This document shows positions 1 through 64,000 of a stretch of DNA of 64,000 nt, one piece after another. Location of the stretch: assembly GCA_903836515.1 (NCBI GenBank), contig CAILQW010000048.1, positions 316 through 64,315 on the forward strand. Direction: 5' to 3'. A model generated the notes under the pieces. That model made no database searches and was not told the origin of the DNA. It saw only the letters and a program-made list of their open reading frames with translations. Source of the DNA: Candidatus Omnitrophota bacterium. Lineage in GTDB: Bacteria > Omnitrophota > Gorgyraeia > Zapsychrales > Fredricksoniimonadaceae. A program made the translations under genes and the position numbers. Within the stretch, counting starts at the first letter, position 1; each line of letters opens with the position of its first letter.

Positions 1-1
1 G

Positions 2-100
2 GCAGATACTATGGGGCAAATAACAGGCACGATCACAGTTAATACCAATGATAAGCTTGTTTTGATTGAACAAATTGATGAAATAATAAAGAAAACTTAG
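2..100 (+). CDS. 3' end of an upstream ORF cut by the window edge; its position directly 5' of hsdS suggests the C-terminus of the type I methylase subunit (HsdM), but only 33 codons are visible
   Basis: Open frame ...ITVNTNDKLVLIEQIDEIIKKT* ends at TAG 98-100, 5 nt before the hsdS ATG; too short for any domain assignment. Confidence 0.25.
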   Translation, partial: ADTMGQITGTITVNTNDKLVLIEQIDEIIKKT

Positions 101-105
101 CACAT

Positions 106-1425
106 ATGAATACTTCCTCCAATGCCAGGCTAAAGAAAGGAGAGGGCCTCTCGTTAAAGATTGGGCTTATCCCTGATGGTTGGCATAGATATAAATTATA
201 TGAATTGATGGAAATTACATCGAGCAAGCGAATATTTTTCTCCGAATATATTTCCGCAGGCATTCCTTTTTATCGCTCAAAAGAAGTAATTGAGAAGTTT
301 AATAATAAAAGCGTTTCAACCGAGCTGTTCATTAGCAAAGAACGATTTGAGGACATCAAACAAAAGTTCGGTGTGCCTCAAAGAGGCGATATTTTATTGA
401 CTTCCGTCGGAACACTTGGAGTGCCATTTCTTATTGAGGATGATACTGATTTTTATTTTAAGGATGGAAATTTGACATGGTTTCTGAATTTTAAACGCGA
501 TTCAATTTTGAGTGAATATTTATATTATTGGTTAGCGTCGAACACGGGAAGGCAGAAGCTACTTGATTCATCCATTGGCTCAACTCAGCAGGCGTTAACA
601 ATAGCAGGGCTAAAGAATATTGAAATAGATGTCCCTTCTTGTGAGGAACAGCATAGTATCGCAAAAACTCTCCATTGTATCGACGGAAAAATTAAACTTA
701 ATCACAGAATGAACGAAACCTTAGAGGGAGTAGCGCTGGTACTGTTTAAGCGTTGGTTTGTGGATTTCGAGTTTCCAGATGCCAAAGGCCGACCGTATAG
801 GTCTTATGGTGGAAAGATGGTCAGCTCGGAATTAGGGCCAGTTCCTGCTGGATGGAGGGTCGTTCCTTTAACAGAGATGGTTGACGTCCTTGGTGGAGGC
901 ACTCCATCAACAGGAGTCTCTTCCTATTGGGATGGAGAAATTCCTTTTTTTACTCCTAAGGACGCATCGGAGGCAAGCTATGTCACAAGAACGGAAAAGA
1001 CTGTGACCCAAGAAGGCCTTACTCACTGCAATAGCCCGCAGTTTCCTCATGGCACCGTTTTTATTACCGCCAGAGGTACGGTTGGTAAAGTGTGCATGGC
1101 CGGAGTTCCTATGGCGATGAATCAATCCTGTTACGCCCTGAAGGGAAAAGAATTGCGACAGCTTTATGTGTTCTTTCTGATAAAAGACATCGCACAAAAG
1201 CTAATACAGCAATCCCATGGCACTGTCTTTGAAACCATTACGACGCAAACATTCCAGAGAACCATGGCCATCCGGCCAGAAGCAGACGTCGTGAATTTGT
1301 TTTGTACGAAGGTCGAATGTTTATACGCCCAGATCCTCAATAATATAAATGAGTCGGCATCTTTGGGAACTATTCGCGATTCTATTTTGCCAAGAATGAT
1401 GTCCGGAAAGATGACGGTGTCCTGA
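106..1425 (+). CDS. hsdS: Type I restriction-modification specificity subunit HsdS (two target-recognition domains)
   Basis: 439 aa; central conserved HsdS spacer (VPSCEEQHSIAKTLHCIDGKIKLNHRMNETLEGVALVLFKRWFVDFEFPD) separates two variable TRD-like halves; C-terminal conserved segment (ILPRMMSGKMT); sits immediately upstream of hsdR. Confidence 0.85.
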   Translation: MNTSSNARLKKGEGLSLKIGLIPDGWHRYKLYELMEITSSKRIFFSEYISAGIPFYRSKEVIEKFNNKSVSTELFISKERFEDIKQKFGVPQRGDILLTSVGTLGVPFLIEDDTDFYFKDGNLTWFLNFKRDSILSEYLYYWLASNTGRQKLLDSSIGSTQQALTIAGLKNIEIDVPSCEEQHSIAKTLHCIDGKIKLNHRMNETLEGVALVLFKRWFVDFEFPDAKGRPYRSYGGKMVSSELGPVPAGWRVVPLTEMVDVLGGGTPSTGVSSYWDGEIPFFTPKDASEASYVTRTEKTVTQEGLTHCNSPQFPHGTVFITARGTVGKVCMAGVPMAMNQSCYALKGKELRQLYVFFLIKDIAQKLIQQSHGTVFETITTQTFQRTMAIRPEADVVNLFCTKVECLYAQILNNINESASLGTIRDSILPRMMSGKMTVS

Positions 1426-1426
1426 T

Positions 1427-2311
1427 ATGGATAAGATTTTTTTCTTTATCGAAGGGCATCCAGTATTGATTTCCATTGGCATCGTTTTCTTGGGAGGAGT
1501 CGGGTTTCTCATTAAGAAATGGTTTTTCAATGAAAACACCTCCGCTGTCCCTTTTATTAAAGCGGGTGTGAGCATTTCAGCTGGTGGTGACATCGTTGTC
1601 GGGAATAAAGTGGTTCAGCACGTTTCGTCTAATACGGACACCAATGTTTCTGCAACAGACCGGCTGACGAATATTTTATTTGATGCTCACAATTGGCAGT
1701 ATGACGGCTTAAGTAAGGCATATTATAAGTCTGCGCCAGAATTCACGCTTGAATATGATTCAAAAGAACAAGCCGTTGAGGAACGGTGGTGGGGCAACTT
1801 TCTTGGTAAGGTTACAAAGTTCGATATTGTCTTTAAGTATCACGCGACGGCACTAAAAACAGCATCTTGCTGTCGTTTCGAGGGAGAGGCCTTTAGTATC
1901 CCGTATCCTGATGTGGATTATGTACGCATTGACGTTAGCAGGCAGAAAGATGCGCCCAATACGTATTCGTTATTTTATTTTTTAGAGGATAGCTTTGAAT
2001 TCGCGTTGCTTTTTCATTTATTTGGGGCGAATGCTTCTATCGTCGACAAAGAAAATCGGGAACGGCTTTTTAAAAAAGATGCAATAGCTTCTCAGGTTAA
2101 GCCTCCGATCAGATCGTTGCCGTTCATAGTTTTTAAGAACAACGAAGAAAAGAATGCTTTTATAAAGAAGTTGGAAGGCCATATTGGCGATTTTTTCCGT
2201 CAAAAAGCAATAACGCCTACAATGCAATTAGGGGCTCAGAAATTGCAGGAAGAAAAAGCTTTTGCGTATTGGGCGTATGATTTGTTTTTTAAATTAAAGG
2301 ATATTGAATAA
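1427..2311 (+). CDS. Hypothetical protein with a single N-terminal transmembrane helix, wedged between hsdS and hsdR with overlapping stop and start codons at both junctions
   Basis: 294-aa ORF; hydrophobic segment [18 protein letters not shown] near the N-terminus; its ATG lies 1 nt after the hsdS TGA and its TAA (2309-2311) overlaps the hsdR start region; no recognisable domain. Confidence 0.6.
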
Positions 2312-2321
2312 GTTTGGGGAT

Positions 2322-5300
2322 ATGATGAGGCAAATTATTACTGAATCCGAAGTCGAACAAGCCACGCTGGATATCCTCTCTGCTCAGGGGTACGCGATTG
2401 TCCATGGGCCGGATATAGCGCCTGATGGCCCTAATCCCGAAAGGCAGAGCTACGCGGACGTGGTCCTTGTCGGACGGCTTCGGGAGGCGATAGACCGGAT
2501 TAATCCCAAGATCCCGGCCGAGGGCAAGGATGAGGCGGTCAGGAAGCTTCTTCGTGTTGAAAGCCCCGACCTGCTGGTTAACAACCAGCGGCTTCATGCC
2601 ATGCTGGTCAATGGTGTGGATGTTGAGTATCGCCGGGATGATCAGGTCGTTTCAGATAAAATCTGGCTTTTTGATTTTGCCAATCTCACCAAGAATGAGT
2701 TCCTCGCCGTTAACCAGTTCACCATTATTGAAAACAATCACAATCGCCGACCGGACATCATTCTGTTTGTGAACGGACTGCCGATTGTTGTGCTTGAGCT
2801 CAAGAACCCTGCGGATGAGAATGCGACTGTTCACTCGGCCTTCAAACAGTTTCAGACGTACAAGCTTCAGATTCCTTCCCTCTTTCATTTCGCTGAGGTT
2901 TTGATCGCTTCTGATGGCTTTGACGCTAAAGCCGGGACGATCACGTCAGACTGGGAGAGGTTCCAGCCGTGGAAGACCGTCGACGGTAAGGATAAGGCGC
3001 ATGCGGCTATCCCGCAGATCGAAGTGCTCACCAAGGGTATGCTTAATAAAACGGTGTTGTTGGATCTGATTCGGCATTTTGTTGTTTTTGAGCAGGAGAA
3101 GGATAGCAAGGACGGCTCGCTCAAGATTTCCAAGAAGATTGCCGCGTATCATCAATATTACGCGGTCAACAAAGCCATCGATGAAACTCTTCGCGCGGCT
3201 TCGGCCAAAGGTGACCGGCGTTGCGGTCTCATTTGGCATACGCAGGGCTCCGGCAAGAGCTTGAGCATGGTTTTCTACACTGGCAAGCTTGTATTATCTT
3301 TGGATAATCCGACGGTGATGGTGCTGACAGATCGCAATGACCTTGACGATCAACTTTTCGGGACTTTCTCCCGGTGCAATGAACTTTTACGGCAGTCTCC
3401 GGTTCAGGCTGAAACCCGGTCACAGCTGAGGGATTATTTGAAGGTCTCCTCCGGCGGTGTTGTTTTTACTACTATTCAGAAGTTTTTGCCTGAAGAGCGT
3501 GGCGATACCTATCCGATTCTTTCCGATCGGCGGAATATTGTGGTGATTGCGGATGAAGCCCACCGGAGCCAATACGACTTTATTGATGGCTTTGCCCGGC
3601 ATATGCGTGATGCCTTGCCCAACGCGTCCTTCATCGGGTTTACCGGCACGCCAATTGAGCTTAAAGATAAGAATACCCGGGCAGTGTTCGGTGATTACAT
3701 TGACATTTATGACATTGAGCAGGCGGTTCACGATGGCGCTACGGTCCGTATTTATTATGAGAGTCGTCTGGCCAAGCTGGAATTAAGTGATGCTGAGCGT
3801 CCACAGATTGATCCGAACTTTGAAGAGGCGACCGAAGGCGAAGAGGTTAGCAAAAAGGAAAAGCTTAAAAGCAAATGGGCCCGGATGGAGGCTATTGTCG
3901 GTAGTGAGAAGCGCGTCCGGCAGATTGCCAAGGATATCGTGGATCACTTCGAGGAGAGGTCTAAAAACCTTGAAGGCAAGGGCATGATCGTTTGTATGAG
4001 CCGCCGGATTGCTTTTGACCTCCACAATGAGATTGTGAGGTTGCGCCCCCAGTGGTATCAAAAGGACGATGACAAGGGCGCTTTGAAAGTCATTATGACT
4101 GGCTCAGCGTCAGATCCGGTGGAGTGGCAGGAGCACATAAGGAACAAGCCACGCCGCCGGGACATTGGCGACCGGATGAAAGATCCTTCTGACCCGCTCA
4201 AGCTGGTCATTGTCCGTGACATGTGGCTAACCGGTTTTGATGTGCCGTCGCTTCATACGATGTATATCGACAAGCCGATGCGCGGTCATGGCCTTATGCA
4301 GGCGATCGCTCGCGTCAACCGCGTCTTCAAGGATAAGCCCGGCGGTCTGGTCGTAGACTATTTGGGCATTGCTGATGATCTTAAGAAGGCACTTTCCGAA
4401 TATACGGAAAGCGGTGGTGAGGGTAAGCCGACACTCGATCAGGAAGAGGCCGTCGCGCTCATGCTGGAGAAATATGAGGTTGTTACCGGCATGTTTCACG
4501 GATTTGATTTCCGCAAGTTCTTTTCATCATCCATTACAGAGAAAATGACGATCATCTCACTCGCTCAGGAACATATCCTTGGGCTTGATAAGGGCAAGGA
4601 TCGGTTTCTGGGTTATGTGACGCAGTTGTCACAAGCATTCGCGTTGTCTGTGCCTCACGCGGAGACATTTAAGATCAGGGATGATGTGGGCTTCTTTCAG
4701 GCAGTACGGTCCAGGATCGCTAAGTTTGAAACCGGCACCGGCAAGACAGATGACGACCTGGATTCCGCGATCAGGCAGATTATATCCAAAGCAGTTGTTT
4801 CCGACCGGGTGATTGATATCTTTGAAGCCGCCGGGATCAAGAAACCGGATATCTCTATCCTTTCTGATGAGTTTTTGGCAGAGGTTAAGGGGATGCCGCA
4901 TAAGAATCTCGCCTTTGAGCTGTTAAAGAAGCTTCTTAATGATGAAATCAAATCTCGCTCAAAACGGAATCTTATTCAGGGCCGGTCTTTTGCCGAGCTT
5001 CTGGAGCAGGCGATCAAAAAATATCAGAACAAGGCGATCGAAGCGGCCAAGGTCATTGAAGAATTGATCTCATTGGCCAAGAAGATGCGCGAGGCGGACA
5101 AACGTGGCGAGGATCTGGGGCTGACTTTTGATGAGGTGGCTTTTTACGATGCCCTTGAAGTCAACGATAGCGCGGTTAAGGTTCTTGGTGATGATGAGCT
5201 TCGGATGATTGCCCGGGAGCTGGTCCAAACGGTTCGCAATAATGTCACGATTGACTGGACGCTCAAGGAAAGCGTGCAGGCTAAGCTCCGGATCATGGTC

Positions 5301-5906
5301 AAGCGCATCTTGCGCAAGCACGGGTACCCACCGGATAAAGAAAAGAAAGCTACAGATACGGTCCTCGAACAGGCGACCCTCTTGTGCAAAGACTGGGCCG
5401 ATGTTGCGCCCGTTCGCGGAGCAGATGAGACACTTTTCTTCAGTGATGTGATCTCTGAAGGGGCTTTCGAGGAGGGTTATGTGCCGGTTTATGACCTTCA
5501 GGCCGTGGCAACGGCATTTGGCGAGCAACCAGCGCCATCAGTTAAAGGCTGGAAGCCGATGAATGGCCGAAAGATCAGTAAAGACATGTTTATTGCGCGA
5601 GTGGTCGGAAAATCCATGGAACCGACCATTGCGGACGGCAGCTGGTGTTTGTTCCGGCTTGAACGCGGAGGTTCCCGGCATGGTGTTTATCTGATTGAAT
5701 CCCGGCAGGTCAAGGACCCGGAAACCGGCTTCGCCTTTACGATCAAGCGGTATCATAGCGAAAAGGAAGATTTTGGTAACGGCCAGTGGAAGCACAAAAG
5801 GATTACGCTATCTCCAGATAACAAAACGTTCCCGGATATTATTATCGAGAATGTCGGCGGAGATGATTTTCGGGTTGTGGCGGAATTTGTGAATGTTATT
5901 TGTTAA
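2322..5906 (+). CDS. hsdR: Type I restriction enzyme R subunit HsdR (SF2 helicase-nuclease) with an appended C-terminal LexA-like S24 peptidase domain
   Basis: HsdR N-terminal region ([17 protein letters not shown]...); Walker A ([12 protein letters not shown]); DEAH box ([10 protein letters not shown]); motif III (FTGTPIE); helical C-terminal region typical of HsdR; then the S24-like tail. The ORF track starts at TTG 2304; ATG 2322 preceded by GGGGA is preferred. Confidence 0.85.
5481..5903 (+). other. LexA/UmuD/CI-like S24 serine autopeptidase domain fused in-frame to the C-terminus of HsdR
   Basis: [16 protein letters not shown] / [18 protein letters not shown] / FTIKRYH align with LexA VPLVGRVAAGEP / VSGMSMKDIGIMDGDLLAV / VTVKRLK; Ser codon 5613-5615 and Lys codon 5745-5747 of the catalytic dyad are both present. 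Confidence 0.7.
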
Positions 5907-6005
5907 ACGGGATAGTGGTCTCGGATGATTCCAGGGAAGTCATTTTAGATTGGCTACTGGGTAGCAATGGGGTCTGAGTTTTGAATTTATGGAGAGGCAA
6001 TTAAC

Positions 6006-7610
6006 ATGAAGATCGGACGCAATGACCTGTGTTTTTGCGGGAGCGGAAAAAAGTATAAGAAATGTTGCCTGGGTCGTGAGTTGCCCGGGGAACTTAAGCA
6101 TAAGACTCATGATATTTTGCCGGATCGATGGGAGATCGATTATGGCGAGCCGTGTTTGGACAAGGATTTCTTTGACCACAATGGATTGGCAGAATTTTCA
6201 GCAGCCAGAATGATCCAGGCGGCCATGCTGTTCCCCGATGCTGTTGAAGAGGTTGCCAGCGAGGTTCGTCTTGAAACGACCGGGTATCTTGCTGAACTTA
6301 AGGAGATCGAGGAGCTGACGAGGCCGCAGGAGATCGTGCGGTTTTTGAAAAAAGGTCCGGACCGCCTCAATTATCCGCAAGTGTTGGATAAATTTCTGGA
6401 TCATGAAAAAGAAACGGTGCTGTTATTGCTCGAAGAGATGCGAAGTTCCGACAATGAATTATTTGTGGAATGGGCTGTAAAATTGTTCTATGAATCGGAT
6501 TATGTACTTGCTGAAGATATCCTTGAGATTATCGAATTGCATCAGCATGATGCGTATGCGGTTTCTTTGCTTTGTATTTTGTTGGGTTCTTATGATCATC
6601 CCGCTATCCCGAAGTTGTTATGGGATTACTTTCAATATTTCAGGAAGAACTTCCGCGATGAGCTGTACCACGAAGGACCCTTGCTGGCGCTGCGTGAGAT
6701 CCACGAATATATGAATGAGCCGCGGGTATCAGATCCGGAAATGGCCTTGTGGGATGAAGATCGGCTGGCTACTTTTGACGAGAAGGAGCTGGTTGCGCGC
6801 ATGAAAGCGTTGGGTGTTCCTTTGGATAAAGAGACCTTTTTGAAAGATATACAGGGTCTTCATGCGGCAGAAAAGCTGGTTGATCGTTGGGTTGAGAAAT
6901 ATTCCATTCATTCAGTTGGGAACGACGAGGATTTTTTGTGGTTTGGTGCCATGGAGCTTTGGAAACGCTGGGCGCCAGAGGTGATGTTCGATGAGCGTTT
7001 GAGCGATATGATGCAGCGCGGATACGATTGTTTCAACCGAAGAAAGAATCGTGAAGGCTGTGATCTTTGGCTGGAGGTATGGGAAGTCTTCAAGGCGCGG
7101 CACGCGGGGCACGGCAGATCTCTGGAGGGAGTGGACAAGCAATATAGTGGTTCCCAGACTTGGCACAATTGGTGTCAGGATCTGGAGATGAACCTCGGCA
7201 ATCTTGTTCGTGTTTGCCCGGAGTACGCTCCCCGGGCGGTTACGTATTTCAGGGAATTTCGTTTGTTGTTGCCGGAGTCCGATCCATTGATTGTTCAGAA
7301 TATGATGATGGCCGAGGCTGAAGCCCTGATTTTTGGAGGAGACTTGGTTGCGGGAGAGGCTCTTTTTCGGAAAGTAGTGGAATCTTTTTCGGATGATGTT
7401 TGGGGTTATATCCGTTGGGGGGATGTGTTTGCATCGTCGATGTGGTCTTCTTTGGTGCCGCAGGATTTGACAAAAGCTGAAAAAATTTACCGCATGGCGA
7501 TTGGCCGCGGTCTAAAAGAGGAAAAGGAAGTCAATCGCCGGATCAGGGATATGGGAGAAACGCGCCAGGCTCACAAGAATGATCGGATAGGGTCAAGGTT
7601 GTTGAAATGA
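6006..7610 (+). CDS. SEC-C zinc-binding-motif protein (N-terminal CFCGSGKKYKKCC) with a large helical domain of unknown function
   Basis: 534 aa; canonical SEC-C motif at residues 8-22; good RBS GGAGAGG upstream; the remainder matches no family I recognise. Confidence 0.6.
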   Translation: MKIGRNDLCFCGSGKKYKKCCLGRELPGELKHKTHDILPDRWEIDYGEPCLDKDFFDHNGLAEFSAARMIQAAMLFPDAVEEVASEVRLETTGYLAELKEIEELTRPQEIVRFLKKGPDRLNYPQVLDKFLDHEKETVLLLLEEMRSSDNELFVEWAVKLFYESDYVLAEDILEIIELHQHDAYAVSLLCILLGSYDHPAIPKLLWDYFQYFRKNFRDELYHEGPLLALREIHEYMNEPRVSDPEMALWDEDRLATFDEKELVARMKALGVPLDKETFLKDIQGLHAAEKLVDRWVEKYSIHSVGNDEDFLWFGAMELWKRWAPEVMFDERLSDMMQRGYDCFNRRKNREGCDLWLEVWEVFKARHAGHGRSLEGVDKQYSGSQTWHNWCQDLEMNLGNLVRVCPEYAPRAVTYFREFRLLLPESDPLIVQNMMMAEAEALIFGGDLVAGEALFRKVVESFSDDVWGYIRWGDVFASSMWSSLVPQDLTKAEKIYRMAIGRGLKEEKEVNRRIRDMGETRQAHKNDRIGSRLLK

Positions 7611-8425
7611 TGCGACAGGAGAATGCGGTGAGCACGGGATTGACCTTTCAAGAAATCTGTCCGGACTTCGACGAATGGCCAGACAGATGGCAAATAATGT
7701 CCGAGGACAGACCGTATGGACGGGAGTTGCTGACTATTTTCAAGCCTTTTTGTGAGGATCTGGTGGCCAAAGGTTTCTCGAAAAGCACGATTAAAAGACA
7801 TTTGGGTTTCTTGTGGGTTTTGGGCGGCGAGCTGATCGAGGAGATCAATGAGTACGAGGGAAAAAGGACCCGACCGGCCATGGACTTGTTGATGGATCAA
7901 TTGGACCCGGATGGAGGCCCTTATTGTCGTCATTTGGAAGGCGAGTCAGAGCATCGTGCTTTTGACGCGACCTGTAAGAAGCTTTACAAGTTCCTGCAGG
8001 AGAGTCAGGCGAAGGATCGTGAAGCCGGCGCTCCGTCCGGCTACGATACATCGTGGGATCTTGTTTTGGATGAAAAAGGTAATCGGCCAACTAATGAAGC
8101 CGCGTATGATGAGAAAAGCCGTGAATGGCAATGGCGTGACTGGAAGAAGTGGTTGGAAGAAAATCTCGTTTTCCCATTTGATGTTATTCGCAAAGAGGAT
8201 GATGACGATTCTATCGAGATTGCGGCAAATGAGCCTTTCAGCGTTGGGCATCAGATGACCGCGTTTGGATTGGCCGGTGAGATGGGCGGGTACGGGATTA
8301 TTGCTCGGGTGAAGGAACGTCGCCGAAAAGGGCACGCTCCTCTTTGTGACCTTGAGGTGACGCCTCCCGGCGACAGGAACTTCTGGCCTGTTAGGGAGTA
8401 TGTTGTCTGGTTTGCTAACCGGTGA
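7607..8425 (+). CDS. Hypothetical acidic protein, translationally coupled to the SEC-C protein gene
   Basis: 272 aa; the start ATG overlaps the upstream TGA (ATGA at 7607-7610); no recognisable domain; followed by palindromes TTGGTCGACCAA and CTACCGAG...CTCGGTAG. Confidence 0.5.
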   Translation: MMRQENAVSTGLTFQEICPDFDEWPDRWQIMSEDRPYGRELLTIFKPFCEDLVAKGFSKSTIKRHLGFLWVLGGELIEEINEYEGKRTRPAMDLLMDQLDPDGGPYCRHLEGESEHRAFDATCKKLYKFLQESQAKDREAGAPSGYDTSWDLVLDEKGNRPTNEAAYDEKSREWQWRDWKKWLEENLVFPFDVIRKEDDDDSIEIAANEPFSVGHQMTAFGLAGEMGGYGIIARVKERRRKGHAPLCDLEVTPPGDRNFWPVREYVVWFANR

Positions 8426-8592
8426 AGTTTTAGTGATGTGGTCAAAAAAGTATCTGTTGCTTGTTTTTTCTTGTTGGTCGACCAAGCAACTACCGAGGAT
8501 TGCTCGGTAGTTCAATTGAGCGTTTGTTCTGGCTGCGGCAAAAAGTCAAAAGAAGGATGCTCGGAAGGTAAAATAAATGACAGGCGTGATAA

Positions 8593-9981
8593 ATGAATAA
8601 TAAAACTTTTCAGAAAATAATTGGCGCGGCAGAATCTACGACTATCGAGTGGAAGAAATCTCTCTCGGTATTTCACGAGATCATGGAGACCATATCCGCA
8701 TTCTCGAATACCGAAGGCGGGAAGATTCTTGTTGGCGTTTCTGATGATGGCGAGGTCTTGGGCGTTCAGATCGGCAAGGGAACGATGGAAGATCTGGTGA
8801 ACAAGATCGGACAGCATACCGACCCCAAAGTTTTTCCAAAGATCTCTGTTAAGAAGGTTGGCGGCAAGGACGTAATCGTTATTGATGTGAAAGAGTCACG
8901 GGATCATCTGATTCTGGCGGATGGCTTGCCGTATAAACGGGTTGGCCGGACATCGCCGAGGATGAGCAAAGATGAGTACGAGCGCCTGATTTTGGAGAAG
9001 CACCGGGGTGCGTTGTCTTTTGATGGTGAGGTTTGCAAGGGCGCCGTGATGACCGATATTGATGCTGAAAAAGTCATGCACTTTCTGTCTGTTGCGAGGC
9101 AGGAGCGCGGGCTTGATATTGATGCGAAGAGTTCGGTCAAAGATGTTTTGATGCGGCTTGATTTACTTAAAGGGAGCAAGTTGACGAATGCGGCTATTTT
9201 GTTGTTCGGGAAGAGGCCGCGGTCATTCTTTACCCAGTCTGAAAGCAAGTGTGTCCGGTTTAAAGGACTTGATGTCACGGGAGAGATGATTGATCTTAAG
9301 CCGATCAATGGTGATATTGTTGCTCAGCTCAGGGATATTGAGAAGTTTATTTATGATCATATTTCCATGCGAGCATGGATTGAGTCGGGGAAAATGGAGC
9401 GGCAGGAGAAATGGGAATATCCTCCCAAGGCTATTCGTGAAGCTTTGGCGAATGCCATGGCGCATCGGGATTTTCGTACAACATCGAAAGTCCAGGTCAG
9501 AATTTTTGATGACAGGATTGAGTTCTGGAATCCGGCCATATTACCGCAAGGCTGGACAGCAGAAACGCTCAAGCAAAAACATGAGTCCAAGCCGTTTAAT
9601 CCGTTGTTGGCAGAGGCCTTCTTTTGGATCAAGTATGCTGAAGAAGTCGGCACTGGCACGGGCAAGATCATTACATGGTGCAGGGGGTGGGGTTTGCCTG
9701 ATCCGGACTTTGAGTATGCTGGAAGTAGTCTGGTTGTAACGTTGCGCAAGACGAAATTAACCGAACAGTATTTGAAAGATGCGAATCTTTCAAAACGGCA
9801 GGTGAGTGCTTTTGAGCATATGAAGACAGGTCTTAAAATGACCAGTATCGAATATGCGAAAATGTTTGGTGTAACAGACAGGACGGCGCGGAATGATTTG
9901 TCTGCGATGGTTGAAAAGGGGCTTGTTAAGAAAGTCGGGACGGGTGATAGAAACACTGCGTATGTGTTAGCGGAAATTTAG
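8593..9981 (+). CDS. COG2865-type protein: Schlafen/AlbA_2 (divergent AAA) domain plus HATPase-like domain plus C-terminal HTH, the family often mis-annotated as RecG-like or as a transcriptional regulator
   Basis: 462 aa; N-terminal AlbA_2-like region (IEWKKSLSVFHEIMETISAFSNTEGGKILVGVSDDGEVLGV); central ATPase-like region; C-terminal HTH (SIEYAKMFGVTDRTARNDLSAMVEKGLVKK). Confidence 0.7.
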   Translation: MNNKTFQKIIGAAESTTIEWKKSLSVFHEIMETISAFSNTEGGKILVGVSDDGEVLGVQIGKGTMEDLVNKIGQHTDPKVFPKISVKKVGGKDVIVIDVKESRDHLILADGLPYKRVGRTSPRMSKDEYERLILEKHRGALSFDGEVCKGAVMTDIDAEKVMHFLSVARQERGLDIDAKSSVKDVLMRLDLLKGSKLTNAAILLFGKRPRSFFTQSESKCVRFKGLDVTGEMIDLKPINGDIVAQLRDIEKFIYDHISMRAWIESGKMERQEKWEYPPKAIREALANAMAHRDFRTTSKVQVRIFDDRIEFWNPAILPQGWTAETLKQKHESKPFNPLLAEAFFWIKYAEEVGTGTGKIITWCRGWGLPDPDFEYAGSSLVVTLRKTKLTEQYLKDANLSKRQVSAFEHMKTGLKMTSIEYAKMFGVTDRTARNDLSAMVEKGLVKKVGTGDRNTAYVLAEI

Positions 9982-10008
9982 CGGAAATTTAGCGGAATAA
10001 ATTTCCGC
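9969..10008. repeat. Repeat block U1: AGCGGAAATTT three times in tandem (third copy degenerate), ending in an inverted copy (AAATTTCCGC)
   Basis: Copies at 9969, 9980, 9991 (11-bp spacing); the first copy overlaps the stop codon of the COG2865 gene. Confidence 0.8.
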
Positions 10009-10064
10009 AGATATTATTTTCACAAATGGGGAGTATTTAAGGGCGGGGAAATATCTGCGTAACT

Positions 10065-10098
10065 GGTTGACGTAATGTTGACGCAAGGTTGACGCGAG
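10065..10098. repeat. Repeat block U2: GTTGACG(T/C)(A/G)A(T/G) three times with an 11-bp period; each unit contains a -35-like TTGACG
   Basis: GTTGACG at 10066, 10077, 10088. Confidence 0.8.
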
Positions 10099-10158
10099 AT
10101 GCACTTTCTTGCCGGGCATATTGAGATAGTGGTGGCGCAATGATTCGAGCACTGCGAT

Positions 10159-10191
10159 GGCACGATTGTGGCACGATTACGGCACGATTAG
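10159..10191. repeat. Repeat block U3: GGCACGATT(G/A)N three times with an 11-bp period
   Basis: GGCACGATT at 10159, 10170, 10181; a related GCACTGCGATG immediately precedes it. Confidence 0.8.
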
Positions 10192-10307
10192 TTCGAATTG
10201 AGATTTGCCATGTGCTGCACAGTGGTGGTCGGGTCGTACGGAAATAATCACGACAATAATCATGACACATTGTCGCGATTGGTAAATGGTAAGGATTTGC
10301 TTATTTT

Positions 10308-10340
10308 GACTGCACGGTCACTGCGCGGTCACTGCACGGT
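10308..10340. repeat. Repeat block U4: (G/C)ACTGC(A/G)CGGT three times with an 11-bp period
   Basis: Units at 10308, 10319, 10330. Confidence 0.8.
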
Positions 10341-10348
10341 CTTGAAGA

Positions 10349-10392
10349 TATCGGTAAGCAATCGGTAAGCAGTTTTGTTTAATCGGTAATCA
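10349..10392. repeat. Repeat block U5: ATCGGTAAGCA twice, then ATCGGTAATCA displaced by exactly 22 bp, so the 11-bp phase is kept
   Basis: Units at 10349, 10360, 10382. Confidence 0.8.
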
Positions 10393-10536
10393 GCGCTGAT
10401 GGTGGCTTTCAAGCGAGCGGGCATCATTTGCGAGGACAAAGTCAATCAACTCCACATATCGCAAAAGTGTGGATTAAAGTGATTGCATGATTCCCAAAAG
10501 GGTCAGTTTGTGGAAATTTAAACAAGGGAGGCTATC

Positions 10537-11028
10537 GTGGGCTATTCAAATGAGAACACGCAACGCGTGATTGAAGCGTTTAACGGGAAGAACATGGATC
10601 TGGACGACGGGTCGAAATGGCATTTCAGCGTTCAGCAACCGCCGTCGAATTGGGCGGCGCAGGATAAGGTTGTGGTCGAGAAAGCGGGGATGATGTATAC
10701 GGTCCGTAATCTGACCAAGAAGTCAAATGGCATTGCCGCGTTCATACAGGATGCTTTGGAAACAACGCCTAAAGATAATACGAAGAAATTTTTGGAACCG
10801 ATCTGTGATGAGGAGCTGACAATCGTCAAGATTCATCCTGATGGTTTGATTGAATTGAATGAAGGCCCGAGCTATCGTCCCGGCGGAGTCAATCCGGCCA
10901 AGATCGATTATAAAATGTGGGAGCCGGGGAATGCCGTTAAACTTGTTTCAAAGAATTCAAGATTCGGGCTATGTGAAATGCAAAATTTGACCAAGAGACG
11001 GTCCATGGATGTCATGCAGGACAAATAA
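10537..11028 (+). CDS. Hypothetical small protein, paralogous to the next ORF
   Basis: 163 aa; GTG start with RBS AAGGGAGG 5 nt upstream; shares the DGS(K/Q)W...W...V.V...G....YT(V/I).N pattern with the following ORF. Confidence 0.5.
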   Translation: MGYSNENTQRVIEAFNGKNMDLDDGSKWHFSVQQPPSNWAAQDKVVVEKAGMMYTVRNLTKKSNGIAAFIQDALETTPKDNTKKFLEPICDEELTIVKIHPDGLIELNEGPSYRPGGVNPAKIDYKMWEPGNAVKLVSKNSRFGLCEMQNLTKRRSMDVMQDK

Positions 11029-11041
11029 GAAAGGGCTCTTT

Positions 11042-11437
11042 ATGGAATCAAAACGCTTTAGTGGGGACTTGGTTAATAAAGTTTTGAAGCCCAAGGAAAC
11101 GAAAAAGGCCAACGCGTTAGAAGTGGCTCTTGAGAAAAGGGTTGATCATGATCGGAGATACAAGAATTTGAACCAGCCGATCAAGATTGAAAGCGTTGAG
11201 GCTGATTGTAAGACGATAGTTCTCAAGGACGGATCACAATGGTCTGCTGTTTATGGTTTCGGGTTAAGTGAGGATTACGCCACTGACTGGGCGGCCAATG
11301 AGACTGTCATCGTTATTGGGACCAAGGGCGGCGACAGTGCGGTTTATACAATAAAGAATATCAGTTCCGGGAGCCAGTCGCGCTGGTCTTTTGTTGAGTA
11401 TGTGGATGGCAGGGGGCCGCAATCAAAAGGAAGATAG
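11042..11437 (+). CDS. Hypothetical small protein, tandem paralog of 10537-11028
   Basis: Start moved to the internal ATG at 11042 (MESKRF), just after the upstream stop; same motif pattern (DGSQWSAVYG...VYTIKNISSG). Confidence 0.5.
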   Translation: MESKRFSGDLVNKVLKPKETKKANALEVALEKRVDHDRRYKNLNQPIKIESVEADCKTIVLKDGSQWSAVYGFGLSEDYATDWAANETVIVIGTKGGDSAVYTIKNISSGSQSRWSFVEYVDGRGPQSKGR

Positions 11438-11440
11438 GAT

Positions 11441-12247
11441 ATGGAAGAGCCCAAAAGGAATAAGAATTATAGCGACCAGGTTCTGAATCTTACTCAGGCA
11501 AATGAGTTATTACAGGATCATGCCAAAGAAATCCGGGCGTTTTATGATCAGAAGAAGACGCCTCTTTTTGAGATCGCCTTTTTTATCTTGGATAAATATT
11601 CAGAGTGGAGAAGGGCGAACCCCGGCGCGAAGTTTAGTTATTATCTATTTAATCTAATTAAGGCTGGAAAACTTAGCAAGAACAAGAAGTCGACATTAAA
11701 GTTAGGGTTTAAGGTCACCCAAGTTTTTTCTGATTTAAGAAACCCGAACAAGAGACGCATGTTATTTGATTCTTATCGTGAGATTGCAAATGCCGATATA
11801 ACTCAGGAACAGAAGGACGAATTGCGGCAAGAGGCTGAAGACAATGGATATAGTGGCAGGAAAATTCGAGAAATCATCGATGCCAGGTTCAATAATGGTT
11901 TAAAGGGCAAGAATGGAATTGTTACAAAGCGCATGTTTTGTGAAGCTGATCCGAAGGGTGAAGAAATACTATGGAAGCTGATTAATTTAAGATTCTTGGT
12001 AGAGATTGGTTTAGATAAAGTTCGCTTGGTGCGTCAGAGCGTCGCTGCTGCTAGGCCTGCGGAAATGCAGAGCCCTAATTTTGATGAAATTTGGGTCACT
12101 CTGGAAAATGAGGAGGTGCGGGCTTCGAAACGGAAACATATTTTTTATAGAGACCACGATAACTTCATTGCCATTGTTAAAAGCTCTCTTGAATTGTGGA
12201 AACCTGAGGAAGGAGACAGATTTATTTTAAAAAAACTTCGCAGATAA
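11441..12247 (+). CDS. Hypothetical protein (268 aa, basic, Lys-rich)
   Basis: RBS AAGGAAG before the ATG; no recognisable domain. Confidence 0.5.
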   Translation: MEEPKRNKNYSDQVLNLTQANELLQDHAKEIRAFYDQKKTPLFEIAFFILDKYSEWRRANPGAKFSYYLFNLIKAGKLSKNKKSTLKLGFKVTQVFSDLRNPNKRRMLFDSYREIANADITQEQKDELRQEAEDNGYSGRKIREIIDARFNNGLKGKNGIVTKRMFCEADPKGEEILWKLINLRFLVEIGLDKVRLVRQSVAAARPAEMQSPNFDEIWVTLENEEVRASKRKHIFYRDHDNFIAIVKSSLELWKPEEGDRFILKKLRR

Positions 12248-12348
12248 ACTACAGCCTGTCTTTTTAGTTAACGATTTATAACCTGTCAATCCGTTCTTAA
12301 CTTGCAATTCTGCAAGTATTTAGAGCGGATTTTTTATTGCCTTCCGTA

Positions 12349-12373
12349 GGTTCGGCAACGCCGAACCTGTTTT
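12349..12373 (+). terminator. Hairpin GGTTCGGCAACGCCGAACC followed by a T-rich run; possible terminator or operator
   Basis: Perfect 8-bp stem and 3-nt loop followed by TGTTTTG; a related palindrome TTCGGCTGCCGAA recurs at 12453-12465. Confidence 0.4.
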
Positions 12374-12588
12374 GACCCATTTAACACATAATACATGTAG
12401 AGAGTTATAAACTGGCAAGCATTTCGTTCTTTCTCAAGATATAGGTCATAATTCGGCTGCCGAACTTATGAATGGCCAAGTTCAACACTTAAACCTTAAG
12501 ATATCAGCATTTCTGTGGGTTCGATCTTTTTGATTGAGCCCACATCTTTACTTATTTATTAAACCAAAAACAAAAATGGAGAAAACAC

Positions 12589-13845
12589 ATGAATATCGAA
12601 AAAGTGAGCATCAACAGGATTAACCCTGCTGCTTATAACCCCAGAATCGACCTTAAGCCGGGGAACAAGGAATACGAGAAGTTGAAGCAAAGCATTGATA
12701 CCTTTGGATATGTGGAGATTTTGGTCTGGAATTGCCGCACCGGCAATCTGGTGGGTGGGCATCAAAGGCTCAAAATCCTGCTTGCTCAAGGGGTTGAGGA
12801 GGTGGAGGTCAGCGTGGTTGACCTTGATATAGAGAAGGAGAAGGTCCTGAATCTGGCCCTGAATCGGGTTAGGGGTGATTGGGATCAGGACAAACTGGCC
12901 GTATTGATGCAGGAGTTAACAAAATTGCCTGATTTCAATACAGCTCTGACCGGATTCAATCTTCCGGAGATCAACAAGATCCTCACTGACTTTGAGGTAG
13001 CCAATGAGGATGTGTTTAACGGCGCTTCCATAGATCCCAAGGACAATGCTGTTACGGTCCTTGGGGATCTCATTGAATTGGGCGGTCATCGGATTTTATG
13101 CGGTGATTGTTCCAAGCCCGAAGATCTGAAGCGGCTGTTTGGCGATCAAAAAGCCGATATGGTCTTCACGGACCCGCCTTACGGATGTTCGTATAACAGC
13201 GGCAATCGACCCGGGGCCAACGGTAACGGGAAATGGGCCATGATCGAAAATGATGACAAGCCCCAGCCCGAGTATGAGAAATGGTTAGCGGGTGTTATTG
13301 ATAACTTGACCCCGTTTATTGCAACGGGCGCTCCGTTTTATATCTGGAACGGCAGTCGTCAGTTTGCCCCCATGTACGAGATGCTTCTTAAGAACGGGAT
13401 GCATATATCGTGCGTTATCACGTGGGCAAAAGAATCGTTCTCGGCTGGTTATGTTGATTATCACCACCAGACCGAGTTTTGCATCTACGGATGGAAAGAT
13501 CAAAACGGCGCGCACAGGTTTTTCGGCGCAAATAATGAAACCAACCTCTGGCAGATCAAGCGTGATTCCAGAAGCGATGCCATTCATCCCACTCAGAAGC
13601 CTGTGGCTCTGGCCCATCGAGCGATCAGGAACAGTTCAAGAGGCGGGGAGATCGTTTTCGACGCGTTCTTAGGATCAGGGACCACCTTGATCGCGGCGGA
13701 TGGGTTAAAGCGCCGGTGTTTTGGAACTGAGATTAAACCTCACTTTGTTGACGCCATTGTTCGGCGATACGTCAAGGTTGCGGGTGCAGGCGGTGTTTCA
13801 AAAGAGGTGTTAACAAAATACAAACTTGGGGAAGGGGGGCAGTAA
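12589..13845 (+). CDS. ParB-like nuclease domain fused to a DNA (N6-adenine/N4-cytosine) methyltransferase; a phage-type orphan methylase
   Basis: N-terminal ParB/Srx motif (NLVGGHQRLKIL); DPPY motif (VFTDPPYGCSY) followed by the AdoMet motif (FDAFLGSGTTLIAA); this order indicates a beta-class amino-methyltransferase; the architecture is typical of phage packaging regions. Confidence 0.8.
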   Translation: MNIEKVSINRINPAAYNPRIDLKPGNKEYEKLKQSIDTFGYVEILVWNCRTGNLVGGHQRLKILLAQGVEEVEVSVVDLDIEKEKVLNLALNRVRGDWDQDKLAVLMQELTKLPDFNTALTGFNLPEINKILTDFEVANEDVFNGASIDPKDNAVTVLGDLIELGGHRILCGDCSKPEDLKRLFGDQKADMVFTDPPYGCSYNSGNRPGANGNGKWAMIENDDKPQPEYEKWLAGVIDNLTPFIATGAPFYIWNGSRQFAPMYEMLLKNGMHISCVITWAKESFSAGYVDYHHQTEFCIYGWKDQNGAHRFFGANNETNLWQIKRDSRSDAIHPTQKPVALAHRAIRNSSRGGEIVFDAFLGSGTTLIAADGLKRRCFGTEIKPHFVDAIVRRYVKVAGAGGVSKEVLTKYKLGEGGQ

Positions 13846-13877
13846 AACAACAAGGTTGGTCAAACGGTAAAACAACA

Positions 13878-14306
13878 ATGAAAGTTAAAAAAGAAAGGGA
13901 TCATTTTATGGTTTTCAAATATCAAAGTAAGCGGCATCCGGATGCAATCAATGTTTTGCGTTTGGTTGAAGATGAAGACTTGGATGTAAGTGAAATAACA
14001 AAAGAGATGCGACAGGGTTGCATTGAAATCCTCACACGCGAGGCATACTCAGACTCAGCAATTGCAATGAAATTAAGAACAACAATAAGTGTTGTTGAGT
14101 CGGATCAAAACGAAATACAAGCGGTCAATTCAAAGGCCTTGTATGTCAGTCGTGTGCGAGTTGAGATTGAGACGGCTAAAGGGAAGTCACGAGAGATTCG
14201 AAGAACTCGCCAGGACTTTAAGAAGGGGCCCGGTGAGGATGCCTATAAAGCCATAACAAGGGAGATCGTTATCAAGGAGGCAAGAAAACATGCCAAACGA
14301 AACTAA
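13878..14306 (+). CDS. Small phage-associated protein with a putative sigma-70 region-4-like HTH
   Basis: 142 aa; the QGCIEILTREAYSDSAIAMKLRTTISVV segment resembles an HTH; alternative start at ATG 13908. Confidence 0.45.
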   Translation: MKVKKERDHFMVFKYQSKRHPDAINVLRLVEDEDLDVSEITKEMRQGCIEILTREAYSDSAIAMKLRTTISVVESDQNEIQAVNSKALYVSRVRVEIETAKGKSREIRRTRQDFKKGPGEDAYKAITREIVIKEARKHAKRN

Positions 14307-14964
14307 TAAGGAAGAGCTTTCGACCTTTGAAATGCTCAAACGGATTCAGGCGGGGAGCCTGAATCCGAGGACGCTGACGGAAGAGCAGCGGCAGGAATGC
14401 GTTGAACTGTTAAGGCTGGAAGGCCAGACGCACGCGGCCATTGCGGAACTTCTCAAGTGGAACATCAAAACAATCAAACGCGACTGGAATGAAATTCGCA
14501 GCAGGAATGCGAAAAAACCGACACCGGAATTCGCGCTGCGTCATATCGCGGAGTTGATCGAGCAGTCCGGTTCAAAACACGACCATCTGACGCGAATGGC
14601 GCGTGGAGATGATGGAACGGTTCAGGAGCGCTCTCAGGCGGAATACTATGCGTTTAAAGTCCTGAGTGAGACCACGCAGTTGTTACAGACCATGGGGTAT
14701 TTGCCATCTAAGGCAACGAAGTTCATGGGGGATGTTTATCACCACCATGACGATGGCCGAGATCCCAAGGAAATGAGAGCCGAGATCGACCGGATAGAAA
14801 AGATCGTGTCCGAGGAGGGGATACAAGATCCGGCCATGCAGGCACGGTTGGAGGCGTTAAGAAAGAAAGTCGACCTGGCTGAAGTGGATAAACAAATAAC
14901 CGATTTGTCGGCGAATGTCGCTGATAAAACAACAACAAACAAGGAGGATGGAAGCAATGGCTAA
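14290..14964 (+). CDS. Putative terminase small subunit (HTH-containing protein immediately upstream of and overlapping terL)
   Basis: 224 aa; RBS AAGGAGG; HTH-like segment EEQRQECVELLRLEGQTHAAIAELLKWNIKTIKRD; synteny with terL. Confidence 0.45.
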   Translation: MPNETNKEELSTFEMLKRIQAGSLNPRTLTEEQRQECVELLRLEGQTHAAIAELLKWNIKTIKRDWNEIRSRNAKKPTPEFALRHIAELIEQSGSKHDHLTRMARGDDGTVQERSQAEYYAFKVLSETTQLLQTMGYLPSKATKFMGDVYHHHDDGRDPKEMRAEIDRIEKIVSEEGIQDPAMQARLEALRKKVDLAEVDKQITDLSANVADKTTTNKEDGSNG

Positions 14965-16570
14965 TATTAATCTCAAGGAATTCGGTAAACAGAACGTGAT
15001 GGTATTTGCGAGGACATATTTCTCGCATTACCTGAAAACAAATCCGTGTGGGTTTCATCGGGAGCTTTGCGAATTGTTGCAAGGCTTGAATACAAAACGC
15101 GGTGGCCGATTGGCGGTCGCCGCCCCGCGTGGAAGCGCGAAGAGTACCTTCGTCAGTTTGATCTATGTTTTATGGTGCATTTGTTATTCCAAAGAGCAGT
15201 ACATCGTTTTGCTCTCGGACACCAGCGATCAGGCTGAAGGTCTTCTGGCGCACGTTAAAAATGAGCTCGAGAACAACGAGCATTTGAGACGTGATTTCCC
15301 GGAGGCTTGTATCGCGGAGGATGATAAAAAGTTGGGCGTTTGGAAAAAAGAGGAGATCGTCACAAAGAATAACATTAAGGTGACGGCGCTCGGCGCAGGC
15401 CAGAAGATACGAGGCCGGAGGCATCAGGAACACCGTCCCACGTTGATCATTCTTGATGATATTGAGAATGATGAAAACACGCAGAACGGTGAATCAATGG
15501 ACAAGCTGAACGAATGGTTCGAGCGGGCGGTCCTGAAAGCGGGAACGACCACAACCAATGTTGTTTTGGTTGGGACCATTCAGCATTACGGGTGTCTTTT
15601 GTCCCGGTTAACAAAGGAAGAAGCAACGGGATGGAATAAACGGATCTACCGGTCGGTTATTTCATCTGCCAAGAGGGAAGACCTCTGGGCAAAATGGTTC
15701 ACGCTTTACAGAGGGCTCGATTGTTACGGTCAAAATGAAGGGGCCGCTGCGGCAGCGGACTTCTTTAAGGACAACGAGAAGGAAATGATAGACGGGGTAT
15801 CTGTCCTCTGGCCTGAAAAGGAAAGTTATCAGGACTTGATGGTCATGCGTGAAGAGGAAGGCGAGAGCAGCTTCAACGCTGAGAAACAAAATGAACCGGT
15901 TGATCCGAAGAATGCATTCTTTAAATGGGATGGCTTTCAGTTCTGGGATCAGCAATACAGGAATGAGGAAGAGCTAAGATCGGCGTTTGGCGACAAGCTG
16001 GCATATTATGCGGCTGTTGATCCGAGTTTGGGGAAGCCCGGTAAGCGTGGGGATTATTCGGCGATAGTGGTCATTGCTAAGCATGTTGATACGAAAGCGG
16101 CATTTGTTTTGGTCGCTGACATTGCTAAAAGAACCCCGGATAATCTGGTGCAGGCCGTTATAAACCTTGGCCGATTCTACAGGTTTAGCGCGGTTTTCGT
16201 TGAGGCCAACCAGTTTCAGGAGCTGCTGGTTCGTGACATTGAAGAGAGAGCGTACAGCATGGGGATTTCGCTCAATATTCAAAGGGTTACGAGTCGGCTC
16301 GACAAGCTGGCCCGAATTCAAGGTCTTGAGCCTTGGATCACTCAAGGAAAAATCAAGTTCGCTCAAACCCAGAGGCTATTGCTGGATCAGTTTAGGCATT
16401 TTCCAAAAGGGGCGCATGATGACGGTCCGGACGCTTTGGAGATGGCGATCTCAGGGCCTGATAAACGAAAAGGCGGGTTTGTCATAGTTGATCTTAATAA
16501 TGACCCTTACGATGACGATGATGACGACGATGATGATGGGCCGTGTTATAGCGTCAATTCAATCATATAA
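14957..16570 (+). CDS. terL: Phage terminase large subunit (ATPase plus nuclease) with a C-terminal poly-Asp tail
   Basis: Walker A (AAPRGSAKST); LLSDTSDQAEGLL; C-terminal RNase-H-like nuclease region; a D9 run near the C-terminus; start chosen at ATG 14957, 9 nt after AAGGAGG, while the ORF track begins at 14915. Confidence 0.85.
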   Translation: MANINLKEFGKQNVMVFARTYFSHYLKTNPCGFHRELCELLQGLNTKRGGRLAVAAPRGSAKSTFVSLIYVLWCICYSKEQYIVLLSDTSDQAEGLLAHVKNELENNEHLRRDFPEACIAEDDKKLGVWKKEEIVTKNNIKVTALGAGQKIRGRRHQEHRPTLIILDDIENDENTQNGESMDKLNEWFERAVLKAGTTTTNVVLVGTIQHYGCLLSRLTKEEATGWNKRIYRSVISSAKREDLWAKWFTLYRGLDCYGQNEGAAAAADFFKDNEKEMIDGVSVLWPEKESYQDLMVMREEEGESSFNAEKQNEPVDPKNAFFKWDGFQFWDQQYRNEEELRSAFGDKLAYYAAVDPSLGKPGKRGDYSAIVVIAKHVDTKAAFVLVADIAKRTPDNLVQAVINLGRFYRFSAVFVEANQFQELLVRDIEERAYSMGISLNIQRVTSRLDKLARIQGLEPWITQGKIKFAQTQRLLLDQFRHFPKGAHDDGPDALEMAISGPDKRKGGFVIVDLNNDPYDDDDDDDDDGPCYSVNSII

Positions 16571-16919
16571 AAGGGCGGATCATGGCGGACAGCAGCTGAA
16601 GGGCGCAGGTTTTCGCGGACTGCGCTCTTCTCTTTTGCTCACAATTAAGCAGTGTCCCCGCGAGGGACATCGACGGAAAGGGGACATTTCTGGTTTTCAT
16701 GAGGGGACATGTTGTAAGTGTTTGATCTTGAAGGCTTTCATTGTTTTTGTCTCGTCGTGAAAAGGGTCAAGAAGGACATGTTTTGGTTCTATTTGTCCCT
16801 ACAAACTTATCTCTAAAACGCTGGTTTTGGATTTTTTGTGATAGTATAAGCAGAGCTTGTTGGAGAGGTAGACAGCGGCGTGTCACCACTCCCCCCAGCT
16901 TGTTTTTTCTCTTAAAAAA

Positions 16920-16957
16920 CTAAAACCTCGTTCCCTTTGGGCGAGGTTTTAGTTTTC
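16920..16957 (+). terminator. Rho-independent terminator hairpin (CTAAAACCTCG ttccctttggg CGAGGTTTTAG) followed by TTTTCTTT
   Basis: Perfect 11-bp stem followed by a T-run on the + strand. Confidence 0.6.
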
Positions 16958-16973
16958 TTTAGAAGAAAAACAA

Positions 16974-16997
16974 CACCCAAAAGGATTCTTTTGGGTG
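16974..16997 (-). terminator. Hairpin CACCCAAAA-ggattc-TTTTGGGTG; acts as a terminator for the minus-strand genes and is followed by a T-run on the minus strand
   Basis: 9-bp stem; the minus-strand read continues TTGTTTTTC; sits at the 3' end of the recombinase remnant. Confidence 0.5.
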
Positions 16998-16998
16998 C

Positions 16999-17424
16999 TT
17001 ATTCCCGTCGTGGAAAGATGCAACTGGCCCCGATATTGCCAAAATCCTGATGCCAGAGAGTATGGGGAGGCGTATAACAAGTATAACGACAGCACGCAAA
17101 GTGAATGATCTTGCCGTGATTATGGATCAGATCGTTGATCTTGATCTTGTCGATGTCATTGCGGGTCATCCGGTCGGTGATGTCAAAGATGATGTGCTTG
17201 ATCTTTGGATGGGCTATGGCAAATTCGATCACTTGATTAAATGCCACGCGATCTTTCTTTTTATTCCAGGCAGATTCGATGACCCTCCAGGTTTTGACGA
17301 TCCTCAGGTTTCTGCGATCCGCATAGTCTTGCCCAAGCCTTTCTTGTGCATCTAAAGAAAAGCCGTCATTTTGCTTCTTGTTGGAGATGCGGCCATAATG
17401 GAGGGCGTCTTCTTGTTGCTCCAT
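16999..17424 (-). pseudogene. Serine recombinase (resolvase/invertase family) N-terminal catalytic-domain remnant, truncated after about 110 residues
   Basis: YGRISNKKQNDGFSLDAQ (cf. YARVSTxxQ..SLxxQ) and FDITDRMTRN (cf. DRLGRD) are present, but the frame then degenerates (..ACCRYTCYTPPHTLWHQDF..) and runs into the terminator hairpins. Confidence 0.6.
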
Positions 17425-17426
17425 GG

Positions 17427-18263
17427 TTACTTTACCTTTGCAGGTTTTGGCAGAAGATTCTTTTGTGGGACCTGGACGTAGTTGACCTTGCTGACGACCT
17501 TCTGGCCGGTTTCCTGTTCCAGTTTCTTGCGCGCGATCCCGGCAACGCCGCCGCCGCGAACAGCCACGGCTTTATTGGCCACGAATCCTTCCGGGTGCTC
17601 GACCTTGGTGATCTGGGTGGTTGACGCTTCACCCAGCATGGAGAAGATGAGTTCAAGATCCGTCATGTGGTCGCGCAGGTTCTCGTGCTTGAGACCTTTC
17701 AGTTTCTTGTAGTTGCTGGGTGTCAGGCCAAAGGTCGCTTTGGATATTTCGGCGGTCAGGATCTCGTACTCGCGGTTCTCCTGGACCCCGTGCTTCTTCC
17801 ACTGGTCGGTCAACTCTTCCCGGATGGCAATGCCACGCATCCGTTTCTCTATCCAGTCATCGGAATATCCCTTGGCCTTGTAAAGCGCACGCGTGCGCTT
17901 GGTACCCAGTTCCGGGTTCTCGATCTCCTGGATGCGCTCGTAACCGACCCGTGCCAGCCATTTCTTGAACGGCTCGGCCTTTGGGGAGGGGATGGATTGG
18001 ATGATCCGGAATACGCCTTCTGTGTTGGCACAATTCGTTTCCCGCCGCTTGCCATCGGGCGCCAACAGTTCAAGTGGGGTACAAATTGTACCCCAGTTGC
18101 TGTCCAGTTGAGAATCGCGCTGGCGCATCTTCTTGATGTATTGCCTGATGTCAGCGCTGTCAGTTAAGGCTTCGATGACATCTGCTACAGAAAACCACCA
18201 CTCATCGTTATGAATAGTCTTGCGGATCGCGATCTTTGTTTCTGGTGCTGGTTGTTGTGTCAT
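17427..18263 (-). CDS. Bro-N domain protein (phage antirepressor / DinD-like)
   Basis: N-terminal Bro-N signature (KIAIRKTIHNDEWWFSVADVIEAL); start moved to the internal ATG (MTQQ, plus-strand CAT 18261-18263), which has an AAAGGA RBS and avoids a 73-nt overlap with the XRE gene. Confidence 0.7.
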   Translation of the reverse strand: MTQQPAPETKIAIRKTIHNDEWWFSVADVIEALTDSADIRQYIKKMRQRDSQLDSNWGTICTPLELLAPDGKRRETNCANTEGVFRIIQSIPSPKAEPFKKWLARVGYERIQEIENPELGTKRTRALYKAKGYSDDWIEKRMRGIAIREELTDQWKKHGVQENREYEILTAEISKATFGLTPSNYKKLKGLKHENLRDHMTDLELIFSMLGEASTTQITKVEHPEGFVANKAVAVRGGGVAGIARKKLEQETGQKVVSKVNYVQVPQKNLLPKPAKVK

Positions 18264-18286
18264 ATGCGTTGTCCTTTCGGATGGTG

Positions 18287-18490
18287 TCATTTGATTTTTA
18301 AGAGTTTCTTGATGTGGTGCGTTTGGATCTTGTTCGGCGATGATTTTCGGTTGAACCATCTGTTGACCGTCGAGAAAGCGACGCCGAGTTTGTCGGCCAG
18401 GGCCTCCTGCGTGACGCGCTTTTCAAGGCGGTAGTTTTCGAGTTTGGCAACAATGTCCATTGGGTCTACTCCTTTGTGTTTGGTCTTCAT
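18287..18490 (-). CDS. XRE-family (Cro/CI-like) HTH transcriptional regulator
   Basis: 67 aa; RVTQEALADKLGVAFSTVNRWFNRKSSP is a canonical XRE HTH; an internal ATG (MDIVAKL) is an alternative start. Confidence 0.7.
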   Translation of the reverse strand: MKTKHKGVDPMDIVAKLENYRLEKRVTQEALADKLGVAFSTVNRWFNRKSSPNKIQTHHIKKLLKIK

Positions 18491-18509
18491 TGCATATTAT
18501 AGTGTTGTT

Positions 18510-19199
18510 TTATTCATCTTGTAGAATTTTTGCGATCTGCTCCAGTTTGGTGTCCTTGGCCGTAGGGTTCTTCTTCTGGAAGGATATGCCTTTAAGGGTC
18601 TTGATCAGTTTGTCGTCGGTAAGGTTTCCGTAACAAGCCAGTTTTGTGGCAACAAATTCGTGGCCGAAGCACTGGCTGATCGCTTTGATCTCCTTGCCGG
18701 TCGTGGCAAAATCCAAGGCCAATAGTACCGCGCTGCTGCGAAATGCCTTCGGCGGGAAGTAGGGCAGTTTTGCCGCCTTGGATCGCTCCATAAAGATGTC
18801 CCGCATGGATTTAGTGTCTTTCCAAGGCTTGCGCTCGATGTCTGTGGCTGTGCAATAATCCCAAAAGTGCCGAAATAGTTCCTTCAGATTCCACGCCCTG
18901 CCGACGGCAAATTGATCTTTGTTTAACGCTTTGAACCGCTCCTTTTGATCATCGGTCATCCGTTCCGGGCGCTTCAGCCACAGAAATCTTGTACCCTTCA
19001 GCACATCAATCTTTTGTTCCGAAAGCATGGCGTGTTCCTTCTTGCGCACGTCATTAACCGCATCATTCAAGTCGCTGACAATATGACACTTATCGTGCAC
19101 AATATCCGCCTGCTTGACATTGTCTCGGGTGGAGTTAATAAACGCCTCCCACATGTCCATTGATACCGCTACGACCCCATCACGTTGTTTCTTTGGCAT
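18510..19199 (-). pseudogene. ISL3-family transposase, 3' (C-terminal) half only; the N-terminal half is missing
   Basis: 229 aa with ISL3 signatures (MDMWEAFINS..., DKCHIVSDLNDAVNDVRKKE); intact ISL3 transposases are about twice this length; no in-frame continuation upstream. Confidence 0.7.
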
Positions 19200-19375
19200 T
19201 GCCTACCAAAGAGAATCAATCGTCGCCGTTTCGTTTGTATCAGCCACATCAATCACTCGTCCGCGATCCAGATCACTCATGACCGTTACAAACTTGTGCC
19301 CGCGACCAAAATTTTTCTGCCGCCCACACTTGTAGCAACATTCGACCCTCCTTGAATGTTAGGTGCAGTATTCTA

Positions 19376-19403
19376 TTGACAAAAAGTTTGTTACGACTAT
19401 TAT
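19376..19403 (+). promoter_or_regulatory. Near-consensus sigma-70 promoter TTGACA-N16-TATTAT upstream of the DUF134 gene
   Basis: TTGACA 19376-19381 and TATTAT 19398-19403, about 35 nt upstream of the ATG at 19438. Confidence 0.4.
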
Positions 19404-19437
19404 TAGCATATGTCAATAATTGCAGTCTAGGGGGTGT

Positions 19438-19761
19438 ATGTCAAGACCTTGCAAGAAACGAACGGTTTGTCTTGATCTGAAGTCGGCTTATTTCAAGCCG
19501 CGGGGGATTTTGATGAGGGATCTTTCCGAGATCGTCCTTGAGGTGGATGAAATGGAAGCGGTGCGCCTGGCTGATCTTGAGGGTAAATACCAAGAAGACG
19601 CGGCCGCTCAAATGGGAATTTCGCGTCCTACGTTCGGCAACATCATCAATCGTGCTCATGTCAAGATCGCGGAAGCGCTTATCAGGGGGAAGGCCCTTCG
19701 TATCAATTGTCCCAGATTCGCCAAGAAATTAAACCATCACATCAAAGAGGTCGAGACATGA
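19438..19761 (+). CDS. DUF134 (UPF0251) family putative DNA-binding protein
   Basis: N-terminal MSRPCKKRTV..FKP.G is characteristic of DUF134; start moved from TTG 19420 to ATG 19438. Confidence 0.65.
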   Translation: MSRPCKKRTVCLDLKSAYFKPRGILMRDLSEIVLEVDEMEAVRLADLEGKYQEDAAAQMGISRPTFGNIINRAHVKIAEALIRGKALRINCPRFAKKLNHHIKEVET

Positions 19762-20123
19762 AGATTTGTATCCCAACGGAAACGAACAAAGGTAAAGAGG
19801 CTGTAGTTTTTGGTCATTTTGGCAGTGCGCCATTTTTCACGATCTATGACACAGACAATGGGTCTGTTGAGGTCATCGTCAATGTCAACCAGCATCATGC
19901 GCACGGGATGTGCCAGCCGATGGCGGCGCTTGCCGGGAAGGGTGTTAACGCTGTTGTGACGGGGGGTGCCGGTGCGGGGGCGATCCAGAAATTAAATCAG
20001 GGCGGGATCAAGGTTTATCGCGCTATTTCCGGAACAGTTGCTGATGTCGCCGCCCAGTTTACTAGTGGCAAAATTGAGGAGATATCAGTTAATAATGCCT
20101 GTGCTCATCACGACTGCCATTGA
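19758..20123 (+). CDS. NifX/NifB-like dinitrogenase FeMo-cofactor-binding domain protein
   Basis: MKICIPTE..VFGHFGSAPFFTIYD...GVNAVVTGGAGAGA..GIKVY pattern of PF02579; the ATG overlaps the upstream stop (ATGA). Confidence 0.7.
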   Translation: MKICIPTETNKGKEAVVFGHFGSAPFFTIYDTDNGSVEVIVNVNQHHAHGMCQPMAALAGKGVNAVVTGGAGAGAIQKLNQGGIKVYRAISGTVADVAAQFTSGKIEEISVNNACAHHDCH

Positions 20124-20192
20124 TCGGAGGCGGGGGGGGGGCTGAAGATAAGGCGGCTTATCCACGGATCACACCAGCGAAAGGTAAAGGTT

Positions 20193-20837
20193 TTGAATTC
20201 CAGCAAACGCAATTTTGACGAGGAAGCGGCAAGGTGGGATACCCCGCCACGGGTTAGATTGGCAGGAGATGTTTCCAAAGCCATGTTGGGGCGCCTTCAG
20301 TTAACGCAAGATATGGACATCCTTGATTTTGGTTGCGGGACGGGTCTTGTGACGCTGCCTTGCCATGCTTTGGTGCACGCCATTACCGGTGTGGACAGCT
20401 CAAAAGGCATGCTGGAGGTCTTTGAGGGCAAGGCCCGGGAACAGCAGGCAGGTAATATTAAGACGCGTTATCTTGATGTGACCCAAGGCGATGCCATCGG
20501 CGATCATTATCACGCGGTTGTAAGCAGCATGACACGGCATCATGTTAAGGACACGCAAAAGCTTCTTGAACACTTCTATGGGGCCTTGCTTCCGGGCGGG
20601 CAGATCGCGATGGCAGATCTGGACGAGGAGGGTGGCCGGTTTCATGATAATAACGACGGGGTATTCCATTTTGGTTTTAACCGGGAGAAGCTTGGCAGGT
20701 TGTTCATAGACGCAGGATTCACGGATGTCCGGTGTATGACGGCCGCACAAATGAATAAGCCAACTTCGCAAGCACAAGACAGGCTGTTCAGTGTTTTTCT
20801 CGTAACAGGCCGGAAGTTATCGGCAGTTAATAAATAA
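20193..20837 (+). CDS. Class I SAM-dependent methyltransferase
   Basis: Motif I DILDFGCGTGLVTL; about 210 aa, typical size. Confidence 0.7.
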   Translation: MNSSKRNFDEEAARWDTPPRVRLAGDVSKAMLGRLQLTQDMDILDFGCGTGLVTLPCHALVHAITGVDSSKGMLEVFEGKAREQQAGNIKTRYLDVTQGDAIGDHYHAVVSSMTRHHVKDTQKLLEHFYGALLPGGQIAMADLDEEGGRFHDNNDGVFHFGFNREKLGRLFIDAGFTDVRCMTAAQMNKPTSQAQDRLFSVFLVTGRKLSAVNK

Positions 20838-20907
20838 GGGAGGTTTTTGTGTCTGTCGAGAAAGCGAAAGCTCATTATATTATATAGGAAAATCAGGCTG
20901 TAGACGA

Positions 20908-21198
20908 TTGAACTGCGCACAGACGATCGCCTATGCGTTTAAAGATAGGTTCGATTTTTCCGATGAGGCTATCGATCGGCTTGGCGCCGGCGGCGGTCGT
21001 GCGCCCCATGGGGAGTGTGGTGCGTTATACGCCGCTAAAGTCATGCTCGAGAAGGAATATTCCATGAGGATCAAAGATTGTGCAGACGCCCTTCTCTCCT
21101 GTGCTGGATCAACGCAGTGTCGTGAGATCCGTGCTCTTCGTAAGTTATCGTGCCTGGGGTGTGTGGAGAAAGTTGCGGGGTGTATTGAAAAAATTTGA
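20908..21198 (+). CDS. C_GCAxxG_C_C family redox-active protein (possibly N-terminally short)
   Basis: NCAQTIAYAF ... GECGALYAAKVM ... conserved Cys pattern; only a TTG start is available in frame, and the upstream frame extension has no ATG or GTG. Confidence 0.5.
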   Translation: MNCAQTIAYAFKDRFDFSDEAIDRLGAGGGRAPHGECGALYAAKVMLEKEYSMRIKDCADALLSCAGSTQCREIRALRKLSCLGCVEKVAGCIEKI

Positions 21199-21222
21199 AA
21201 ATGCTCATTTGGAAAAATTGAG

Positions 21223-22140
21223 ATGGCAGCATATGTAATATTTGTGATCGGTTTGTTCTTTTGTTTGACGCCTTGGGCGTCGCCGCCGTTGGCGCTGGCA
21301 TTGGGGTTGGCCATGGCGTTTACGGTGGGACATCCGTTCAAACAGTTTAACGGGCGGGTTATCAAGTATCTTCTTCAGGTATCTGTCGTCGGACTTGGGT
21401 TCGGGCTGAATTTTGGCGAGGTTGTCAATGCGGGAAAAACAGGTGTTCTTTTCACGGTTGTTTCGATATTGGGTACATTGATCGTCGGATATTTGATCGG
21501 GAAGTGGATGTCGATCAATCAAAAGACATCGTATTTAATATCGACCGGAACAGCTATCTGTGGTGGGAGCGCTATTGCGGCTATTGCGCCGATCATTGCT
21601 GCCGATGAGAACGAAGTAGCGATCGCGCTGGGTACGGTGTTTATTCTTAATTCAGTTGCGCTTTTTCTGTTTCCTCCCTTGGGGCATTATTTAGGGCTGA
21701 CGATGAAGCAGTTCGGGATGTGGTCGGCGATCGCGATCCACGACACCAGTTCAGTCGTTGGCGCGGCGGCTCGATACGGAGATGATGCGCTTAAGATCGC
21801 GGCAACCGTAAAATTGACCAGGGCCTTATGGATCATCCCGGTCGCTTTGGGTACGGCGATTGCCTTAAAGAACAGGGCGGCAAAGATACAATTTCCATAT
21901 TTTATCCTGGGTTTCATCGGCGCATCTTTGGCCGTGACGTTCCTGCCGGACTTTAAGGCAGTATATGCAGGGGTCGTGGATGTATCCAAGACCGGACTCA
22001 CCGTGACCTTGTTTCTGATCGGCGCTGGTTTATCGCGGGAAACATTGAAGACGGTTGGAGTAAAGCCGGTGGTACAGGGTGTTATTTTATGGATGCTGAT
22101 TTCGGTTGTTTCTTTACTGGTTGTACGAAGTATTTTATAA
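21223..22140 (+). CDS. YeiH/UPF0324 family putative sulfate-exporter-type membrane protein
   Basis: Polytopic membrane protein with the LISTGTAICGGSAIAAIAPI motif. Confidence 0.7.
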   Translation: MAAYVIFVIGLFFCLTPWASPPLALALGLAMAFTVGHPFKQFNGRVIKYLLQVSVVGLGFGLNFGEVVNAGKTGVLFTVVSILGTLIVGYLIGKWMSINQKTSYLISTGTAICGGSAIAAIAPIIAADENEVAIALGTVFILNSVALFLFPPLGHYLGLTMKQFGMWSAIAIHDTSSVVGAAARYGDDALKIAATVKLTRALWIIPVALGTAIALKNRAAKIQFPYFILGFIGASLAVTFLPDFKAVYAGVVDVSKTGLTVTLFLIGAGLSRETLKTVGVKPVVQGVILWMLISVVSLLVVRSIL

Positions 22141-22151
22141 GGAGAATAAAG

Positions 22152-23534
22152 ATGCTACCTCGACTACTCTTGGCGGTTTTTGCCGGAATCCTTTCTACAA
22201 CGGCGGTATTCGCCGGTGAAGCGCCATCCGGCGCCCCTGCCTTATCGTTTCAGGCATTTTCCCAGAAAGTTCTGGCGTATTATCCCAGGTTCAAATCCGC
22301 TCACGGTGATGTCGATATTGCCCTAGCGCAGCAGATGCAGGCAAAGGCCGGCTTCTGGCCGTCTTTGGACTTGTCTGCCGGGTATAACATCACCAATGAT
22401 CCTGTGAATGTATTCGGCATGCTGCTTCGTCAGGAACGGTTTACATCCGCGGACTTTGATCTGAAGCGGCTTAATACGCCTGATCGTCATCAGGATTTGT
22501 CAGCCGGGGTACATGTTGCATGGCCTCTTTTTGATGCCATGCAGACGATTGGCCGGGCGCGTTCGGCGAGAGAGTTTGTCAAGGCATCACAGGCGGATGA
22601 AGCATACACGAAGATGGAAGCGCTGTTGATGGCCCAAGATGCCTATTTGAACGCCCTGACACTGGAAAAATTATCATCTATTATCGATGAAGTGCAGAGG
22701 AGCTCTGAGGGTGATCTTCAAAAGGCAAAGGATTTAAAGGATAAGGGCATGATCTTGGGTGCGGATTATTATTCAGCCCGCGTCATGTTCGGCGATTTTA
22801 CGCGGATGAAGAATGAAATTGCTCGTCGGAAGATAGCGATGACAGCGCTATTGAATATCTTGATGGGCGAGTCAGTGAATAAGATCTGGACGCTTACCAG
22901 TACGATCAAAGAGGCAGAAGCCCCGTTACAGGATCAGCAGAAGTTGCTGGAAATGGCGCTTGTCCATCGGCCAGATCTTTTTGCGCTTAACTGCCGCTTT
23001 TTAGCCTCTGCAGTGGAACTTTCTCGTGAAAGATCGGCAGTGCTTCCCCATGTGAGTGCCTTTGGTGCGGCAGCGTATGACAGGGAAAAGATGGCTGGAT
23101 CGGGTGGCAACAACTATGCCGTTGGCGTTAAAGGCGAACTGCCTCTTTTTGATCCCTCGCATGAAGGCCGTGTCAAAGAGGCAACGGCCAGGAAAGGTCA
23201 ACTGGAGCAAAATGTTCAACTTCTTAAAGATGCTATCGCACGTGACATCGCTGAGGAGATCGCTCGTTATGACACGTTCCGGGATAACATGGCCGTTCTC
23301 AAGGGGATGAACGATGATGCCAAAGAAGCGGTGGTGCTTGTCGTGCCGCTTTATAGCGAAGGCCGCAAATCTATTGCCGATTTGCTTGAAGTGCGTCATG
23401 CGTATCTGGAGGCAGCACAGTCTTATAACAAGGCTGTCATGGGGATTTGGCTGTCGGAGGCGCGGTTGCTTTTTCTGACTGGCCAATTAAATGAAGATGG
23501 AATGAGAACATTAGAAGAAGGAGCCGGGCTATGA
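22152..23534 (+). CDS. TolC-like outer membrane efflux protein (OMF)
   Basis: Signal peptide MLPRLLLAVFAGILSTTAVFA; two OEP-type coiled repeats; RBS AAGGAGAA; stop overlaps the RND gene. Confidence 0.75.
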   Translation: MLPRLLLAVFAGILSTTAVFAGEAPSGAPALSFQAFSQKVLAYYPRFKSAHGDVDIALAQQMQAKAGFWPSLDLSAGYNITNDPVNVFGMLLRQERFTSADFDLKRLNTPDRHQDLSAGVHVAWPLFDAMQTIGRARSAREFVKASQADEAYTKMEALLMAQDAYLNALTLEKLSSIIDEVQRSSEGDLQKAKDLKDKGMILGADYYSARVMFGDFTRMKNEIARRKIAMTALLNILMGESVNKIWTLTSTIKEAEAPLQDQQKLLEMALVHRPDLFALNCRFLASAVELSRERSAVLPHVSAFGAAAYDREKMAGSGGNNYAVGVKGELPLFDPSHEGRVKEATARKGQLEQNVQLLKDAIARDIAEEIARYDTFRDNMAVLKGMNDDAKEAVVLVVPLYSEGRKSIADLLEVRHAYLEAAQSYNKAVMGIWLSEARLLFLTGQLNEDGMRTLEEGAGL

Positions 23535-26500
23535 GCGCACCGCAAGAAGGTTTTATCGCCCGGGTCGTCGGGGTCTTTGTTAAGTCAAAGGTCACGCCCC
23601 TTATTATCGGCTTTTCGATCTTTCTTGGCGTGATGGCTGTGATCAATCTGCCGCGGGAAGAGGAGCCGCAAATTGCCGTGCCCATGTTTGATATTTTTGT
23701 TTCCTACCCCGGAGCCACGGCAGAAGAGGTCGAACGCCGTATCGTTAATGTGGGGGAGCGCAAGCTTTGGGAGATCAATGGCGTCGAGTATGTTTATTCC
23801 ATGATTCAGGCTGAAGGTGCAGTCATTACCGTTCGATTCAAAGTTTGTGAAGATGTCGAAAAGAGCCTGATCAAGCTTTATACAAAAGTTCATTCCAACC
23901 TTGATGTTCTTGCCAAAGGCGGTTCTCAGCCGTTCATTAAGATCCGGTCGATCGATGATGTCCCCGTGATGACATTGACATTCCATGGTGAGAACAATGA
24001 TCAGGTTCGTTTGCGGAAGGTTGTGTCTGAGGTTCAGAACAGTATCAGCGCGATCCCAGACGTCTCTGAGACCAGCATTACTGGCGGGCGCAAACGGCAA
24101 TTCCATGTGTACCTTGACGAGGTGAAGCTGAACGAACGGTTCTTGAATCCCCTTGAGATCAGCCGTCTGATCCAGCAAGCCAATGTGAAGGTGTCGGCAG
24201 GGCATCTGGAAAGCACCCCTGAGCTTGTGAATGTCGAGGCTGACGGATTTTTCCGGTCTAAAGAAGACCTTGAGGATCTGGTGATCAGCGTCAGTCAAGG
24301 CGGACAGGTTTATTTGAAGGATGTGGCCAAAGTCGTCGATGGCCCGGATGAAGAAGAAAACGCGGTTGATATCCGTTTTGGTGCGGCAGATAAAGCCGCT
24401 GCGAAAGGGCCGTTCAACGCCGTGACGCTTTCGGTGTCGAAAAGGAAGGGTTCCAACGCATCGCGTCTGTGTGAAAAGATCTTGAAGAATGTCGAGGGCT
24501 TGCAGGGAAGTGTTATTCCCGGTGATGTTGCCTATACGGTCACACGCAATTACGGTGCCACGGCGGATGAGAAGTCCAATGAACTTCTTTTTCATATGCT
24601 GATCGCGGTCGTTGCCGTCACGCTCCTAATGGCGCTGGCGTTGGGCTGGCGTGAATCGTGGGTTGTGGCTATCGCCATCCCGATGACGTTGTCCTTAACA
24701 CTGGCGGGGTTTTATTTCCTTGGCTTTACGCTGAACCGGATCACGCTTTTTGCGCTGATATTTTCTATCGGTATTCTTGTCGATGATCCTATCGTTGGGG
24801 TGGAGAATATCGTCCGGCATCTGCGCATGGTGAAGAACAAGGGGCGTGACCTGCTCGATGTAACGATCGAGGCTTTTAAGGAAGTACAGAGTCCACTGAT
24901 CTTGGCCACGCTGACCGTGATCGCGGCGATCCTGCCGATGGCATTTGTGAGTGGTCTGATGGGGCCATATATGCGCCCGATCCCGATCGGGGCCAGTATG
25001 GCCATGGTTTTTTCTATGATGGTGGCGTTTGTCGCTACACCGTGGGCCGCCTATAGGATACTCGGGAGCGCGCAACGGCAGGGGAAGCTCAAGGATCACG
25101 GGGAGCATGGGGAGCAGGATGATCTTTTGACGCGGATATACCGGTCATACATGAAGCCGTTGATCTACAGCGCGGAGGTGCGTCGAGGGTTTATTATCGT
25201 CCTTCTGGTGATGCTGGCCGGGGCGATCATGCTTGTCCCGTTTAAGCTGGTCAAGGTCAAGATGCTGCCGTTTGATAACAAGAATGAGTTCCAGGTGGTG
25301 TTGGACATGCCGGAAGGCACGTCCCTGGACCAGACCAGGGCGGCCATCAACGAACTGGCGGCTTATATCAGTGTGACGCCGGAAGTAAAAAATATCACGG
25401 CGTATATCGGGACGAGTGCGCCGTACAATTTTAATGGGCTCGTTCGCCATTATTTCCTGCGCTCCAAGCCGTGGCAGGCAGATCTTCAGGTTAATTTGGT
25501 CGGCAAGGATGAACGCAAGCGCCAGAGCCATGCGATCGCGACTTCCCTGCGTTCCAAGGTGCATGAGATTGTTTCAAAATATGGCGGGCATGTTCAGGTT
25601 GCAGAAGTGCCTCCGGGCCCGCCGGTGCTTTCAACGCTGGTGCTGGAAGTATACGGCCCGACATTGGAAGGTCAGCGCAAGCTTGCCGGCGATGTCGAGG
25701 CGCTTTTAAATAGTAATCCTGGTGTTAGGGATGTTGACAGTTATGTCGGACGGCAGGAAAAGCTGGACAGTTTGAAGGTCGACAAACAGAAATGCTCTTT
25801 GAACGGGGTCCCGGTGGATGCTGTGGCGGCGATCATTTCCGGCACAATCCAGGGCAGCAAGACGGATCTCGCCCATCTTTCCGGTGAGAATGAGCCGCTG
25901 GAGATCGTTATGCGGTTGCCTCAAGAACAGCGTGAAACCTTGGACGCGGCTTTAAACATGACTGTCTTGTCTAGGTTCGGCAACCGGATACCGATTAAAG
26001 ATCTTGTCACTGTCGAGAAGACATCCAGGGATTATATGATCTACCACAAGAACCTTGAACGGGTAGCATATGTTGTCGGGGACGTTCAGGGCAGGTTCGA
26101 TAGCCCTGTGTACGCCATGATGGATCTGAATGGCGGTCTTGAGAAGCTGTCACTTCCGGAGCCAAAGCCTGCAGCGCAAAAGCAGCCGGACCTTCTTTTT
26201 ACCAGCCAGCCGGAAACCAATGACCGCTGGTCGATCAAATGGGATGGCGAATGGCAGATTACGTTTGAAGTGTTCCGTGATCTTGGCATCGCTTTTGCGA
26301 TTGTTCTTATATTGATCTTTACGCTTGTTGTGGGGTGGTTCCAGTCGTTCAAGACGCCGTTTATTATTATGCTGCCCATACCATTGACGCTGGTTGGCAT
26401 CTTGCCAGCTCACTGGATGACAGGGATGTTTTTCACCGCAACGTCTATGATCGGCATGATTGCCGGTGCAGGGATCGTTGTGCGCAACTCGATCATCCTG

Positions 26501-26866
26501 GTGGATTTCATTGAATTGCGTGTCAGGGAAGGCATGCCCTTGGAAGAGGCTGTCATTGATGCGGGGGCCAAGAGATTCCGTCCTATGCTCTTAACAGCAG
26601 CGGCGGTTGTCGTTGGTGCGTCGGTTATCTTATTCGATCCGATCTTCCAGGGGTTGGCGTTGTCCTTGATGGCCGGGGAGATCGCCTCAACGCTCTTGGC
26701 ACGCACCGCTATACCGGTCGTTTATTACATGGTTATGAGGCCGAAGGATGGTTATTCAGGTTTATCAAAAACATCTGGGTCATTCTTGTCCCGGATGAAA
26801 TCAAGCGTGCCGTTTATGCTGGCCGCATTAGGTCGGTTGCACGTCAATCCAAGGAGGACAAAATGA
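23531..26866 (+). CDS. RND-superfamily efflux transporter permease (AcrB/CzcA-like), 1111 aa
   Basis: 12-TM AcrB-type topology with two large periplasmic loops; no membrane-fusion (adaptor) gene lies between the OMF gene and this pump. Confidence 0.85.
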   Translation: MSAPQEGFIARVVGVFVKSKVTPLIIGFSIFLGVMAVINLPREEEPQIAVPMFDIFVSYPGATAEEVERRIVNVGERKLWEINGVEYVYSMIQAEGAVITVRFKVCEDVEKSLIKLYTKVHSNLDVLAKGGSQPFIKIRSIDDVPVMTLTFHGENNDQVRLRKVVSEVQNSISAIPDVSETSITGGRKRQFHVYLDEVKLNERFLNPLEISRLIQQANVKVSAGHLESTPELVNVEADGFFRSKEDLEDLVISVSQGGQVYLKDVAKVVDGPDEEENAVDIRFGAADKAAAKGPFNAVTLSVSKRKGSNASRLCEKILKNVEGLQGSVIPGDVAYTVTRNYGATADEKSNELLFHMLIAVVAVTLLMALALGWRESWVVAIAIPMTLSLTLAGFYFLGFTLNRITLFALIFSIGILVDDPIVGVENIVRHLRMVKNKGRDLLDVTIEAFKEVQSPLILATLTVIAAILPMAFVSGLMGPYMRPIPIGASMAMVFSMMVAFVATPWAAYRILGSAQRQGKLKDHGEHGEQDDLLTRIYRSYMKPLIYSAEVRRGFIIVLLVMLAGAIMLVPFKLVKVKMLPFDNKNEFQVVLDMPEGTSLDQTRAAINELAAYISVTPEVKNITAYIGTSAPYNFNGLVRHYFLRSKPWQADLQVNLVGKDERKRQSHAIATSLRSKVHEIVSKYGGHVQVAEVPPGPPVLSTLVLEVYGPTLEGQRKLAGDVEALLNSNPGVRDVDSYVGRQEKLDSLKVDKQKCSLNGVPVDAVAAIISGTIQGSKTDLAHLSGENEPLEIVMRLPQEQRETLDAALNMTVLSRFGNRIPIKDLVTVEKTSRDYMIYHKNLERVAYVVGDVQGRFDSPVYAMMDLNGGLEKLSLPEPKPAAQKQPDLLFTSQPETNDRWSIKWDGEWQITFEVFRDLGIAFAIVLILIFTLVVGWFQSFKTPFIIMLPIPLTLVGILPAHWMTGMFFTATSMIGMIAGAGIVVRNSIILVDFIELRVREGMPLEEAVIDAGAKRFRPMLLTAAAVVVGASVILFDPIFQGLALSLMAGEIASTLLARTAIPVVYYMVMRPKDGYSGLSKTSGSFLSRMKSSVPFMLAALGRLHVNPRRTK

Positions 26867-27045
26867 TGGAAAGAACATTAAGAGGTATCGCCGGGGTATT
26901 TTTATTGGTCAGTTTGCTGCTGGCGCATTATGTTAGTCCGTTGTGGCTCTGGTTGACGGCTTTTATCGGCCTGAACCTTTTGCAGTCAGCGTTTAGCAAC
27001 TGGTGTCCGATGATGTGGGTTTTGCAAAGGCTTGGGATCAAGTAA
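26863..27045 (+). CDS. DUF2892 (YgaP-like) small membrane protein
   Basis: 60 aa; GLNLLQSAFSNWCPMMWVL matches the DUF2892 signature. Confidence 0.55.
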   Translation: MMERTLRGIAGVFLLVSLLLAHYVSPLWLWLTAFIGLNLLQSAFSNWCPMMWVLQRLGIK

Positions 27046-27244
27046 GAAAGATGGGGAGTAGCCGTATCGGAGATGGCGATGAAGTTTTTCTTCCCATATG
27101 TTCCAGCGTATTGATGTGATATAATCATGGATCCCAAGTGATGATGCGGCATGCTTCTTAAGCATGAACATAACATCGTTAAGAGATCGTTAAGGACAAA
27201 CTCAAGGGAAGTTCATTCCTTTTGAAAATGTTACCGGGAAGATA

Positions 27245-29242
27245 ATGGCCATCAGCCCCGCTGAGAGTCAACAGGACCAGCCGCACGAGGCGTCCGGGAG
27301 TGCCGGCGCCTCGTCCGGAGCATCGCCCAGGAAAGTGGCATTGGTCGGTTTGCCCAATACCGGCAAGACTCAGGTTTTTAACAACCTCACGGGCGAATAC
27401 GGCCTTGTTGCCAATTATCCCGGCACAACCATTGACATAAGAAGGTCGTTGGTCACGATCAAGGCGCAGCGTTACGAGATCATCGATACGCCGGGCCTGC
27501 GCTCGCTTTATATCCATTCAGAAGAAGAGGTCGCGGTCCGCGACATGATCTTTTTTGAAAAACCGGATATCATTGTTCAGTGCATTGATGCCAGTCAGTA
27601 CAAACAATCGTTGTTATTGACGGCAGAACTCCTGGAGCTCGGGATTCCCATGGTCCTGGTGCTTAATGCGATGGATGACATGTCGCGCCATGGCCTGGGC
27701 GTCGACGCAGCCCAGCTGGAAAAGATCCTGGCTGTCCCGGTGGCAGGGTCTGTGGCCTTGCACGGGTTGGGCCAAGAAGATCTCACGGCAGTCATTGGCA
27801 AGGCTAAAAAAGGCAGGCGGGATGTTACATACGGCGTCAAGATCGAGAACAGCCTCCGTGAGCTGGCTTTAGCGCTGCCCTTTGACCTGGAATTCAAGCA
27901 CAAGATCGCCACGCTGCTTTTGCAGAATGATCCTTTCCTCGAAAAGTTCCTGGAGAATAAATTCGGCACTGAAAAACTTGCTCCTGCACGGGCAGTGTTG
28001 AATGCGGTCCGCCACCAGGTCAAGGGGAACCTGCGGCAGATCATCAGCGACCGGCGCAACCAATGGGTTGACACTGTTGCCGCCGCTGTGCTGAAAAAAC
28101 AGGAAGGGGTCCGCCAGGGGCTTTCTTTCCATCTTACCCAGGCGAGCCGTCAGCCTCTGTTGGGGATACCCATCTTTTTGTTCCTCATGGCCGTTGTGTA
28201 TCTGGCGGTGGTGTATGTTTCGGGGGCGCTGGATAAATTCATCAATTTCATCGCGGTGACGCCCGTGACGCGGTTTATCACATCGTTTTCCCTACCGGCA
28301 TTCTGGAATGACCTTTTGATCGGCAATCACGGAATCCTGACGCTCGGACTTTTTAACGCCATATGCACGGTGCTGCCCATCCTGTCGGTTTTCTTCTTCA
28401 TTTTCGGTTGTTTTGAAGACAGCGGGTATATCACCAACTTTACGGTTTTGACCAAAAATGTCTTTGAAAAGATCGGCATCCCGGGCAACGCCATCACGTC
28501 GCTGGTCCTGGGGTTTGGCTGCAAGACCATGGCGACGTTGAGCACCCGTAGCCTGACCATCCGCAAGGAACAATACATTGCTGTCTTCCTGATCGCGTTC
28601 GCGATACCCTGCTCGGCACAGCTGGGCATTTCCATGGCCATTCTGGCGCGTGTGGGCTTAAGCGCTTTTGTTATTGTTTTTGCGGCACTGGTCGTGTGTG
28701 AAGTGGGTGCCGGGCTTTTCCTGAATACGATCATCAAGGGCAAAGAGGCGAGCTGGTTCATCCAGGTGATACCGCCCTTGCGTTTCCCGAGCCTGCGGGC
28801 GGTTTCCCGCAAGACCTATCACCGCATCCTTGATTTCCTGAAAGAGGCTTTGCCTATTTTTCTCCTCTCGGCGGTAGGGCTTTTTATTTTCGAGAAGACC
28901 GGCTTGCTGGCCATGACCAAACAGGCCATGACCCCCATGATCGTCAACTGGATGGGGCTGCCCAAGGACATCATTGATGTGTTCCTCCTGGCCCTGGCGC
29001 GGCGCGAGGCGGCGGCCGGGCTTATCCTCAAGATGGTCGACTCGGGCGCTTTGACGTATGTCCAATCCATCCTTGCGGTGGTCGTGACAACGATTTCTTT
29101 CCCCTGCGTGGCGAATGTCATTGCCATCGGCAGGGAGATGGGCTGGAAAACAGCGGTGATCATGACGGCGCTGATTTTTGTATCGTCGTTCCTCCTCGTG
29201 GGGGGGCTGCGCTGGATATTGGTCTTGTTTCTGGGGCATTGA
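27245..29242 (+). CDS. feoB: Ferrous iron transporter FeoB
   Basis: G-domain motif G1 (VALVGLPNTGKT); multi-TM C-terminal permease; about 30-aa N-terminal extension. Confidence 0.85.
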   Translation: MAISPAESQQDQPHEASGSAGASSGASPRKVALVGLPNTGKTQVFNNLTGEYGLVANYPGTTIDIRRSLVTIKAQRYEIIDTPGLRSLYIHSEEEVAVRDMIFFEKPDIIVQCIDASQYKQSLLLTAELLELGIPMVLVLNAMDDMSRHGLGVDAAQLEKILAVPVAGSVALHGLGQEDLTAVIGKAKKGRRDVTYGVKIENSLRELALALPFDLEFKHKIATLLLQNDPFLEKFLENKFGTEKLAPARAVLNAVRHQVKGNLRQIISDRRNQWVDTVAAAVLKKQEGVRQGLSFHLTQASRQPLLGIPIFLFLMAVVYLAVVYVSGALDKFINFIAVTPVTRFITSFSLPAFWNDLLIGNHGILTLGLFNAICTVLPILSVFFFIFGCFEDSGYITNFTVLTKNVFEKIGIPGNAITSLVLGFGCKTMATLSTRSLTIRKEQYIAVFLIAFAIPCSAQLGISMAILARVGLSAFVIVFAALVVCEVGAGLFLNTIIKGKEASWFIQVIPPLRFPSLRAVSRKTYHRILDFLKEALPIFLLSAVGLFIFEKTGLLAMTKQAMTPMIVNWMGLPKDIIDVFLLALARREAAAGLILKMVDSGALTYVQSILAVVVTTISFPCVANVIAIGREMGWKTAVIMTALIFVSSFLLVGGLRWILVLFLGH

Positions 29243-29282
29243 TCCTGCTGATGCCGGGATCAGGAAAGGTAGTGGAACGAGC

Positions 29283-30044
29283 ATGCCGATGATGAGGAAT
29301 GTCGAGCAGGATGAACATATTGAACAGCTATGGTATATGAAAGAGCAGAACGTTGCCGCCATGGACTTCTTGAAGAAAGCCATGGAGCATGCTTTTGATC
29401 CGAAGATCATCGAGGGACTGGTTGAGATCGGATGGGTTGATATGGCCGCGGACGGCTTGACGGTCAGGCTGACAGAAGCCGGGGAGGCCCGTGCCCGTCA
29501 GCTGATCAGGGCACACCGTTTGGCGGAACGGCTCATTGCCGATGTCCTGGGCGGGGGGGATCTGGAAGCTATTGCCTGCGAGTTCGAACATATCGTGTCC
29601 CCGGAGCTTGTCAACGGGATATGTACGCTGTTAGGCCATCCTAAAGAATGTCCGCATGGCATGCCGATCCCGGAGGGCGACTGTTGTAAGTTGGCGCATA
29701 AGTCTGCGCTTAGCCTCATCATCCCGTTGACGGACCTTAAGCCCGGGGAGAGCGCCCGGATCGCCTACATTAATTGCCGCAATGACCAGCAGATCCACAA
29801 ACTGGAGGGGCTGTGCATACGCCCGGGTGTTATTGTAAAACTTCATCAGGATTTTCCTACCTATGTGATCGAATGTGAAGGGGCCAGCATTGCCCTGGAT
29901 AAAGGAGTTGTCGCCAATATATCTGTTTGGAAGAATCCCCGGGGGAATGACCTTGCGGGAGCGGACAAGGTCCCCGGGAAGGAGGCACATCCGGGTGCCC
30001 TGAAGAAATTTGTTGATGCTTTCTTCAGCCGGAAGACAGGCTAA
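29283..30044 (+). CDS. DtxR/IdeR-family metal-dependent transcriptional regulator with a C-terminal FeoA/SH3-like domain
   Basis: AHRLAERLIADVLGG...CEFEHIVSPEL...HGMPIPEG aligns with the DtxR dimerisation and metal-binding region; C-terminal SH3-like fold (ESARIAYINCRNDQQIHKLEGLCIRPGVIV); start chosen at ATG 29283. Confidence 0.7.
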   Translation: MPMMRNVEQDEHIEQLWYMKEQNVAAMDFLKKAMEHAFDPKIIEGLVEIGWVDMAADGLTVRLTEAGEARARQLIRAHRLAERLIADVLGGGDLEAIACEFEHIVSPELVNGICTLLGHPKECPHGMPIPEGDCCKLAHKSALSLIIPLTDLKPGESARIAYINCRNDQQIHKLEGLCIRPGVIVKLHQDFPTYVIECEGASIALDKGVVANISVWKNPRGNDLAGADKVPGKEAHPGALKKFVDAFFSRKTG

Positions 30045-30072
30045 CGATGCCATCATGATCCAGGGGGAGGGT

Positions 30073-30294
30073 ATGAACAAGGCGCGGTTATTGGTGTGGG
30101 GCAATGTCCTTTTGTTTATCTTCTTTATTTTCCAGGTTATTACCAGCGGGGTGCTTTTCTTTGTCGTCATGCCCAAGGATGTGGAGCGGGTGATCTATCT
30201 CATCCATGCCTACAGTGGTGCCCTGATGCTTCTTTGTGTGATGGCGCATATCGCGCTGCATTGGCGTATGATCAAACACGTTTATTTTGAATAG
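30073..30294 (+). CDS. Small two-TM membrane protein, hypothetical
   Basis: MNKARLLVWGNVLLFIFFIFQV...; RBS GGGGGAGGG. Confidence 0.35.
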   Translation: MNKARLLVWGNVLLFIFFIFQVITSGVLFFVVMPKDVERVIYLIHAYSGALMLLCVMAHIALHWRMIKHVYFE

Positions 30295-30304
30295 GTGTTT
30301 TCAG

Positions 30305-30853
30305 ATGAAAAGGACGTGGGGATACCGGTTGGGAACGATCGCGGCCTTGGCGTATTTTTTCTTCGCGAGGGATATGGGGCGCCCTGATGCGGTGGCTGGT
30401 GCGACCCGCAGGGCCGCGCCATTGCGGGCCCCGGCGCCGCAGCCGGATATGTCTTCACTGCCGGCGCCCATGACAACGCCTGCCGTTAAAGCGACGCCCC
30501 CGCCCGTTCCCGCGCCTGTGCCGCCGGAGCCGGAGCAACCGCTCGTAGCGGCCCCTCAGGCTCAGCGGTCTTCGCCGGTGGTTGTTCCTGGCCTTGCCGA
30601 TAACAAGGCCAACTACCGGACCTTTGAAGGCCGTGTGGAATCAGTCATGGATCAAGAGGATGGGCCCGGGCAGGTGGTGAGGATGGTCAATGCCTTCGGG
30701 GAACATTTCACATGTGTGTTCAGCCCGGAGACATTGGTTTATAGCGGTGAGGATCATGCGTTACCGGCAAAGCCCCTGGGGCCGGGAGACCGGATCTTTG
30801 TCCGGTATCTTTTGCACAAGGAAAATGCCGCCATCGAGGTGAGGATTGATTGA
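30305..30853 (+). CDS. Hypothetical Pro/Ala-rich secreted or membrane-anchored protein
   Basis: N-terminal hydrophobic segment, Pro-rich linker, then a C-terminal about 90-aa domain. Confidence 0.4.
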   Translation: MKRTWGYRLGTIAALAYFFFARDMGRPDAVAGATRRAAPLRAPAPQPDMSSLPAPMTTPAVKATPPPVPAPVPPEPEQPLVAAPQAQRSSPVVVPGLADNKANYRTFEGRVESVMDQEDGPGQVVRMVNAFGEHFTCVFSPETLVYSGEDHALPAKPLGPGDRIFVRYLLHKENAAIEVRID

Positions 30854-31739
30854 CATGATCCGGGAGTCCTGCTGCCTGATGGATACGGATGTGACCGTGG
30901 CGGTGGCGGGGCCGCGTGTGCCGGCGGCCGCGGCGGCCAGGGCGGCCCTTGCGCGCATGGGGGAGATCGCTGTCAAATTCAATGCGCTTGATCCTGAAAG
31001 TCCGTTGTATGCCTTCAATCACCGGGGCGAGCCTCTGGCGGATCCCGAGATCCTCGGGCTTGTTGCGCAGGGGTTGGAGATCAGCCGGGCTTCCGGGGGT
31101 GCCTTTGACATGACCGTTGTGCCGTTGTTGCGGCTTTGGGGTTTTTACAGCACCCCGCATGTGCCTGCGGACCGGGAAATCGCGGCGGCGCTGGCGTGCG
31201 TGGGGTACCGCCATCTCGGCTGGAAAGACGGGCAGTTGACCAAGGACGCTGCAGGTGTGCAGATCGGCCTGGGGGGTATCGCCAAGGGGTATGCGCTGGC
31301 TGAAGCGGCCCGGGTCCTCAGGGAGAATGGTACGGCTGGCGCGATCATTGACGCTGGCGGGGATATTTATGCGCTGGGCCGGCACGGGGCGCGTTGTTGG
31401 CATGTGGGGATCCGGAATCCTGCCGGTCCAGGGGTTGTCGGATCTGTGCGGGTGGCGGATACAGCGGTGATGGGGTCTGGCGATTACGAAAGATTTTTTA
31501 TCCGTGACGGGCGCAGGTATCATCATATCCTGGACCCGCATACCGGGTCTCCGACAGACGGTGTGGCGGCGGTGACGGTGATGGGGCCTGATCCGGTCGC
31601 GGCCCAGGCGTGGGCCAAGGTGCCTTTTGTCCTGGGGCATGAACAGGGCCTGGCGTTGATGGAGAAGGTTCCGGGGATGCGTGCTGTGGTCATTCTTTCT
31701 GGAGGTGATAAGGTCGCTTCGCGGGGAATGCGCCTGTAA
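30846..31739 (+). CDS. apbE: FAD:protein FMN transferase (ApbE family)
   Basis: GGIAKGYALAEAARVL and C-terminal ApbE motifs. Confidence 0.75.
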   Translation: MIDMIRESCCLMDTDVTVAVAGPRVPAAAAARAALARMGEIAVKFNALDPESPLYAFNHRGEPLADPEILGLVAQGLEISRASGGAFDMTVVPLLRLWGFYSTPHVPADREIAAALACVGYRHLGWKDGQLTKDAAGVQIGLGGIAKGYALAEAARVLRENGTAGAIIDAGGDIYALGRHGARCWHVGIRNPAGPGVVGSVRVADTAVMGSGDYERFFIRDGRRYHHILDPHTGSPTDGVAAVTVMGPDPVAAQAWAKVPFVLGHEQGLALMEKVPGMRAVVILSGGDKVASRGMRL

Positions 31740-31775
31740 TGGCGCGGGATTTTATGCGCAAGCGGGTAAAGGGGC

Positions 31776-33101
31776 ATGGCGGCATCACATTATCTGGAAT
31801 TAACCCATAAGATCACAGGCGCGTTTCTGCTCCTCGGGTTGGTCATCGCCCTTGCCGGGGGGGCGGGGCTTCATTATCTTGAGCGGGTCCGGGTCTACCA
31901 ACTTCAGTTCGAGGATGAATGGGCGGAATACCAGCGCATGGCGGCGGCCGAGGATGTCCTTAAGGAAATAACAACGGACATCGGCGCCTGGCAGGCGGGG
32001 GTATCTCCGGTGGCCCGATTGAAATCCCGCGCCGGGGCGATGACGCGGATATTGTATGCGTGGGCCCATGCCCCGCAGGAGGAAGAAAGGGGGCCCGGGC
32101 TTTCTGCCCATGAGCAAGAGGAGGCGCGGTTGCAGGGCCCCGCGCGGCATGCTTTCTTGCAGTTGACCCGGGCTATCACCGGCTTGCATCCCCATGCAAC
32201 CGCGTCGACGGCCGCCGGACTGATCAGCCTCATCGACCAGATGCAGGAGGCGAGTTATCCGCTGCGTCAGTTTTATTTTGAAAGCATGCAGGCGTCTTTG
32301 GCCAAAGCCCAGAAGGCCCGTGCCCGCGCGCAGCATGGCGGTGTTTATTTTATCCTGATCGTGGCGTTGCTCCTTTTGGGGATCGGTGTTTACAGCATCA
32401 GGGCGCTGCGCCGTCAGACCAGGCAGTTGATGGAGCAGGAGCGGCAGATAGCCCTGGTGGCGCTGGTGCAGCATCTGGCGCATGAGATCCGCAATCCTTT
32501 GGGGATCGTCAAGAGCGCGGCCAGCATCATTGCCCGGCGTTCCACCGGAGATGTGGCCGCGCTGGCCCATGACATTTCTTCGGAAGTGGAACGGGTTGAC
32601 GGCTTGCTCACGGACCTCTTGCATTTGCACCGCGGCGGCAATAAACCCATGGTCCCTGCGGATATCTCGGCCATGGTCCTGCGGGTGGCGGCGTTATTCG
32701 CCGTAAAACTGCATGAAGCGGGCCTGCGGCTGGATGTCCATGACAAGGCGCCTGGTGTCCTGTTGCCCTGTCATCCGGAAGCGCTCAAGCAGGCGGTGAT
32801 GAATTTGCTGCTTAACGCCATCGAAGCATCGGCCCCGGAAGGGGCCATTGAGATCACGCTGATGGCCGCCGGGCCTGAGTATATGATTCAGGTTCGGGAC
32901 TACGGCGTCGGGCTTGATCCTCAACAACGGCAAAAGATCTTTGAGCTGATGTATACGACCAAGCCCTACGGTTTCGGGATCGGCTTGACCGTGGTCAAGC
33001 GCATGGTGGAACATCACGGCGGCAGGATCGTTGTCAGCCATCCGCCGCCGAAGGGGACGGCTTTTACGATCTATCTACCCGTGAGGAGGCAACATGCCTG
33101 A
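31776..33101 (+). CDS. Sensor histidine kinase
   Basis: H-box HLAHEIRNPLGIV; N, G1 and G2 boxes (LLLNAIEAS, RDYGVGLD, GFGIGL); N-terminal TM segments. Confidence 0.8.
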   Translation: MAASHYLELTHKITGAFLLLGLVIALAGGAGLHYLERVRVYQLQFEDEWAEYQRMAAAEDVLKEITTDIGAWQAGVSPVARLKSRAGAMTRILYAWAHAPQEEERGPGLSAHEQEEARLQGPARHAFLQLTRAITGLHPHATASTAAGLISLIDQMQEASYPLRQFYFESMQASLAKAQKARARAQHGGVYFILIVALLLLGIGVYSIRALRRQTRQLMEQERQIALVALVQHLAHEIRNPLGIVKSAASIIARRSTGDVAALAHDISSEVERVDGLLTDLLHLHRGGNKPMVPADISAMVLRVAALFAVKLHEAGLRLDVHDKAPGVLLPCHPEALKQAVMNLLLNAIEASAPEGAIEITLMAAGPEYMIQVRDYGVGLDPQQRQKIFELMYTTKPYGFGIGLTVVKRMVEHHGGRIVVSHPPPKGTAFTIYLPVRRQHA

Positions 33102-33633
33102 CATGCTGATCGTTGACGATGAACCCCGCTTGTTGCGCGTGCTGCGCCTGGGCCTGCCTGAATACGGGTTTAATGTGTTGACCGCTGCTCATGGCCAGGA
33201 TGCGTTGAAGGTCCTTTTTGACAAACACGTGGACGTGGTGGTGACCGATGTGCGGATGCCGGTCATGGACGGCGTGGAGCTTATTTATGAGATGGAGCGC
33301 CTGGGGATCGGCGTGCCCATCGTTGTAACGACCGCTTACGCTGATGTGGACACGGCGGTGAAAACCCTGAAACACGGGGCGTGTGATTATATCCGCAAGC
33401 CCTTCAGTGTCGAGGAGCTTGTCCAGTCTGTCAGGCATGTCATGCAGAAGATGCCTGCCGCCGAAGCCTCTGCCGCCGTTGATTTTGACCTTCAGTCCCA
33501 GGTGGACACCAAAGAAAAGGAAGCGATCCGTAAGGCCCTCAAGGCCGCCCATGGTGTGAAAGCGGAGGCGGCGCGCTTGCTGGGCATTTCCGAGCGCAAC
33601 CTGTGGTATAAGCTTAAGAAGTACGGCCTTTGA
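33094..33633 (+). CDS. Response regulator: receiver domain plus Fis-type HTH, lacking a sigma-54 AAA+ module
   Basis: REC (LIVDDEP...DVVVTDVRMP) and C-terminal Fis HTH (AEAARLLGISERNLWYKLKKYGL); only 179 aa. Confidence 0.8.
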   Translation: MPDMLIVDDEPRLLRVLRLGLPEYGFNVLTAAHGQDALKVLFDKHVDVVVTDVRMPVMDGVELIYEMERLGIGVPIVVTTAYADVDTAVKTLKHGACDYIRKPFSVEELVQSVRHVMQKMPAAEASAAVDFDLQSQVDTKEKEAIRKALKAAHGVKAEAARLLGISERNLWYKLKKYGL

Positions 33634-33771
33634 GCCGTTCCTGCAAGATATTGCGCGGTTCAGGCCTTCTGTTGCAATTTTATGCGTTCCCGGGGCTTCT
33701 GTAGTCTGGGTTTTTTCTGCTTTTCTCCAGCCGTGTGTGGATAATAACAGCATTAACCGCAGGAGAACATC

Positions 33772-34650
33772 ATGGACAAGAATGTTTTGATCGCCGGCGT
33801 TGGCGGGGTGCTGGGCCGGGAACTGGTGGATGCTTTTATCAGCAAGGGGATACGTCCTGCCGGGTTGTCGCTCCTGGAGCGGGAATTCAACGGCCTGGAC
33901 GGGAAGTTGTCTTCCAAAAGGCTGGCCGATGTCACCAAGCCTCAAACACTTCATGGCGTGTGTGCCGGCGTTGATATGGTGGTATCGGTCATCGGCATCA
34001 CGCGCATCCGCGGCAAGCTGACGCACGTGGATGTTGATTATCAGGGGAACATGAATCTCCTGGCCGAGGCCAGGCGGGCCGGGGTCAGGAAGTTCGTGTT
34101 CATTTCTCCCGCCGGGACTGACCGGGGCGCCAGCCAGGGGGTGCCGCTCATGGAAGCGAAATTCAGGTTTGAAGAAGCGTTGAAACAGAGCGGTCTCGAC
34201 TGGGTCATTGTCCGTTCCGGCGGATTTATGGCGGATTTTGTGGGCATGGCCGAACTTGCCCGTAAAGGCCCGCTGTATCTTATCGGTGCCGGCCATGTCG
34301 TTTCCACGCCCATTGACGTCGGCGAGCTTGCGGCTTTCATGGCGGAAGATGCCCTGTGCCTCTCGCATGCCTACACATCCATCGGCGGGCCCCAGGACAT
34401 GACATGGCGCGAGATCTACGGGGCATGTGCCGGTGTTTGGGGCAAGCCATGCCGTACCGTAGCCATGCCGGTGTGGCTGTGCCATGCCGTGCTGGCCTGC
34501 CTGCGCCCTTTCTTTTTCCAATACTACGCCCTTGGCAAGCTTCTGGTTTTCTTTTCGGTCAACAGTGTCCCCACCGTACGCCGCGGGAAGACGGACCTTA
34601 AGACGTATTTAGAGCGGCATTACAGCGGGAAGAGTTCATGCCTGTCCTGA
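33772..34650 (+). CDS. NAD(P)-binding SDR/NmrA-like oxidoreductase
   Basis: Rossmann motif VLIAGVGGVLGRELV. Confidence 0.7.
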   Translation: MDKNVLIAGVGGVLGRELVDAFISKGIRPAGLSLLEREFNGLDGKLSSKRLADVTKPQTLHGVCAGVDMVVSVIGITRIRGKLTHVDVDYQGNMNLLAEARRAGVRKFVFISPAGTDRGASQGVPLMEAKFRFEEALKQSGLDWVIVRSGGFMADFVGMAELARKGPLYLIGAGHVVSTPIDVGELAAFMAEDALCLSHAYTSIGGPQDMTWREIYGACAGVWGKPCRTVAMPVWLCHAVLACLRPFFFQYYALGKLLVFFSVNSVPTVRRGKTDLKTYLERHYSGKSSCLS

Positions 34651-35672
34651 ATCTGGCCCATGCGTTTGCGGCGAACAAGGTCTTGCGGACCTCCTTCCGC
34701 GAGTGCTGTGCCTGCCTGAAGGATGTGGAAAAGGCCGGCAGTTCTGTGCTGATCTCTTCCTTGTTCACGCCCGAAGAGTTCGTGATCAGCGCGGCATCCC
34801 TGCCGCTGGACATGTACCTGCCGCACCGCAATTTTTTCTCGACGCTTTTTCAGGCGGTGTACGCGTTCCTCAAGATCCCCCAGGACCGCCGGATGTTTTA
34901 TGGCCGGCTCAACTACCTTTTTCGTGTCTGGGTCACATCGGCGGACAATCTCCTGGACGGTGAAGACAAGATTTCGCTGGCGGTCAAAATGCCGGTGGAT
35001 TCGCGGGTCATGCGCCAGGTGGTGGTCATCATGGCCGCAGACCGGATCCTCGCGCGTTTCCTGGATGATGCGGTCCTGGAGGGGGTCGTCACCCGGGAGG
35101 AGGCGCGTCTTGTTTCCGACGGGACGCTGCAGGTCCTTCTTCCCAGCGCCGCGGAAGAGGCGTCGGAAGAGAAGGGTGTGGCCGAGCGCCCTTCCCCCGA
35201 ATATGTTTTAAATACGATCCATCAGCTGAAGACAGGCCTTTTGTTCCATCTGCCGCTTTTTGGGCCGGAACGGATCGAGAAAGACCTCGACGGCAAGGTA
35301 TTCGCCGCCTGCCGCCAGGGGCTTGGCCAGTTCGGGCTGGGGTGTCAGCTGCTGGATGATGTGAGGGACCTGGCCCGCGACCATGTCGAGCGGCGGCATA
35401 ATTACGGGCTCTCCCTGATGGCGCATCAGTCTCCGTCAGCCTTCAGGCGCCTGGAGGCCATGGGCAGCGCCCTGCCGGTGGACATGCCGATATTCCAGCA
35501 GTTTGCTGACGAGATGCGGCCTGTGGCGCGCCTGGCGTATGGGCATATGATCGAGGGGCTGAGCCATCTGAATGATTGCGGCCTGGGCCTGGGGCCGGAG
35601 CCGTCGCGTGCGTTGGCGTTGTGGATGTTCAAGGCCCTGGATGTCGAGAAGGCGAAGGCGTGGCTGGCATGA
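34638..35672 (+). CDS. Isoprenoid-synthase-fold protein (polyprenyl synthetase-like), uncertain
   Basis: Asp-rich motifs ADNLLDGED and LLDDVRDLARD in an all-helical protein. Confidence 0.4.
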   Translation: MPVLNLAHAFAANKVLRTSFRECCACLKDVEKAGSSVLISSLFTPEEFVISAASLPLDMYLPHRNFFSTLFQAVYAFLKIPQDRRMFYGRLNYLFRVWVTSADNLLDGEDKISLAVKMPVDSRVMRQVVVIMAADRILARFLDDAVLEGVVTREEARLVSDGTLQVLLPSAAEEASEEKGVAERPSPEYVLNTIHQLKTGLLFHLPLFGPERIEKDLDGKVFAACRQGLGQFGLGCQLLDDVRDLARDHVERRHNYGLSLMAHQSPSAFRRLEAMGSALPVDMPIFQQFADEMRPVARLAYGHMIEGLSHLNDCGLGLGPEPSRALALWMFKALDVEKAKAWLA

Positions 35673-35734
35673 GGGGGCGGGGTGTTTTCAGGTAATGGTC
35701 TTAAAAACGGATGCTCATGGGAAAAGGGGGATTT

Positions 35735-36361
35735 ATGAAGAAGTTTCTTTTAGGGATCCTGGTGATGCTGGCCATGGCCAGCGCGGGATGGGCGGCGCCC
35801 GTTCCGGCGGATGATGTGGTGGGGCAGAAGGTGGAAGCTTATTTTGGCGATGTCTTCGGCAAGCTCAAGCTGGCAGCGGACAGGCAGCCGGACTATCTGA
35901 CATTCCGTGATGCCATGAAGCCTGTGGTGGCCGGTGTTCCCGGGATCTTCGGGGGCTCTTTCATTGACAGCAACTGGGTCATCCGCCAGGTGCTCTTCCC
36001 GTCACATTTTCTCGCCCGGGGCTTTGACCTGAAGGGTGTCAAGGAATTGAAATATTTCCAGGCCAAATTGAAAGAAGCGCCCGGCCCCCAGCTTTCCGAG
36101 CCGGCGCACGGGAACATTGCCCAGCCGCGGCTGATCGCGATGCGTTATCCGGTCATCAAGGACGGCAAGGTCATCGGGCTTGTGTCGATGATGGTGCGCA
36201 CCCAGGCGTTCCTCAAGGCGGTGGGACTGGACCAGGCCAAGGCGTACAAGATCATCTGCCTGGGCAAGGAAGCCGAGGCGCAGGGTGTTCTGGGGAATCA
36301 TTATAAGGAGTTCAAATTGTTGCTTCCGGCCACAGAGTGGATCATCCAGTACAAGATGTGA
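35735..36361 (+). CDS. Secreted or lipoprotein-like hypothetical protein
   Basis: Signal peptide MKKFLLGILVMLAMASAGWA. Confidence 0.45.
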   Translation: MKKFLLGILVMLAMASAGWAAPVPADDVVGQKVEAYFGDVFGKLKLAADRQPDYLTFRDAMKPVVAGVPGIFGGSFIDSNWVIRQVLFPSHFLARGFDLKGVKELKYFQAKLKEAPGPQLSEPAHGNIAQPRLIAMRYPVIKDGKVIGLVSMMVRTQAFLKAVGLDQAKAYKIICLGKEAEAQGVLGNHYKEFKLLLPATEWIIQYKM

Positions 36362-36437
36362 GGCTCTGCCGTTGCCGGATTTGTGTTTGATGGATAGCGT
36401 GATAAGATAGCGCCATAGCAACCCTGGGAGGCGCCCG

Positions 36438-36692
36438 ATGACCTGGCATGTTTACATCCTTGAATGTTCCGGCGGCCGCCTGTATACGGGGGTGACCACG
36501 GATGTGGCACGCCGCCTGAAGGAACATCGGGCCGGCAAGGGCGCCAAGTTCACGCGGTCATTTGGCGCCGTCAAATTGCTCTATGCCCAGCCCTGTCCGG
36601 ACAAGAGCCATGCGCTGGTGCGCGAGGCCCAGATCAAGAAATGGCCGCGGGCCAGGAAGCTGGTGCTCGCCGCGGGGCCGGCGGCCCCCTGA
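36438..36692 (+). CDS. GIY-YIG nuclease-family small protein (UPF0213)
   Basis: VYILECSGGRLYTGVTTDVARRLKEH is the GIY-YIG motif. Confidence 0.7.
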   Translation: MTWHVYILECSGGRLYTGVTTDVARRLKEHRAGKGAKFTRSFGAVKLLYAQPCPDKSHALVREAQIKKWPRARKLVLAAGPAAP

Positions 36693-36823
36693 TATATTTC
36701 ACCTTGACGAAAAATAGGGTGTGGGCTATACTACCGGCTCTGTGCGGAAAAGGCGTTGCGCGAGGCAGTTGTTTCTGCCTGGTGGCGTAGTTTTTTTTCG
36801 ACGGAGAATGGCATCAGGACCCT

Positions 36824-38089
36824 ATGAAAGAATTGAGAACGATCATCCTCGCGGCAGGCAAAGGCACGCGTTTTCAGTCTGAAACGCCCAAAGTCCTGCA
36901 TCTTTTGGCAGGCAAGCCGGTCTTGCATTATGTGCTGGATGTCGCCGCCGCGGTGGGTTCTTTGAGAACGTATGTGGTGGTCGGCCACAAGGCGGACATG
37001 GTTCGGGCATCGGTCGGGGCCCGTGCCGAGGTGGTGGTCCAGCACGAACAGCTGGGCACCGCGCATGCCGTGCGTTGCTGCGCCGGTCATTTTAAGGGCG
37101 TTGGCGGCGAAGTGCTTGTGATGTGCGGAGATACGCCCCTGCTGGACAAGGCGGTCATCCGACAGCTTGTTGCGGATCATCGCCGGCAAGGCCGTCAGGC
37201 CACGGTTCTGACCACGATCCTCGCTGATGCGTCGGGCTACGGCCGGATCATCCGGGGCGAGAAGGGCGCGCTCGTGGCTATCCGCGAACAGAAGGATTGT
37301 TCGGCGGAAGAAGCCGCGGTGCGCGAGATCAATACGGGCGTTTACTGTTTCTCGGCGGAGGCGCTTTTCGCGTCGATAGGCAGGATCAGGCCGAACCCGA
37401 AGAAAAAAGAATTTTATCTGACGGATATCATGGCGCTTCTGGCGGCGCAGGGCGGCAGGACCGGGGCTTTTGTGACGGATGCCTGGACCGCGAACCTGGG
37501 GCTTAATACCCGCGCCGACCTGGCGCTGGCCGAAAAAATCTTCCGGGACAAGATCCGCGCGCACTGGATGGAGAACGGGGTCACGCTGGTGGACCCCGCT
37601 ACGATATATATAGAAGACGGCGCGCACATCGGGCAGGACACGGTCATTTATCCCTGCACGTATATTCATGCCGGGGTGCGTATCGGAAAAAATTGTTCGA
37701 TAGGGCCTTTCGCCCGGTTAAGGCCCGGCACGAAGCTGGGAGACGCGGTGGCCGTGGGGAATTTCGCCGAGATTTCGCGCTCGGTCCTGGGCGACGGTGT
37801 CATGATGAAGCATTTCAGTTTTTTGGGTGATGCGGTTGTCGGGGCGTGTGCCAATATCGGCGCAGGCGCGGTGACGGCGAATTACGACGGGCATAATAAA
37901 AACAAGACACGTATCGGGCGCAGGGCCTTCATTGGCTGTGACGCTGTCCTGGTCGCCCCCACGGAGGTGGGGGATGGCGGGGTGGCCGGGGCCGGATGCG
38001 TGGTGACACCTTCCCGGAAGATCCCCCGCGGCATGGTCGGGGTTGGTGTTCCGGTGAGCATTATACAAAAGGCAAAGACCCATGAGTGA
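36824..38089 (+). CDS. glmU: Bifunctional UDP-N-acetylglucosamine pyrophosphorylase / glucosamine-1-phosphate acetyltransferase GlmU
   Basis: ILAAGKGTRF nucleotidyltransferase motif; C-terminal left-handed beta-helix hexapeptide repeats. Confidence 0.85.
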   Translation: MKELRTIILAAGKGTRFQSETPKVLHLLAGKPVLHYVLDVAAAVGSLRTYVVVGHKADMVRASVGARAEVVVQHEQLGTAHAVRCCAGHFKGVGGEVLVMCGDTPLLDKAVIRQLVADHRRQGRQATVLTTILADASGYGRIIRGEKGALVAIREQKDCSAEEAAVREINTGVYCFSAEALFASIGRIRPNPKKKEFYLTDIMALLAAQGGRTGAFVTDAWTANLGLNTRADLALAEKIFRDKIRAHWMENGVTLVDPATIYIEDGAHIGQDTVIYPCTYIHAGVRIGKNCSIGPFARLRPGTKLGDAVAVGNFAEISRSVLGDGVMMKHFSFLGDAVVGACANIGAGAVTANYDGHNKNKTRIGRRAFIGCDAVLVAPTEVGDGGVAGAGCVVTPSRKIPRGMVGVGVPVSIIQKAKTHE

Positions 38090-39029
38090 GATCAGCGTTA
38101 TTTCCGGTAATGCGCACAAGGAGCTGGCGGAGAAGATCTGTGCGTGCCTGGACACGCCTTCGACAGAGGTCCTTTGCGGCCGCTTCAGCGAGGGCGAGAT
38201 CCGCGTCCAGATCGTTTCCAATGTGCGCGGCAAGGATGTTTTTATCATCCAGCCGACCTGCCCGCCGACCAATGACAATTTGATGGAGCTTTTGATCCTC
38301 ATCGATGCGGCCAAGCGTGCTTCCGCCAAGCGCATCACGGCGGTCATCCCCTTTTATGGGTACGCCCGCCAGGACCGCAAGGACCAGCCGCGCGTGCCCA
38401 TCACCGCCAAGCTTGTCGCGAACCTGATCACGGCCGCGGGTGTTGACCGGGTTTTGTGCATGGACCTGCACGCCAGCCAGATCCAGGGGTTTTTCGATAT
38501 TCCCGTAGACCATCTTTACGCGATCAACACCCTGTGCGAGTATTTCGAACAGATGAACATGAAGAATATTGTGGTGGTTTCTCCTGACGTGGGCGGCATC
38601 CGCATGGCGCGCGCGTATGCCAAGCGCCTGAGCGCGGGGCTGGCCATCATTGACAAGCGCCGCATGTCGCCCGAAGAAACCGAGGTCATGAACATCCTCG
38701 GCAAAGTCAAGGGCAAGAACGCGGTCCTCGTGGACGATCTGGTGGCCACGGGCGGTTCGCTCATCGAGGCCATCACGGCCCTCAAGGATGTGGGTGTGGA
38801 AAAGGTCTATGCCGCAGTGACGCACGGGGTCCTGTCCGGCCCCGCCGTGGAAAGGCTTTCGGCTTGCAAGGCGCTCGAGGAACTTGTGATCACCGACAGC
38901 ATCCCGTTGACCAAGGCAAAACGCATCCCGAAGATCAAGCAATTGACCGTCGCGCCCCTGTTGGCCGAGGCGATCAAGCGCATTCATAATGAACAGTCCA
39001 TCAGTTGCCTGTTCGACGTTAATCGTTAG
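38082..39029 (+). CDS. prs: Ribose-phosphate pyrophosphokinase
   Basis: Full-length match to Prs (VVSPDVGGIRMARAYAKRL, DLVATGGSL). Confidence 0.9.
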   Translation: MSEISVISGNAHKELAEKICACLDTPSTEVLCGRFSEGEIRVQIVSNVRGKDVFIIQPTCPPTNDNLMELLILIDAAKRASAKRITAVIPFYGYARQDRKDQPRVPITAKLVANLITAAGVDRVLCMDLHASQIQGFFDIPVDHLYAINTLCEYFEQMNMKNIVVVSPDVGGIRMARAYAKRLSAGLAIIDKRRMSPEETEVMNILGKVKGKNAVLVDDLVATGGSLIEAITALKDVGVEKVYAAVTHGVLSGPAVERLSACKALEELVITDSIPLTKAKRIPKIKQLTVAPLLAEAIKRIHNEQSISCLFDVNR

Positions 39030-39050
39030 TAGAAAAGGTGGTTTAGTGCT

Positions 39051-39788
39051 ATGGAACAGATTGAATTGACCGTTGAAGCAAGAACACTCAAAGGCAGCGG
39101 CCCGTCGTGCCGCATGCGCAAGAAGGGCATTATCCCCGCCGTGATCTATGGCGAGGGGGACAAGTCCCAGGTTGTGCAGCTCGAGCGCAAGGATTTCGAC
39201 CGCATTTTGCGGCATCACGAATCCACCAGTGCGATCTATCATCTGCAGGTGATGGAGGGCGGCAAGAAAAAGAACGAGTACATGGCCCTTCTTAAAGATA
39301 CCCAGTATAATCCGGTGTCGGACATGGTCCAGCATCTGGATTTCATGCATATTTCCATGGACAAAGAGATTGCGATCAAGGTGCCGATTATCCTCAAGGG
39401 GACCGCGGTCGGTCTCAAGAAGGAAGGCGCCACGCTGGAACACATGATCCGCGAGATCGAGGTCATCTGTCTTCCCAAGAATATCCCGAGTCATATCGAC
39501 GTGGATGTCACGCTGGTGGATACCCACGTTTCCATTCACGTCCGCGACCTTACCCTTCCGGAGGGTGTGCGCACGAAGATGGATCCGGGGGCCAGTATTG
39601 TGGCGCTCGTGTTTGCGGACCGCGAGGTCGAGGCGGCAGCGGCTGACGGTGAGGCCAAGCCCGAGCTTGAAGTCATCAAGGAAAAGCCCAAGGATGCGGC
39701 GGCAGCGGGTGCTGCGCCTGCGGCAGGAGCCAAGCCGGCAGCGGGAGCCAAGGCGGCGCCTGCGGCGAAACCTGAGGCGAAGAAGTAA
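39051..39788 (+). CDS. rplY: 50S ribosomal protein L25 / general stress protein Ctc, with an Ala/Lys/Pro-rich C-terminal tail
   Basis: L25 N-terminal and beta-barrel domains; glmU-prs-ctc-pth synteny. Confidence 0.85.
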   Translation: MEQIELTVEARTLKGSGPSCRMRKKGIIPAVIYGEGDKSQVVQLERKDFDRILRHHESTSAIYHLQVMEGGKKKNEYMALLKDTQYNPVSDMVQHLDFMHISMDKEIAIKVPIILKGTAVGLKKEGATLEHMIREIEVICLPKNIPSHIDVDVTLVDTHVSIHVRDLTLPEGVRTKMDPGASIVALVFADREVEAAAADGEAKPELEVIKEKPKDAAAAGAAPAAGAKPAAGAKAAPAAKPEAKK

Positions 39789-39795
39789 TTGGGGT

Positions 39796-40398
39796 ATGGT
39801 CTTGGCGAGGACTAAACTCATCGTCGGGTTGGGTAATCCCGGACGGGAATACGAAAAGACGCGGCATAATTTCGGGTTTATGGCGGTGCAGCGTGTCGCG
39901 CAAGGGTATGGCGCCGGTTTCAAGGCATGCCGGCACGCGGCGGCGTTTACGGCCGAGATGCGTGAGGGCGGCGACAAAACGGTTTTTGTCCTGCCGCAGA
40001 CGTTCATGAACAATTCGGGGGCTGCGGTCGGGAATATCGTCCGTTTTGAGAATATCACCCCTGCAGACATCCTGGTCGTCTGCGATGACCTGCGGACCGG
40101 TTTCGGGGCGTTGCGCCTGCGCGCGGAGGGTTCCGACGGAGGGCATAACGGCCTTAAGTCGATCACCGCACACCTGGGGACGGATGCCTACGCGCGGCTC
40201 AAACTGGGGATCGGCCCTTTGCCGTTGTCGTTGGACCTGGGGGCCCAGACGGATTTTGTGCTGGGGTGCTTTAGTGCGGCGGAAGTGAAAGATATAGACG
40301 GGATTCTTGAGAGCGCAGCGGATTGCTGTCGCCTGTGGCTGGCGGGGGATATGGCCAGGGCGATGACACGGCACAACAAAAGGAAGGACAATGAATAA
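39796..40398 (+). CDS. pth: Peptidyl-tRNA hydrolase
   Basis: LIVGLGNPGREYEKTRHNFGF; start ATG 39796 chosen rather than the upstream ORF-track start. Confidence 0.85.
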   Translation: MVLARTKLIVGLGNPGREYEKTRHNFGFMAVQRVAQGYGAGFKACRHAAAFTAEMREGGDKTVFVLPQTFMNNSGAAVGNIVRFENITPADILVVCDDLRTGFGALRLRAEGSDGGHNGLKSITAHLGTDAYARLKLGIGPLPLSLDLGAQTDFVLGCFSAAEVKDIDGILESAADCCRLWLAGDMARAMTRHNKRKDNE

Positions 40399-40693
40399 GT
40401 ACGAACTGGTTTATATTGTGGACGCGCGCCTGTCGGACGCGGAAAAAGGCGACGTTGCCAAGCTGGTGGCGGACATGATCGCCAAAGCTGGCGGCAAGAT
40501 CGCCAATGCGGCCGTATGGTTTGAGCGGCAGAAAATGTCGTTTCCCATCGGCAAGGTCATCGAGGGGACGTATTACCTGTTGAGTGTAGACGGGAATCCT
40601 GCCGAGATGGCGAAGTTGCGCCGTGAATTGCAGATCAGCGAACGTGTGTTGCGTTTTTTGATCATCAGGGTTGAGCCGGCCAAGGTTGTCTGA
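40391..40693 (+). CDS. rpsF: 30S ribosomal protein S6
   Basis: MNKYELVYIV...; rpsF-ssb-rpsR-rplI synteny. Confidence 0.85.
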   Translation: MNKYELVYIVDARLSDAEKGDVAKLVADMIAKAGGKIANAAVWFERQKMSFPIGKVIEGTYYLLSVDGNPAEMAKLRRELQISERVLRFLIIRVEPAKVV

Positions 40694-40727
40694 GGCGTCC
40701 GTATCCATGCATGACGGAGGATGATCA

Positions 40728-41177
40728 ATGCCCAGTCTGAACAAGGTGATGTTGATCGGTAATCTGACAAAAGATCCGGAATTGCGTTATACGCCCAACG
40801 GGACCGCGGTGGCCAATTTGCGTATTGCGGTCAACCGCAAGTTCAAGGACCGTACGGGAGAGCTGAAGGAAGACACCTGTTTTGTAACGGTCACGGCATG
40901 GGACAAGCAGGCGGAAGTTTGCAATCAGTATTTGCAGAAAGGCCGTCCGATCTTTGTGGAGGGCATCCTGCAGTCCCGTTCCTGGGAGACGCCTGACGGA
41001 CAAAAGCGCAGCACGATCGATGTCCGCGCGGAGCGCATCCAGTTTATGGGAGGGACCCCCGGAGGTGCCAGGGGCGCAGAGGCTGGCGGAAGCGGCGAGG
41101 GCGCGCCGGGCGTGTCCAGCGAGGGTGAGGCATCGCCGGATGTTGTTCGTCCGGAAGATATCGCCTGGGAAGAATAA
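40728..41177 (+). CDS. ssb: Single-stranded DNA-binding protein
   Basis: OB-fold ([22 protein letters not shown]), Gly-rich linker, acidic C-terminus. Confidence 0.85.
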
Positions 41178-41218
41178 AGCCCCAAGGTCCAGGGGCGGAT
41201 TATATAAAGGAGGATAAA

Positions 41219-41491
41219 TTGGAAAAGTCATTCAGCAAGTCAACAAAAACAAAGAGCAAGAACAAGAAACCCCGCAGGGTTACCAGGACCCCCAGGTTCC
41301 TGGTTGAACTGCCGGAGGTCATTGATTACAAAGATATTGCCACGCTCAGGAAGCTTCTGAGCGAGCGCGGGAAGATCCTGTCCCGTCGTTTCACAGGGGT
41401 GAGCGCGAAGAATCAGCGTTTGCTCTGCGAAGCGATCAAACGGTCCAGGTTCTTGGGTTTGTTGCCGGTTGGTTCTGCAAAAAGGAAGTAA
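41219..41491 (+). CDS. rpsR: 30S ribosomal protein S18
   Basis: [38 protein letters not shown]. Confidence 0.8.
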
Positions 41492-41494
41492 ACG

Positions 41495-41938
41495 ATGGAT
41501 GTTATTCTTTGTCAGGATGTGGTCAGCCTGGGTAAGGCTGGTGAAGTGGTCAAGGTCAAGGACGGGTACGCGCGCAATTATCTGATCCCGCGCCAGGCGG
41601 CTATGGCCGCGACCAAGGAGAATTTGAAGCATGCCCAGAAGGTCAAGGCCAAGCTGGCTGAAGCCTACGAGGCACAGCGGAAAGAGGCGCAAACCCAGGC
41701 CGCGAAGTTTGCCAAGGTTTCATGCACCATTACGGTCGAAGTCAACGACCAGGAAAAGCTTTACGGTGCTGTGCCCGAATCCGATATTCTCAGGGCCCTC
41801 GAACAGGAAGGTTTCAAGGTTGAGCGCAAGGACCTTGTGATCGAAAAACCGGTCGAGGAGCTGGGGATTTTTGAGATCGGCGTGAAACTGCATCCGGATG
41901 TAACGGCCAAGTTCCGGTTATGGGTCACGAAGAAATAA
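41495..41938 (+). CDS. rplI: 50S ribosomal protein L9
   Basis: MDVILCQDVVSLGKAGEVVKVKDGYARNYLIP. Confidence 0.85.
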   Translation: MDVILCQDVVSLGKAGEVVKVKDGYARNYLIPRQAAMAATKENLKHAQKVKAKLAEAYEAQRKEAQTQAAKFAKVSCTITVEVNDQEKLYGAVPESDILRALEQEGFKVERKDLVIEKPVEELGIFEIGVKLHPDVTAKFRLWVTKK

Positions 41939-43257
41939 GAGTCCCGCCCCAGAGTCAGGCGGCGGAGCGTGCCGTTCTGGGTGCGATGCTTTTGGATGAA
42001 GATGCTATCGGGGCTGTGATCGAAAGCCTCGATAGCTCTTTTTTTTATGATGCATCGCACCAGAAGATCTACGACGGGATGGTCCGCTTGTATGCTGACC
42101 GTAAGAACGTGGATATCATCACGCTGGGCGACCGCCTGAAAAGCGACGGCGTGCTCGAATCGGTGGGCGGTTCCGCTTACCTGGCCGAACTGGCCGATTC
42201 AATTCCCACGGCGGCCAATGTTCTTTATCATGTGGAGATCGTCAAGGAAAAGGGGCTCAAGCGCAAGCTCATCAAGAGCGCGACCGAGATCGTCGCGCGC
42301 AGTTACGAGGACGGGGCAGAGGCCGGTGTCCTGGTGGATGATGCGGAGCGCCTGATCTTCGAGATCGCGCATGCCCGCCAGAAACAGCAGGCATTCGCGG
42401 TCAAGGATATCGTCAAGGAGACCATCAAGGTCATCGATTCCTTGTATCACCGCAAGGAAACGGTGACCGGTGTCCCGACGGGGTTCTATGCCTTTGACAA
42501 GCTCACCTCGGGCCTGCAGCGTTCGGATCTGATCATTGTGGCGGCACGCCCGTCCATGGGCAAGAGCGCTTTTGCCGCGACCATCGCCGAGCATGCGGCC
42601 ATCGACAAGGGCGTGGGGGTGGCGTTCTTCAGCCTGGAAATGTCCAAGGAACAGGTCGTGATGCGCATGCTCTGTTCGCAGGCGCGTGTGGACGCCTCCA
42701 AGGTCCGCACGGGGATGCTGGCGTCTTCGGACTGGCCGCTGTTGACCCGCGCGGCCGCGCGCTTGTCCAATATTCCTTTTTTTATCGACGACACCCCGGC
42801 GATTTCGCCGCTGGAACTGCGCGCCAAGGCGCGCCGGTTGAAGGCGTCCAGCAATATCGGGTTGATCGTGGTCGATTACCTTCAGCTCATGCGTTCTTCC
42901 GTCCGCGCGGAGAACCGCCAGCAGGAGATCTCCGAGATCTCGCGGTCGCTCAAGGCGCTGGCGCGCGAATTGAGCGTCCCGGTGATTGCCATCAGCCAGC
43001 TTTCACGCGCGGTGGAAAGCCGTCAGGATCACAGGCCCCAGTTGTCGGACTTGAGGGAATCGGGAGCCATTGAACAGGACGCGGATGTGGTGGTCCTGCT
43101 GGTGCGCGAAGATTATTACGATGCCAAGCCGGAAAATATCGGGCTGGCGGACATCATTATCGCCAAGCAGCGCAACGGGCCCACGGACACTGTTAAGTTG
43201 AGATTTTCCAAGCAGTTTGTCCGCTTCGATAATCTTGACATGACCCACCAAGAATAG
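41920..43257 (+). CDS. dnaB: Replicative DNA helicase DnaB
   Basis: N-terminal DnaB domain; Walker A (AARPSMGKSAFA); RecA-like C-terminal region. Confidence 0.9.
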   Translation: MGHEEIRVPPQSQAAERAVLGAMLLDEDAIGAVIESLDSSFFYDASHQKIYDGMVRLYADRKNVDIITLGDRLKSDGVLESVGGSAYLAELADSIPTAANVLYHVEIVKEKGLKRKLIKSATEIVARSYEDGAEAGVLVDDAERLIFEIAHARQKQQAFAVKDIVKETIKVIDSLYHRKETVTGVPTGFYAFDKLTSGLQRSDLIIVAARPSMGKSAFAATIAEHAAIDKGVGVAFFSLEMSKEQVVMRMLCSQARVDASKVRTGMLASSDWPLLTRAAARLSNIPFFIDDTPAISPLELRAKARRLKASSNIGLIVVDYLQLMRSSVRAENRQQEISEISRSLKALARELSVPVIAISQLSRAVESRQDHRPQLSDLRESGAIEQDADVVVLLVREDYYDAKPENIGLADIIIAKQRNGPTDTVKLRFSKQFVRFDNLDMTHQE

Positions 43258-43305
43258 ACAGATTCGTTTTGACAGCCGCAGACAAGGAAAGTATAATTCA
43301 ACTCT

Positions 43306-45774
43306 ATGAAAAAAATACCCCTTCTCCCTTTTAACGTGTTGGTTGTGTTTTTCCTGATGATCTTTGCCGGGGCTCTCCAGGCCCAGGAAACCAAAGATCC
43401 CGCGGTGGTCAATGCCGCGCTGGACGCGGTGGAGACCGCGGCTGAACCCGCGGTTGCGGTTAAAGAGGCACCGGCCTCTGCACCGCCAGCTGTGGCGGCG
43501 CCTGAAGCGCCTGCGTCGCCTGCGGTGGTTCCGGCGGCAAGTGAAGCGCCTGCGGACAAGATCGTGAAGTCGATCGATATCCAGGGGCAAAAGTCGATCG
43601 GTATCGCCACGATCCTGACCAAGATCAAGACGCGCGTGGGCCAGGAATACCGCCAGGCGGTCATTTCCGACGATCTCAAGAGACTTTATAATACCGGTTA
43701 CTTCTCGGATGTGCGTGTGGACCGTCAGGAGGAAGGCGACGGCCTGAAGGTTATCATTTATGTGGACGAGAAACCGATCGTCGAGGAGATCACGTTCTCG
43801 AAGATCCGTTATTACAGCAAGAAAGTCATCCTGTCCAAGATCAAGACCCAGGTGGGCAAATTCTTCGACAAGAAATCGCTCAATGACGACATCAATACCA
43901 TCAAGGACCTTTATATCAAGAAGGGCCTGACCCAGGTCGAAGTCGATACGGAGCAGTTCCTGGATGCGGCAACCAACAAGGTGAGCCTGCATGTTGTCAT
44001 CCGTGAAGGTTATCGTGTGAAGGTCCGCAAGATCAGCATCCTGGGCAATGCAGCTTACAACGACGACAAGGTCATCAAGGCCATGAAGTCGCGCTCCGCC
44101 TGGATCTTTAATGCCGGTTTTTTCAAGGAAGAGGTCCTTACCGAGGACATGGAGCGCATCCAGGCGTTCTACGAGAAGAACGGCTACATCGACGCAAAGG
44201 CCGCCTACACGGTCGAAAAGTTGAACCGCGGCCTGGTGAATGTGGATGTGACGGTTGAGGAAGGCAAGCGGTATTATGTCGGGGATGTGACCCTGACAGG
44301 GAACCTGATCGTTTCTTCCGCCGAGATTGATGCCGGGATGAAGGACATCAAGAAGGGCCGGATCTTCTCCAAGGCCAGGCTCGCGGACGATGTGGCCAAT
44401 GTCCGCTCCCTTTATTTCGACAAGGGCTATATTTTTGCCAAGATCAACGAGTCCACGTCGCTCAATCCCGAGAACGGGCAGGTGGATATCAAGATGGATA
44501 TCCAGGAAGGCGGGATCGCCTACATCAACAAGATCCAGGTGCAGGGCAATACCCAGACACGCGATATCGTCATCCGCCGCGAACTGCGCATGTATCCGGG
44601 GGATCAGTTCGACGGTGTTAAACTGCGCCGCAGCAAGGAGCGCCTCAATAATCTCGGTTATTTCGAGGACGTGAATTTTGATATCCAGGATACGGATGTC
44701 CAGGACCAGAAGGACCTCATGGTTGAAGTGAAGGAAGCCAAGACCGGGTCGTTCAGTTTTGGCGGCGGGTATTCGACCGTTGACAGCCTCCTGGGGTTCG
44801 TCGAGGTGGAGCAGAAGAACTTCGATTTTGCCAACTGGCCCACATTCACCGGCGGCGGCCAGAGGATCTCCATGCGCGCCGAGGTCGGGTCCACGAAGAA
44901 TAACGAGACCCTCTCGTTCACCGAGCCGTGGATGTTCGATTATCCGATTTCCGGCGGGTTTGATATTTACCGCATGCAGCACCAGCGCGCGACCGATACG
45001 GGCTATGCCTATGACCAGACGCGCACCGGGATCAAGCTGCGCGCCGGCAAGGAGCTTTCGGATTATCTGTCGACCGCCGGGTATTATCGTCTGGAAAACA
45101 TCAATATCAGCAACATGGAAACCGGGGTTTCGAGCGATCTGCAGGCCGAGGTCGGCAAGAACACTGTCAGCTCCGTGGGCGGTTCGTTGACCAACGACCA
45201 CCGCGACAGTACGATCTCCCCGACCAAAGGATGGATCGGCACGGTGTCTTCCGATGTTGCCGGCGGGCCTTTTGGCGGCGACAAGGACTTTTACCGCCTG
45301 GAGACCAATGCGTCGTATTATGTCCCGCTGAAGTACAATTCCGTCATTGAGTTGAGCGGCCGCGCCGGCATCGTGGATGCCTACGGCAATTCGAAGAAAG
45401 TTCCGATCTTCGAGCGTTACTTTGCAGGCGGCGCCCAGTCTATCCGGGGCTACAGCGAGCGCGGCGTCGGTCCGGTAGATGCCAACACCAATGATCCTAT
45501 CGGCGGCGAATCGCTCCTCCTGGGCACGGTCGAATACACGATCCCTCTGGTGGAGGTCATCAAGCTGGCCCTTTTCTTTGACACGGGCAGCGTGGCGGCC
45601 AAATACGGGGATATTTTTTCGGACAAGATTTATTCCGGTTACGGGATGGGGTTCCGCGTCAAGACACCCATCGGTCCCATGAAGCTCGACTATGGCATTC
45701 CGCTTGACAAGGAGCCGGGGGAAGCGACCCGCAAGAGCGGCAAATTCTACTTTAGTGTGAGCCGCGGTTTTTAA
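43306..45774 (+). CDS. bamA: Outer membrane protein assembly factor BamA
   Basis: Signal peptide; Ala/Pro-rich linker; five POTRA-like repeats; C-terminal 16-strand beta-barrel ending in a terminal Phe. Confidence 0.9.
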   Translation: MKKIPLLPFNVLVVFFLMIFAGALQAQETKDPAVVNAALDAVETAAEPAVAVKEAPASAPPAVAAPEAPASPAVVPAASEAPADKIVKSIDIQGQKSIGIATILTKIKTRVGQEYRQAVISDDLKRLYNTGYFSDVRVDRQEEGDGLKVIIYVDEKPIVEEITFSKIRYYSKKVILSKIKTQVGKFFDKKSLNDDINTIKDLYIKKGLTQVEVDTEQFLDAATNKVSLHVVIREGYRVKVRKISILGNAAYNDDKVIKAMKSRSAWIFNAGFFKEEVLTEDMERIQAFYEKNGYIDAKAAYTVEKLNRGLVNVDVTVEEGKRYYVGDVTLTGNLIVSSAEIDAGMKDIKKGRIFSKARLADDVANVRSLYFDKGYIFAKINESTSLNPENGQVDIKMDIQEGGIAYINKIQVQGNTQTRDIVIRRELRMYPGDQFDGVKLRRSKERLNNLGYFEDVNFDIQDTDVQDQKDLMVEVKEAKTGSFSFGGGYSTVDSLLGFVEVEQKNFDFANWPTFTGGGQRISMRAEVGSTKNNETLSFTEPWMFDYPISGGFDIYRMQHQRATDTGYAYDQTRTGIKLRAGKELSDYLSTAGYYRLENINISNMETGVSSDLQAEVGKNTVSSVGGSLTNDHRDSTISPTKGWIGTVSSDVAGGPFGGDKDFYRLETNASYYVPLKYNSVIELSGRAGIVDAYGNSKKVPIFERYFAGGAQSIRGYSERGVGPVDANTNDPIGGESLLLGTVEYTIPLVEVIKLALFFDTGSVAAKYGDIFSDKIYSGYGMGFRVKTPIGPMKLDYGIPLDKEPGEATRKSGKFYFSVSRGF

Positions 45775-45826
45775 CGCGGGGGTTGACTGAAATTTTTCGT
45801 TCATACATCGTATAAAAGGAGGGGTT

Positions 45827-46357
45827 ATGGGTTCGTTGAAAAAATTGGCGGTGATACTGGCATTGGTGGGGGCGGGGATGTTCGCTGTTCCCCAGGCGCA
45901 GGCCCAGGACTTTAAAGGCAAGGTGGCTTATGTGAACCTTAGCCGCGTATTCGATGAGTATGAGAAGACCAAGGTGTATGACAAGGTCCTCGAGGCCGAT
46001 AACACCAAGTTCCAGGAAGAGCGCAACAAGAAGATCGAGGCTATCCGTGAACTCCAGGGCAAGACGGCCGCGCTGAAGGAGAACGAAAAAGCCAAGACGG
46101 ACAAGGATATCGAGAAGCTCAAGAGCGAGCTCATGGCGTTTGATCAGCAGAAGCGCACAGACCTGACCAAGGCACGCGACGAGCGGGTGCGTGAGATCCT
46201 GATGGAGATCGAAAAGGTCGTCAGCGAGTATGCCAAGAAAGAAGGGTATTCTTTTGTGTTCAACGATCGCGTGCTGATTTACGGGGCCGAGACCATGAAC
46301 ATCACCGAACCCATCTTGAAGGCGCTCAACGAGACCTACAAACAGGCCAAGAAATAA
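45827..46357 (+). CDS. skp: OmpH/Skp periplasmic chaperone
   Basis: Signal peptide plus coiled-coil OmpH-like region; bamA-skp-lpxD synteny; RBS AAGGAGG. Confidence 0.75.
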
Positions 46358-46367
46358 CTGTTGTTTC

Positions 46368-47408
46368 ATGGAAAAAAAACTCTCGGATATCGCGAACGAA
46401 ATCCAGGGGCGCGTCGTCGGTGACGGCGCGCTTCTTGTTAGGGGGGTGTGCGGGATCAAGGAGGCCAAGGCGGGTGATCTGACCTTCCTGGCGAATCCCA
46501 AGTACCTGGCCCAGGCCGCGTTCACGCAGGCATCTGCCATCATTGTCGGGCCGGATGTCCTGGTGGCAGGCAAGACGGTTATTCAGACGGAGAATCCCTC
46601 CCTGGCGTTTTCCCGGGTGGTGTCCATGATCAAGGAGGACCTGACGCCCAGGCTTCAGGGCGTGCATCCTTCCGCCGTGATCCATCCTTCGGCTTCTATC
46701 GGCGAAGGGGCCGGGATCGGGCCGTATGTGGTTGTGGAGCGGGATGTCAAAATAGGTGCCGGGACGGTCATCTGTGCCGGGACGTATATCGGCCAGAAGA
46801 CCGTCATCGGCGCGCATTGTCTGATCTATCCGCATGTGACCATCCGTGAGGATGTAACGCTCGGGAGCCGGGTGATCATCCATAGCGCAACGGTGGTGGG
46901 GTCCGACGGGTTTGGTTATCTGACGATCGAAGGGGCCCATATGAAGATCCCCCAGATGGGCACGGTCGTCATCGAGGATGACGTGGAGATCGGTGCGTGT
47001 GTCACCATTGACCGGGCGCGTTTCGATAAAACGCTGATCGGCCGCGGGACGAAGATCGATAATCTCGTGCAGATCGCCCACAATGTCCGTATCGGCGAGA
47101 ATTGTTTTATCATCGCGCTGGCCGGGATCGCGGGGAGCGCCGCCATCGGGGATAATGCTATCATCGCCGGACAGGTCGGGGTGGCAGGGCATGTCCAGGT
47201 GGGCGATGGCGCGATGGTGGCGGCGCAGTCGGGCATCACCAAAGATGTGCCGGCGGGCATGAAAATGTTCGGGACTCCGGCGCAGGAATACAAGCAGGCG
47301 GTGCGGGAAATGGGGCTTGTCAGCCGTTTGGGGCAATATGTCGACCGGTTGGCCGCGCTTGAAGAACGGCTTAAGCTTATCGAAGAAAAATCAGGGATCA
47401 AGGCATGA
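46368..47408 (+). CDS. lpxD: UDP-3-O-acylglucosamine N-acyltransferase
   Basis: N-terminal LpxD domain plus hexapeptide-repeat beta-helix. Confidence 0.85.
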
Positions 47409-48715
47409 CCAGGCAAAAGACTATAGCCAAAGAATTCACGCTGGCCGGCAAAGGGCTTCACACGGGCCACGATGTACGCATGACTTTCAAGCCCGCGTGC
47501 GCCGGTGATGGCGTTCGTTTTTTGCGTACGGATATCGCGGGGCATCCCTGCATGAAACTGGGAGACCTGGCGTTGATCACCGGGGCCGACGCCGGGCGCT
47601 ATTCCGCGTTGAAAAATGACGCCGCGGTGATCTATACCGTTGAGCATCTTGTGAGCGCGCTCGCCGGCCTGGGCATTGACAACATCACCCTGGAGATGGA
47701 CGGGGATGAAGTCCCCGGCCTTGACGGGAGTGCCCTGGAATATGTCCGGGCGTTGAAGGCTGCCGGGATCGTTGACCTGGACGCTGAAAAAATATTTTGG
47801 GAGATCAAGGAGCCCTTGTGCGTGTCCAAAGACGGCGCCTCGGTCATGATCGTGCCCGCCAGCGATTTTCGCGTTTCCTATGCGCTGGAATATCCGCATC
47901 CGTTACTCAAGCAGTCGTTGACGGTGACGGTCACGCCCGCAACCTACGAGACGGAGATCGCGCCTTGCCGGACGTTTTGTCTGAAGGACGAGGCGGATGC
48001 CCTTCTGGCCAGGGGGCTGGGGCAGGGGGCGAACACGGTTAATACGCTGGTCTTCGGGCCGGAGGGTGTTGTGGGCAACAGCCTGCGTTTTGCCGACGAA
48101 GCCGCGCGTCATAAAGCGCTGGACTGCATTGGCGACCTTTTTTTGCTGGGGCTGCACCTCAAGGGGCATGTGTTTGCGTTCAAGAGCGGGCATAACCTCA
48201 ACCGCGAACTGCTCAAGAAGATCGCGGAACAAAAAAAGAAGTATGAAGCCCGGCGCGAACTTTTTAAGGTAGAATACAAGCCGGGCGCATCGCTGGATGT
48301 GCAGGGGATCATGAAGGTGATCCCGCACCGTTATCCGTTCCTTCTGGTGGATCGTATCCTGGAGATGGAATCCGGGAAGCGCGCCGTGGCCATCAAGAAT
48401 GTGACCATGAACGAGGCTTTTTTCCAGGGTCATTTCCCGGTGAAACCGGTCATGCCCGGGGTCCTGATGCTCGAGGCCATGGCCCAGGTGGCGGCGGTCA
48501 CCCTGCTTTCGACGCCGGAACTTTTGGGCAAGATCGGGTTTTATATGTCGGTGGACGGGGTCCGATTCCGCAAGATCGTTTCTCCCGGAGACCAGCTTGT
48601 GATGGAAGTCGAAATTACAAAGTCGCGTTCGCGCATCGCCCATGCTAAGGGGGTCTGCAAGGTGGACGGACAGCTCGTGTGCGAGGCCGAAATGGGCTTC
48701 GCGTTTGGAGAATAA
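47405..48715 (+). CDS. lpxC/fabZ: Bifunctional UDP-3-O-acyl-GlcNAc deacetylase / 3-hydroxyacyl-ACP dehydratase (LpxC-FabZ fusion)
   Basis: N-terminal ~280 aa match LpxC ([20 protein letters not shown]...); C-terminal ~150 aa match FabZ ([19 protein letters not shown]). Confidence 0.85.
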
Positions 48716-49525
48716 ATGGCAAACCAGATACATCCTACAGCGGTGATCGGGCCGGATGTCCGGATGGGTGATGATGTGAGGGTCGGCCCTTACGCGGTGA
48801 TCGACGGGGCGGTGGTGCTCGGCGATCATGTCGAGGTCGGTGCCCATGCCGCGCTGGGCGGCTGGACGACCGTGGGCCAGGGGACCCGGATTTTTCCGCA
48901 TGCCGCCATTGGCGGCGATCCCCAGGACAAGAAACACAAGCGCAGCGACAAGACGTGCCTGGAGATCGGCGCGAACAATATTTTTCGCGAATTCGTGACC
49001 GTCAATCGCGGCACCATCGAGGGGGGCGGGCTGACCTTCATTGGCGACAACAATCTTTTTATGGCGTACGCGCATGTGGCCCATGACTGTCGTGTGGGCC
49101 ATGACTGCGTATTTGCCAATTCCGGGACGCTGGCCGGGCATGTCGTCGTCGAGGATCGTGCCATTGTCGGCGGCCTGACCGCTATCCATCAGTTCTGCCG
49201 CGTGGGCACCATGGCCATGATCGGCGGCTGTTCGCGGGTGATCCAGGATGTTCCGCCGTATTCATTATGCGTGGGCGGGCCGGCGCAGGTGTATAACCTC
49301 AATGCCGTGGGGTTAAGGCGTGCGGGCATGACATCGTCGCATATGAAACATCTTAAGGAAGCTTTCCGCATTCTTTTCCATTCAGGCCTTTCCAGGCCGA
49401 GCGCCGTCGAGCAGATTGAAAAAGAGGTGCAGAAGACCGTTGAGGTCGGGCATCTGCTTGATTTCGCCAGATCGTCCCAGCGCGGCTTGTGCGGTTCGGC
49501 CAAAGAACCCTCCTCGGAAGAATGA
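48716..49525 (+). CDS. lpxA: Acyl-ACP--UDP-GlcNAc O-acyltransferase
   Basis: Hexapeptide repeats plus LpxA C-terminal helical domain. Confidence 0.85.
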   Translation: MANQIHPTAVIGPDVRMGDDVRVGPYAVIDGAVVLGDHVEVGAHAALGGWTTVGQGTRIFPHAAIGGDPQDKKHKRSDKTCLEIGANNIFREFVTVNRGTIEGGGLTFIGDNNLFMAYAHVAHDCRVGHDCVFANSGTLAGHVVVEDRAIVGGLTAIHQFCRVGTMAMIGGCSRVIQDVPPYSLCVGGPAQVYNLNAVGLRRAGMTSSHMKHLKEAFRILFHSGLSRPSAVEQIEKEVQKTVEVGHLLDFARSSQRGLCGSAKEPSSEE

Positions 49526-50325
49526 AGGCCATTGGGCTTATCGCGGGCAACGGCGGTTTTCCGCTGATGTTCGCGCGCGCCGCCCGCCGGCAGGGCATCC
49601 GTGTTGTAGTGGCGGCGGTCAAGGGCGATACATCCTGGTTCATCCCTTTCTTTGCCGATGAGGTCCGCTGGTTCTCTCCCGGCGAGCTGAAAAAGCTTTT
49701 TCAATATTTCCGCGCGCGGGATATCCGTCATGTCCTGATGGCCGGGCAGGTTGATCCGGGCCATCTTTTCAGGAAGGATATTCCTGTGGACGAGGAATTC
49801 CGCAAGCTTTTTGCGGCCCTTTCCGACCGGCGCTGCGACACCATATTTACGGCCGTGGCCGAGCGCCTCGAGGCGGAAGGCATGGCCTTGATGGATTCCA
49901 CCCTGCTCCTGAAGGATTTTCTGGCTCCCCGCGGGACCCTGACGCACCGCGCCCCGACAGTGCCGGAACTGGCGGACATTGATTTTGGCATGGTCATCGC
50001 CAAACAGATGGGGGGGCTTGATATCGGCCAGACAGTGGTCATCCAGGGCCGGGCCATCGTGGCCATTGAGGCGATGGAAGGGACGGACCGTGCGATCCTG
50101 CGCGGGGGCAAGATCGCGCGTGGGGGCGCTGTGGTTGTCAAAACATCCAAGCCGCGCCAGGACCCCCGTTTTGATGTCCCTGTCATAGGCCCGCGCACCA
50201 TCCGCACCATGAAGAACGCCGGGGCTGTCTGCCTGGCGATCGAGGCTGGCAAGACCCTCATCCTTGACCGCGAAAAAACCATCCGCCTGGCCGACCGCTG
50301 GGGCATCACCATCGTTGGCGCCTGA
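49522..50325 (+). CDS. lpxI: LpxI-family (DUF1009) UDP-2,3-diacylglucosamine hydrolase
   Basis: MKAIGLIAGNGGFPL start; located after lpxA; start chosen at ATG 49522. Confidence 0.7.
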   Translation: MKAIGLIAGNGGFPLMFARAARRQGIRVVVAAVKGDTSWFIPFFADEVRWFSPGELKKLFQYFRARDIRHVLMAGQVDPGHLFRKDIPVDEEFRKLFAALSDRRCDTIFTAVAERLEAEGMALMDSTLLLKDFLAPRGTLTHRAPTVPELADIDFGMVIAKQMGGLDIGQTVVIQGRAIVAIEAMEGTDRAILRGGKIARGGAVVVKTSKPRQDPRFDVPVIGPRTIRTMKNAGAVCLAIEAGKTLILDREKTIRLADRWGITIVGA

Positions 50326-50354
50326 TCTTTCCTTGAAACGCGTCAAAAACCGCT

Positions 50355-50383
50355 TTGACACCCCCCATTATTTTCCTTATAAT
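50355..50383 (+). promoter_or_regulatory. Consensus sigma-70 promoter TTGACA-N17-TATAAT
   Basis: TTGACA 50355-50360 and TATAAT 50378-50383; about 190 nt upstream of lysS. Confidence 0.45.
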
Positions 50384-50573
50384 GAACTCTTAATATTCAA
50401 AGTATTATTAATTAATCCCGCAGTTTGCCATAAGAACAGATGAACGCGGGATAACCCCGGCTTTTCTGGACGACAAAAGATATGGAAGCCGACGATTTTG
50501 CATCCGCACCATTTTGTGCGTATGGACTCGTCGATAAAATGGTACTACTGTAAAATCTGGGTTAATAAAAGAG

Positions 50574-52025
50574 GTGCGCCCTGTGGAAGTTGACGAGATC
50601 AAGAAGATACGCATGGACAAGCGCGATGCGCTCAAGGCCAAAGGGGCCGATCCTTACGGGTGCCGTTTTGAGGGGGTCGAGCCTGTGGCCGAGGTGCTGG
50701 GCGCTTTCACGGAAGACAAGCCCGCGCTGGTGGCGGGGCGCCTCATGGCGCTGCGCGATCACGGCAAGGTCTTCTTTGGCGATCTGATGGACCGCACGGG
50801 CCGGATACAGCTGTTTTTCAAGGAGGCGGTGCTCGGCGATCAGTGGCCGGTCTTCAGGCTGCTTGACATTGGGGATATCATTGGCGCGCAAGGGAAGCTT
50901 TTTACGACGAAAATGGGGCAGCAGAGCCTGCGTGTCGAAAAGCTCACCGTCCTTTCCAAATCACTGGCGACCCTGCCCGAAAAGTGGCACGGCCTGAAGG
51001 ATATCGATATCCGTTACCGCCAGCGTTATGTGGATTTGATCGCCAATGATGCGGTCCGGGATGTGTTCATCCGTCGCAGCCGCATTGTGTCGCGGATCCG
51101 CAATTTCCTGGATACCCGCGGCTTCATCGAGGTGGAAACTCCCATGCTGCAGACGCAGGCCGGCGGTGCGCGCGGACGGCCTTTTCAGTCGAAGCATAAT
51201 GCCTACGACATGGATGTGTTCCTGCGCATCGCGCCCGAGCTTTACCTCAAGCGACTTCTCGTCGGCGGCCTCGAGCGCGTCTACGAGATCAACCGCAATT
51301 TTCGTAATGAGGGGGTGTCGACCCGGCATAATCCCGAATTCACCATGCTTGAGCTTTACCAGGCTTACGGCGACATGCAGGACATGATGGACATCACCGA
51401 AACGCTGGTGAGCACCCTGGCTTTGGAGATCACGGGCAGTTACAAGGTGCCCTACCAGGGGCACACCATCGATTTCACCACACCCTGGAAGCGCGTGAGT
51501 TTTGCGGGGCTCGTGAAGGAGAAATTCGATATTAACCCCGAGGACACGGCCGCTGTCATGCTCGACAAGGTCAAGGCCCGGCGTCCGGGGAACTACAAGG
51601 TGGCCAAGCTCACCAAGTCCGCGATCATGAAGATCGTCGAGGATGTTTTGGACGAAGGGGCCACGATGGACCCGGTGTTCTTCACCGATTATTTTACGTT
51701 CCTTTGCCCGTTGGCCAAGACCGATCCGGCCAATGTGGCGTTGTCGAAGCGTTTTGAATTTTTCATCGCGGGCATGGAAGTGGGCAATGCCTATTCGGAA
51801 CTGAATGATCCCCAGGAACAGCGTGCGCGCCTCCTGGAAGACCTTCAGGATGATACCGAGACGGGCCTGCGCCACATTGACGATGATTTTGTCCGGGCGC
51901 TTGAATACGGCATGCCGCCGGCGGGCGGGCTTGGCATCGGCATCGACCGTCTGGTCATGCTCCTGACCGATTCGGCCTGCATCCGGGATGTTATTTTGTT
52001 CCCGTTGATGAAACCCTTGGAATGA
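50574..52025 (+). CDS. lysS: Lysyl-tRNA synthetase (class II)
   Basis: N-terminal anticodon-binding OB domain plus class II catalytic core; start uncertain (GTG 50574, GTG 50583 or ATG 50613). Confidence 0.85.
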   Translation: MRPVEVDEIKKIRMDKRDALKAKGADPYGCRFEGVEPVAEVLGAFTEDKPALVAGRLMALRDHGKVFFGDLMDRTGRIQLFFKEAVLGDQWPVFRLLDIGDIIGAQGKLFTTKMGQQSLRVEKLTVLSKSLATLPEKWHGLKDIDIRYRQRYVDLIANDAVRDVFIRRSRIVSRIRNFLDTRGFIEVETPMLQTQAGGARGRPFQSKHNAYDMDVFLRIAPELYLKRLLVGGLERVYEINRNFRNEGVSTRHNPEFTMLELYQAYGDMQDMMDITETLVSTLALEITGSYKVPYQGHTIDFTTPWKRVSFAGLVKEKFDINPEDTAAVMLDKVKARRPGNYKVAKLTKSAIMKIVEDVLDEGATMDPVFFTDYFTFLCPLAKTDPANVALSKRFEFFIAGMEVGNAYSELNDPQEQRARLLEDLQDDTETGLRHIDDDFVRALEYGMPPAGGLGIGIDRLVMLLTDSACIRDVILFPLMKPLE

Positions 52026-53269
52026 CACGTAGGGGCGGGTTTCAAACCCGCCCGTACAACCAAAACATGCATTACGAATTCTGGATTGCCTACAGGTATC
52101 TGATCGCCAAAAAGGACAAGTTCCTGTTGCTCATCAACTGGGTCTCGATCCTGGGCATCGCCATCGGTGTGGCCGCGCTGATCGTTGTCATCGGTGTCAT
52201 GACCGGCTTTGATCATGACCTCAAGGACAAGATCGTGGGAACCACCGCGCATATCGTGGTCGACCGGGAATCAGGGGTCAAGGATGTCGGGCCGCTGATG
52301 GCCAGGATCAAGGCGGTCAAAGGCGTGGCGTCTGCGGCCCCGTTTATCAATGGCAATGTGTTCCTGGAATATGGCAGCCGCGCGTCGGGCCTTTTGTTAC
52401 GGGGCGTGGATCCTGCCGCGGAAGGGGCGGTCACCTGCATCAACGCGTATCTGAAGGGCGATTATGCCATCGGCCAGCTGGGCCTGGAAGATGTGGTCAT
52501 CGGCCGGGAACTGGCACGGTATTATGACTTGAAGCCCGGGGATACCATTGCGATCCTTTCCCCGGTATCGGGTGTGGCCGGGGCGGGCTGGCGCTACCGG
52601 CTCAAGGTGGCGGGTATTTTTGATTCGGGGATGTACGACTATGACAGGAACCTCATCTTCGTTCATTATAAAAAGGCGCAGGAGATCTTCAGTCTGCCGT
52701 CGGGGCTTGTGTCGGGGGTGGCGGTCAAGCTGGATGATGTGGACGCGGCGCCGGCCGTGAAAGAGGCCATTGTCCGCGAGGTCGGTTTCAGTTATGTGGT
52801 GCGGACATGGATCGAGCAGAATGCGAATTTCTTCGCGGCGCTCAAGCTGGAAAAGGCGGCCATGTTCATCATCCTGACGTTGATCGTCCTGGTGGCGTCG
52901 TTTAATATCATCAGCACGTTGATTGTGACCGTGACGACCAAGACCAAGGATATCGGCATCCTCAAGTCCATCGGCGTCCCTTCGGCCTCGATCCGGCGTA
53001 TTTTTACGATTTATGGCCTGACCATCGGCACACTGGGGACCCTTTTTGGGCTGGGGGGAGGCATGCTCTTGTGCTATATCCTTCAGGAAACCCAGCTGAT
53101 CAAGCTGCCCCAGACGGTTTATTACATCGATCATCTCCCCGTGCTGGTCCAGCCGGGAGATGTGTGCGCCATTACCTTCAGCGCGGTCCTGATCAGTTAC
53201 CTGGCAACCCTTTATCCGTCGGTCCGGGCCGCGTCGCTCGAGCCGGTGGAAGCCTTGAGGTATCAGTAG
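52022..53269 (+). CDS. lolE: Lipoprotein-releasing system permease LolC/E
   Basis: MacB/FtsX-like topology with a large periplasmic loop. Confidence 0.8.
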   Translation: MTRRGGFQTRPYNQNMHYEFWIAYRYLIAKKDKFLLLINWVSILGIAIGVAALIVVIGVMTGFDHDLKDKIVGTTAHIVVDRESGVKDVGPLMARIKAVKGVASAAPFINGNVFLEYGSRASGLLLRGVDPAAEGAVTCINAYLKGDYAIGQLGLEDVVIGRELARYYDLKPGDTIAILSPVSGVAGAGWRYRLKVAGIFDSGMYDYDRNLIFVHYKKAQEIFSLPSGLVSGVAVKLDDVDAAPAVKEAIVREVGFSYVVRTWIEQNANFFAALKLEKAAMFIILTLIVLVASFNIISTLIVTVTTKTKDIGILKSIGVPSASIRRIFTIYGLTIGTLGTLFGLGGGMLLCYILQETQLIKLPQTVYYIDHLPVLVQPGDVCAITFSAVLISYLATLYPSVRAASLEPVEALRYQ

Positions 53270-53270
53270 G

Positions 53271-53948
53271 ATGCTGCTTAAAGCGGAAAATATCAACAAG
53301 GCGTATACCGATACCCAAAAGCGTGTCGATGTCCTTAAGGGGATCGACCTGGAAGTCGGCGCCGGAGAATCCGTGGCGATCGTCGGCCCTTCGGGCGCCG
53401 GGAAGTCCACGCTCCTTCATATTCTCGGCGGGCTTGACCTGCCCGACGAGGGCGCCGTGCTCCTCAATGGCCAGGACCTTTACGCCGCCGGGGATGCGGG
53501 GCGCGCGCGGGTGCGCAACAGGGATATCGGTTTCGTGTTCCAGTTTTATCATCTGTTGCCGGAGTTCAGCGCGCTGGAAAATGTCCTGCTGCCGGTCTTC
53601 ATCCGTCAGGGGCGCGGCCGGGTGCGGGAACTGGAGGAGGCGGGGCGGGACGCCCTCAAGCGCGTGGGGCTCGAAGATCGCGCGCTGCACAAGCCCAGCC
53701 AGCTTTCCGGCGGTGAACAGCAGCGCGTGGCCATTGCCCGCGCGGTCATCAACAGCCCGCGGGTCCTTTTGTGCGATGAGCCCACGGGCAATCTCGATTC
53801 CGCTTCCGGGGCCAGGGTCATTGAACTCATCCTGGGCATGCACGCCGGCGGGCAGGCGGTTGTGATCGTGACCCATGACGAGGCGGTGGCGGCCCGCTGC
53901 GGGCGCATTGTCCATATCCGGGACGGGGTTCTGACAAAAGTCAAATAG
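53271..53948 (+). CDS. lolD: Lipoprotein-releasing system ATP-binding protein LolD
   Basis: Walker A (GPSGAGKSTL) and ABC signature (LSGGEQQRVAIARA). Confidence 0.85.
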   Translation: MLLKAENINKAYTDTQKRVDVLKGIDLEVGAGESVAIVGPSGAGKSTLLHILGGLDLPDEGAVLLNGQDLYAAGDAGRARVRNRDIGFVFQFYHLLPEFSALENVLLPVFIRQGRGRVRELEEAGRDALKRVGLEDRALHKPSQLSGGEQQRVAIARAVINSPRVLLCDEPTGNLDSASGARVIELILGMHAGGQAVVIVTHDEAVAARCGRIVHIRDGVLTKVK

Positions 53949-54007
53949 TCTGCCCGCAGGGCGGGCTTCGTGTTTATAATAATCGTTTTAAATAAGGGTG
54001 GTTTCTT

Positions 54008-54880
54008 ATGTCGCTAAAGATCTATCTGAACGGTAAGCTGGTGGCCCGGGAAGAGGCCAGGGTATCGGTGTTTGATCATGGTTTTCTATACGGCGACGGC
54101 GCTTTTGAAGGGATCCGCGCTTATGCCGGGGTGGTGTTCCGCCTCCAGGCGCACATAGACCGCCTTTACGAAACCTGCCACACCATGATGATCGATACCG
54201 GCCTGACCAAGCGGGAGATGATCGCGGCGGTCGTGGAGACCTTGAAGGCCAACGGCCTGACTGATGCGTATATCCGCCTGGTGGTGACCCGCGGTGATGG
54301 CGACCTTGGCCTTGATCCGCGCAAATGCCGGGGTGCCGCCAACATCATCATCATCGCCGACAAGATCACGCTTTATCCCGGGGAGTTTTACAAGGCAGGG
54401 TTGACCATTGTGACCGTCCCGACGGTGCGCAATCATCCCGAGGCCATCAATCCCCAGCTGAAGTCGCTCAATTATCTCAACAACATCCTCGCCAAGATCG
54501 AGGCGAACAATGCCGGGGTTCCGGAAGCCATCATGCTTGATGGCAGCGGCTACGTGGCCGAATGCACCGGCGATAATATTTTCATGGTCAAGGACGGGGT
54601 CGTCCGCACACCGCTCCAGGGGCGCCTGAGGGGCATCACCCGCGAGGCGGTCATGGAACTGGCCGCGGCGAAATTGAAGCTGGATGTGCAGGAAACCTTC
54701 ATCACCCGTCATGAGCTTTATAATGCAGAGGAAGTGTTCCTGACGGGGACTGCCGCCGAGCTGATCCCGGTGGTCAAGATCGACGGACGGCTCATCGGCA
54801 CCGGCAAGCCCGGACCTGTCACGTTCAAGCTTTTGAAATTGTTCCATGCGGTGGTACGCCGGGACGGCGTCAAGTTTTAA
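54008..54880 (+). CDS. ilvE: Branched-chain amino acid aminotransferase (class IV)
   Basis: Class IV PLP-fold motifs throughout 290 aa. Confidence 0.8.
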   Translation: MSLKIYLNGKLVAREEARVSVFDHGFLYGDGAFEGIRAYAGVVFRLQAHIDRLYETCHTMMIDTGLTKREMIAAVVETLKANGLTDAYIRLVVTRGDGDLGLDPRKCRGAANIIIIADKITLYPGEFYKAGLTIVTVPTVRNHPEAINPQLKSLNYLNNILAKIEANNAGVPEAIMLDGSGYVAECTGDNIFMVKDGVVRTPLQGRLRGITREAVMELAAAKLKLDVQETFITRHELYNAEEVFLTGTAAELIPVVKIDGRLIGTGKPGPVTFKLLKLFHAVVRRDGVKF

Positions 54881-54925
54881 CCTGTTGAGGAGGGAGGCGG
54901 GGCACGCTCCGCCTCTGGGACAGCG

Positions 54926-55471
54926 ATGAAATGCAACAAGTGCGCCAAGAAAGCCACGGTCCATCTGACCGAGATCATTGACGGGAAGGTCATGGAAATG
55001 CATCTGTGCGAGGAGTGTGCCCGCGATCAGAGCCAGCATATGGAACAACAGTTCGGCCTGGCCGACCTTCTGGCAGGGCTGACGGACTTCGGCAAACACG
55101 TGCCCGATGTCCAGCAGGCCGCGTCGGTTCTCAAGTGCACCGCCTGCGGCATGACCTACGAGGATTTTCGCAAGTTCGGGCGTTTCGGGTGCGCCCAGTG
55201 TTATGTGGCGTTCAAGGTCCAGCTGAAAACGCTGCTTAAAAAAATCCACGGGTCAAGCGTTCATCTGGGCAAGCGGCCCGCCCGGGAAGTCCCGCTGGCA
55301 GGCCCTCTCGAAATGTCATCTGTTGCCGGCGCAGCGCCCCAGCCCCAGCCGCCCCAGGAAGATACAGTCGATTCCCTGCGGGCCCGGCTTCAGGAAGCTG
55401 TCGAGCGTGAAGATTTCGAGCAGGCCGCGGCCCTGCGCGACAAGATCCACGGCCTGGAAGGAAGGAGCTGA
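54926..55471 (+). CDS. mcsA: McsA-like protein: four CxxC zinc-finger pairs plus a C-terminal UVR motif
   Basis: CNKC..CEEC..CTAC..CAQC and LRARLQEAVEREDFEQAAALRDKIHGLE. Confidence 0.7.
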   Translation: MKCNKCAKKATVHLTEIIDGKVMEMHLCEECARDQSQHMEQQFGLADLLAGLTDFGKHVPDVQQAASVLKCTACGMTYEDFRKFGRFGCAQCYVAFKVQLKTLLKKIHGSSVHLGKRPAREVPLAGPLEMSSVAGAAPQPQPPQEDTVDSLRARLQEAVEREDFEQAAALRDKIHGLEGRS

Positions 55472-55474
55472 TCC

Positions 55475-56524
55475 ATGGAACTCAATGACCTTATCCATCA
55501 CAGCGGTGAATGGCTCAAAGGCACGGGGCCTCATGGGCATATAGTTCTTTCCTCCCGCATCCGTCTGGCCAGGAACCTCACACTCGCGCCTTTTACCAAC
55601 CGTGCGGGCAAGCAGGACCTCGAGGCGGTGCTCAAGGCGGTTGAAGCGGCGATCCGGTCGATTGCTTATTTCAAGGATGCGGCGTTCTTCCGCCTCAACG
55701 AGCTTGACAATGTGGACCGTCAGTTTCTCGTGGAAAGGCATTTGATGAGCCATGACCACGCCTCCAATCCCCAGGGCAAGGCCGTGATCGTTTCACAGGA
55801 CGAGGCGCTTTCCGTCATGGTCAATGAAGAGGATCATCTGCGCCTGCAGGTCATGCAGTCGGGGTTCAATCTGGATGGAACGTGGGAGATCATGAACGCG
55901 GTCGACAACGCGCTCTCCCAGGAGCTGCCCTATGCGTTTTTGCCCGAGTGGGGCTTCCTGACCGCATGCCCGACGAACACCGGCACCGCGATGCGCGGGT
56001 CGGTGATGGCGCATCTTCCTGCGCTGGTCATGACGCGCCAGATCAACAAGGTCCTGATGGCGATCTCGAAACTGAGTTTCGCCTCCCGCGGCTTTTATGG
56101 CGAGGGGACCCAGGCGGTCGGCAATTTTTATCAGATATCCAACCAGGTGTCCCTGGGTCACAGCGAAACGGATATCATCCAGAATATCAACGGGCTTATC
56201 CGCCAGGTCATCGAGCAGGAGGAGCAGTCGCGGCAGGCTCTTCTCGTTCAGAACCGTGCGGTCCTGGAGGACAAGATCTGGCGGGCCTGGGGGATCTTAA
56301 AGAGCGCCCGGATCATTTCCAGCCAGGAGACCATCGAGCTGTTGTCCACCGTCCGCCTGGGCGTGGACGTGGGCATCATCACGGACCTGGCCCCCACGAC
56401 ATTGAACGAACTTTTTATCATGATCCAGCCCGCGCATCTGCAAAAGATCGAGGGAAAAAAACTGGGGGCGTCCGAACGGGATGTCCGGCGTGCCCAGCTG
56501 ATCCGGGAAAAATTCCAGGGCTGA
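55475..56524 (+). CDS. mcsB: Protein arginine kinase McsB (ATP:guanido phosphotransferase)
   Basis: Phosphagen kinase signature TACPTNTGT. Confidence 0.8.
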   Translation: MELNDLIHHSGEWLKGTGPHGHIVLSSRIRLARNLTLAPFTNRAGKQDLEAVLKAVEAAIRSIAYFKDAAFFRLNELDNVDRQFLVERHLMSHDHASNPQGKAVIVSQDEALSVMVNEEDHLRLQVMQSGFNLDGTWEIMNAVDNALSQELPYAFLPEWGFLTACPTNTGTAMRGSVMAHLPALVMTRQINKVLMAISKLSFASRGFYGEGTQAVGNFYQISNQVSLGHSETDIIQNINGLIRQVIEQEEQSRQALLVQNRAVLEDKIWRAWGILKSARIISSQETIELLSTVRLGVDVGIITDLAPTTLNELFIMIQPAHLQKIEGKKLGASERDVRRAQLIREKFQG

Positions 56525-56572
56525 GCCTGGCGGGACAATATTAAATAAGCCATGTTTGACGAGGAGGGGATT

Positions 56573-59011
56573 ATGTTCAACCGTTTTACGGAGCGTGCGC
56601 GCAAGGTCATTGTTTTCGCCAAAGAGGAAGCGCGCCGTTTTAATCACGATTATATCGGCACGGAACATCTGCTCCTGGGGCTGATCCGCGAGGGGGAGGG
56701 TGTGGCCGCGTCGGTCCTGCAGAAGCTGGGGGTCGACCTGGAAGCCATCCGCATTGAGGTCGAGAAACTGGTCCAGCCCGGGCCCCAGACCCAGGTGGTG
56801 GGCGATATTCCTTTCACGCCGCGATCCAAAAAAGCGCTGGAACTCGCTGCGGAAGAGGCGCGCGCCCTGGGGCATAACTATATCGGGACCGAACACCTGC
56901 TCCTGGGCCTGGTCAAGGAAGGCGAGGGCATGGCGTACCGTGTCCTTTTGAACCTGGGCCTGGACCTTGGCAAATTACGCAACGAGGTCATGGAGCTTTT
57001 GGGCAGCGGGATCCCCGGTTACGGCCAGCAGCCGCAGCCGCAGGAGCAGGCCGGGAAACAGGCCAGCAAAACCCCCGCCATCGACGCCTACGGACGCAAT
57101 CTCAACAAGCTGGCCAGGGACGGAAAGCTCGATCCTGTCATCGGGCGCAAGAACGAGATCGAACGCGTGGTGCAGGTTCTTTCCCGGCGCACGAAAAATA
57201 ATCCTGTCCTCCTGGGCGAGGCCGGTATCGGCAAGACGGCTATCGTCGAGGGGTTGGCCCAGCAGATCGTGGCCGGTGATGTGCCCGAGATCCTGCGCGA
57301 GAAGACGATCGTTGTCCTTGACCTGGCCATGATGATCGCGGGGACCAAATACCGCGGGCAGTTCGAGGAGCGTATCAAGGCGGTTATGGAGGAACTCAAG
57401 CGCAACGGCAAGCTCATCCTCTTCATTGACGAGATCCACACACTTGTGGGGGCCGGGGCCGCCGAAGGCGCCATCGACGCAGCCAATATCCTCAAGCCTG
57501 CCCTGGCGCGCGGCGAGATCCAGTGCATCGGCGCGACGACGCTGGACGAATACCGCAAGAACATCGAGAAGGATGCGGCGCTCGAGCGCCGTTTTCAGAC
57601 CATCCTGGTTCTGCCTCCTTCCGTCGATGAGACCGTCCAGATCCTTAAAGGGCTGCGCGACCGTTACGAAGCGCATCACCGTGTGAAGTATTCTGACGTC
57701 TCCCTGGAAGCGGCGGCCAAGCTTTCCGACCGCTACATTTCGGGCCGTTTCCTGCCGGACAAGGCGGTCGATATCATCGACGAGGCTGGTGCCAGCGCCC
57801 GTCTCAAGGCCATGGTTGCACCTGCCGACATCAAGCAGCTGGAGGAAGACATCGAGAAGCTCCGCCAGGAGAAAGAAGTCTATATCAAACGGCAGAATTT
57901 CGAGAAGGCGGCGAGCCTGCGCGACCAGGAACGCGTGGTGCGCGAAAACCTTGAAAAACGCCGTGCGGAATGGATGACCCGCCGTGACGATGCGTCGCTG
58001 ACCATCAGCGAGGATGACATTGCCCGGGTCGTTTCCCAGTGGACGGGCGTTCCGCTCATCCGTCTCGAGGAGAAGGAAAGCGAGCGGCTGCTCCAGATGG
58101 AACAGCACCTTGACAAGGAGGTGATCGGGCAGGAAGAGCCGATCAACGCCATCGCCCGTGCCGTGAGGCGTTCACGCGCCGGGATCAAGAATCCGCGCCG
58201 TCCCATCGGGTCGTTTATTTTTCTGGGGCCAACGGGCGTGGGTAAAACCCTGCTGGCCCGCGCGCTCTCGGAATTCATGTTCGGCGACGAGAAAGCGCTC
58301 ATCCAGATCGACATGTCCGAGTACATGGACAAATACAATGTCTCGCGCCTTGTGGGCGCACCCCCGGGGTATGTGGGGTATGAAGAGGGCGGCCAGTTGA
58401 CCGAGAAAGTCCGGCGGCGTCCGTATTCCGTGGTCCTCCTGGATGAGATCGAGAAGGCGCATACGGATGTGTTCAATATCCTCCTGCAGGTCCTTGAAGA
58501 AGGGCGGCTCACCGACAGCCTGGGACGGACCGTCGACTTCCGCAATACGATCATCATCATGACGTCCAACATCGGCGTGGACATGATCAGGAAACAGGGT
58601 TCCCTCGGGTTTGCGACGCGTTCGGAAGAGCAGACGTATGACAAAATGAAGGAAAAGCTCCTGGGCGAGGTGAAGCGTCAGTTCAAGCCGGAGTTCCTTA
58701 ACCGTATCGACGACATCATCGTCTTCAAGTCCCTGACCAAGGAGCATCTCTGCCGCATCATCCAGCTGGAGATCGAGGAAGTGTCCAAGCGCCTGGCGGA
58801 CAAGAGCATCAAGCTCGAGATCGCGCAGGAGGCCATCGATTTCCTCATCGAGAAGGGGTTCGATCCTGTGTTCGGGGCGCGGCCGCTCAAGCGCACCATC
58901 CAGCGTTATCTGGAGGATCCGCTCTCCGAGGCGCTGATCGCCGGAACGTTCAAGGCCGGCAGCCGGATCGCGGTGCGCCTGGAGAACGACAAGCTCGTGT
59001 TTGCGGGATAA
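56573..59011 (+). CDS. clpC: ATP-dependent Clp protease ATP-binding subunit ClpC
   Basis: Two Clp_N repeats; Walker A in D1 (GEAGIGKT) and D2 (GPTGVGKT); UVR motif. Confidence 0.9.
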
Positions 59012-59070
59012 GCAGTTTTCTTCCGTTACGGGGTAATTGACCCGGCGGGGCAACACACAGGACACGTGCC

Positions 59071-59859
59071 ATGGGGCGGAAACTGGTCAGCAGAGCCAAT
59101 GCGGTGGTTAATGGGTTTTTCCGCTATGTCGGGAAGCTTGCGATCCTGTTTGCGGGCATCCTGCGCGCGGCGGTAACGCCGCCGTTTAACGGATACCGTT
59201 TCTGGGTGCAGGCCATGCGCTGCGGCCCCGGCAGTTTTCTCATTGTCTGCCTTGTGGCGCTGTTTGTGGGGATGATCATCGCGTTACAGCTGGCCTATAT
59301 CATGACCAAGCTTTCGGCGGACATCTATATCCCCAATATCGTTGCCGTTTCGCTGGCGCGCGAACTGGCGCCGGTGTTGACGGCCCTTATTGTGGCCGGG
59401 CGTGTGGGGGCCGGGATTACCGCCGAGATCGGATCCATGGCGGTCACGGAACAGATCGACGCCCTCAAGGCGTTTGCCGTCGACCCCGTCCGTTACCTGG
59501 CGGTGCCGCGGTTTTTGGCCCTGGCGCTCATGCTGCCGGTATTGACCGTTTTTGCGGTGCTGGTGGGCATTTTCGGCGGTTTCTTGATCTGCCATTTCAA
59601 GCTGGCGATCACCCCGCACATGTACTGGACCATGGTCTTCGATGCGCTGACCGTCAAGGATGTGGTCACCGGCCTGACAAAGACCGCGTTCTTCGGCATG
59701 ATCATCGCGGCGGTGGGATGTTTCGAGGGGCTTAATGTCACAGGCGGCGCGGATGGCGTCGGGCGCGCCACGACCATGACGGTGGTGCGCGCGTTCATCC
59801 TGATCATCATGTTCGACTGCCTGTCCACGTTCATCTTTTATTTTCTGTTCAATGCCTGA
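59071..59859 (+). CDS. mlaE: MlaE-family ABC transporter permease
   Basis: MlaE/YrbE topology. Confidence 0.8.
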   Translation: MGRKLVSRANAVVNGFFRYVGKLAILFAGILRAAVTPPFNGYRFWVQAMRCGPGSFLIVCLVALFVGMIIALQLAYIMTKLSADIYIPNIVAVSLARELAPVLTALIVAGRVGAGITAEIGSMAVTEQIDALKAFAVDPVRYLAVPRFLALALMLPVLTVFAVLVGIFGGFLICHFKLAITPHMYWTMVFDALTVKDVVTGLTKTAFFGMIIAAVGCFEGLNVTGGADGVGRATTMTVVRAFILIIMFDCLSTFIFYFLFNA

Positions 59860-60626
59860 TGATAGAGATCGTCGACCTGTATAAAACGTTTGACAAGGTC
59901 CATGTCCTTAATGGACTGAACCTGCATGTCCGTGAGGGCGAGACCAAGGTTGTCATCGGCCGTTCGGGGGCCGGGAAAAGCGTCATGTTAAAGAGCCTGG
60001 CTGGGATTTTACGTCCCGACAGCGGGTCCATCCGGATCGGAGGGGTCGCGGTGGCGCGAACCCGTGAGTTTGAGGAGGTGCGCCGGCATATCGGGCTGGT
60101 TTTTCAGGGCGGGGCCCTTTTTGATTCCCTGGATGTGGGGGAGAATGTGGGTTTTGTGCTCGACGAGTTTACGTCTCTCTCGACGGCCCAGAAGCGGACG
60201 CGGGTCAGGCATGCCCTTTCCCTGGTGGGGTTGGGGGGCATCGAGGCCATGATGCCCTCCCAGTTGTCTGGCGGGATGCGCAAACGCATCAGCCTGGCCC
60301 GGGTCCTGTGCATGGAGCCGAGGATCATCCTCTATGACGAGCCCACCAGCGAGGTGGATCCTGTCACCGCGGACGCGATCCAGCGGCTGATCATTGCGAT
60401 GCGCGACCGGCTGAAGGTGACCTCGATCGTGGTCACTCATGACATGAATACGGCCTACAAGGTTGCCGATTCCATGGCGATGTTTTATCACGGCCAGGTC
60501 ATTGCCGACGGGACTCCGGAGGAGATCCGTACCTCCCGGCATCCGGTCGTCAGGCAGTTTGTCAACGGTGAAGCCGACGGTCCGATTACGGATGACGAGA
60601 GCATGAAATTCGGGCATGTGAAATAA
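59859..60626 (+). CDS. mlaF: MlaF-family ABC transporter ATP-binding protein
   Basis: Walker A (GRSGAGKSV) and signature (LSGGMRKRISLAR). Confidence 0.8.
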   Translation: MIEIVDLYKTFDKVHVLNGLNLHVREGETKVVIGRSGAGKSVMLKSLAGILRPDSGSIRIGGVAVARTREFEEVRRHIGLVFQGGALFDSLDVGENVGFVLDEFTSLSTAQKRTRVRHALSLVGLGGIEAMMPSQLSGGMRKRISLARVLCMEPRIILYDEPTSEVDPVTADAIQRLIIAMRDRLKVTSIVVTHDMNTAYKVADSMAMFYHGQVIADGTPEEIRTSRHPVVRQFVNGEADGPITDDESMKFGHVK

Positions 60627-60631
60627 GGAGA

Positions 60632-61321
60632 ATGCCGATGCCGCGCGAGTCGAATCTGGAGATCAAGGTCGGGGTGTTTGTGGCAGGGGCCGTTATCTTC
60701 CTGTCCATGTTCATTTTTTCGATCAGCGATTTTTCTGTCTTCAAGAAAGGCGACCCCTGGCGCCTGATGTTCCGCTATGCCGACGGCCTCAAGAAGGGGG
60801 CGCCGGTGCGCCTGGCGGGTGTCGACGCGGGGTATATCCGCGCGATCCGCGCGGTGTTCGACCCTGCCGCGCATACCACGTCCGTGGTGGTGGATATCTG
60901 GATCGAGGAGGGGCACAGCATTCCGGTGGACTCGCGGTTTATGATCAACCAGCTCGGTCTGCTGGGTGAGAAATATGTCGAGATCGTGCCCGGGGCCTCG
61001 GCCGTGCTTTTGGCGCCCGGCGGGGCTGTCCGCGGTGAGGATCCGGTTCCGCTTGAGAGCCTGCTCAAGATGGCCGGAAGCCTGGGCGGCAAGGTGGAGA
61101 CGGCCTTGAACGGCATTAATACCGGCATTTTGACGGAAGCGAACACCTCCGCGCTGGCCGCATCCCTGGCCAATATGGCGGCCGTGACGGGGAATGTGAA
61201 AAACGGTCACGGGACTGTCGGGAAGTTTTTGACCGACCCGGGTGTTTTCAATAATCTGGATGAGTTGACCGCGGACCTCAAGGCGCATCCGTGGAAGCTC
61301 TTTTTCAGGCCGAAGAAATGA
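60632..61321 (+). CDS. mlaD: MlaD-family MCE-domain protein
   Basis: N-terminal TM helix plus MCE domain. Confidence 0.75.
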   Translation: MPMPRESNLEIKVGVFVAGAVIFLSMFIFSISDFSVFKKGDPWRLMFRYADGLKKGAPVRLAGVDAGYIRAIRAVFDPAAHTTSVVVDIWIEEGHSIPVDSRFMINQLGLLGEKYVEIVPGASAVLLAPGGAVRGEDPVPLESLLKMAGSLGGKVETALNGINTGILTEANTSALAASLANMAAVTGNVKNGHGTVGKFLTDPGVFNNLDELTADLKAHPWKLFFRPKK

Positions 61322-62691
61322 AATCCAAGACCCTTTTTGTCTGTCAGTCCTGCGGCCAGGAGTCGACCCGATGGCTGGGCAAATGCCCGGGGTGCCAGAG
61401 CTGGAACACGTTTGCGGAAGAACGCATTGCGGCCCGCTCCGGCGAAGATTCGCCCCGGAGCCTGGTGTCGGCCACGGGAGCCGCCGTGCTCCTTAAGGAT
61501 GTGGCCGGCGGCTGCGAGGCGCGCCATCATACGGGCATGGCCGAATTCGACCGCGTGTTGGGCGGCGGTGTGGTCAGCGGATCGGTGACCCTTATCGCGG
61601 GCGATCCGGGGATCGGCAAGTCGACCATCGCTCTGCAGGCCGCGTGCCTGCTTTCCAGCCAGGGGCTGAAAGTCCTCTATGTTTCGGGGGAAGAGTCCGC
61701 GGCCCAGACCAAGATGCGCGCCGACCGCATCCTGAAAGCCCCGGCAGATTCTTTGTTCATCGTGAATCAGACCGACCTCAATATGGTCATCGAGCAGGTG
61801 GGGCTCGTTGCGCCGCAGATCATTGTGGTGGATTCTGTCCAGGTGATCTACCAGTCGGGCATGGGGTCGGCGCCCGGGAGTGTCAGTCAGGTCCGCGAAT
61901 GTGCGTCTATCCTGACCCAGCTGGCCAAGTCCAGGGGCATCGCCATGTTTTTGATCGGCCATGTCACCAAGGACGGATCGATCGCCGGGCCGCGGGTGCT
62001 GGAACATATCGTGGATACGGTCCTGTATTTCGAAGGGGAGCGTTATTCCGCCTATCGCGTCCTGCGTGCGGTGAAGAACCGCTTTGGTTCGACGCATGAA
62101 CTGGGGGTTTTCGAGATGACATCGGGCGGCCTGGCCGAGGTCACCAATCCTTCGGAGATCTTTTTATCGGAACGTTCCCGCGGCGCGTCAGGTTCTGTGG
62201 TCGTCCCCATCCTTGAGGGGACCCGGCCTTTCCTTGTCGAGGTCCAGGGGCTTGCGGCGCGTTCGGCGTTTGGCATGGTGCGCCAGAAAGCGCAGGGGTT
62301 TGACGGCAACCGCCTGGCGCTTCTCGTGGCGGTGCTGGAAAAGCGTGTGGGCATCCGCCTGGAGGACCAGGATATTTTTCTGAATGTTGTGGGGGGGGTC
62401 CATGTGGAGGACCCTGCCGCGGACCTGGGGGTGGCCCTGGCCCTGGCGTCCTCTTTTCTGGACAAACCGGTTCCCGCCGATACAGCGGTGCTGGGGGAAG
62501 TCGGGCTCTCGGCCGAAGTCAGGAGCGTGGCGCATCTTGTGACACGGTTGAACGAGGCGGAGAAGCTGGGGTTCAAGCGGTGCCTTGTACCGAAAAACAA
62601 TCTGAAGCCCGGGCGCGATATCCCGTTAAAGTCCATGCAGCTTGTGGCGGTGGAAAGCGTGCGTGAAGCGCTTGATGCTGTCAGGGGCTGA
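61318..62691 (+). CDS. radA: DNA repair protein RadA/Sms
   Basis: C4 zinc finger (CQSCGQESTRWLGKCPGCQSW); Walker A (GDPGIGKST); Lon-like C-terminal domain; the ATG overlaps the mlaD stop. Confidence 0.9.
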   Translation: MKSKTLFVCQSCGQESTRWLGKCPGCQSWNTFAEERIAARSGEDSPRSLVSATGAAVLLKDVAGGCEARHHTGMAEFDRVLGGGVVSGSVTLIAGDPGIGKSTIALQAACLLSSQGLKVLYVSGEESAAQTKMRADRILKAPADSLFIVNQTDLNMVIEQVGLVAPQIIVVDSVQVIYQSGMGSAPGSVSQVRECASILTQLAKSRGIAMFLIGHVTKDGSIAGPRVLEHIVDTVLYFEGERYSAYRVLRAVKNRFGSTHELGVFEMTSGGLAEVTNPSEIFLSERSRGASGSVVVPILEGTRPFLVEVQGLAARSAFGMVRQKAQGFDGNRLALLVAVLEKRVGIRLEDQDIFLNVVGGVHVEDPAADLGVALALASSFLDKPVPADTAVLGEVGLSAEVRSVAHLVTRLNEAEKLGFKRCLVPKNNLKPGRDIPLKSMQLVAVESVREALDAVRG

Positions 62692-62716
62692 TGGGCCGTC
62701 AAGATAAGGAGTCTGC

Positions 62717-63703
62717 ATGACGTTGTTTTTTATCCGTGTTTTCTTTCTGGTGCTGAGTGCGGCCGTGGGGCTTCTTATCGGCAATATTTACGGTCGGGAT
62801 GTCGAGGGTGTCCTGGTGGCGCTGGCCGGGGCCGCGTTCCTGATCCTTGTGGAGATCACCATGAAGCGCGTTTCGATCCGCGGCTTGTCGTCGGTGGTCT
62901 TCGGGCTGTTGTTTGGCATCATCATGGCCAAACTGGTCTCCGATATTATTTCACTTGTTCCTTTTAACGAAAGCGCCATCGCGGCGGGCCGTGTTGTCCT
63001 GACGCTGATCTTTTCCTACCTGGGTGCGGTCATAGCCCTGCGCGGCAAGGATGAGTTCAATCTGATCATTCCGTATGTTCGTTTTCGCCGCACGGACCTG
63101 AAGGACGGCGTTGTGGCCCTGGACACCAGCGCGATCATCGACGGGCGGGTTTTTGATGTTTACCGTACGCATTTTTTAAGCGGACGCCTTGTCGTCCCCC
63201 GTTTTGTCCTGCACGAACTGCAGCGGCTCGCGGATTCCGAGGACGATCTCAGGCGCCAGCGCGGGAGGCGCGGGCTTGAGATCCTGCGTGTCATGCAGAA
63301 GGACACGGCCATTGATGTGCGGGTGCATGAGGATGACATGTCCTTCGAGGAGGGCGCCGTGGACCTCAAGCTCGTGAAACTGGCCAAGAGCCTGGAGGCG
63401 CGTTTGTGCACCACGGATTTCAATCTCGGACGCATGGCCGCGATCCAGGGGGTTGATGTCGTCAATGTGAATGAGCTGGTCAGTGCCGTCAAGCCGGTTG
63501 TTTTTGCCGGTGAAGAGATGGATATTCAGATCATCAAGGAAGGCAAGGAAGACGGGCAGGGGGTGGGCTACCTCGAGGACGGGACCATGGTTGTTGTGAC
63601 CGAGGGGCGCCGGTATGTCGGTCAAAAAATAAGGGCTGTGGTGACATCGGTCCTGCAGACACAGGCCGGGCGCATGATCTTCGCGAAGACGGCGGCCCGG
63701 TGA
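62717..63703 (+). CDS. PIN plus TRAM domain membrane protein (YacL-like)
   Basis: Conserved radA-(PIN/TRAM)-ispD synteny; N-terminal TM helices, PIN-like central region, TRAM-like C-terminus. Confidence 0.7.
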   Translation: MTLFFIRVFFLVLSAAVGLLIGNIYGRDVEGVLVALAGAAFLILVEITMKRVSIRGLSSVVFGLLFGIIMAKLVSDIISLVPFNESAIAAGRVVLTLIFSYLGAVIALRGKDEFNLIIPYVRFRRTDLKDGVVALDTSAIIDGRVFDVYRTHFLSGRLVVPRFVLHELQRLADSEDDLRRQRGRRGLEILRVMQKDTAIDVRVHEDDMSFEEGAVDLKLVKLAKSLEARLCTTDFNLGRMAAIQGVDVVNVNELVSAVKPVVFAGEEMDIQIIKEGKEDGQGVGYLEDGTMVVVTEGRRYVGQKIRAVVTSVLQTQAGRMIFAKTAAR

Positions 63704-64000
63704 GCGTATGGGCCATCGTCCCTACGGCGGGGAGCGGCGCGCGTTTTGGCGGGCCCTGTCCCAAGCCGCTGGCATTGTGCGGGGGGGAATCCGTTATCGG
63801 GCGCACGCTGGCGGTGTTCCAGCAGAGCCCGCTGGTGGCGGGTGTCATTCTTGTTGCGCCCGCCGGCTGGCTGAAAGATTATGAAGATATTGTCCGCGGC
63901 TGTGCCTTTTCCAAGGTCAGGGCCGTTGTGGCCGGAGGCGAGACGCGCACCCAGTCTGTCCGTAACGGTCTGGCGGCCCTGGCGGCCTTCGACCGTGAAC
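63704..64000 (+). CDS. ispD: 2-C-methyl-D-erythritol 4-phosphate cytidylyltransferase (5' partial, continues past the window end)
   Basis: GTG start overlapping the upstream TGA; AIVPTAGSGARFG..PK nucleotide-binding motif. Confidence 0.75.

What the first reader, a model, noticed from the sequence alone, without database searches (positions are those of the whole stretch)
1427..2311. Unknown membrane-anchored gene inserted, with overlapping stop and start codons, between hsdS and hsdR
A 294-aa ORF with one N-terminal TM helix and no recognisable domain starts 1 nt after the hsdS stop. Its own stop overlaps the hsdR start region, so it is co-transcribed and co-translated with the restriction genes. 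Genes wedged inside type I R-M operons are frequently accessory defence or abortive-infection modules (established examples are prrC and rloC). This one matches none I know.
Basis: inference. Interest (0 to 1): 0.55.

Follow-up and report, generated by a model that had tools for sequence, protein, structure and literature searches.

The report
Membrane-anchored phage-sensor gene inside restriction operon
The gene wedged between hsdS and hsdR is real and encodes a membrane-anchored version of a rare candidate phage-sensing domain that elsewhere is fused to known immune "killer" domains. It is therefore most likely an extra anti-phage module riding in the restriction operon, and this has not been tested by experiment.

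Summary
The 294-aa ORF (1427..2311) is real and under purifying selection. The identical protein sits in the same hsdS–ORF–hsdR arrangement on 11 metagenome contigs. It starts one base after the hsdS stop. That stop-N-ATG junction is conserved in seven loci. The "overlap" with hsdR holds only for a mechanical TTG; the likely hsdR start is ATG 2322, 10 nt after the stop.

It has a recognisable relative. Residues 73-258 match PADLOC candidate PDC-S50 (E 5.5e-16), which was defined by being embedded in defence operons. The protein has two modules:
- **N-terminal module:** one TM helix plus four hexapeptide repeats, reused on other C-termini.
- **C-terminal domain:** an α/β domain (model pLDDT 93.5) with no Foldseek match in PDB.

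In about 100 relatives this C-domain follows a Schlafen nuclease, TIR, DUF4062 or the Avs4 effector domain. That is the pattern of a shared sensor with swappable effectors.

Best reading: a one-protein defence module, with a cytoplasmic sensor and a membrane effector or anchor, translationally coupled to hsdS. Defence activity and mechanism are inferred. It is a new variant of a known candidate kind, of moderate interest.

The parts
106..1425 (+). hsdS (439 aa, two target-recognition domains). Its conserved C-terminal tail ...LPRMMSGKMTVS* abuts the ORF.
   Evidence: Pfam Methylase_S, E 1.8e-37. The same tail motif precedes the homologous genes in L004, L005, L013, L014, L017 and L018.
1423..1429 (+). 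Junction TGA-T-ATG: hsdS stop, one base, ORF start. This is a likely site of termination-reinitiation coupling.
   Evidence: Sequence. The same stop-N-ATG spacing is kept in seven loci whose HsdS proteins are only about 30% identical. Coupling itself is inferred.
1427..2311 (+). The 294-aa ORF, a two-module protein (stop codon TAA at 2309-2311).
1427..1459 (+). Short N-terminal tail (aa 1-11) with the conserved I-E-x-H-P motif. Predicted to lie outside the cytoplasm.
   Evidence: E9 is invariant and H11 is at least 90% conserved across 14 N-modules. Topology is inferred from the positive-inside rule: the KK at aa 30-31 follows the helix.
1460..1513 (+). Single transmembrane helix (aa 12-29, [18 protein letters not shown]) with a conserved GG-x-G small-residue motif.
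   Evidence: Hydropathy peak. G26, I29 and F34 are nearly invariant across N-modules, and G23, I29 and K30 are conserved in the family alignment.
1556..1627 (+). Four hexapeptide units (aa 44-67: [24 protein letters not shown]), with an aliphatic residue at position 1 and Gly at position 4 in the first three units (His in the fourth).
   Evidence: Read from the sequence. G47, D55, G59 and K61 are invariant. Homologue P0015 lacks exactly one 6-residue unit. There is no Pfam Hexapep or Bactofilin hit, and the AF2 confidence here is low.
1649..1996 (+). β-rich subdomain of the C-terminal domain (aa about 75-190: one helix and eight strands). It carries the family's few near-invariant residues: L84, W90, P104, W121, P159 and P161.
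   Evidence: AF2 model with pLDDT 93.5 and pTM 0.89. Conservation. PDC-S50 match. A distant copy occurs in the 208-aa P0006 family (hhalign probability 86%, E 5e-6).
1997..2308 (+). Helical subdomain of the C-terminal domain (aa 191-294), ending in the conserved F-A-Y-W-A-Y-D motif.
   Evidence: AF2 model. Alignment A2.
2322..5906 (+). hsdR (1194 aa from ATG 2322; the mechanical ORF opens at TTG 2304).
   Evidence: Pfam HSDR_N, SWI2_SNF2, T1R_D3-like and T1RH-like_C. Start from the gene caller on the identical contig and the ortholog alignment.

Best explanation
ORF 1427..2311 is a horizontally acquired accessory anti-phage module carried inside a type I R-M operon and translated in tandem with HsdS. 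It is a single polypeptide with two parts.

The C-terminal 220 residues face the cytoplasm and form a PDC-S50-type α/β domain. I interpret this as a sensor that binds a phage-derived cue, most likely a phage protein.

The N-terminal about 67 residues are a short external tail, one TM helix with a GG-x-G packing motif, and four hexapeptide repeats. They take the place that Schlafen tRNase, TIR, DUF4062 or Avs4-type nuclease domains occupy in relatives. I interpret this part as the output module. On sensing, the protein would self-associate through the TM and hexapeptide segment and compromise the inner membrane, an abortive-infection-type outcome. This would back up the R-M system when a phage escapes restriction.

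Shown here: the gene is real and conserved; the domain architecture; the homology to PDC-S50; the effector-swapping pattern; the recurrent R-M-embedded position; the conserved coupling junction.

Inferred: topology, sensor role, membrane-effector role, and defence activity itself.
For: 1. PADLOC PDC-S50 matches aa 73-258 (E 5.5e-16). PDC-S50 is one of 145 candidates derived from genes embedded in BREX, DISARM or type I R-M systems.
2. An exhaustive profile search of 1.84 billion representatives found 121 relatives. Of 122 sequences scanned, 102 match PDC-S50. 64 carry an N-terminal Schlafen/AlbA_2 domain, 4 a TIR domain and 2 DUF4062. One carries the Avs4 N-terminal effector domain (E 5e-46) and one is ThsB-like. 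55 of 78 long members keep the Ex4[ED]FK Schlafen catalytic motif.
3. Prokaryotic Schlafen domains have been shown by experiment to be tRNase effectors whose fused C-terminal domains act as transferable phage sensors (PMC13056530).
4. Across the broad family the conserved C-domain residues are only Trp, Pro and Leu. There is no catalytic-looking constellation, which fits a binding domain.
5. The N-module is itself reused. At least 14 clusters at 50% identity carry it, in front of a β-subdomain only, a PtuA/AbiL-like ABC ATPase (P0054), a second TM (P0044) or other tails. Invariant residues lie in and around the TM helix, more than a passive anchor would need.
7. Soluble relatives sit after hsdS next to Shedu SduA_C (L003) and next to a NACHT protein in an integrase-bearing island in E. 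coli.
8. The stop-N-ATG junction is conserved in seven loci.
9. GC is about 10 points lower than in hsdR. The operon is flanked by AbiE, IS elements and another Schlafen-type gene.
Against: - No experiment exists for this gene. I found no paper mentioning PDC-S50 by name.
- The TM and hexapeptide segment is modelled with low confidence (pLDDT about 30). It matches no known pore-forming or effector family.
- A single TM helix is a weak basis for a membrane-disrupting effector. It could be only an anchor.
- The C-domain has no structural match in PDB or BFVD by Foldseek (best E 0.16 and 5e-3). Its sensor role therefore rests on architecture logic only.
- Some relatives (P0043, P0134, P0136) sit alone between CMD and Cupin metabolic genes.
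- Much of the R-M association of the N-module could reflect vertical descent within one hsd lineage. HsdR is 80% identical between the window and L004.
- The family is very rare. Only one locus was found in 185,579 species genomes for close relatives.
Confidence: 0.4

Rival explanations
1. Membrane-tethered binder or decoy without a killing function. The TM segment only anchors the sensor domain at the inner membrane. There it sequesters a phage protein, for example an ejected protein, a tail or assembly chaperone, or an anti-restriction protein. This lowers phage yield or shields the R-M enzyme, in a non-abortive way.
For: - The related Schlafen system RorSlfn5 senses by directly binding a phage tail assembly chaperone and acts non-abortively (PMC13056530).
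- The ORF has lost any enzymatic effector.
- It is always found with R-M-type systems.
Against: - The N-module is strongly conserved in sequence and is reused with unrelated C-termini, including an ABC ATPase. This suggests that it does something specific.
- Stoichiometric sequestration is an expensive strategy for a gene coupled to low-level hsdS translation (inference).
Confidence: 0.2
2. PrrC-like guard of the R-M complex. The C-domain binds HsdS, HsdM or HsdR and is held inactive. A phage anti-restriction factor that disables the enzyme releases it, and this triggers the membrane module.
For: - It occupies the same hsdS-hsdR slot as prrC (established knowledge).
- Its translation is coupled to HsdS at a conserved junction.
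- All N-module proteins are R-M-adjacent, including in two non-type-I systems.
Against: - Soluble members of the same C-domain family work in contexts without any R-M system: an E. coli NACHT island, a CMD-Cupin slot and a RhuM-MnmA locus.
- HsdS partners are only about 30% identical between loci.
- It shares no sequence similarity or P-loop with PrrC or RloC.
Confidence: 0.12
3. Superinfection-exclusion-type or localisation factor. This would be a membrane protein that blocks DNA entry at the inner membrane, or that tethers the type I enzyme to the membrane where phage DNA enters.
For: - It has an N-terminal single-pass anchor and a small size, like known Sie proteins (established knowledge).
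- A second embedded TM protein, orf179, lies between hsdM and hsdS in the same operon.
Against: - The C-domain's relatives are soluble cytoplasmic fusions to nucleases and TIR domains.
- There is no homology to any Sie family.
- No homologue was found in phage genomes by tblastn.
Confidence: 0.1
4. Selfish passenger with no host benefit: a cassette maintained only by hitch-hiking in a recombination hot spot at the hsdS 3' end.
For: - The slot is clearly a cassette-exchange site with different cargo in each locus.
- A duplicated hsdS tail is fused to the end of P0005.
- Its GC content is atypical.
Against: - Strong purifying selection acts over saturated synonymous divergence.
- The domain family is conserved across phyla and effector types.
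Confidence: 0.08

Closest known systems
PADLOC phage-defence candidate PDC-S50 (Payne et al. 2024, guilt-by-embedding), e.g. E. coli WP_038989309 / WP_001459743, annotated 'AlbA family DNA-binding domain-containing protein'
   Same: The C-terminal α/β domain is homologous. HMM match E 5.5e-16. BLASTP against the E. coli protein gives E 3e-30 with 25% identity over aa 44-285. Both are found embedded after hsdS (L003).
   Different: PDC-S50 proteins are soluble, about 370-390 aa, with an N-terminal Schlafen/AlbA_2 nuclease domain carrying Ex4DxK. The window protein replaces that whole domain with a TM helix plus hexapeptide repeats, and it matches only profile positions 170-341 of 387.
Prokaryotic Schlafen defence proteins (pSlfn; RorSlfn5, Perez Taboada et al., Nat Microbiol 2026, PMC13056530)
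   Same: They share the logic of an N-terminal effector and a C-terminal phage-sensing domain in one polypeptide. The soluble relatives of the window protein are pSlfn-type proteins. RorSlfn5's size (43.1 kDa) and catalytic positions (E15/D20) resemble those of PDC-S50 members (E14/D19 in the E. coli protein).
   Different: The window protein has no Schlafen domain.
PrrC / RloC anticodon nucleases embedded in type I R-M loci
   Same: The genomic position is the same, between hsdS and hsdR, and the gene is co-expressed with the restriction genes. The presumed role is also the same: a second line of defence.
   Different: There is no ABC-type NTPase domain, no anticodon-nuclease domain and no sequence similarity. 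This protein is membrane-anchored.
Membrane-effector defence proteins with variable sensors (e.g. CBASS Cap15 and 2TM effectors, Pycsar PycTM, retron 2TM effectors)
   Same: A TM segment stands where other family members carry nuclease or NADase effectors. This is the pattern seen in those systems (established knowledge).
   Different: Those effectors have two or more TM helices or a β-barrel and respond to nucleotide signals. Here there is a single TM helix plus a short hexapeptide stretch, with no homology to any of them.
P0006-type cassette (TM-hexapeptide protein of 208 aa + DUF2971 + HEPN-AbiU2) in the same hsdS-hsdR slot of orthologous operons (L004, L017)
   Same: It has the same N-module (61% identity), the same stop-N-ATG junction after hsdS, the same HsdR lineage with an S24 tail, and a distantly related β-subdomain (hhalign E 5e-6).
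   Different: It lacks the helical subdomain and comes with two extra genes. The window cassette is a single gene.

Membership tests
PDC-S50 (PADLOC PDLC05032) | Significant match to the PDC-S50 HMM | tested here: met
   E 5.5e-16, 56.7 bits, aa 73-258 against profile 170-341/387. Full-length members score 1e-84 to 1e-90.
PDC-S50 (PADLOC PDLC05032) | Full architecture: N-terminal Schlafen/AlbA_2 domain followed by the C-domain | tested here: not met
   No PF04326 hit, and no match to profile positions 1-169. The N-terminus is a TM helix plus hexapeptide repeats.
Prokaryotic Schlafen nucleases (pSlfn) | Slfn nuclease domain with the Ex4(E/D)xK motif | tested here: not met
   No AlbA_2 hit. The motif is absent from the sequence. 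It is present in 55 of 78 long relatives.
pSlfn5 'Ig-like' phage-sensor domain (RorSlfn5) | Sequence or structure homology of the C-domain to the RorSlfn5, PagSlfn5 or SfoSlfn5 C-terminal domain | not testable with these tools
PrrC / RloC | N-terminal ABC-type NTPase (Walker A) plus C-terminal anticodon-nuclease domain | tested here: not met
   No Pfam, NCBIfam or PADLOC hit other than PDC-S50. No GxxxxGK[ST] is present outside the TM helix (sequence).
PrrC / RloC | Gene embedded in a type I R-M locus between hsdS and hsdR | tested here: met
Left-handed β-helix hexapeptide (PF00132) or bactofilin (PF04519) repeats | Match to the family HMM; several turns of hexads | tested here: not met
   No Pfam hit at E<=1. 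Only four hexads are present, seen by eye and supported by a 6-residue indel in P0015.
Abortive-infection or defence gene in general | Experimentally shown protection against phage | not testable with these tools
   Only context and architecture evidence is available. No paper mentions PDC-S50.

The most novel reading that the evidence does not exclude
The TM-plus-hexapeptide N-module would be a previously undescribed, portable membrane effector, or a membrane-docking device. It is plugged onto different cytoplasmic sensors: the PDC-S50 domain, a β-subdomain alone, or a PtuA-like ATPase. It is always translated by reinitiation off the hsdS stop codon. The R-M operon would thereby carry a built-in, stoichiometrically coupled 'last-resort' membrane killer, possibly guarding the R-M complex as PrrC does. 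The PDC-S50 C-domain would then be a new fold of phage-protein sensor shared by tRNase, TIR, nuclease and membrane effectors.
Probability: 0.25. Interest if true: 0.65.

Novelty: new variant of a known kind. Interest (0 to 1): 0.5.

Why it matters
If the reading is right, this locus offers three things:
1. A natural "effector swap" that identifies the PDC-S50 C-domain as an autonomous phage sensor with no solved structural relative.
2. A minimal single-pass membrane module that may act as an immune effector.
3. A clear example of a cassette-exchange hot spot at the 3' end of hsdS, where type I R-M operons collect second-line defences that are translationally coupled to the specificity subunit.

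All three can be tested directly with chimeras, following the approach already used for Schlafen sensors. If the reading is wrong, the locus is just another uncharacterised passenger in a defence island.

Tried and rejected
- **Family and sequence searches.** Pfam, NCBIfam and PDB-sequence searches of the ORF found nothing. A profile search of PDB with the family alignment hit only CbCash, through the Schlafen part of the relatives and not the C-domain.
- **Full-length model.** It was too poor for the N-module (pLDDT about 30).
- **Wider homologue searches.** A profile search with the 70-aa N-module returned only two short proteins. The species-genome scan found a single locus, and alignment A3 was too divergent to scan with. 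tblastn against phages found nothing, and against plasmids found only soluble PDC-S50 proteins.
- **Two-gene system with orf179.** I tested whether the upstream 179-aa gene forms a system with the ORF. It has no similarity to the 177-aa gene upstream of P0004 or the 150-aa gene in L004. Rejected.
- **SEC-C link.** I tested whether the SEC-C protein next to hsdR is related to the SEC-C protein next to the E. coli PDC-S50 gene. They share only the 18-residue motif. Rejected as coincidence.
- **RorSlfn5 sequence.** I tried to obtain it to test identity of the sensor domains. No supplements or accession are held.
- **Promoter and terminator scan.** Nothing above shuffled expectation inside the operon.

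Full report
**1. The observation**

The + strand carries hsdS (106..1425), a 294-aa ORF (1427..2311) and a 1194-1200-aa hsdR.
- Pfam confirms HsdS (Methylase_S, E 1.8e-37, two TRDs).
- Pfam confirms HsdR (HSDR_N, SWI2_SNF2, T1R_D3-like, T1RH-like_C).

The hsdS stop (TGA, 1423-1425) is followed by one base and then ATG 1427.

The ORF stop is TAA at 2309-2311. The mechanical hsdR ORF opens at TTG 2304, which overlaps it. Three points favour a later start:
- The gene caller on contigs that carry the identical protein starts HsdR at the ATG equal to window 2322.
- The orthologous HsdR of L004 aligns from there.
- GGGGA lies just upstream.

The likely arrangement is therefore a 10-nt gap, not an overlap. 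No promoter-like or terminator-like sites above shuffled expectation lie inside the operon. Co-transcription is safe. Coupling to hsdS is plausible, and coupling to hsdR is not required.

**2. It is a real gene**

- Only 14 relatives were found by the indexed search. Three are full-length orthologues at 42-60% identity.
- Against two of them, synonymous sites are saturated (pS 0.75-0.79) while pN is 0.23-0.36.
- The identical protein is on 11 metagenome contigs with the same neighbours.
- GC is 0.40-0.43 in the ORF against 0.50-0.53 in hsdR, with a sharp step near 2300. This fits an acquired cassette.

**3. Anatomy: N-terminal module**

Alignments split the protein in two. Residues 1-67 form the N-module:
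- a short tail with a conserved I-E-x-H-P motif;
- one hydrophobic helix (aa 12-29) with a GG-x-G motif, followed by KK;
- four hexads ([24 protein letters not shown]), with an aliphatic residue at position 1 and Gly at position 4 in the first three hexads (His in the fourth).

Homologue P0015 lacks exactly one hexad. By the positive-inside rule the C-terminal part is cytoplasmic (inference). This agrees with the soluble relatives described below.

The N-module is poorly modelled (pLDDT about 30) and matches no Pfam family.

**4. Anatomy: C-terminal domain**

With a 38-sequence alignment, residues about 69-294 gave a confident model (pLDDT 93.5, pTM 0.89). It has two subdomains:
- a β-rich subdomain (one helix and eight strands, aa about 76-187);
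- a helical subdomain (aa about 190-293).

Across the wide family only L84, W90, P104, W121, P159, P161 and P232 are nearly invariant. That looks structural rather than catalytic.

**5. What the C-domain is related to**

PADLOC's PDC-S50 model matches aa 73-258 (E 5.5e-16, profile positions 170-341 of 387). PHROG 29016 matches similarly. PDC-S50 is one of 145 "phage defence candidates" defined because they were found embedded in BREX, DISARM or type I R-M systems. I found no paper that mentions it by name.

An exhaustive profile search of 1.84 billion cluster representatives found 121 relatives at E below 1e-3.

| Feature among the 122 sequences scanned | Count |
|---|---|
| Match PDC-S50 | 102 |
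| N-terminal Schlafen/AlbA_2 domain | 64 |
| TIR domain | 4 |
| DUF4062 | 2 |
| Avs4 N-terminal effector domain (E 5e-46) | 1 |
| ThsB-like TIR | 1 |

In addition, 55 of 78 long members keep the Ex4[ED]FK catalytic motif.

A full-length member on an E. coli IncHI1B plasmid (WP_038989309) aligns to the window protein over aa 44-285 (E 3e-30). Homologues occur in 46 of 5,426 complete E. coli genomes. There the gene lies next to a NACHT protein in an integrase-bearing island.

**6. Why I read the C-domain as a sensor**

One domain stands behind Schlafen tRNase, TIR, DUF4062, an Avs4-type nuclease domain and a TM module. That is the signature of a common sensor with interchangeable effectors.

For Schlafen fusions this has been shown by experiment. 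Prokaryotic Slfn domains are tRNase effectors. Their C-terminal domains determine which phage protein triggers them, and they can be swapped between orthologues (PMC13056530).

RorSlfn5 in that work is 43.1 kDa with catalytic E15/D20. This is close to PDC-S50 members (E14/D19 in the E. coli protein). I could not obtain its sequence, so identity of the two sensor domains is untested.

**7. The N-module is also portable**

At least 14 clusters (at 50% identity) carry it. It precedes:
- the full C-domain (window, P0002-4, P0015);
- a 208-aa form whose C-part is a distant copy of the β-subdomain only (hhalign probability 86%, E 5e-6 against Schlafen-fused members);
- a PtuA/AbiL-like ABC ATPase (P0054);
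- a second TM (P0044) and other tails.

Invariant residues lie in and around the helix (E9, G47, D55, G59, K61; G26, I29 and F34 nearly invariant). A passive anchor would not need this.

**8. Context**

An identical contig extends upstream of the window (L020). Its gene order is: IS elements, AbiEi-AbiEii, HsdM, orf179, HsdS, ORF, HsdR. orf179 is another N-terminal-TM protein, and its tail is window 1..100.

Other loci with an N-module protein:

| Locus | Arrangement |
|---|---|
| L004, L017 | hsdS–P0006/P0010–DUF2971-like–HEPN_AbiU2–hsdR |
| P0003 contig | hsdS–209 aa–234 aa–P0003 |
| L005 | hsdS tail–P0002–DUF2513–SIR2_2 |
| L013 | hsdS remnant–P0008–hsdR remnant |
| L001 | MmeI-like methyltransferase–177 aa–P0004–DUF5655 |

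All 8 N-module loci are therefore R-M-embedded or R-M-adjacent.

The stop-N-ATG junction after the conserved hsdS tail (…MSGK.(R/T)V(N/S)*) is kept in seven loci. HsdS is only about 30% identical between the window and L004, while HsdR is 80% and the N-module 61% identical.

Soluble relatives show mixed contexts:
- hsdS–P0005–Shedu SduA_C–AAA_15 (L003);
- RhuM–X–MnmA (L006);
- a variable CMD–X–Cupin slot with no defence neighbours.

**9. Mechanism**

I commit to the following model, at confidence 0.4. The ORF is a one-protein accessory defence module. Its cytoplasmic PDC-S50-type domain senses a phage product. The TM and hexapeptide module then self-associates and damages or gates the inner membrane, an abortive or growth-arresting outcome. 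It is expressed in step with HsdS as a second line behind restriction.

Shown here: architecture, homology, effector swapping, context and junction conservation.

Inferred: topology, sensing, membrane action and defence itself.

Rivals:
- a membrane-tethered binder or decoy with no killing function (0.2);
- a PrrC-like guard of the R-M complex (0.12);
- an exclusion or localisation factor (0.1);
- a selfish passenger (0.08).

**10. Comparison and novelty**

- It is not a PrrC or RloC. It has no NTPase or anticodon-nuclease domain, although it occupies the same slot.
- It is not a pSlfn. It has no Schlafen domain.
- It is only a partial PDC-S50, matching the C-domain alone.

I file it as a new variant of a known candidate kind: the PDC-S50 sensor domain with a membrane module in place of the nuclease. 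The family is very rare. Only one close locus was found in 185,579 species genomes, and the TM form is seen only in metagenomes and MAGs.

Interest is moderate at 0.5. The gene is uncharacterised and the effector swap is informative. However, the domain is already catalogued as a defence candidate, and the embedding principle is established.

Noticed in passing
window 5571..5885 (HsdR aa 1084-1188): HsdR carries a C-terminal LexA-like Peptidase_S24 domain (Pfam E 2.9e-6). The catalytic-type motifs GKSMEP and IKRY appear intact. The same fusion is present in the orthologous HsdR of L004 and on the identical contigs. A self-cleaving or RecA-responsive tail on a restriction subunit is unusual and unexplained.
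   Followed up: partly
window 1..100 (tail only); full gene in L020 8135..8674: A second embedded gene, orf179, lies between hsdM and hsdS. It also has an N-terminal TM helix followed by a charged, helix-like region. It is unrelated to the genes in the same slot of L004 (150 aa) or upstream of P0004 (177 aa).
   Followed up: partly
window 1423..1429; L004 2090-2096; L005 106-113; L013 1280-1286; L014 455-461; L017 634-640; L018 468-474: The hsdS 3' end (…LP.LMSGK..V.*) plus one base plus ATG is a conserved junction. It precedes different cargo genes, so it looks like a cassette-exchange and translational-coupling site.
   Followed up: yes
L003 979..2211 (protein P0005): The soluble homologue P0005 ends with …IPKLMSGEVRVKV. 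This is a copy of the hsdS C-terminal tail of the gene just upstream (…LMSGEVMVKL*). It looks like a footprint of insertion by recombination within the hsdS 3' end.
   Followed up: partly
window 8593..9981: This ORF is a Schlafen/AlbA_2 + HATPase_c_4 + HTH protein with an intact ESTTIEWK (Ex4ExK) motif. It belongs to the most common prokaryotic Schlafen architecture class. It is a second Schlafen-type candidate defence gene 2.7 kb downstream of hsdR.
   Followed up: partly
window 6006..8425: A SEC-C-motif protein (534 aa) has a stop that overlaps the start of a CcbP-like protein (272 aa), directly after hsdR. The pair is conserved on the identical contigs. Its function is unknown. It shares only the 18-residue SEC-C motif with the SEC-C protein next to the E. 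coli PDC-S50 gene.
   Followed up: partly
L004 2094..4677; L017 638..3273: In orthologous operons the hsdS-hsdR slot holds a three-gene set. It comprises a TM-hexapeptide protein with the β-subdomain only (208 aa), a DUF2971-like protein (about 315 aa) and a HEPN AbiU2 protein (about 320 aa). This may be a multi-gene system built on the same N-module.
   Followed up: partly
window 12589..19199: Downstream of the defence genes lie an N6_N4 DNA methylase, a sigma-70 region-4-like protein, a large-terminase-like protein, a Bro-N protein and an ISL3 transposase fragment. Core genes follow (an RND efflux pump with an OEP component, which implies a diderm host). The first about 20 kb therefore looks like a mobile or prophage-derived island.
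   Followed up: no
L007-L012, L026 (gene at about 8001 in L007): In one lineage the soluble homologue occupies a small variable slot between CMD and Cupin_2 genes. It occurs as 381-aa, 398-aa and truncated 215-aa forms, with no known defence neighbours.
   Followed up: partly

Follow-up and report, generated by a model that had tools for sequence, protein, structure and literature searches.

Why should the restriction subunit of a type I restriction-modification system end in a peptidase domain of the kind found in LexA? The question is raised by an hsdR gene in a 64,000-nucleotide stretch of DNA from a Candidatus Omnitrophota bacterium (from here on, the window), which an initial annotation had described as an ORF of 1200 codons encoding a complete HsdR, followed by ~140 residues resembling the S24 domain of LexA, UmuD and lambda CI. 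By analogy with these regulators, the reading that we favor, with a probability of about 0.45, is that a genuine HsdR has acquired a LexA-type module that would act as a self-cleaving switch to down-regulate the nuclease. For simplicity, the fused protein will be referred to as HsdR-S24 and the part beyond the canonical HsdR end as the tail. The features discussed are collected in Table 1.

Table 1. Features of the hsdR-S24 locus in the window (aa, residues of HsdR-S24 numbered from the TTG codon)
Feature	Coordinates	Strand	Basis and details
hsdS specificity subunit, 439 aa	106..1425	+	Pfam Methylase_S, two target-recognition repeats, E = 1.8e-37; same operon, upstream of hsdR
294-aa ORF between hsdS and hsdR	1427..2311	+	Matches PADLOC candidate PDC-S50 (E = 5.5e-16) and phrog_29016
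hsdR-S24 fusion ORF	2304..5906	+	1200 codons from TTG; single unbroken frame; stop 5904-5906
HsdR N-terminal nuclease domain (PD-(D/E)xK, HSDR_N)	2337..2957	+	aa 12-218; Pfam E = 3.3e-50
SF2 motor	3150..4361	+	SWI2_SNF2/ResIII aa 283-518 and T1R_D3-like aa 618-686; Pfam E = 1.8e-82 and 5.7e-23
HsdR helical C-terminal domain (T1RH-like_C)	4410..5390	+	aa 703-1029; Pfam E = 1.3e-137; canonical HsdR ends here
Flexible linker with conserved LFFSD helix	5391..5480	+	aa 1030-1059; LFFSD helix at 5430-5447
Putative cleavage-site strand (cut before TAFG)	5481..5522	+	Family alignments; homologue of LexA Ala84-Gly85 is Ala1069-Thr1070 (5508-5513)
S24 (LexA-like) catalytic core	5571..5903	+	aa 1090-1200; Pfam PF00717, AF2, Foldseek
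Predicted catalytic Ser1104	5613..5615	+	Codon tcc; motif GKSMEP
Predicted general-base Lys1148	5745..5747	+	Codon aag; motif TIKRY, similar to LexA TVKRL

An HsdR subunit with a LexA-type module joined in frame

The body of the protein has the features expected of an HsdR subunit, as the initial annotation had it. TIGR00348 (hsdR) matches with E = 2.5e-189 and a score of 631 bits (cut-off, 284), a ResIII match (E = 8.4e-21) accompanies the SWI2_SNF2 match in the motor, and the Walker A sequence GSGKS and the DEAH box can be read in the translation. A database protein of 1193 amino acids (P0121) is 100% identical to HsdR-S24, so the ATG pair at 2322/2325 is the likely start. Further, a contig matching the window (L001) carries a partial hsdM upstream of hsdS, and relatives have full hsdM-hsdS-hsdR operons. 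With HSDR_N, the SF2 motor, the helical C-terminal domain and the hsdM/hsdS operon context all present, we assign the gene, from its sequence, as a genuine type I R subunit, for which restriction activity is predicted. The PADLOC REase_I match spans only residues 5-1024, and the tail is therefore extra to HsdR: 170 residues, composed of a linker and the S24 module, follow the canonical end. The slot between hsdS and hsdR is occupied by differing genes in relatives, and the 294-aa ORF found there in the window has no Pfam match. An Rfam scan of the window returned no match.

The tail was compared with known S24 domains by profile and by fold. PF00717 (Peptidase_S24) has a gathering score of 23.3, which is exceeded both by the whole protein (27.4 bits) and by the tail on its own (33.3 bits, E = 4.2e-8), and PHROG_4 (CI-type repressor) matches tail residues 24-164 with E = 1.8e-11, the cleavage-strand region included. 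Sequence searches against LexA itself yielded nothing or only marginal matches (no match of the tail to PDB sequences by phmmer; E = 0.15-0.8 in a profile search against LexA chains), and the likeness to LexA therefore needed a comparison of folds. The AF2 model of residues 1033-1200 has a pLDDT of 90.4 and a pTM of 0.85, and, when it was searched against the PDB with Foldseek, every match at E <= 1e-3 was LexA or lambda CI, with UmuD' next (E ~3e-2) and a probability of 1.0 for LexA, lambda CI and UmuD' alike. NCBIfam gave nothing significant on the tail (UmuD subfamily, E = 0.1), no PADLOC model spans it, and Pfam found no HTH in the whole protein. We conclude that the tail is a complete LexA-type S24 module joined in frame to HsdR, and that, judged by its domain content, HsdR-S24 is no repressor of the LexA or CI kind, although some relatives are labeled "LexA." The S24 likeness claimed by the initial annotation, and the HMM search and structure prediction by which it proposed to check it, are thus borne out.

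The models also bear on how the module is attached. The linker at residues 1030-1059 is the least conserved segment of the protein (20-90% identity among relatives); a two-domain AF2 model (pTM 0.38) has pLDDT < 50 at residues 1034-1042, and the tail-only model has a helix at tail residues 10-16. In the models, the tail is flexibly tethered to the HsdR body.

A misassembly, a sequencing frameshift or read-through could also join hsdR to a separate S24 gene, and split or frameshifted versions do exist, in that a few relatives (L012 and the Halomonas locus L085) encode S24 in a frame of its own, overlapping the other. However, the identical 1193-aa protein comes from an ENA contig that was assembled independently, and over 55 other clusters of ~1,190-1,200 aa, 66-95% identical and mostly from Omnitrophota, carry the fusion in ENA, JGI, NCBI and Logan, on contigs of up to 785 kb; the junction between hsdR and the tail has no compositional break; and the tail is under in-frame purifying selection, with dN/dS of ~0.07-0.15 (body values are unreliable where the frame of a locus is N-terminally truncated; only L005, L043 and tail values were used). 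We therefore reject an artifact, which is exceedingly improbable. The assembly fusion that the initial annotation had wished to see excluded is set aside by the same evidence, which also supplies the further HsdR proteins with an S24 tail that it had wished to see sought; an S24 match and a LexA-like fold are both present, and neither a frameshift nor a stop precedes the tail.

Catalytic dyad and scissile bond

Both codons that the initial annotation had assigned to the Ser-Lys dyad read as such in the window, within canonical G-x-S-M and T-[IV]-K-R motifs. Across an alignment of 107 close relatives (A2) and another of 70 diverse fusions (A3), Ser1104 and Lys1148 are invariant, and Ser1104 is also kept in variants that depart from the motif pattern searched. 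Altogether, the two residues are present in every relative with a readable region (>250 sequences; one protein, P0379, is probably truncated and unreadable). From this conservation, the tail is likely to be catalytically competent.

The scissile position, on the other hand, is not the F-G that the initial annotation had read. In family alignments, LQAVA/TAF in the window corresponds to LKAAA/GAF in relatives (the slash marks the putative cut), the distance from Ala1069 to Ser1104 is 35 residues, equal to that from Ala84 to Ser119 in LexA, and the Gly1073 column is variable; F1072-G1073 is for these reasons ruled out as the homologue of the LexA scissile bond, which is Ala1069-Thr1070. We note that the two AF2 runs (tail-only and two-domain) differ in the secondary structure that they give this segment. 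The P3-P1 residues are A-x-A, nearly invariant in the family, whereas P1' is Gly in most members and Thr or Ser in others. Among close matches, 88 of 114 have Thr in place of Gly, as does the window; an Ala-Gly site is found in 85 of the 94 wider-family representatives with a readable site and in 33 of 69 loci, including some HsdR fusions (P0175, P0177 and P0181). By definition, self-cleaving S24 regulators have a scissile Ala-Gly (or Cys-Gly) bond ahead of the core (PMC8565304), where the window has Ala-Thr.

Because P1' is Thr and not Gly, the window's tail may cleave poorly, differently or not at all; in LexA, substitutions of Gly85 block cleavage. It could accordingly be that, in the Ala-Thr clade, the S24 fold is a non-cleaving module for dimerization or protein binding, which pairs HsdR subunits or whole complexes or binds RecA filaments, a reading that likens the tail to UmuD' or the lambda CI C-terminal domain after or without cleavage. 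Apart from the change at P1', it is favored by the established knowledge that LexA and CI dimerize through their S24 C-terminal domains and that, in the partner enzymes (type I, ISP, IIG and IIS-like), cutting of both strands takes two molecules. However, Ser1104, Lys1148, the A-x-A strand and the Thr itself are conserved across the clade, and it would be unexpected, given this conservation, for catalysis and strand docking to be dispensable. Further, Gly, Ser and Thr form a series of small residues that looks more like tolerated substrate variation than decay, and the Ser-Lys signal peptidases, which are clan-related to S24, accept many P1' residues. On balance, we consider a non-cleaving tail unlikely.

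The invariant dyad would also suit a protease acting in trans, with the S24 core cutting another protein (a phage anti-restriction protein, a repressor or a host factor) instead of, or besides, its own linker; UmuD molecules are known to cleave one another, and LexA can be made to do the same. Yet every module comes with a conserved LexA-like substrate strand of its own, canonically spaced from Ser, which is the signature of self-processing, and no conserved candidate substrate gene lies nearby. The downstream SEC-C protein was considered as a conserved partner and rejected: in a motif search, only 2 of 79 loci had it next to the S24 ORF, and these two are the same locus (the window and L001). 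We regard cleavage in trans as very unlikely.

As for the signal, the pocket in LexA that receives RecA F203 is formed by V79, V82, F111, L113, V146 and V153 (bioRxiv 10.1101/2023.10.30.564768), and a manual motif alignment places Y1063, A1067, F1096, A1098, L1130 and F1145 of the tail at the equivalent positions, five of the six being hydrophobic. These apparent equivalents of the pocket are suggestive only.

Exchange and spread of the tail

Relatives of the window's HsdR occur with and without the tail. Tail-less relatives of 1016-1034 aa have bodies 72-78% identical to that of the window, and, in a tree of 117 HsdR bodies, tail-bearing and tail-less proteins interleave, with ~20 changes by parsimony. 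Some backbones that are 74-80% identical to that of the window bear A-G-type tails, which share only ~40% identity with its own tail. Even among close relatives, bodies that are 97% identical carry tails that are 74-87% identical, and, in the comparison with L005, dS is 1.84 for the tail and 0.68 for the body, which indicates recombination. We conclude that the S24 tail has been gained, lost and swapped repeatedly on the HsdR backbone, and that it is an accessory or regulatory part of HsdR, not a core one.

The module is not confined to HsdR. At E < 1e-30, the S24 subfamily has 714 cluster representatives, and it occupies at least 586 genome loci in many phyla; it forms the C terminus of type I, ISP, IIG, AlwI, LlaJI, DpnI-like and PLD nucleases and of DUF2075/ResIII helicases. 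Its partner families include ResIII, the SLFN-g3 helicase, Type ISP, Eco57I, MmeI, AlwI, LlaJI, PLD, RE_endonuc, DpnI_C, TnsA-like and HsdR; of the 43 partner families, the 25 listed include no stand-alone HsdM or HsdS. STAND NTPases were considered as further partners and discarded, the matches to nSTAND3, nSTAND5 and AAA_22 being weak (best E ~4e-5) and attributable to P-loop cross-matches. The module is present in defense islands; no relative of the tail was found in a phage collection and one, from Halomonas, in a plasmid collection, and in the Halomonas protein the STAND matches coincide with a strong match to the SLFN-g3 helicase. In Halomonas sp. PA16-9 (NZ_CP040452.1, ~1,652,241-1,652,675), an S24 module with the canonical A-G site accompanies a DUF2075 helicase, the two frames overlapping. 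The S24 module is thus a mobile C-terminal accessory of DNA-cutting and DNA-translocating defense enzymes, and HsdR-S24 is one case of a broader fusion pattern rather than a unique protein.

This distribution might be taken to mean that the tail restrains the enzyme until a cut triggered by phage (through ssDNA, recombinase filaments or another cue) frees a more active or less specific nuclease, in a manner resembling abortive infection. Residence in defense islands and on many defense enzymes would agree with such an activation switch, and the tail, which diverges faster than the body, could be in an arms race. That divergence is, however, at least partly the result of recombination, because dS is also higher in the tail. 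Further, restriction must hit entering DNA ahead of any damage signal, so a damage-gated ON switch would suit restriction-modification poorly, and the core enzyme presumably works without being released, because closely related tail-less HsdRs are common. Activation by cleavage seems to us quite unlikely.

A candidate off-switch and its relation to known systems

Under the self-cleaving reading that we favor, the cleavage-site strand would dock into the active site of its own or its partner's S24 module, and the chain would be cut after A-x-A, at Ala1069-Thr1070, severing the S24 domain from HsdR. Since a cut at residue 1069 would leave HsdR intact, any effect on restriction would rest on one of two further steps. 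First, the S24 domain may also dimerize, as in LexA and lambda CI, and the cut would, because of this, uncouple nuclease molecules that cooperate in cutting DNA. Second, the cut may expose a C-terminal ...AVA, which resembles the ...VAA of cleaved LexA that is recognized by ClpXP; a link of the tail to ClpXP through this end is speculation. By either the uncoupling or the degron, restriction would be lowered upon a DNA-damage signal, most plausibly RecA-ssDNA filaments, which we name as the trigger purely by analogy. The outcome would be built-in restriction alleviation or an autoimmunity fuse. Type I enzymes are indeed down-regulated after DNA damage, and in EcoKI the route is degradation of HsdR by ClpXP (PMC3874165, PMC4231737).

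Extended to the whole clade, the self-cleaving reading would make the S24 module a mobile fuse on the dangerous subunit of restriction and defense systems in many phyla, covering type I, ISP, IIG, IIS-like, methyl-directed and PLD nucleases as well as DUF2075/ResIII helicases, with RecA filaments on damaged self DNA triggering the off-switch. It would then be a general post-translational control of alleviation or autoimmunity, either independent of ClpXP or priming for it. We hold this generalization to be rather doubtful.

The initial annotation knew of no description of this architecture, and we found no account of an S24 domain joined to HsdR, or to any other restriction enzyme, in the full-text literature, type I reviews and papers on conflict systems that were searched; sequences with it were nevertheless already public (e.g. 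UniRef A0A0F0CVQ3 of Ca. Omnitrophus magneticus), labeled as plain HsdR or sometimes, by mistake, as "LexA." The S24 tail as a swappable add-on of restriction and defense enzymes is apparently undescribed. Only in a few models, such as ClpXP acting on EcoKI, is it understood how restriction and other DNA-targeting defense enzymes spare their host when its DNA is damaged, recombines or loses its methylation. A protease of the SOS-sensor type hard-wired to the nuclease subunit would, if true, be a directly testable post-translational answer, and the module recurs on at least 12 enzyme classes in hundreds of genomes. It would further extend the principle of the cleavable dimerization domain, known from LexA and CI, from transcription factors to enzymes, and provide a portable damage-responsive tag for degradation or uncoupling in engineering. 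Even without a switch, the family deserves a place in defense annotation, since some members are mislabeled as LexA repressors and the PADLOC models lack it.

Among known systems, LexA, lambda CI and UmuD (MEROPS S24) share with the tail the fold, the dyad motifs and a module placed C-terminal to a functional domain by a flexible linker, and LexA also has its substrate strand 35 residues before Ser. HsdR-S24 differs from them in its N-terminal partner, a restriction motor-nuclease of ~1030 aa and not an HTH domain or a short peptide, and the window clade differs in having Thr and not Gly at P1'. The tail also has A-x-A at P3-P1, a 7-residue insertion before Lys with an extended hairpin (DPETG...YT.KRY.SEK...W.H) and the conserved LFFSD helix upstream of the module, and its sequence similarity to LexA chains is marginal. 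With canonical type I HsdR (HindI/EcoR124-like, T1RH-like_C; PADLOC REase_I PDLC03040), HsdR-S24 shares all four domains and the hsdM-hsdS-hsdR operon; it departs from it in the linker and S24 module beyond the usual end.

In restriction alleviation of EcoKI, proteolysis shuts off HsdR once damage or recombination has put the DNA of the host at risk (PMC3874165, PMC4231737, PMC11109961), which is also the physiological role proposed for the tail. In EcoKI, however, the protease is a separate one, ClpXP, which recognizes stalled translocating complexes, and neither S24 nor self-cleavage is involved. Finally, CapH/CapP and WYL/BrxR/CapW are regulators that couple defense to a stress or damage signal, but they are separate transcription factors and proteases that control expression, whereas in HsdR-S24 the putative sensor-protease is fused to the effector and would act post-translationally.

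The HsdR-S24 protein and its LexA-like tail

The ORF at 2304..5906 (+), here called hsdR-S24, is one open frame of 1200 codons from TTG, the length given in the initial annotation. We keep the residue numbering of that annotation (residue 1 at 2304), although the translation start is probably the ATG pair at 2322/2325 because P0121, an identical protein, has 1193 aa. Amino acids 12-1029 form a complete type I HsdR, with Pfam matches to HSDR_N, SWI2_SNF2/ResIII, T1R_D3-like, and T1RH-like_C (E = 1e-23 to 1e-137), a TIGR00348 score of 631 bits, and an end-to-end alignment of the PADLOC REase_I model to aa 5-1024 and no further.

The last ~140 residues, proposed initially to be an S24 domain of the LexA/UmuD/CI type, proved to be one. 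Pfam Peptidase_S24 covers aa 1090-1194 with 27.4 bits in the whole protein and 33.3 bits (E = 4.2e-8) when the tail (aa ~1030-1200) is searched alone, against a curated cut-off of 23.3, and a PHROG CI-type repressor family matches tail residues 24-164 (E = 1.8e-11), including the strand upstream of the core. An AlphaFold2 model of aa 1033-1200, built with 107 homologues as input, has a LexA-like fold (mean pLDDT 90.4, pTM 0.85), and its top Foldseek matches in the PDB are S24 proteins only: the 25 matches at E <= 1e-3 are LexA (E. coli, Thermotoga, Pseudomonas, and Mycobacterium) and lambda CI with probability 1.0, followed by UmuD' (E ~3e-2, probability 1.0) and then signal peptidases. Because plain sequence searches of the tail against PDB chains gave marginal matches or none, the domain is a divergent S24 clade. 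Both residues of the catalytic dyad lie exactly where they had been placed: Ser1104 (codon 5613-5615) within GKSM (GMSM in LexA) and Lys1148 (codon 5745-5747) within TIKRY (TVKRL in LexA).

The possibility that the fusion is an assembly artefact is hardly credible. P0121, encoded in an independent ENA assembly, matches the window protein at 100% identity, and our database search recovered >55 further 90%-identity clusters with HSDR_N...T1RH-like_C plus PF00717 (~1,180-1,243 aa; 66-95% identity) from ENA, JGI, NCBI, and Logan on contigs of up to 785 kb, with Candidatus Omnitrophus magneticus and other Omnitrophota as named carriers. The operons of relatives are of the ordinary type, hsdM-(yhcG)-hsdS-x-hsdR. 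Further, GC content is constant across the HsdR/tail junction, and the tail is under in-frame purifying selection (dN/dS ~0.07 and 0.09 against the relative loci L005 and L043, respectively).

Tail exchange and genomic surroundings

The S24 tail is an accessory that can be exchanged. In a neighbour-joining tree built on the HsdR body, 60 tail-bearing proteins interleave with 57 tail-less ones (~20 parsimony changes). Relatives with 97% body identity have tails only 74-87% identical, and in five HsdRs with bodies 74-80% identical to that of the window the tails are only ~40% identical. Against L005, dS is 1.84 for the tail and 0.68 for the body, which argues for a separate history via recombination and not for relaxed selection. 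This, together with the divergent tails on near-identical bodies, implies that the gene is a mosaic in which recombination has swapped tails between alleles.

Features in the window and in the Halomonas locus L085
Feature	Coordinates	Strand	Location
hsdS	106-1425		upstream of hsdR-S24
294-aa ORF, unrelated	1427-2311	+	wedged between hsdS and hsdR
534-aa SEC-C protein	6006-7610	+	directly downstream of hsdR-S24
462-aa protein, SLFN_AlbA_2 + HATPase_c_4 + HTH	8593-9981	+	
ParB_N/N6_N4 DNA methylase	12589-13845		phage remnant
Terminase large-subunit C-terminal domain	14915-16570		phage remnant
Bro-N protein	17427-18359	-	phage remnant
RND efflux pump	22089-26866		ordinary chromosomal gene past phage remnant
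FeoB	27245-29242		ordinary chromosomal gene past phage remnant
DUF2075/SLFN-g3 helicase ORF	5968-8028		L085, Halomonas sp. PA16-9
S24 ORF, canonical A-G site	7959-8438		L085, Halomonas sp. PA16-9

On a matching public contig, hsdS is preceded by the 3' end of a gene that is presumably hsdM. The 294-aa ORF is hydrophobic at its N-terminus and contains no Pfam domain. It matches phrog_29016 and, among the PADLOC candidate defence families, PDC-S50 (E = 5.5e-16); relatives have unrelated genes at this position (174+92 aa in L002, 646 aa in L004). The GC content of hsdS and this ORF (0.36-0.45 over 1-2300) is clearly lower than that of hsdR (~0.50 over 2300-5900), suggesting a different origin, or shuffling, of the specificity end of the operon. 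Apart from an N-terminal SEC-C zinc motif (CFCGSGKKYKKCC), the 534-aa protein has no recognisable feature. A SEC-C/TPR protein occupies the same position in L002 and L003; because a motif scan found no SEC-C neighbour at any of the other 77 loci, a partnership with hsdR-S24 is improbable. The 462-aa protein matches pAgo-associated and SIR2-PNTD models of PADLOC and may be a further defence or regulatory gene of the same island. A phage-derived remnant (~10500-19200) adjoins the restriction-modification operon.

Spread of the S24 module over many enzymes

HsdR and S24 are textbook families. The main result of our analysis is the spread of this S24 module over many enzyme types. In a search of 1.84 billion representative proteins, a tail profile matched 714 of them with E < 1e-30 and 2,624 with E <= 1e-3. 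The host proteins are ~150 to 1,969 aa long, and in 109 of 116 measurable representatives the module forms the very C-terminal end. Pfam scans of 70 long representatives gave as partners ResIII helicases (14), SLFN-g3/DUF2075 helicases (12), Type ISP (11), the MrfA-type Zn-binding domain (7), the type IIG families Eco57I (6) and MmeI (2), RE_endonuc (3), AlwI, PLD nucleases, and HsdR (2 each), and LlaJI (1). When single hits were scanned, two further partners emerged, a DpnI C-terminal domain in P0016 and a TnsA-like endonuclease in P0017. HsdM and HsdS are absent as stand-alone families from the 25 partners listed out of the 43 families found. We do not claim STAND/AAA fusions because the weak nSTAND/AAA matches probably arise from the P-loops of the helicases. 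Two tandem S24 stretches were seen by Pfam in P0036 (287 aa).

With each GTDB species represented by one genome, a scan gave at least 586 loci, of which the best 80 are all from metagenome-assembled genomes and include Omnitrophota, Planctomycetota, Bacillota, Nitrospirota, Acidobacteriota, Myxococcota, Actinomycetota, and Verrucomicrobiota. The single cultured carrier found is Halomonas sp. PA16-9 (L085, NZ_CP040452.1; the record has no annotation in PLSDB), in a PIN/AbiE defence island. There, the helicase and S24 ORFs overlap in different frames, with a PIN_8 gene on one side and an AbiEi/AbiEii pair on the other; the overlap may be programmed, or may stem from a frameshift or a sequencing error. 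In locus L012 (3132-6480) the HsdR-S24 fusion seems to be split, with a 948-aa upstream ORF, a truncated hsdR judging by its position, and a 183-aa S24 ORF in another frame (overlap 5929-5978). Many "stand-alone" S24 database entries of 105-180 aa may be split fragments or contig-end pieces.

According to the initial annotation, the HsdR-S24 architecture is not known to have been described. We likewise found no account of S24 fused to restriction or defence enzymes in full-text literature searches, a type I review, or several comparative-genomics papers on conflict systems, which is no proof of absence as many subscription papers lie outside this coverage. The architecture itself is already deposited in databases without comment (UniRef A0A0F0CVQ3). 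Auto-annotation calls some relatives of 800-1,166 aa "SOS-response transcriptional repressor LexA"; IMG so labels P0251 (1166 aa) and P0292 (832 aa) because of the C-terminal S24 module. Such labelling of long proteins is a systematic mis-annotation.

A candidate switch for restriction

Tail alignments give the strand consensus P-[VIL]-x-x-L-x-A-[AV]-A-[G/T/S]-x-F. Distant members have a canonical LKAAA/GAF site (putative cut at the slash), opposite which the window and its clade read LQAVA/TAF, so that the aligned equivalent of LexA Ala84-Gly85 is Ala1069-Thr1070 (5508-5513). Ala1069 lies 35 residues from Ser1104, the same distance as from A84 to S119 in LexA. The F-G pair initially taken for the scissile bond is 3 residues further downstream, in a variable column, and is rejected. 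The residue after the scissile Ala (P1') is Thr in 88, Gly in 25, Ser in 1, and Ile in 0 of 114 readable close hits; Gly in 33, Thr in 27, Ser in 8, and Ile in 1 of the 69 readable among the best 80 of at least 586 loci; and Gly in 85, Thr in 5, Ser in 4, and Ile in 0 of 94 readable 50%-identity representatives. These counts place the window in a minority sub-clade. Three of the five HsdRs with ~40%-identical tails (P0175, P0177, and P0181) are of the A-G type.

One textbook criterion for self-cleaving S24 proteins is an Ala-Gly or Cys-Gly bond (PMC8565304), which the window sub-clade lacks. The Thr-at-P1' clade may cleave slowly, respond to another trigger, or not cleave, and this is the main caveat to the mechanism. 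The A-x-A strand, Thr at P1', and the dyad are strictly conserved in the sub-clade, and we regard a non-cleaving domain for dimerisation or RecA binding as unlikely. In a 500-residue AlphaFold2 model of T1RH-like_C plus tail (pTM 0.38), pLDDT falls below 50 in the linker (aa 1034-1042) and at aa 1070-1074, just past the putative scissile bond, and the S24 domain therefore appears in this model to be flexibly tethered. We conclude that hsdR-S24 combines an HsdR that is otherwise standard with a tethered S24 module, which has the catalytic residues and a LexA-like substrate strand of its own; that the tail is a protease acting in trans is very unlikely.

We favour the view that the tail is an OFF switch for restriction, in which the substrate strand would dock into the Ser1104/Lys1148 site and be cut after Ala1069, severing the S24 domain from HsdR. 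First, the partners are precisely the subunits able to damage self DNA. Second, many partner enzymes cut only with two molecules, and LexA and CI dimerise through their S24 domains and become less active when these are cut off. Third, DNA damage or recombination leads to proteolytic down-regulation of type I enzymes, which ClpXP carries out for EcoKI and for which the mechanism in other families is not known (PMC3874165, PMC4231737, PMC11109961). Fourth, restriction must precede any damage signal, so that a damage-gated ON switch suits restriction-modification poorly; we consider a switch for activation or abortive infection improbable.

The trigger of the OFF switch would, by analogy only, be RecA filaments. 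In a manual motif alignment, the LexA pocket residues for RecA F203 map mostly to hydrophobic tail residues, which is no more than suggestive. If the OFF switch is real, it is potentially a general regulatory principle. Cleavage could inactivate the enzyme either because S24-mediated coupling is lost or because a ...QAVA-COOH end (...AAA in relatives) becomes exposed. Cleaved LexA has a similar end, ...VAA, which was reportedly identified as a ClpXP signal by Neher et al. in 2003.

Follow-up and report, generated by a model that had tools for sequence, protein, structure and literature searches.

Eleven-base-pair repeat arrays at the stop codon of prokaryotic Schlafen genes as candidate docking sites for the C-terminal winged helix-turn-helix domain

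The binding of proteins to direct repeats one helical turn apart has several precedents. Winged-helix monomers are arranged head to tail on the 11-bp-period repeats of PhoB/OmpR and SARP boxes, which are promoter elements that recruit RNA polymerase. In centromeres, the site may follow the gene of its binding protein, as sopC follows sopB and parS follows parB of P1, and the parC of R1 is made of 11-bp iterons. [quoted passage not shown] With respect to the proteins considered here, the Schlafens of HisKinase/GHKL-HTH architecture, also named 'Schlatpase'-HTH, have been surveyed twice: the HisKinase-HTH class made up 19% of the pSlfns in one survey, an HTH was present in more than 90% of the 'Schlatpase' C-terminal tails in another, and the HisKinase-HTH class was outside those tested (PMC13056530; bioRxiv 10.64898/2026.05.29.728809). 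Neither work mentions a ligand of the HTH or any repeats. Slfn-GHKL proteins with a C-terminal HTH constitute the largest group of prokaryotic Schlafens.

In this study, we analyzed a stretch of 64,000 nucleotides (the window) that contains a gene of this kind. It lies at 8593..9981 on the forward strand and encodes a protein of 462 aa with a Slfn/AlbA_2 nuclease, a GHKL-type ATPase (HATPase_c_4) and a C-terminal winged helix-turn-helix (wHTH). Pfam searches identified SLFN_AlbA_2 (PF04326) at 8.3e-23 and HATPase_c_4 (PF13749) at 9.7e-20. The catalytic motif E-x4-(E/D)-x-K is present as E14-x4-E19-x-K21 and is invariant in the alignment of homologues. By Foldseek, the protein matched 3LMM and the nuclease domains of SLFN11/12/13/14, and the fold of its C-terminal domain resembled the wHTH of CadC, CzrA and MarR. 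This domain (residues 401-462) is encoded at 9793..9981 on the forward strand. The AF2 model gave helices at residues 401-411, 418-425 and 429-441, the last being the recognition helix (TDRTARNDL...), followed by a beta hairpin at 445-459. With its three domains present, the gene is a prokaryotic Schlafen of the GHKL/HisKinase-HTH architecture. It is located in a defence island beside a type I restriction-modification system, and PDC-S50-like and SEC-C genes are further neighbours.

An earlier note, based on the letters of the window, had described five 11-bp repeat blocks in the stretch that follows this gene. These blocks are real, since Tandem Repeats Finder detected period-11 arrays at five places within 9967-10392 and the lag-11 self-match over 9961-10400 was 0.40 vs. 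0.258 +/- 0.021 in 2000 shuffles, with no other lag prominent in the same comparison. No second cluster comparable to that at 9967-10392 was found in the rest of the 64 kb. The stretch was identical (100%) in eight independent metagenome contigs and therefore the repeats are not an artefact of assembly. Its non-coding status was also confirmed, given that relatives differ by exact 11-bp indels, with which no reading frame would be maintained. The conserved non-coding block as a whole comprises 508 bp (9982..10489), the homology with the related locus L009 stopping at 10489, 47 bp 5' of the next gene.

All blocks are given here as read on the forward strand. Block 1 with its inverted copy occupies 9967..10008; in its array (9967-9997, 2.8 copies, 100% match by Tandem Repeats Finder), AGCGGAAATTT starts at 9969, 9980 and 9991, the third copy being partial, and is followed by the inverted AAATTTCCGC. 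As had been stated, this block overlaps the TAG stop codon of the Schlafen gene (9979-9981) and is closed by the inverted copy, which corresponds to a hairpin at 9981-10008. The earlier note drew no tie between the blocks and the gene whose stop codon is overlapped. Block 2 (10065..10097) consists of three copies of GGTTGACG(T/C)AA, detected at 10065-10095 as 2.8 copies with 85% match, and block 3 (10157..10190) of three copies of (A/G/C)(T/C)GGCACGATT, detected at 10157-10190 as 3.1 copies with 86% match. The inventory of five had missed a sixth block at 10243..10267, in which Tandem Repeats Finder recognized 2.1 copies of AATAATCACGAC with a period of 12; no counterpart of this 12-bp doublet was found in other loci. 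Block 4 (10308..10341; detected at 10309-10341, 3.0 copies, 90% match) contains three copies of (G/C)ACTGC(A/G)CGGT, so that the array described as CACTGC(A/G)CGGT x3 is correct except for its first copy, which begins with G (GACTGCACGGT). In block 5 (10350..10392), the 11-bp doublet of ATCGGTAAGCA was rightly noticed (10350-10371, 2.0 copies, 100% match), but its copies start at 10350 and 10361 instead of 10349 and 10360. The third copy (ATCGGTAATCA, at 10382), claimed to be displaced by exactly 22 bp, comes 21 bp behind the second and so misses the register by one base.

Similar arrays recur behind homologous Schlafen genes, and they are associated with this gene family and not with the neighbouring genes. 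Arrays of period 11 with 2.5 or more copies were present at the stop codon in 84 of 124 non-redundant family genes, from bacteria and archaea, vs. 1 of 308 unrelated neighbouring genes. Of 87 arrays, 78 had a period of exactly 11 and 61 had about three copies. The genes downstream of the arrays are heterogeneous (25 of 97 convergent), and no copies of the unit were found upstream of the gene. It must be noted that around one third of the close homologues have no detectable array, nor has any of five distant plasmid-borne homologues (27-29% identity) from cultured bacteria; therefore, the arrays are not obligatory for the architecture. The stop codon is within the array in 42 of 90 cases. Phase variation was rejected as a role of the arrays because the first stop codon is inside the first unit and the copy number is thus unable to alter the protein.

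The sequence of the unit tracks the class of the C-terminal wHTH and not the N-terminal phylogeny. Pairs sharing a unit had more similar C-termini whatever their level of N-terminal identity; when the latter was at least 80%, the C-terminal identity was 0.91 with a shared unit and 0.33 with different units, a covariation that may partly stem from physical linkage, the two elements being adjoining. The association reached z 8-14 for the recognition helix and for helix 2 (peaks which are also expected of any subfamily-defining positions), against z 0-4 for helix 1, the linker and the ATPase part. The columns that best predicted the unit were S418, A422, F425, T428, D429, R430, R433, N434 and D435. 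In addition, the relative L012 retains 87% DNA identity over 8632-9755 and then presents a different wHTH and TTGCGTCAGAT x3, so the wHTH and the array have been exchanged as a module at this very locus.

Purifying selection acts on the arrays. In 18 pairs picked by similarity of the coding sequence, and not by unit-defined class, the arrays diverged by 2.5%, the four-fold degenerate sites by 19.6% and the next 150 nt by 25.5%, the divergence of primary arrays being about 8 times slower than that of synonymous sites. Identical units were also shared by bacteria and archaea with 64-74% identity in their coding sequences, a comparison that is partly circular as the classes were defined by the unit. 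Together with a copy number tightly centred on three and the single array among the control genes, these data make it most improbable that the repeats are a functionless by-product of replication slippage or the target-site footprints of transposons, an explanation to which the copy number shifts in 11-bp steps and the extreme expansions seen elsewhere (14.7 copies in L137) would otherwise lend themselves. Transposon footprints in particular were ruled out, the arrays being too conserved and too specific of the gene family.

On the basis of these comparisons and of the analogy with the described systems, we consider that the arrays are most likely, though with an appreciable margin of doubt, candidate docking sites of the protein itself, with one unit per wHTH class. 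The earlier general idea, that DNA-binding proteins of several specificities have their sites next to one another here, spaced by a helical turn, is the best-supported reading. Given the family association, the match between unit and wHTH and the slow divergence of the arrays, block 1 is most likely the docking site of the resident protein, which would recognize it in the way that CarH, RepB or PhoB recognize direct repeats. An oligomer would contact consecutive units with its wHTH domains along one side of the helix, like the CarH tetramer on three 11-bp repeats; we infer both this binding and its effect from sequence. Block 1 would then be the cognate array of the resident Schlafen, and blocks 2-5 and the 12-bp doublet would be like elements corresponding to other wHTH classes. 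They may have been imported, or left over as C-terminal modules or paralogues turned over at the locus. As for their role, we prefer a tether that would park the nuclease at its own locus, or a roadblock in autoregulation; it is not obvious what regulatory logic a protein would follow in binding behind its own gene. A stronger proposal, which we regard as unlikely, sees in the array a DNA 'parking site' encoded in cis, an antidote which would hold the nuclease inactive, DNA-bound and oligomeric until infection releases it. The wHTH would dock the Schlafen-GHKL nuclease on three or four sites where translation ends, and the co-inheritance of toxin and DNA antidote would explain the overlap with the stop codon, the exchange of wHTH and array as a module and the large number of specificity pairs. 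If this were true, such pairs would prevent paralogues from cross-talking or from being titrated by phage decoys, and stacks as that of the window would be docking hubs common to several paralogues.

The additional blocks of the window match arrays of other family members, always in identical orientation. The unit type of block 2 is the first post-stop array in L036 and a later array in L046, and that of block 3 is the first array in L173, L014/L095 and L023. In L173, the block-3-like array is followed by a block-4-like array and this by a single CGGTAAGTAA, in the same position as block 5; the order of blocks 3, 4 and 5 thus recurs, and these three are probably one composite, as behind the L173 gene. 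The array of block 1 with its inverted copy is also found behind homologues ending in ...LAEI*, which are just 60-68% identical. In a search confined to the spacers in front of later arrays, leaving out the C-terminus of the resident gene, wHTH-coding relics were found in 7-9 of 36 spacers and in none of the reverse-complement control, and in L066 a 5'-truncated pseudogene precedes the later array. For the window's own spacers, tblastn gave no better wHTH-coding relics than the reversed-sequence control. Two possible remnants of C-terminal tails on the forward strand are suggestive, one at 10024..10062 before block 2 (KWGVFKGGEISA*) and the other at 10096..10143 before block 3 (...FLAGHIEIVVAQ*). 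The former was compared with L036, which ends in ...KGGHWEVSASV* immediately before GTTGACGCGAG x2, and the match at nucleotide level was not significant; the latter was aligned with L173, which ends in ...KGGYWEVLNSD* followed by ATGGCACGATT x4 (p = 0.016 by shuffling). Coding relics before blocks 2-5 of the window are therefore only suggestive.

Such relics, and the truncated pseudogene of L066, would be expected if blocks 2-5 were neutral fossils of earlier 3' modules or truncated paralogues, homogenized by slippage and bound by nothing. Consistent with this, later arrays have fewer copies than first arrays (2.6 vs. 3.4) and these match one another less well (89 vs. 94% inter-copy match), and the copy number drifts among close relatives, whose stretches vary in whole 11-bp steps only: block 2 has four copies in L009, block 3 two copies in L011 and in L009, and block 4 two copies in L011. 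Nevertheless, the 508-bp block has diverged by 3.2% from L009 and 2.1% from L011, while the four-fold degenerate sites of the adjacent gene have diverged by 9.6-9.7%, that is, the block evolves 3-5 times slower (p = 1e-3 and 4e-5). In the L098/L103 stack there are no changes in 150 nt, vs. 6 in 58 four-fold sites, and ordinary flanks evolve neutrally. The 3-4-5 order has moreover been retained in the distant L173. Neutral fossils are hence a possibility that we take seriously but hold to be doubtful. The evidence on blocks 2-5 diverges: their degeneracy relative to cognate arrays points to decay, and their slow divergence to continued use, for instance by paralogous proteins, although recent recombination could also be the cause of the latter.

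The stretch lies upstream of an operon with an ORFan, a ParB-methylase and a terminase, and it had been suggested that it is a multi-operator control region; as a promoter, operator set or 5' leader of this operon, it would be recognized by the module's own regulators (XRE, Bro-N or small proteins, for example). The conservation of the whole block and the presence in viral contigs of triple 11-bp repeats with the same 7-8-nt cores could be adduced in its favour. However, the blocks go with the upstream gene. In L009, the downstream genes have been replaced and the blocks are retained at 96.8% identity; L009, L010 and L094 differ in their first downstream genes and their methylase is 66% identical, but the identity of the block is 93-97%, as for the upstream genes. 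Between the block and the next gene of L009 there is a terminator-like hairpin, a promoter scan found no promoter in the block, and the unit types of the window also follow homologous Schlafen genes in unrelated contexts without a phage module. Control of the downstream operon is in consequence quite improbable. The ORFan itself (10537-11028) has no relatives outside one cluster and no viral matches, and it is therefore useless for comparative data.

The viral repeats deserve a separate comment. The stretch had no BLAST match among phage and plasmid records, and neither exact block-1 triplets in IMG/VR nor exact TGCGTCAGATT triplets in the viral scan were found. GCACGATT x3 was present in 9 viral contigs and GTTGACG x3 in 21, none of them beside Schlafen genes, and these are generic iterons. 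A shared 7-8-nt core is thus not diagnostic, and the phage-decoy idea gained no support from these triplets. It had also been proposed that the blocks are iteron-like elements of a replication origin; a related option is the packaging (pac/cos) site, in either case of an element of phage-like or satellite type. The RepB bind locus, the position of GTTGACG x3 next to a primase-like gene in viral contig L191 and the terminase 4.5 kb downstream of the window's blocks are in line with this. Nonetheless, no adjacent replication initiator (Rep) gene was found, the unit types are five or six and unrelated instead of one, the arrays are associated with Schlafen genes whose chromosomal contexts are ordinary, and exact block-1 triplets are lacking in IMG/VR as indicated above, so that we give this explanation hardly any credence. 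Neither did the arm-type sites of a recombinase find support: no adjacent integrase was found, the only recombinase being a 141-aa resolvase fragment 7 kb away, and the homology with L009 breaks after the blocks and not at a core within them.

An element acting at the RNA level, either a transcript (3' UTR or independent RNA) to which the nuclease would be bound as in type III toxin-antitoxin systems, or a structured RNA as formerly considered, must also be weighed. The arrays coincide with the 3' end of the transcript or follow it immediately, the protein has an RNase domain, and antitoxins of the ToxI type are tandem repeats. These antitoxin repeats, however, are of 34-45 nt and lie upstream of the toxin gene with a terminator between, whereas the units described here are of 11 nt and lie downstream of the gene. 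No Rfam family matched 9000-11500 at E <= 1 and the fold z-score of the stretch was just -1.95. Furthermore, the unit varies with the recognition helix, which belongs to a DNA-binding fold of MarR/ArsR type, and the strict 11-bp period fits the helical repeat of DNA. An RNA-level role is accordingly very unlikely.

Returning to the docking of the protein on its own array, a class-specific 11-bp triplet directly behind the gene offers a concrete candidate ligand for the HTH. The arrays constitute a natural table of pairs of recognition helix and DNA unit, which could be used in the study of wHTH specificity and in predicting cross-talk between paralogues, and the stacks would record or exploit a frequent exchange of specificity modules in defence islands. 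We found no description of stop-codon arrays behind Schlafen genes in the open literature searched; the sequence evidence points to a candidate self-docking site, unreported in that literature, for an abundant class of prokaryotic Schlafens.

The claim that no described element is built in this way holds for the literature searched, but the building principle is known from CarH and pMV158 RepB: three tandem 11-bp repeats read by an oligomer are not new, and what that literature does not describe are stop-codon arrays matched to the wHTH class. As in CarH, the 11-bp direct repeats are arranged head to tail, usually three and with at least three contiguous copies in the window, and the units have a conserved core and free positions; in CarH, the oligomer reads them from one side of the DNA with its winged-helix domains. 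CarH sites, in contrast, overlap the promoter of the regulated genes and control initiation, and have one consensus (nnnnTnnACAn), whereas the candidate sites described here are at or over the stop codon of their own gene and include dozens of stackable unit types, each paired with a wHTH class. With the RepB locus they share repeats one helical turn apart near the gene of the (here putative) binding protein, but that locus is a replication origin with a nick site and an initiator, and the present one has five unit types and neither initiator nor origin features. The wHTH differs from PhoB/OmpR in being MarR/ArsR-like by fold and not OmpR-like. Finally, centromeres resemble these arrays in that a repeated site (here a candidate one) is linked to the gene of its binder, often downstream of it, and in that specificity pairs diversify; they differ in that the locus studied lacks a partition NTPase and a plasmid context, its protein being a nuclease-ATPase of defence islands.

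Five period-11 arrays were located by Tandem Repeats Finder in the window, at 9967-9997, 10065-10095, 10157-10190, 10309-10341 and 10350-10371 (blocks 1 to 5), together with a period-12 doublet at 10243-10267. The self-match at lag 11 across 9961-10400 was 0.40, versus 0.258 ± 0.021 in shuffled sequences; no other lag was prominent in that stretch, and almost no comparable period-11 runs occurred elsewhere in the 64 kb. In addition, the repeat stretch had the same sequence in eight independent metagenome contigs and is therefore not an assembly artefact. These results corroborate the period-11 blocks described in the earlier note, and its placement of block 1 over the stop codon of the upstream gene also stands (TAG at 9979-9981); the 22-bp offset it gave for the third copy of ATCGGTAA has to be corrected to 21 bp from the second copy. 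Block 1 ends in an inverted copy, forming a hairpin. An inverted repeat, GCAGATATT ... AATATCTGC (10008-10016 and 10051-10059), flanks the spacer that separates block 1 from block 2 and was conserved in two diverged relatives, L009 and L011.

The gene directly 5' of the repeats (8593-9981) encodes a 462-aa AlbA_2/HATPase_c_4/HTH protein of the class named pSlfn HisKinase-HTH or 'Schlatpase'-HTH. PMC13056530 and bioRxiv 10.64898/2026.05.29.728809, which report this architecture as the commonest among prokaryotic Schlafens, did not identify the HTH target. Direct reading of the DNA at 160 loci with homologues (40-98% identity), taken from species-representative genomes and metagenomes, revealed a tandem triplet 3' of the stop codon in most of them. 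With arrays called at period 11, at least 2.5 copies and a start from −40 to +60 relative to the stop, and redundancy removed, an array was present at the stop of 84 of 124 family genes, 5 of 22 extra paralogues and 1 of 308 unrelated genes of the same loci. The period was exactly 11 in 78/87 arrays, the copy number about three in 61/87, and the stop codon fell inside the array in 42/90. This association of array and gene family extended over Omnitrophota, Planctomycetota, Elusimicrobia, Nitrospirae and many archaea (including ANME, Altiarchaeota and Thermoplasmata). Genes 3' of the arrays were heterogeneous and frequently convergent, and no unit copies were found 5' of the family genes; therefore, the array belongs to the Schlafen-type gene itself. 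No arrays were found in five distant plasmid homologues from cultured bacteria (27-29% identity). The first array, that at the stop codon, was greatly expanded in loci L137 (TGGACGATTAG, 14.7 copies, about 5360-5520) and L061 (GGTCGATTAGT, 5.8 copies, past the stop), and in a viral contig (L185, 5183-6752) three copies of GCACGATT lay about 120-150 bp upstream, not downstream, of a Schlafen-GHKL homologue with weak similarity (25% identity).

The 11-bp units sorted into classes with one recognition-helix type each: (A/G)CGGAAATTT with ...TDRTARNDL..., TGCGTCAGATT with ...SRDTANR(W/Y)L..., TGCGACGCATT with ...SKDTAFREL..., AGTGAACGATT with ...IGKV.A.KEL... and TATGCCAACTT with ...NRETLRKDL.... 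At all levels of N-terminal identity, the C-terminal 62 residues were more alike where two proteins had a unit in common. For N-termini at least 80% identical, identity at the C-terminus was 0.91 in pairs sharing the unit and 0.33 in pairs differing in it, so the winged HTH (wHTH) and its array have been exchanged as one module. In the AF2 model the C-terminus is a classic winged HTH (helices 401-411, 418-425 and 429-441, followed by a beta hairpin), similar in fold to CadC, CzrA and MarR. The best predictors of the unit class were three alignment columns of helix 2 (S418, A422, F425) and six of the recognition helix (T428, D429, R430, R433, N434, D435), at z 8-14, versus z 0-4 for columns of equal variability in the ATPase, linker and helix 1. 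These predictors are compatible with a recognition helix that reads the unit directly, but as they also define subfamilies they fall short of proof.

The arrays are also under selection. In 18 pairs picked by coding-sequence similarity alone, divergence was 2.5% in the first array, versus 19.6% at four-fold degenerate sites and 25.5% in the next 150 nt, which indicates strong purifying selection on the arrays and neutrality of ordinary flanks.

At the window locus, modules have turned over. L012, an allele of the same slot, shared 87% DNA identity over 8632-9755, then continued into another C-terminal domain, with TTGCGTCAGAT x3 at an 11-bp period immediately 3' of its stop codon. L011 (96%) and L009 (93%) retained the entire repeat stretch and differed from the window in their arrays by exact 11-bp steps: block 2 had four copies in L009, block 3 two in both, and block 4 two in L011. 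Such 11-bp changes exclude the small ORF (10198-10368) as coding. In L009, L010 and L094, homology to the window spanned hsdR through the repeats and ended at 10489, beyond which the genes differed (the methylase was just 66% identical); the repeats therefore move together with the block on their upstream side. A terminator-like hairpin in L009 (AACCCGTCGGGGTT then TTGTGTTTT, about 9940-9975, alignment A1 columns 640-680), with no counterpart in the window, lies past the conserved repeat block, immediately ahead of the first downstream gene.

With respect to the additional blocks, stacks of at least two different arrays were found 3' of 40/121 homologues, the largest being those of the window and L009, with six arrays. 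Later arrays always had the orientation seen when they were the first array in other loci. Block 2 had counterparts, some flanking sequence included, in L036 (its first array) and L046 (a later array), and block 3 in L173, L014 and L023 (the first array in each). Since L173 carries a block-3-like array, a block-4-like array and one CGGTAAGTAA, which is the window order of blocks 3, 4 and 5, these three are probably a single composite from an L173-type gene. The spacers ahead of later arrays still encoded wHTH C-termini in 7-9 of 36 cases (reverse-complement control, 0); L066 retained a 5'-truncated pseudogene along with its array, and L088 two wing-tail remnants with one array each. In the window, the suggestive traces are limited to short tails, KGGEISA* ahead of block 2 and AGHIEIVVAQ* ahead of block 3. 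We conclude that the extra blocks originate from other 3' modules. Later arrays had an inter-copy match of 89% and 2.6 copies, versus 94% and 3.4 in first arrays. The entire 508-bp block diverged by 3.2% (L009) and 2.1% (L011), whereas the adjacent gene diverged by 9.6-9.7% at its four-fold degenerate sites (p = 1e-3 for L009 and 4e-5 for L011). Arrays and spacers were equally slow, and the L098/L103 stack was likewise slow. This counts against mere decay, and the extra blocks may still be in use, for example by paralogues; the alternative explanation of the slow divergence is recent recombination. Another stack, of five short arrays, lies in L046 (1-420), where a further family gene begins 3.6 kb downstream, in the order CTGTGGAGAAAG x2, GGTCGGAGAAAA x3 (period 12), an 84-aa wHTH fragment, GTGGTCGAATA x2, GGTTGACGTAA x3 and ATGGCGTGAAT x3.

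Type I R-M genes lie upstream of the Schlafen gene: hsdS, and hsdR (2304-5906), whose 1200-aa product is fused to a C-terminal Peptidase_S24 (LexA-like) domain (residues 1090-1194), as in L002, L003 and L009. The slot between or after them held different cargo among allelic loci: a 294-aa PDC-S50-like protein (1427-2311) in the window, a 500-aa reverse transcriptase (RVT_1) in L009 (220-1722), and a SMODS protein with a 204-aa protein in L012 (3493-4993). Between the R-M and Schlafen genes (6006-8425) are two genes with a four-base overlap (7607-7610), one for a protein of 534 aa that bears a SEC-C motif at its N-terminus and one for a protein of 272 aa; in this lineage the pair was upstream of the Schlafen gene in every case, and the three may form one system. 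Three ORFans follow the repeats, and then a minimal phage-like module (12589-17424): a fusion of ParB_N and methylase, two small proteins showing sigma-70 region-4-like matches, a large terminase and, at its end, a 141-aa resolvase fragment. The module lacks genes for capsid, portal and tail. Next come Bro-N and an ISL3 fragment. The truncated phage-like set was retained in L008 and L011 and, diverged, in L009. A 65-bp segment within the resolvase fragment (17033-17097) was 100% identical to the end of a 641-aa terminase-like gene in L009 (14774-14838), in unalignable surroundings. The G+C content was 40-52% in 1-30000, where the defence genes lie along with the phage remnant and the transposase fragment, versus 56-62% in 30000-64000, marking the former as an acquired island.

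As to mechanism, the wHTH domains of an oligomer would sit on successive units along one helix face. Binding could tether or park the nuclease at its own locus, or act as roadblock-type autoregulation; we favour these outcomes over regulation of a target promoter in the classical manner, because the site is at the gene's own 3' end irrespective of the downstream genes. No account of the arrays turned up in the open-access text searched on COG2865, the Pfam accessions, 'Schlatpase' and 11-bp repeats. The building principle is already known: the CarH tetramer binds three 11-bp direct repeats (PMC9304148), and RepB binds its three 11-bp repeats likewise (PMC9943647). The likeness lies in an oligomer on three 11-bp repeats, a binding that we infer for the Schlafen wHTH; what is new is that the array sits at the stop codon of the gene encoding the protein, that wHTH/unit pairs are many, and that different arrays are stacked.
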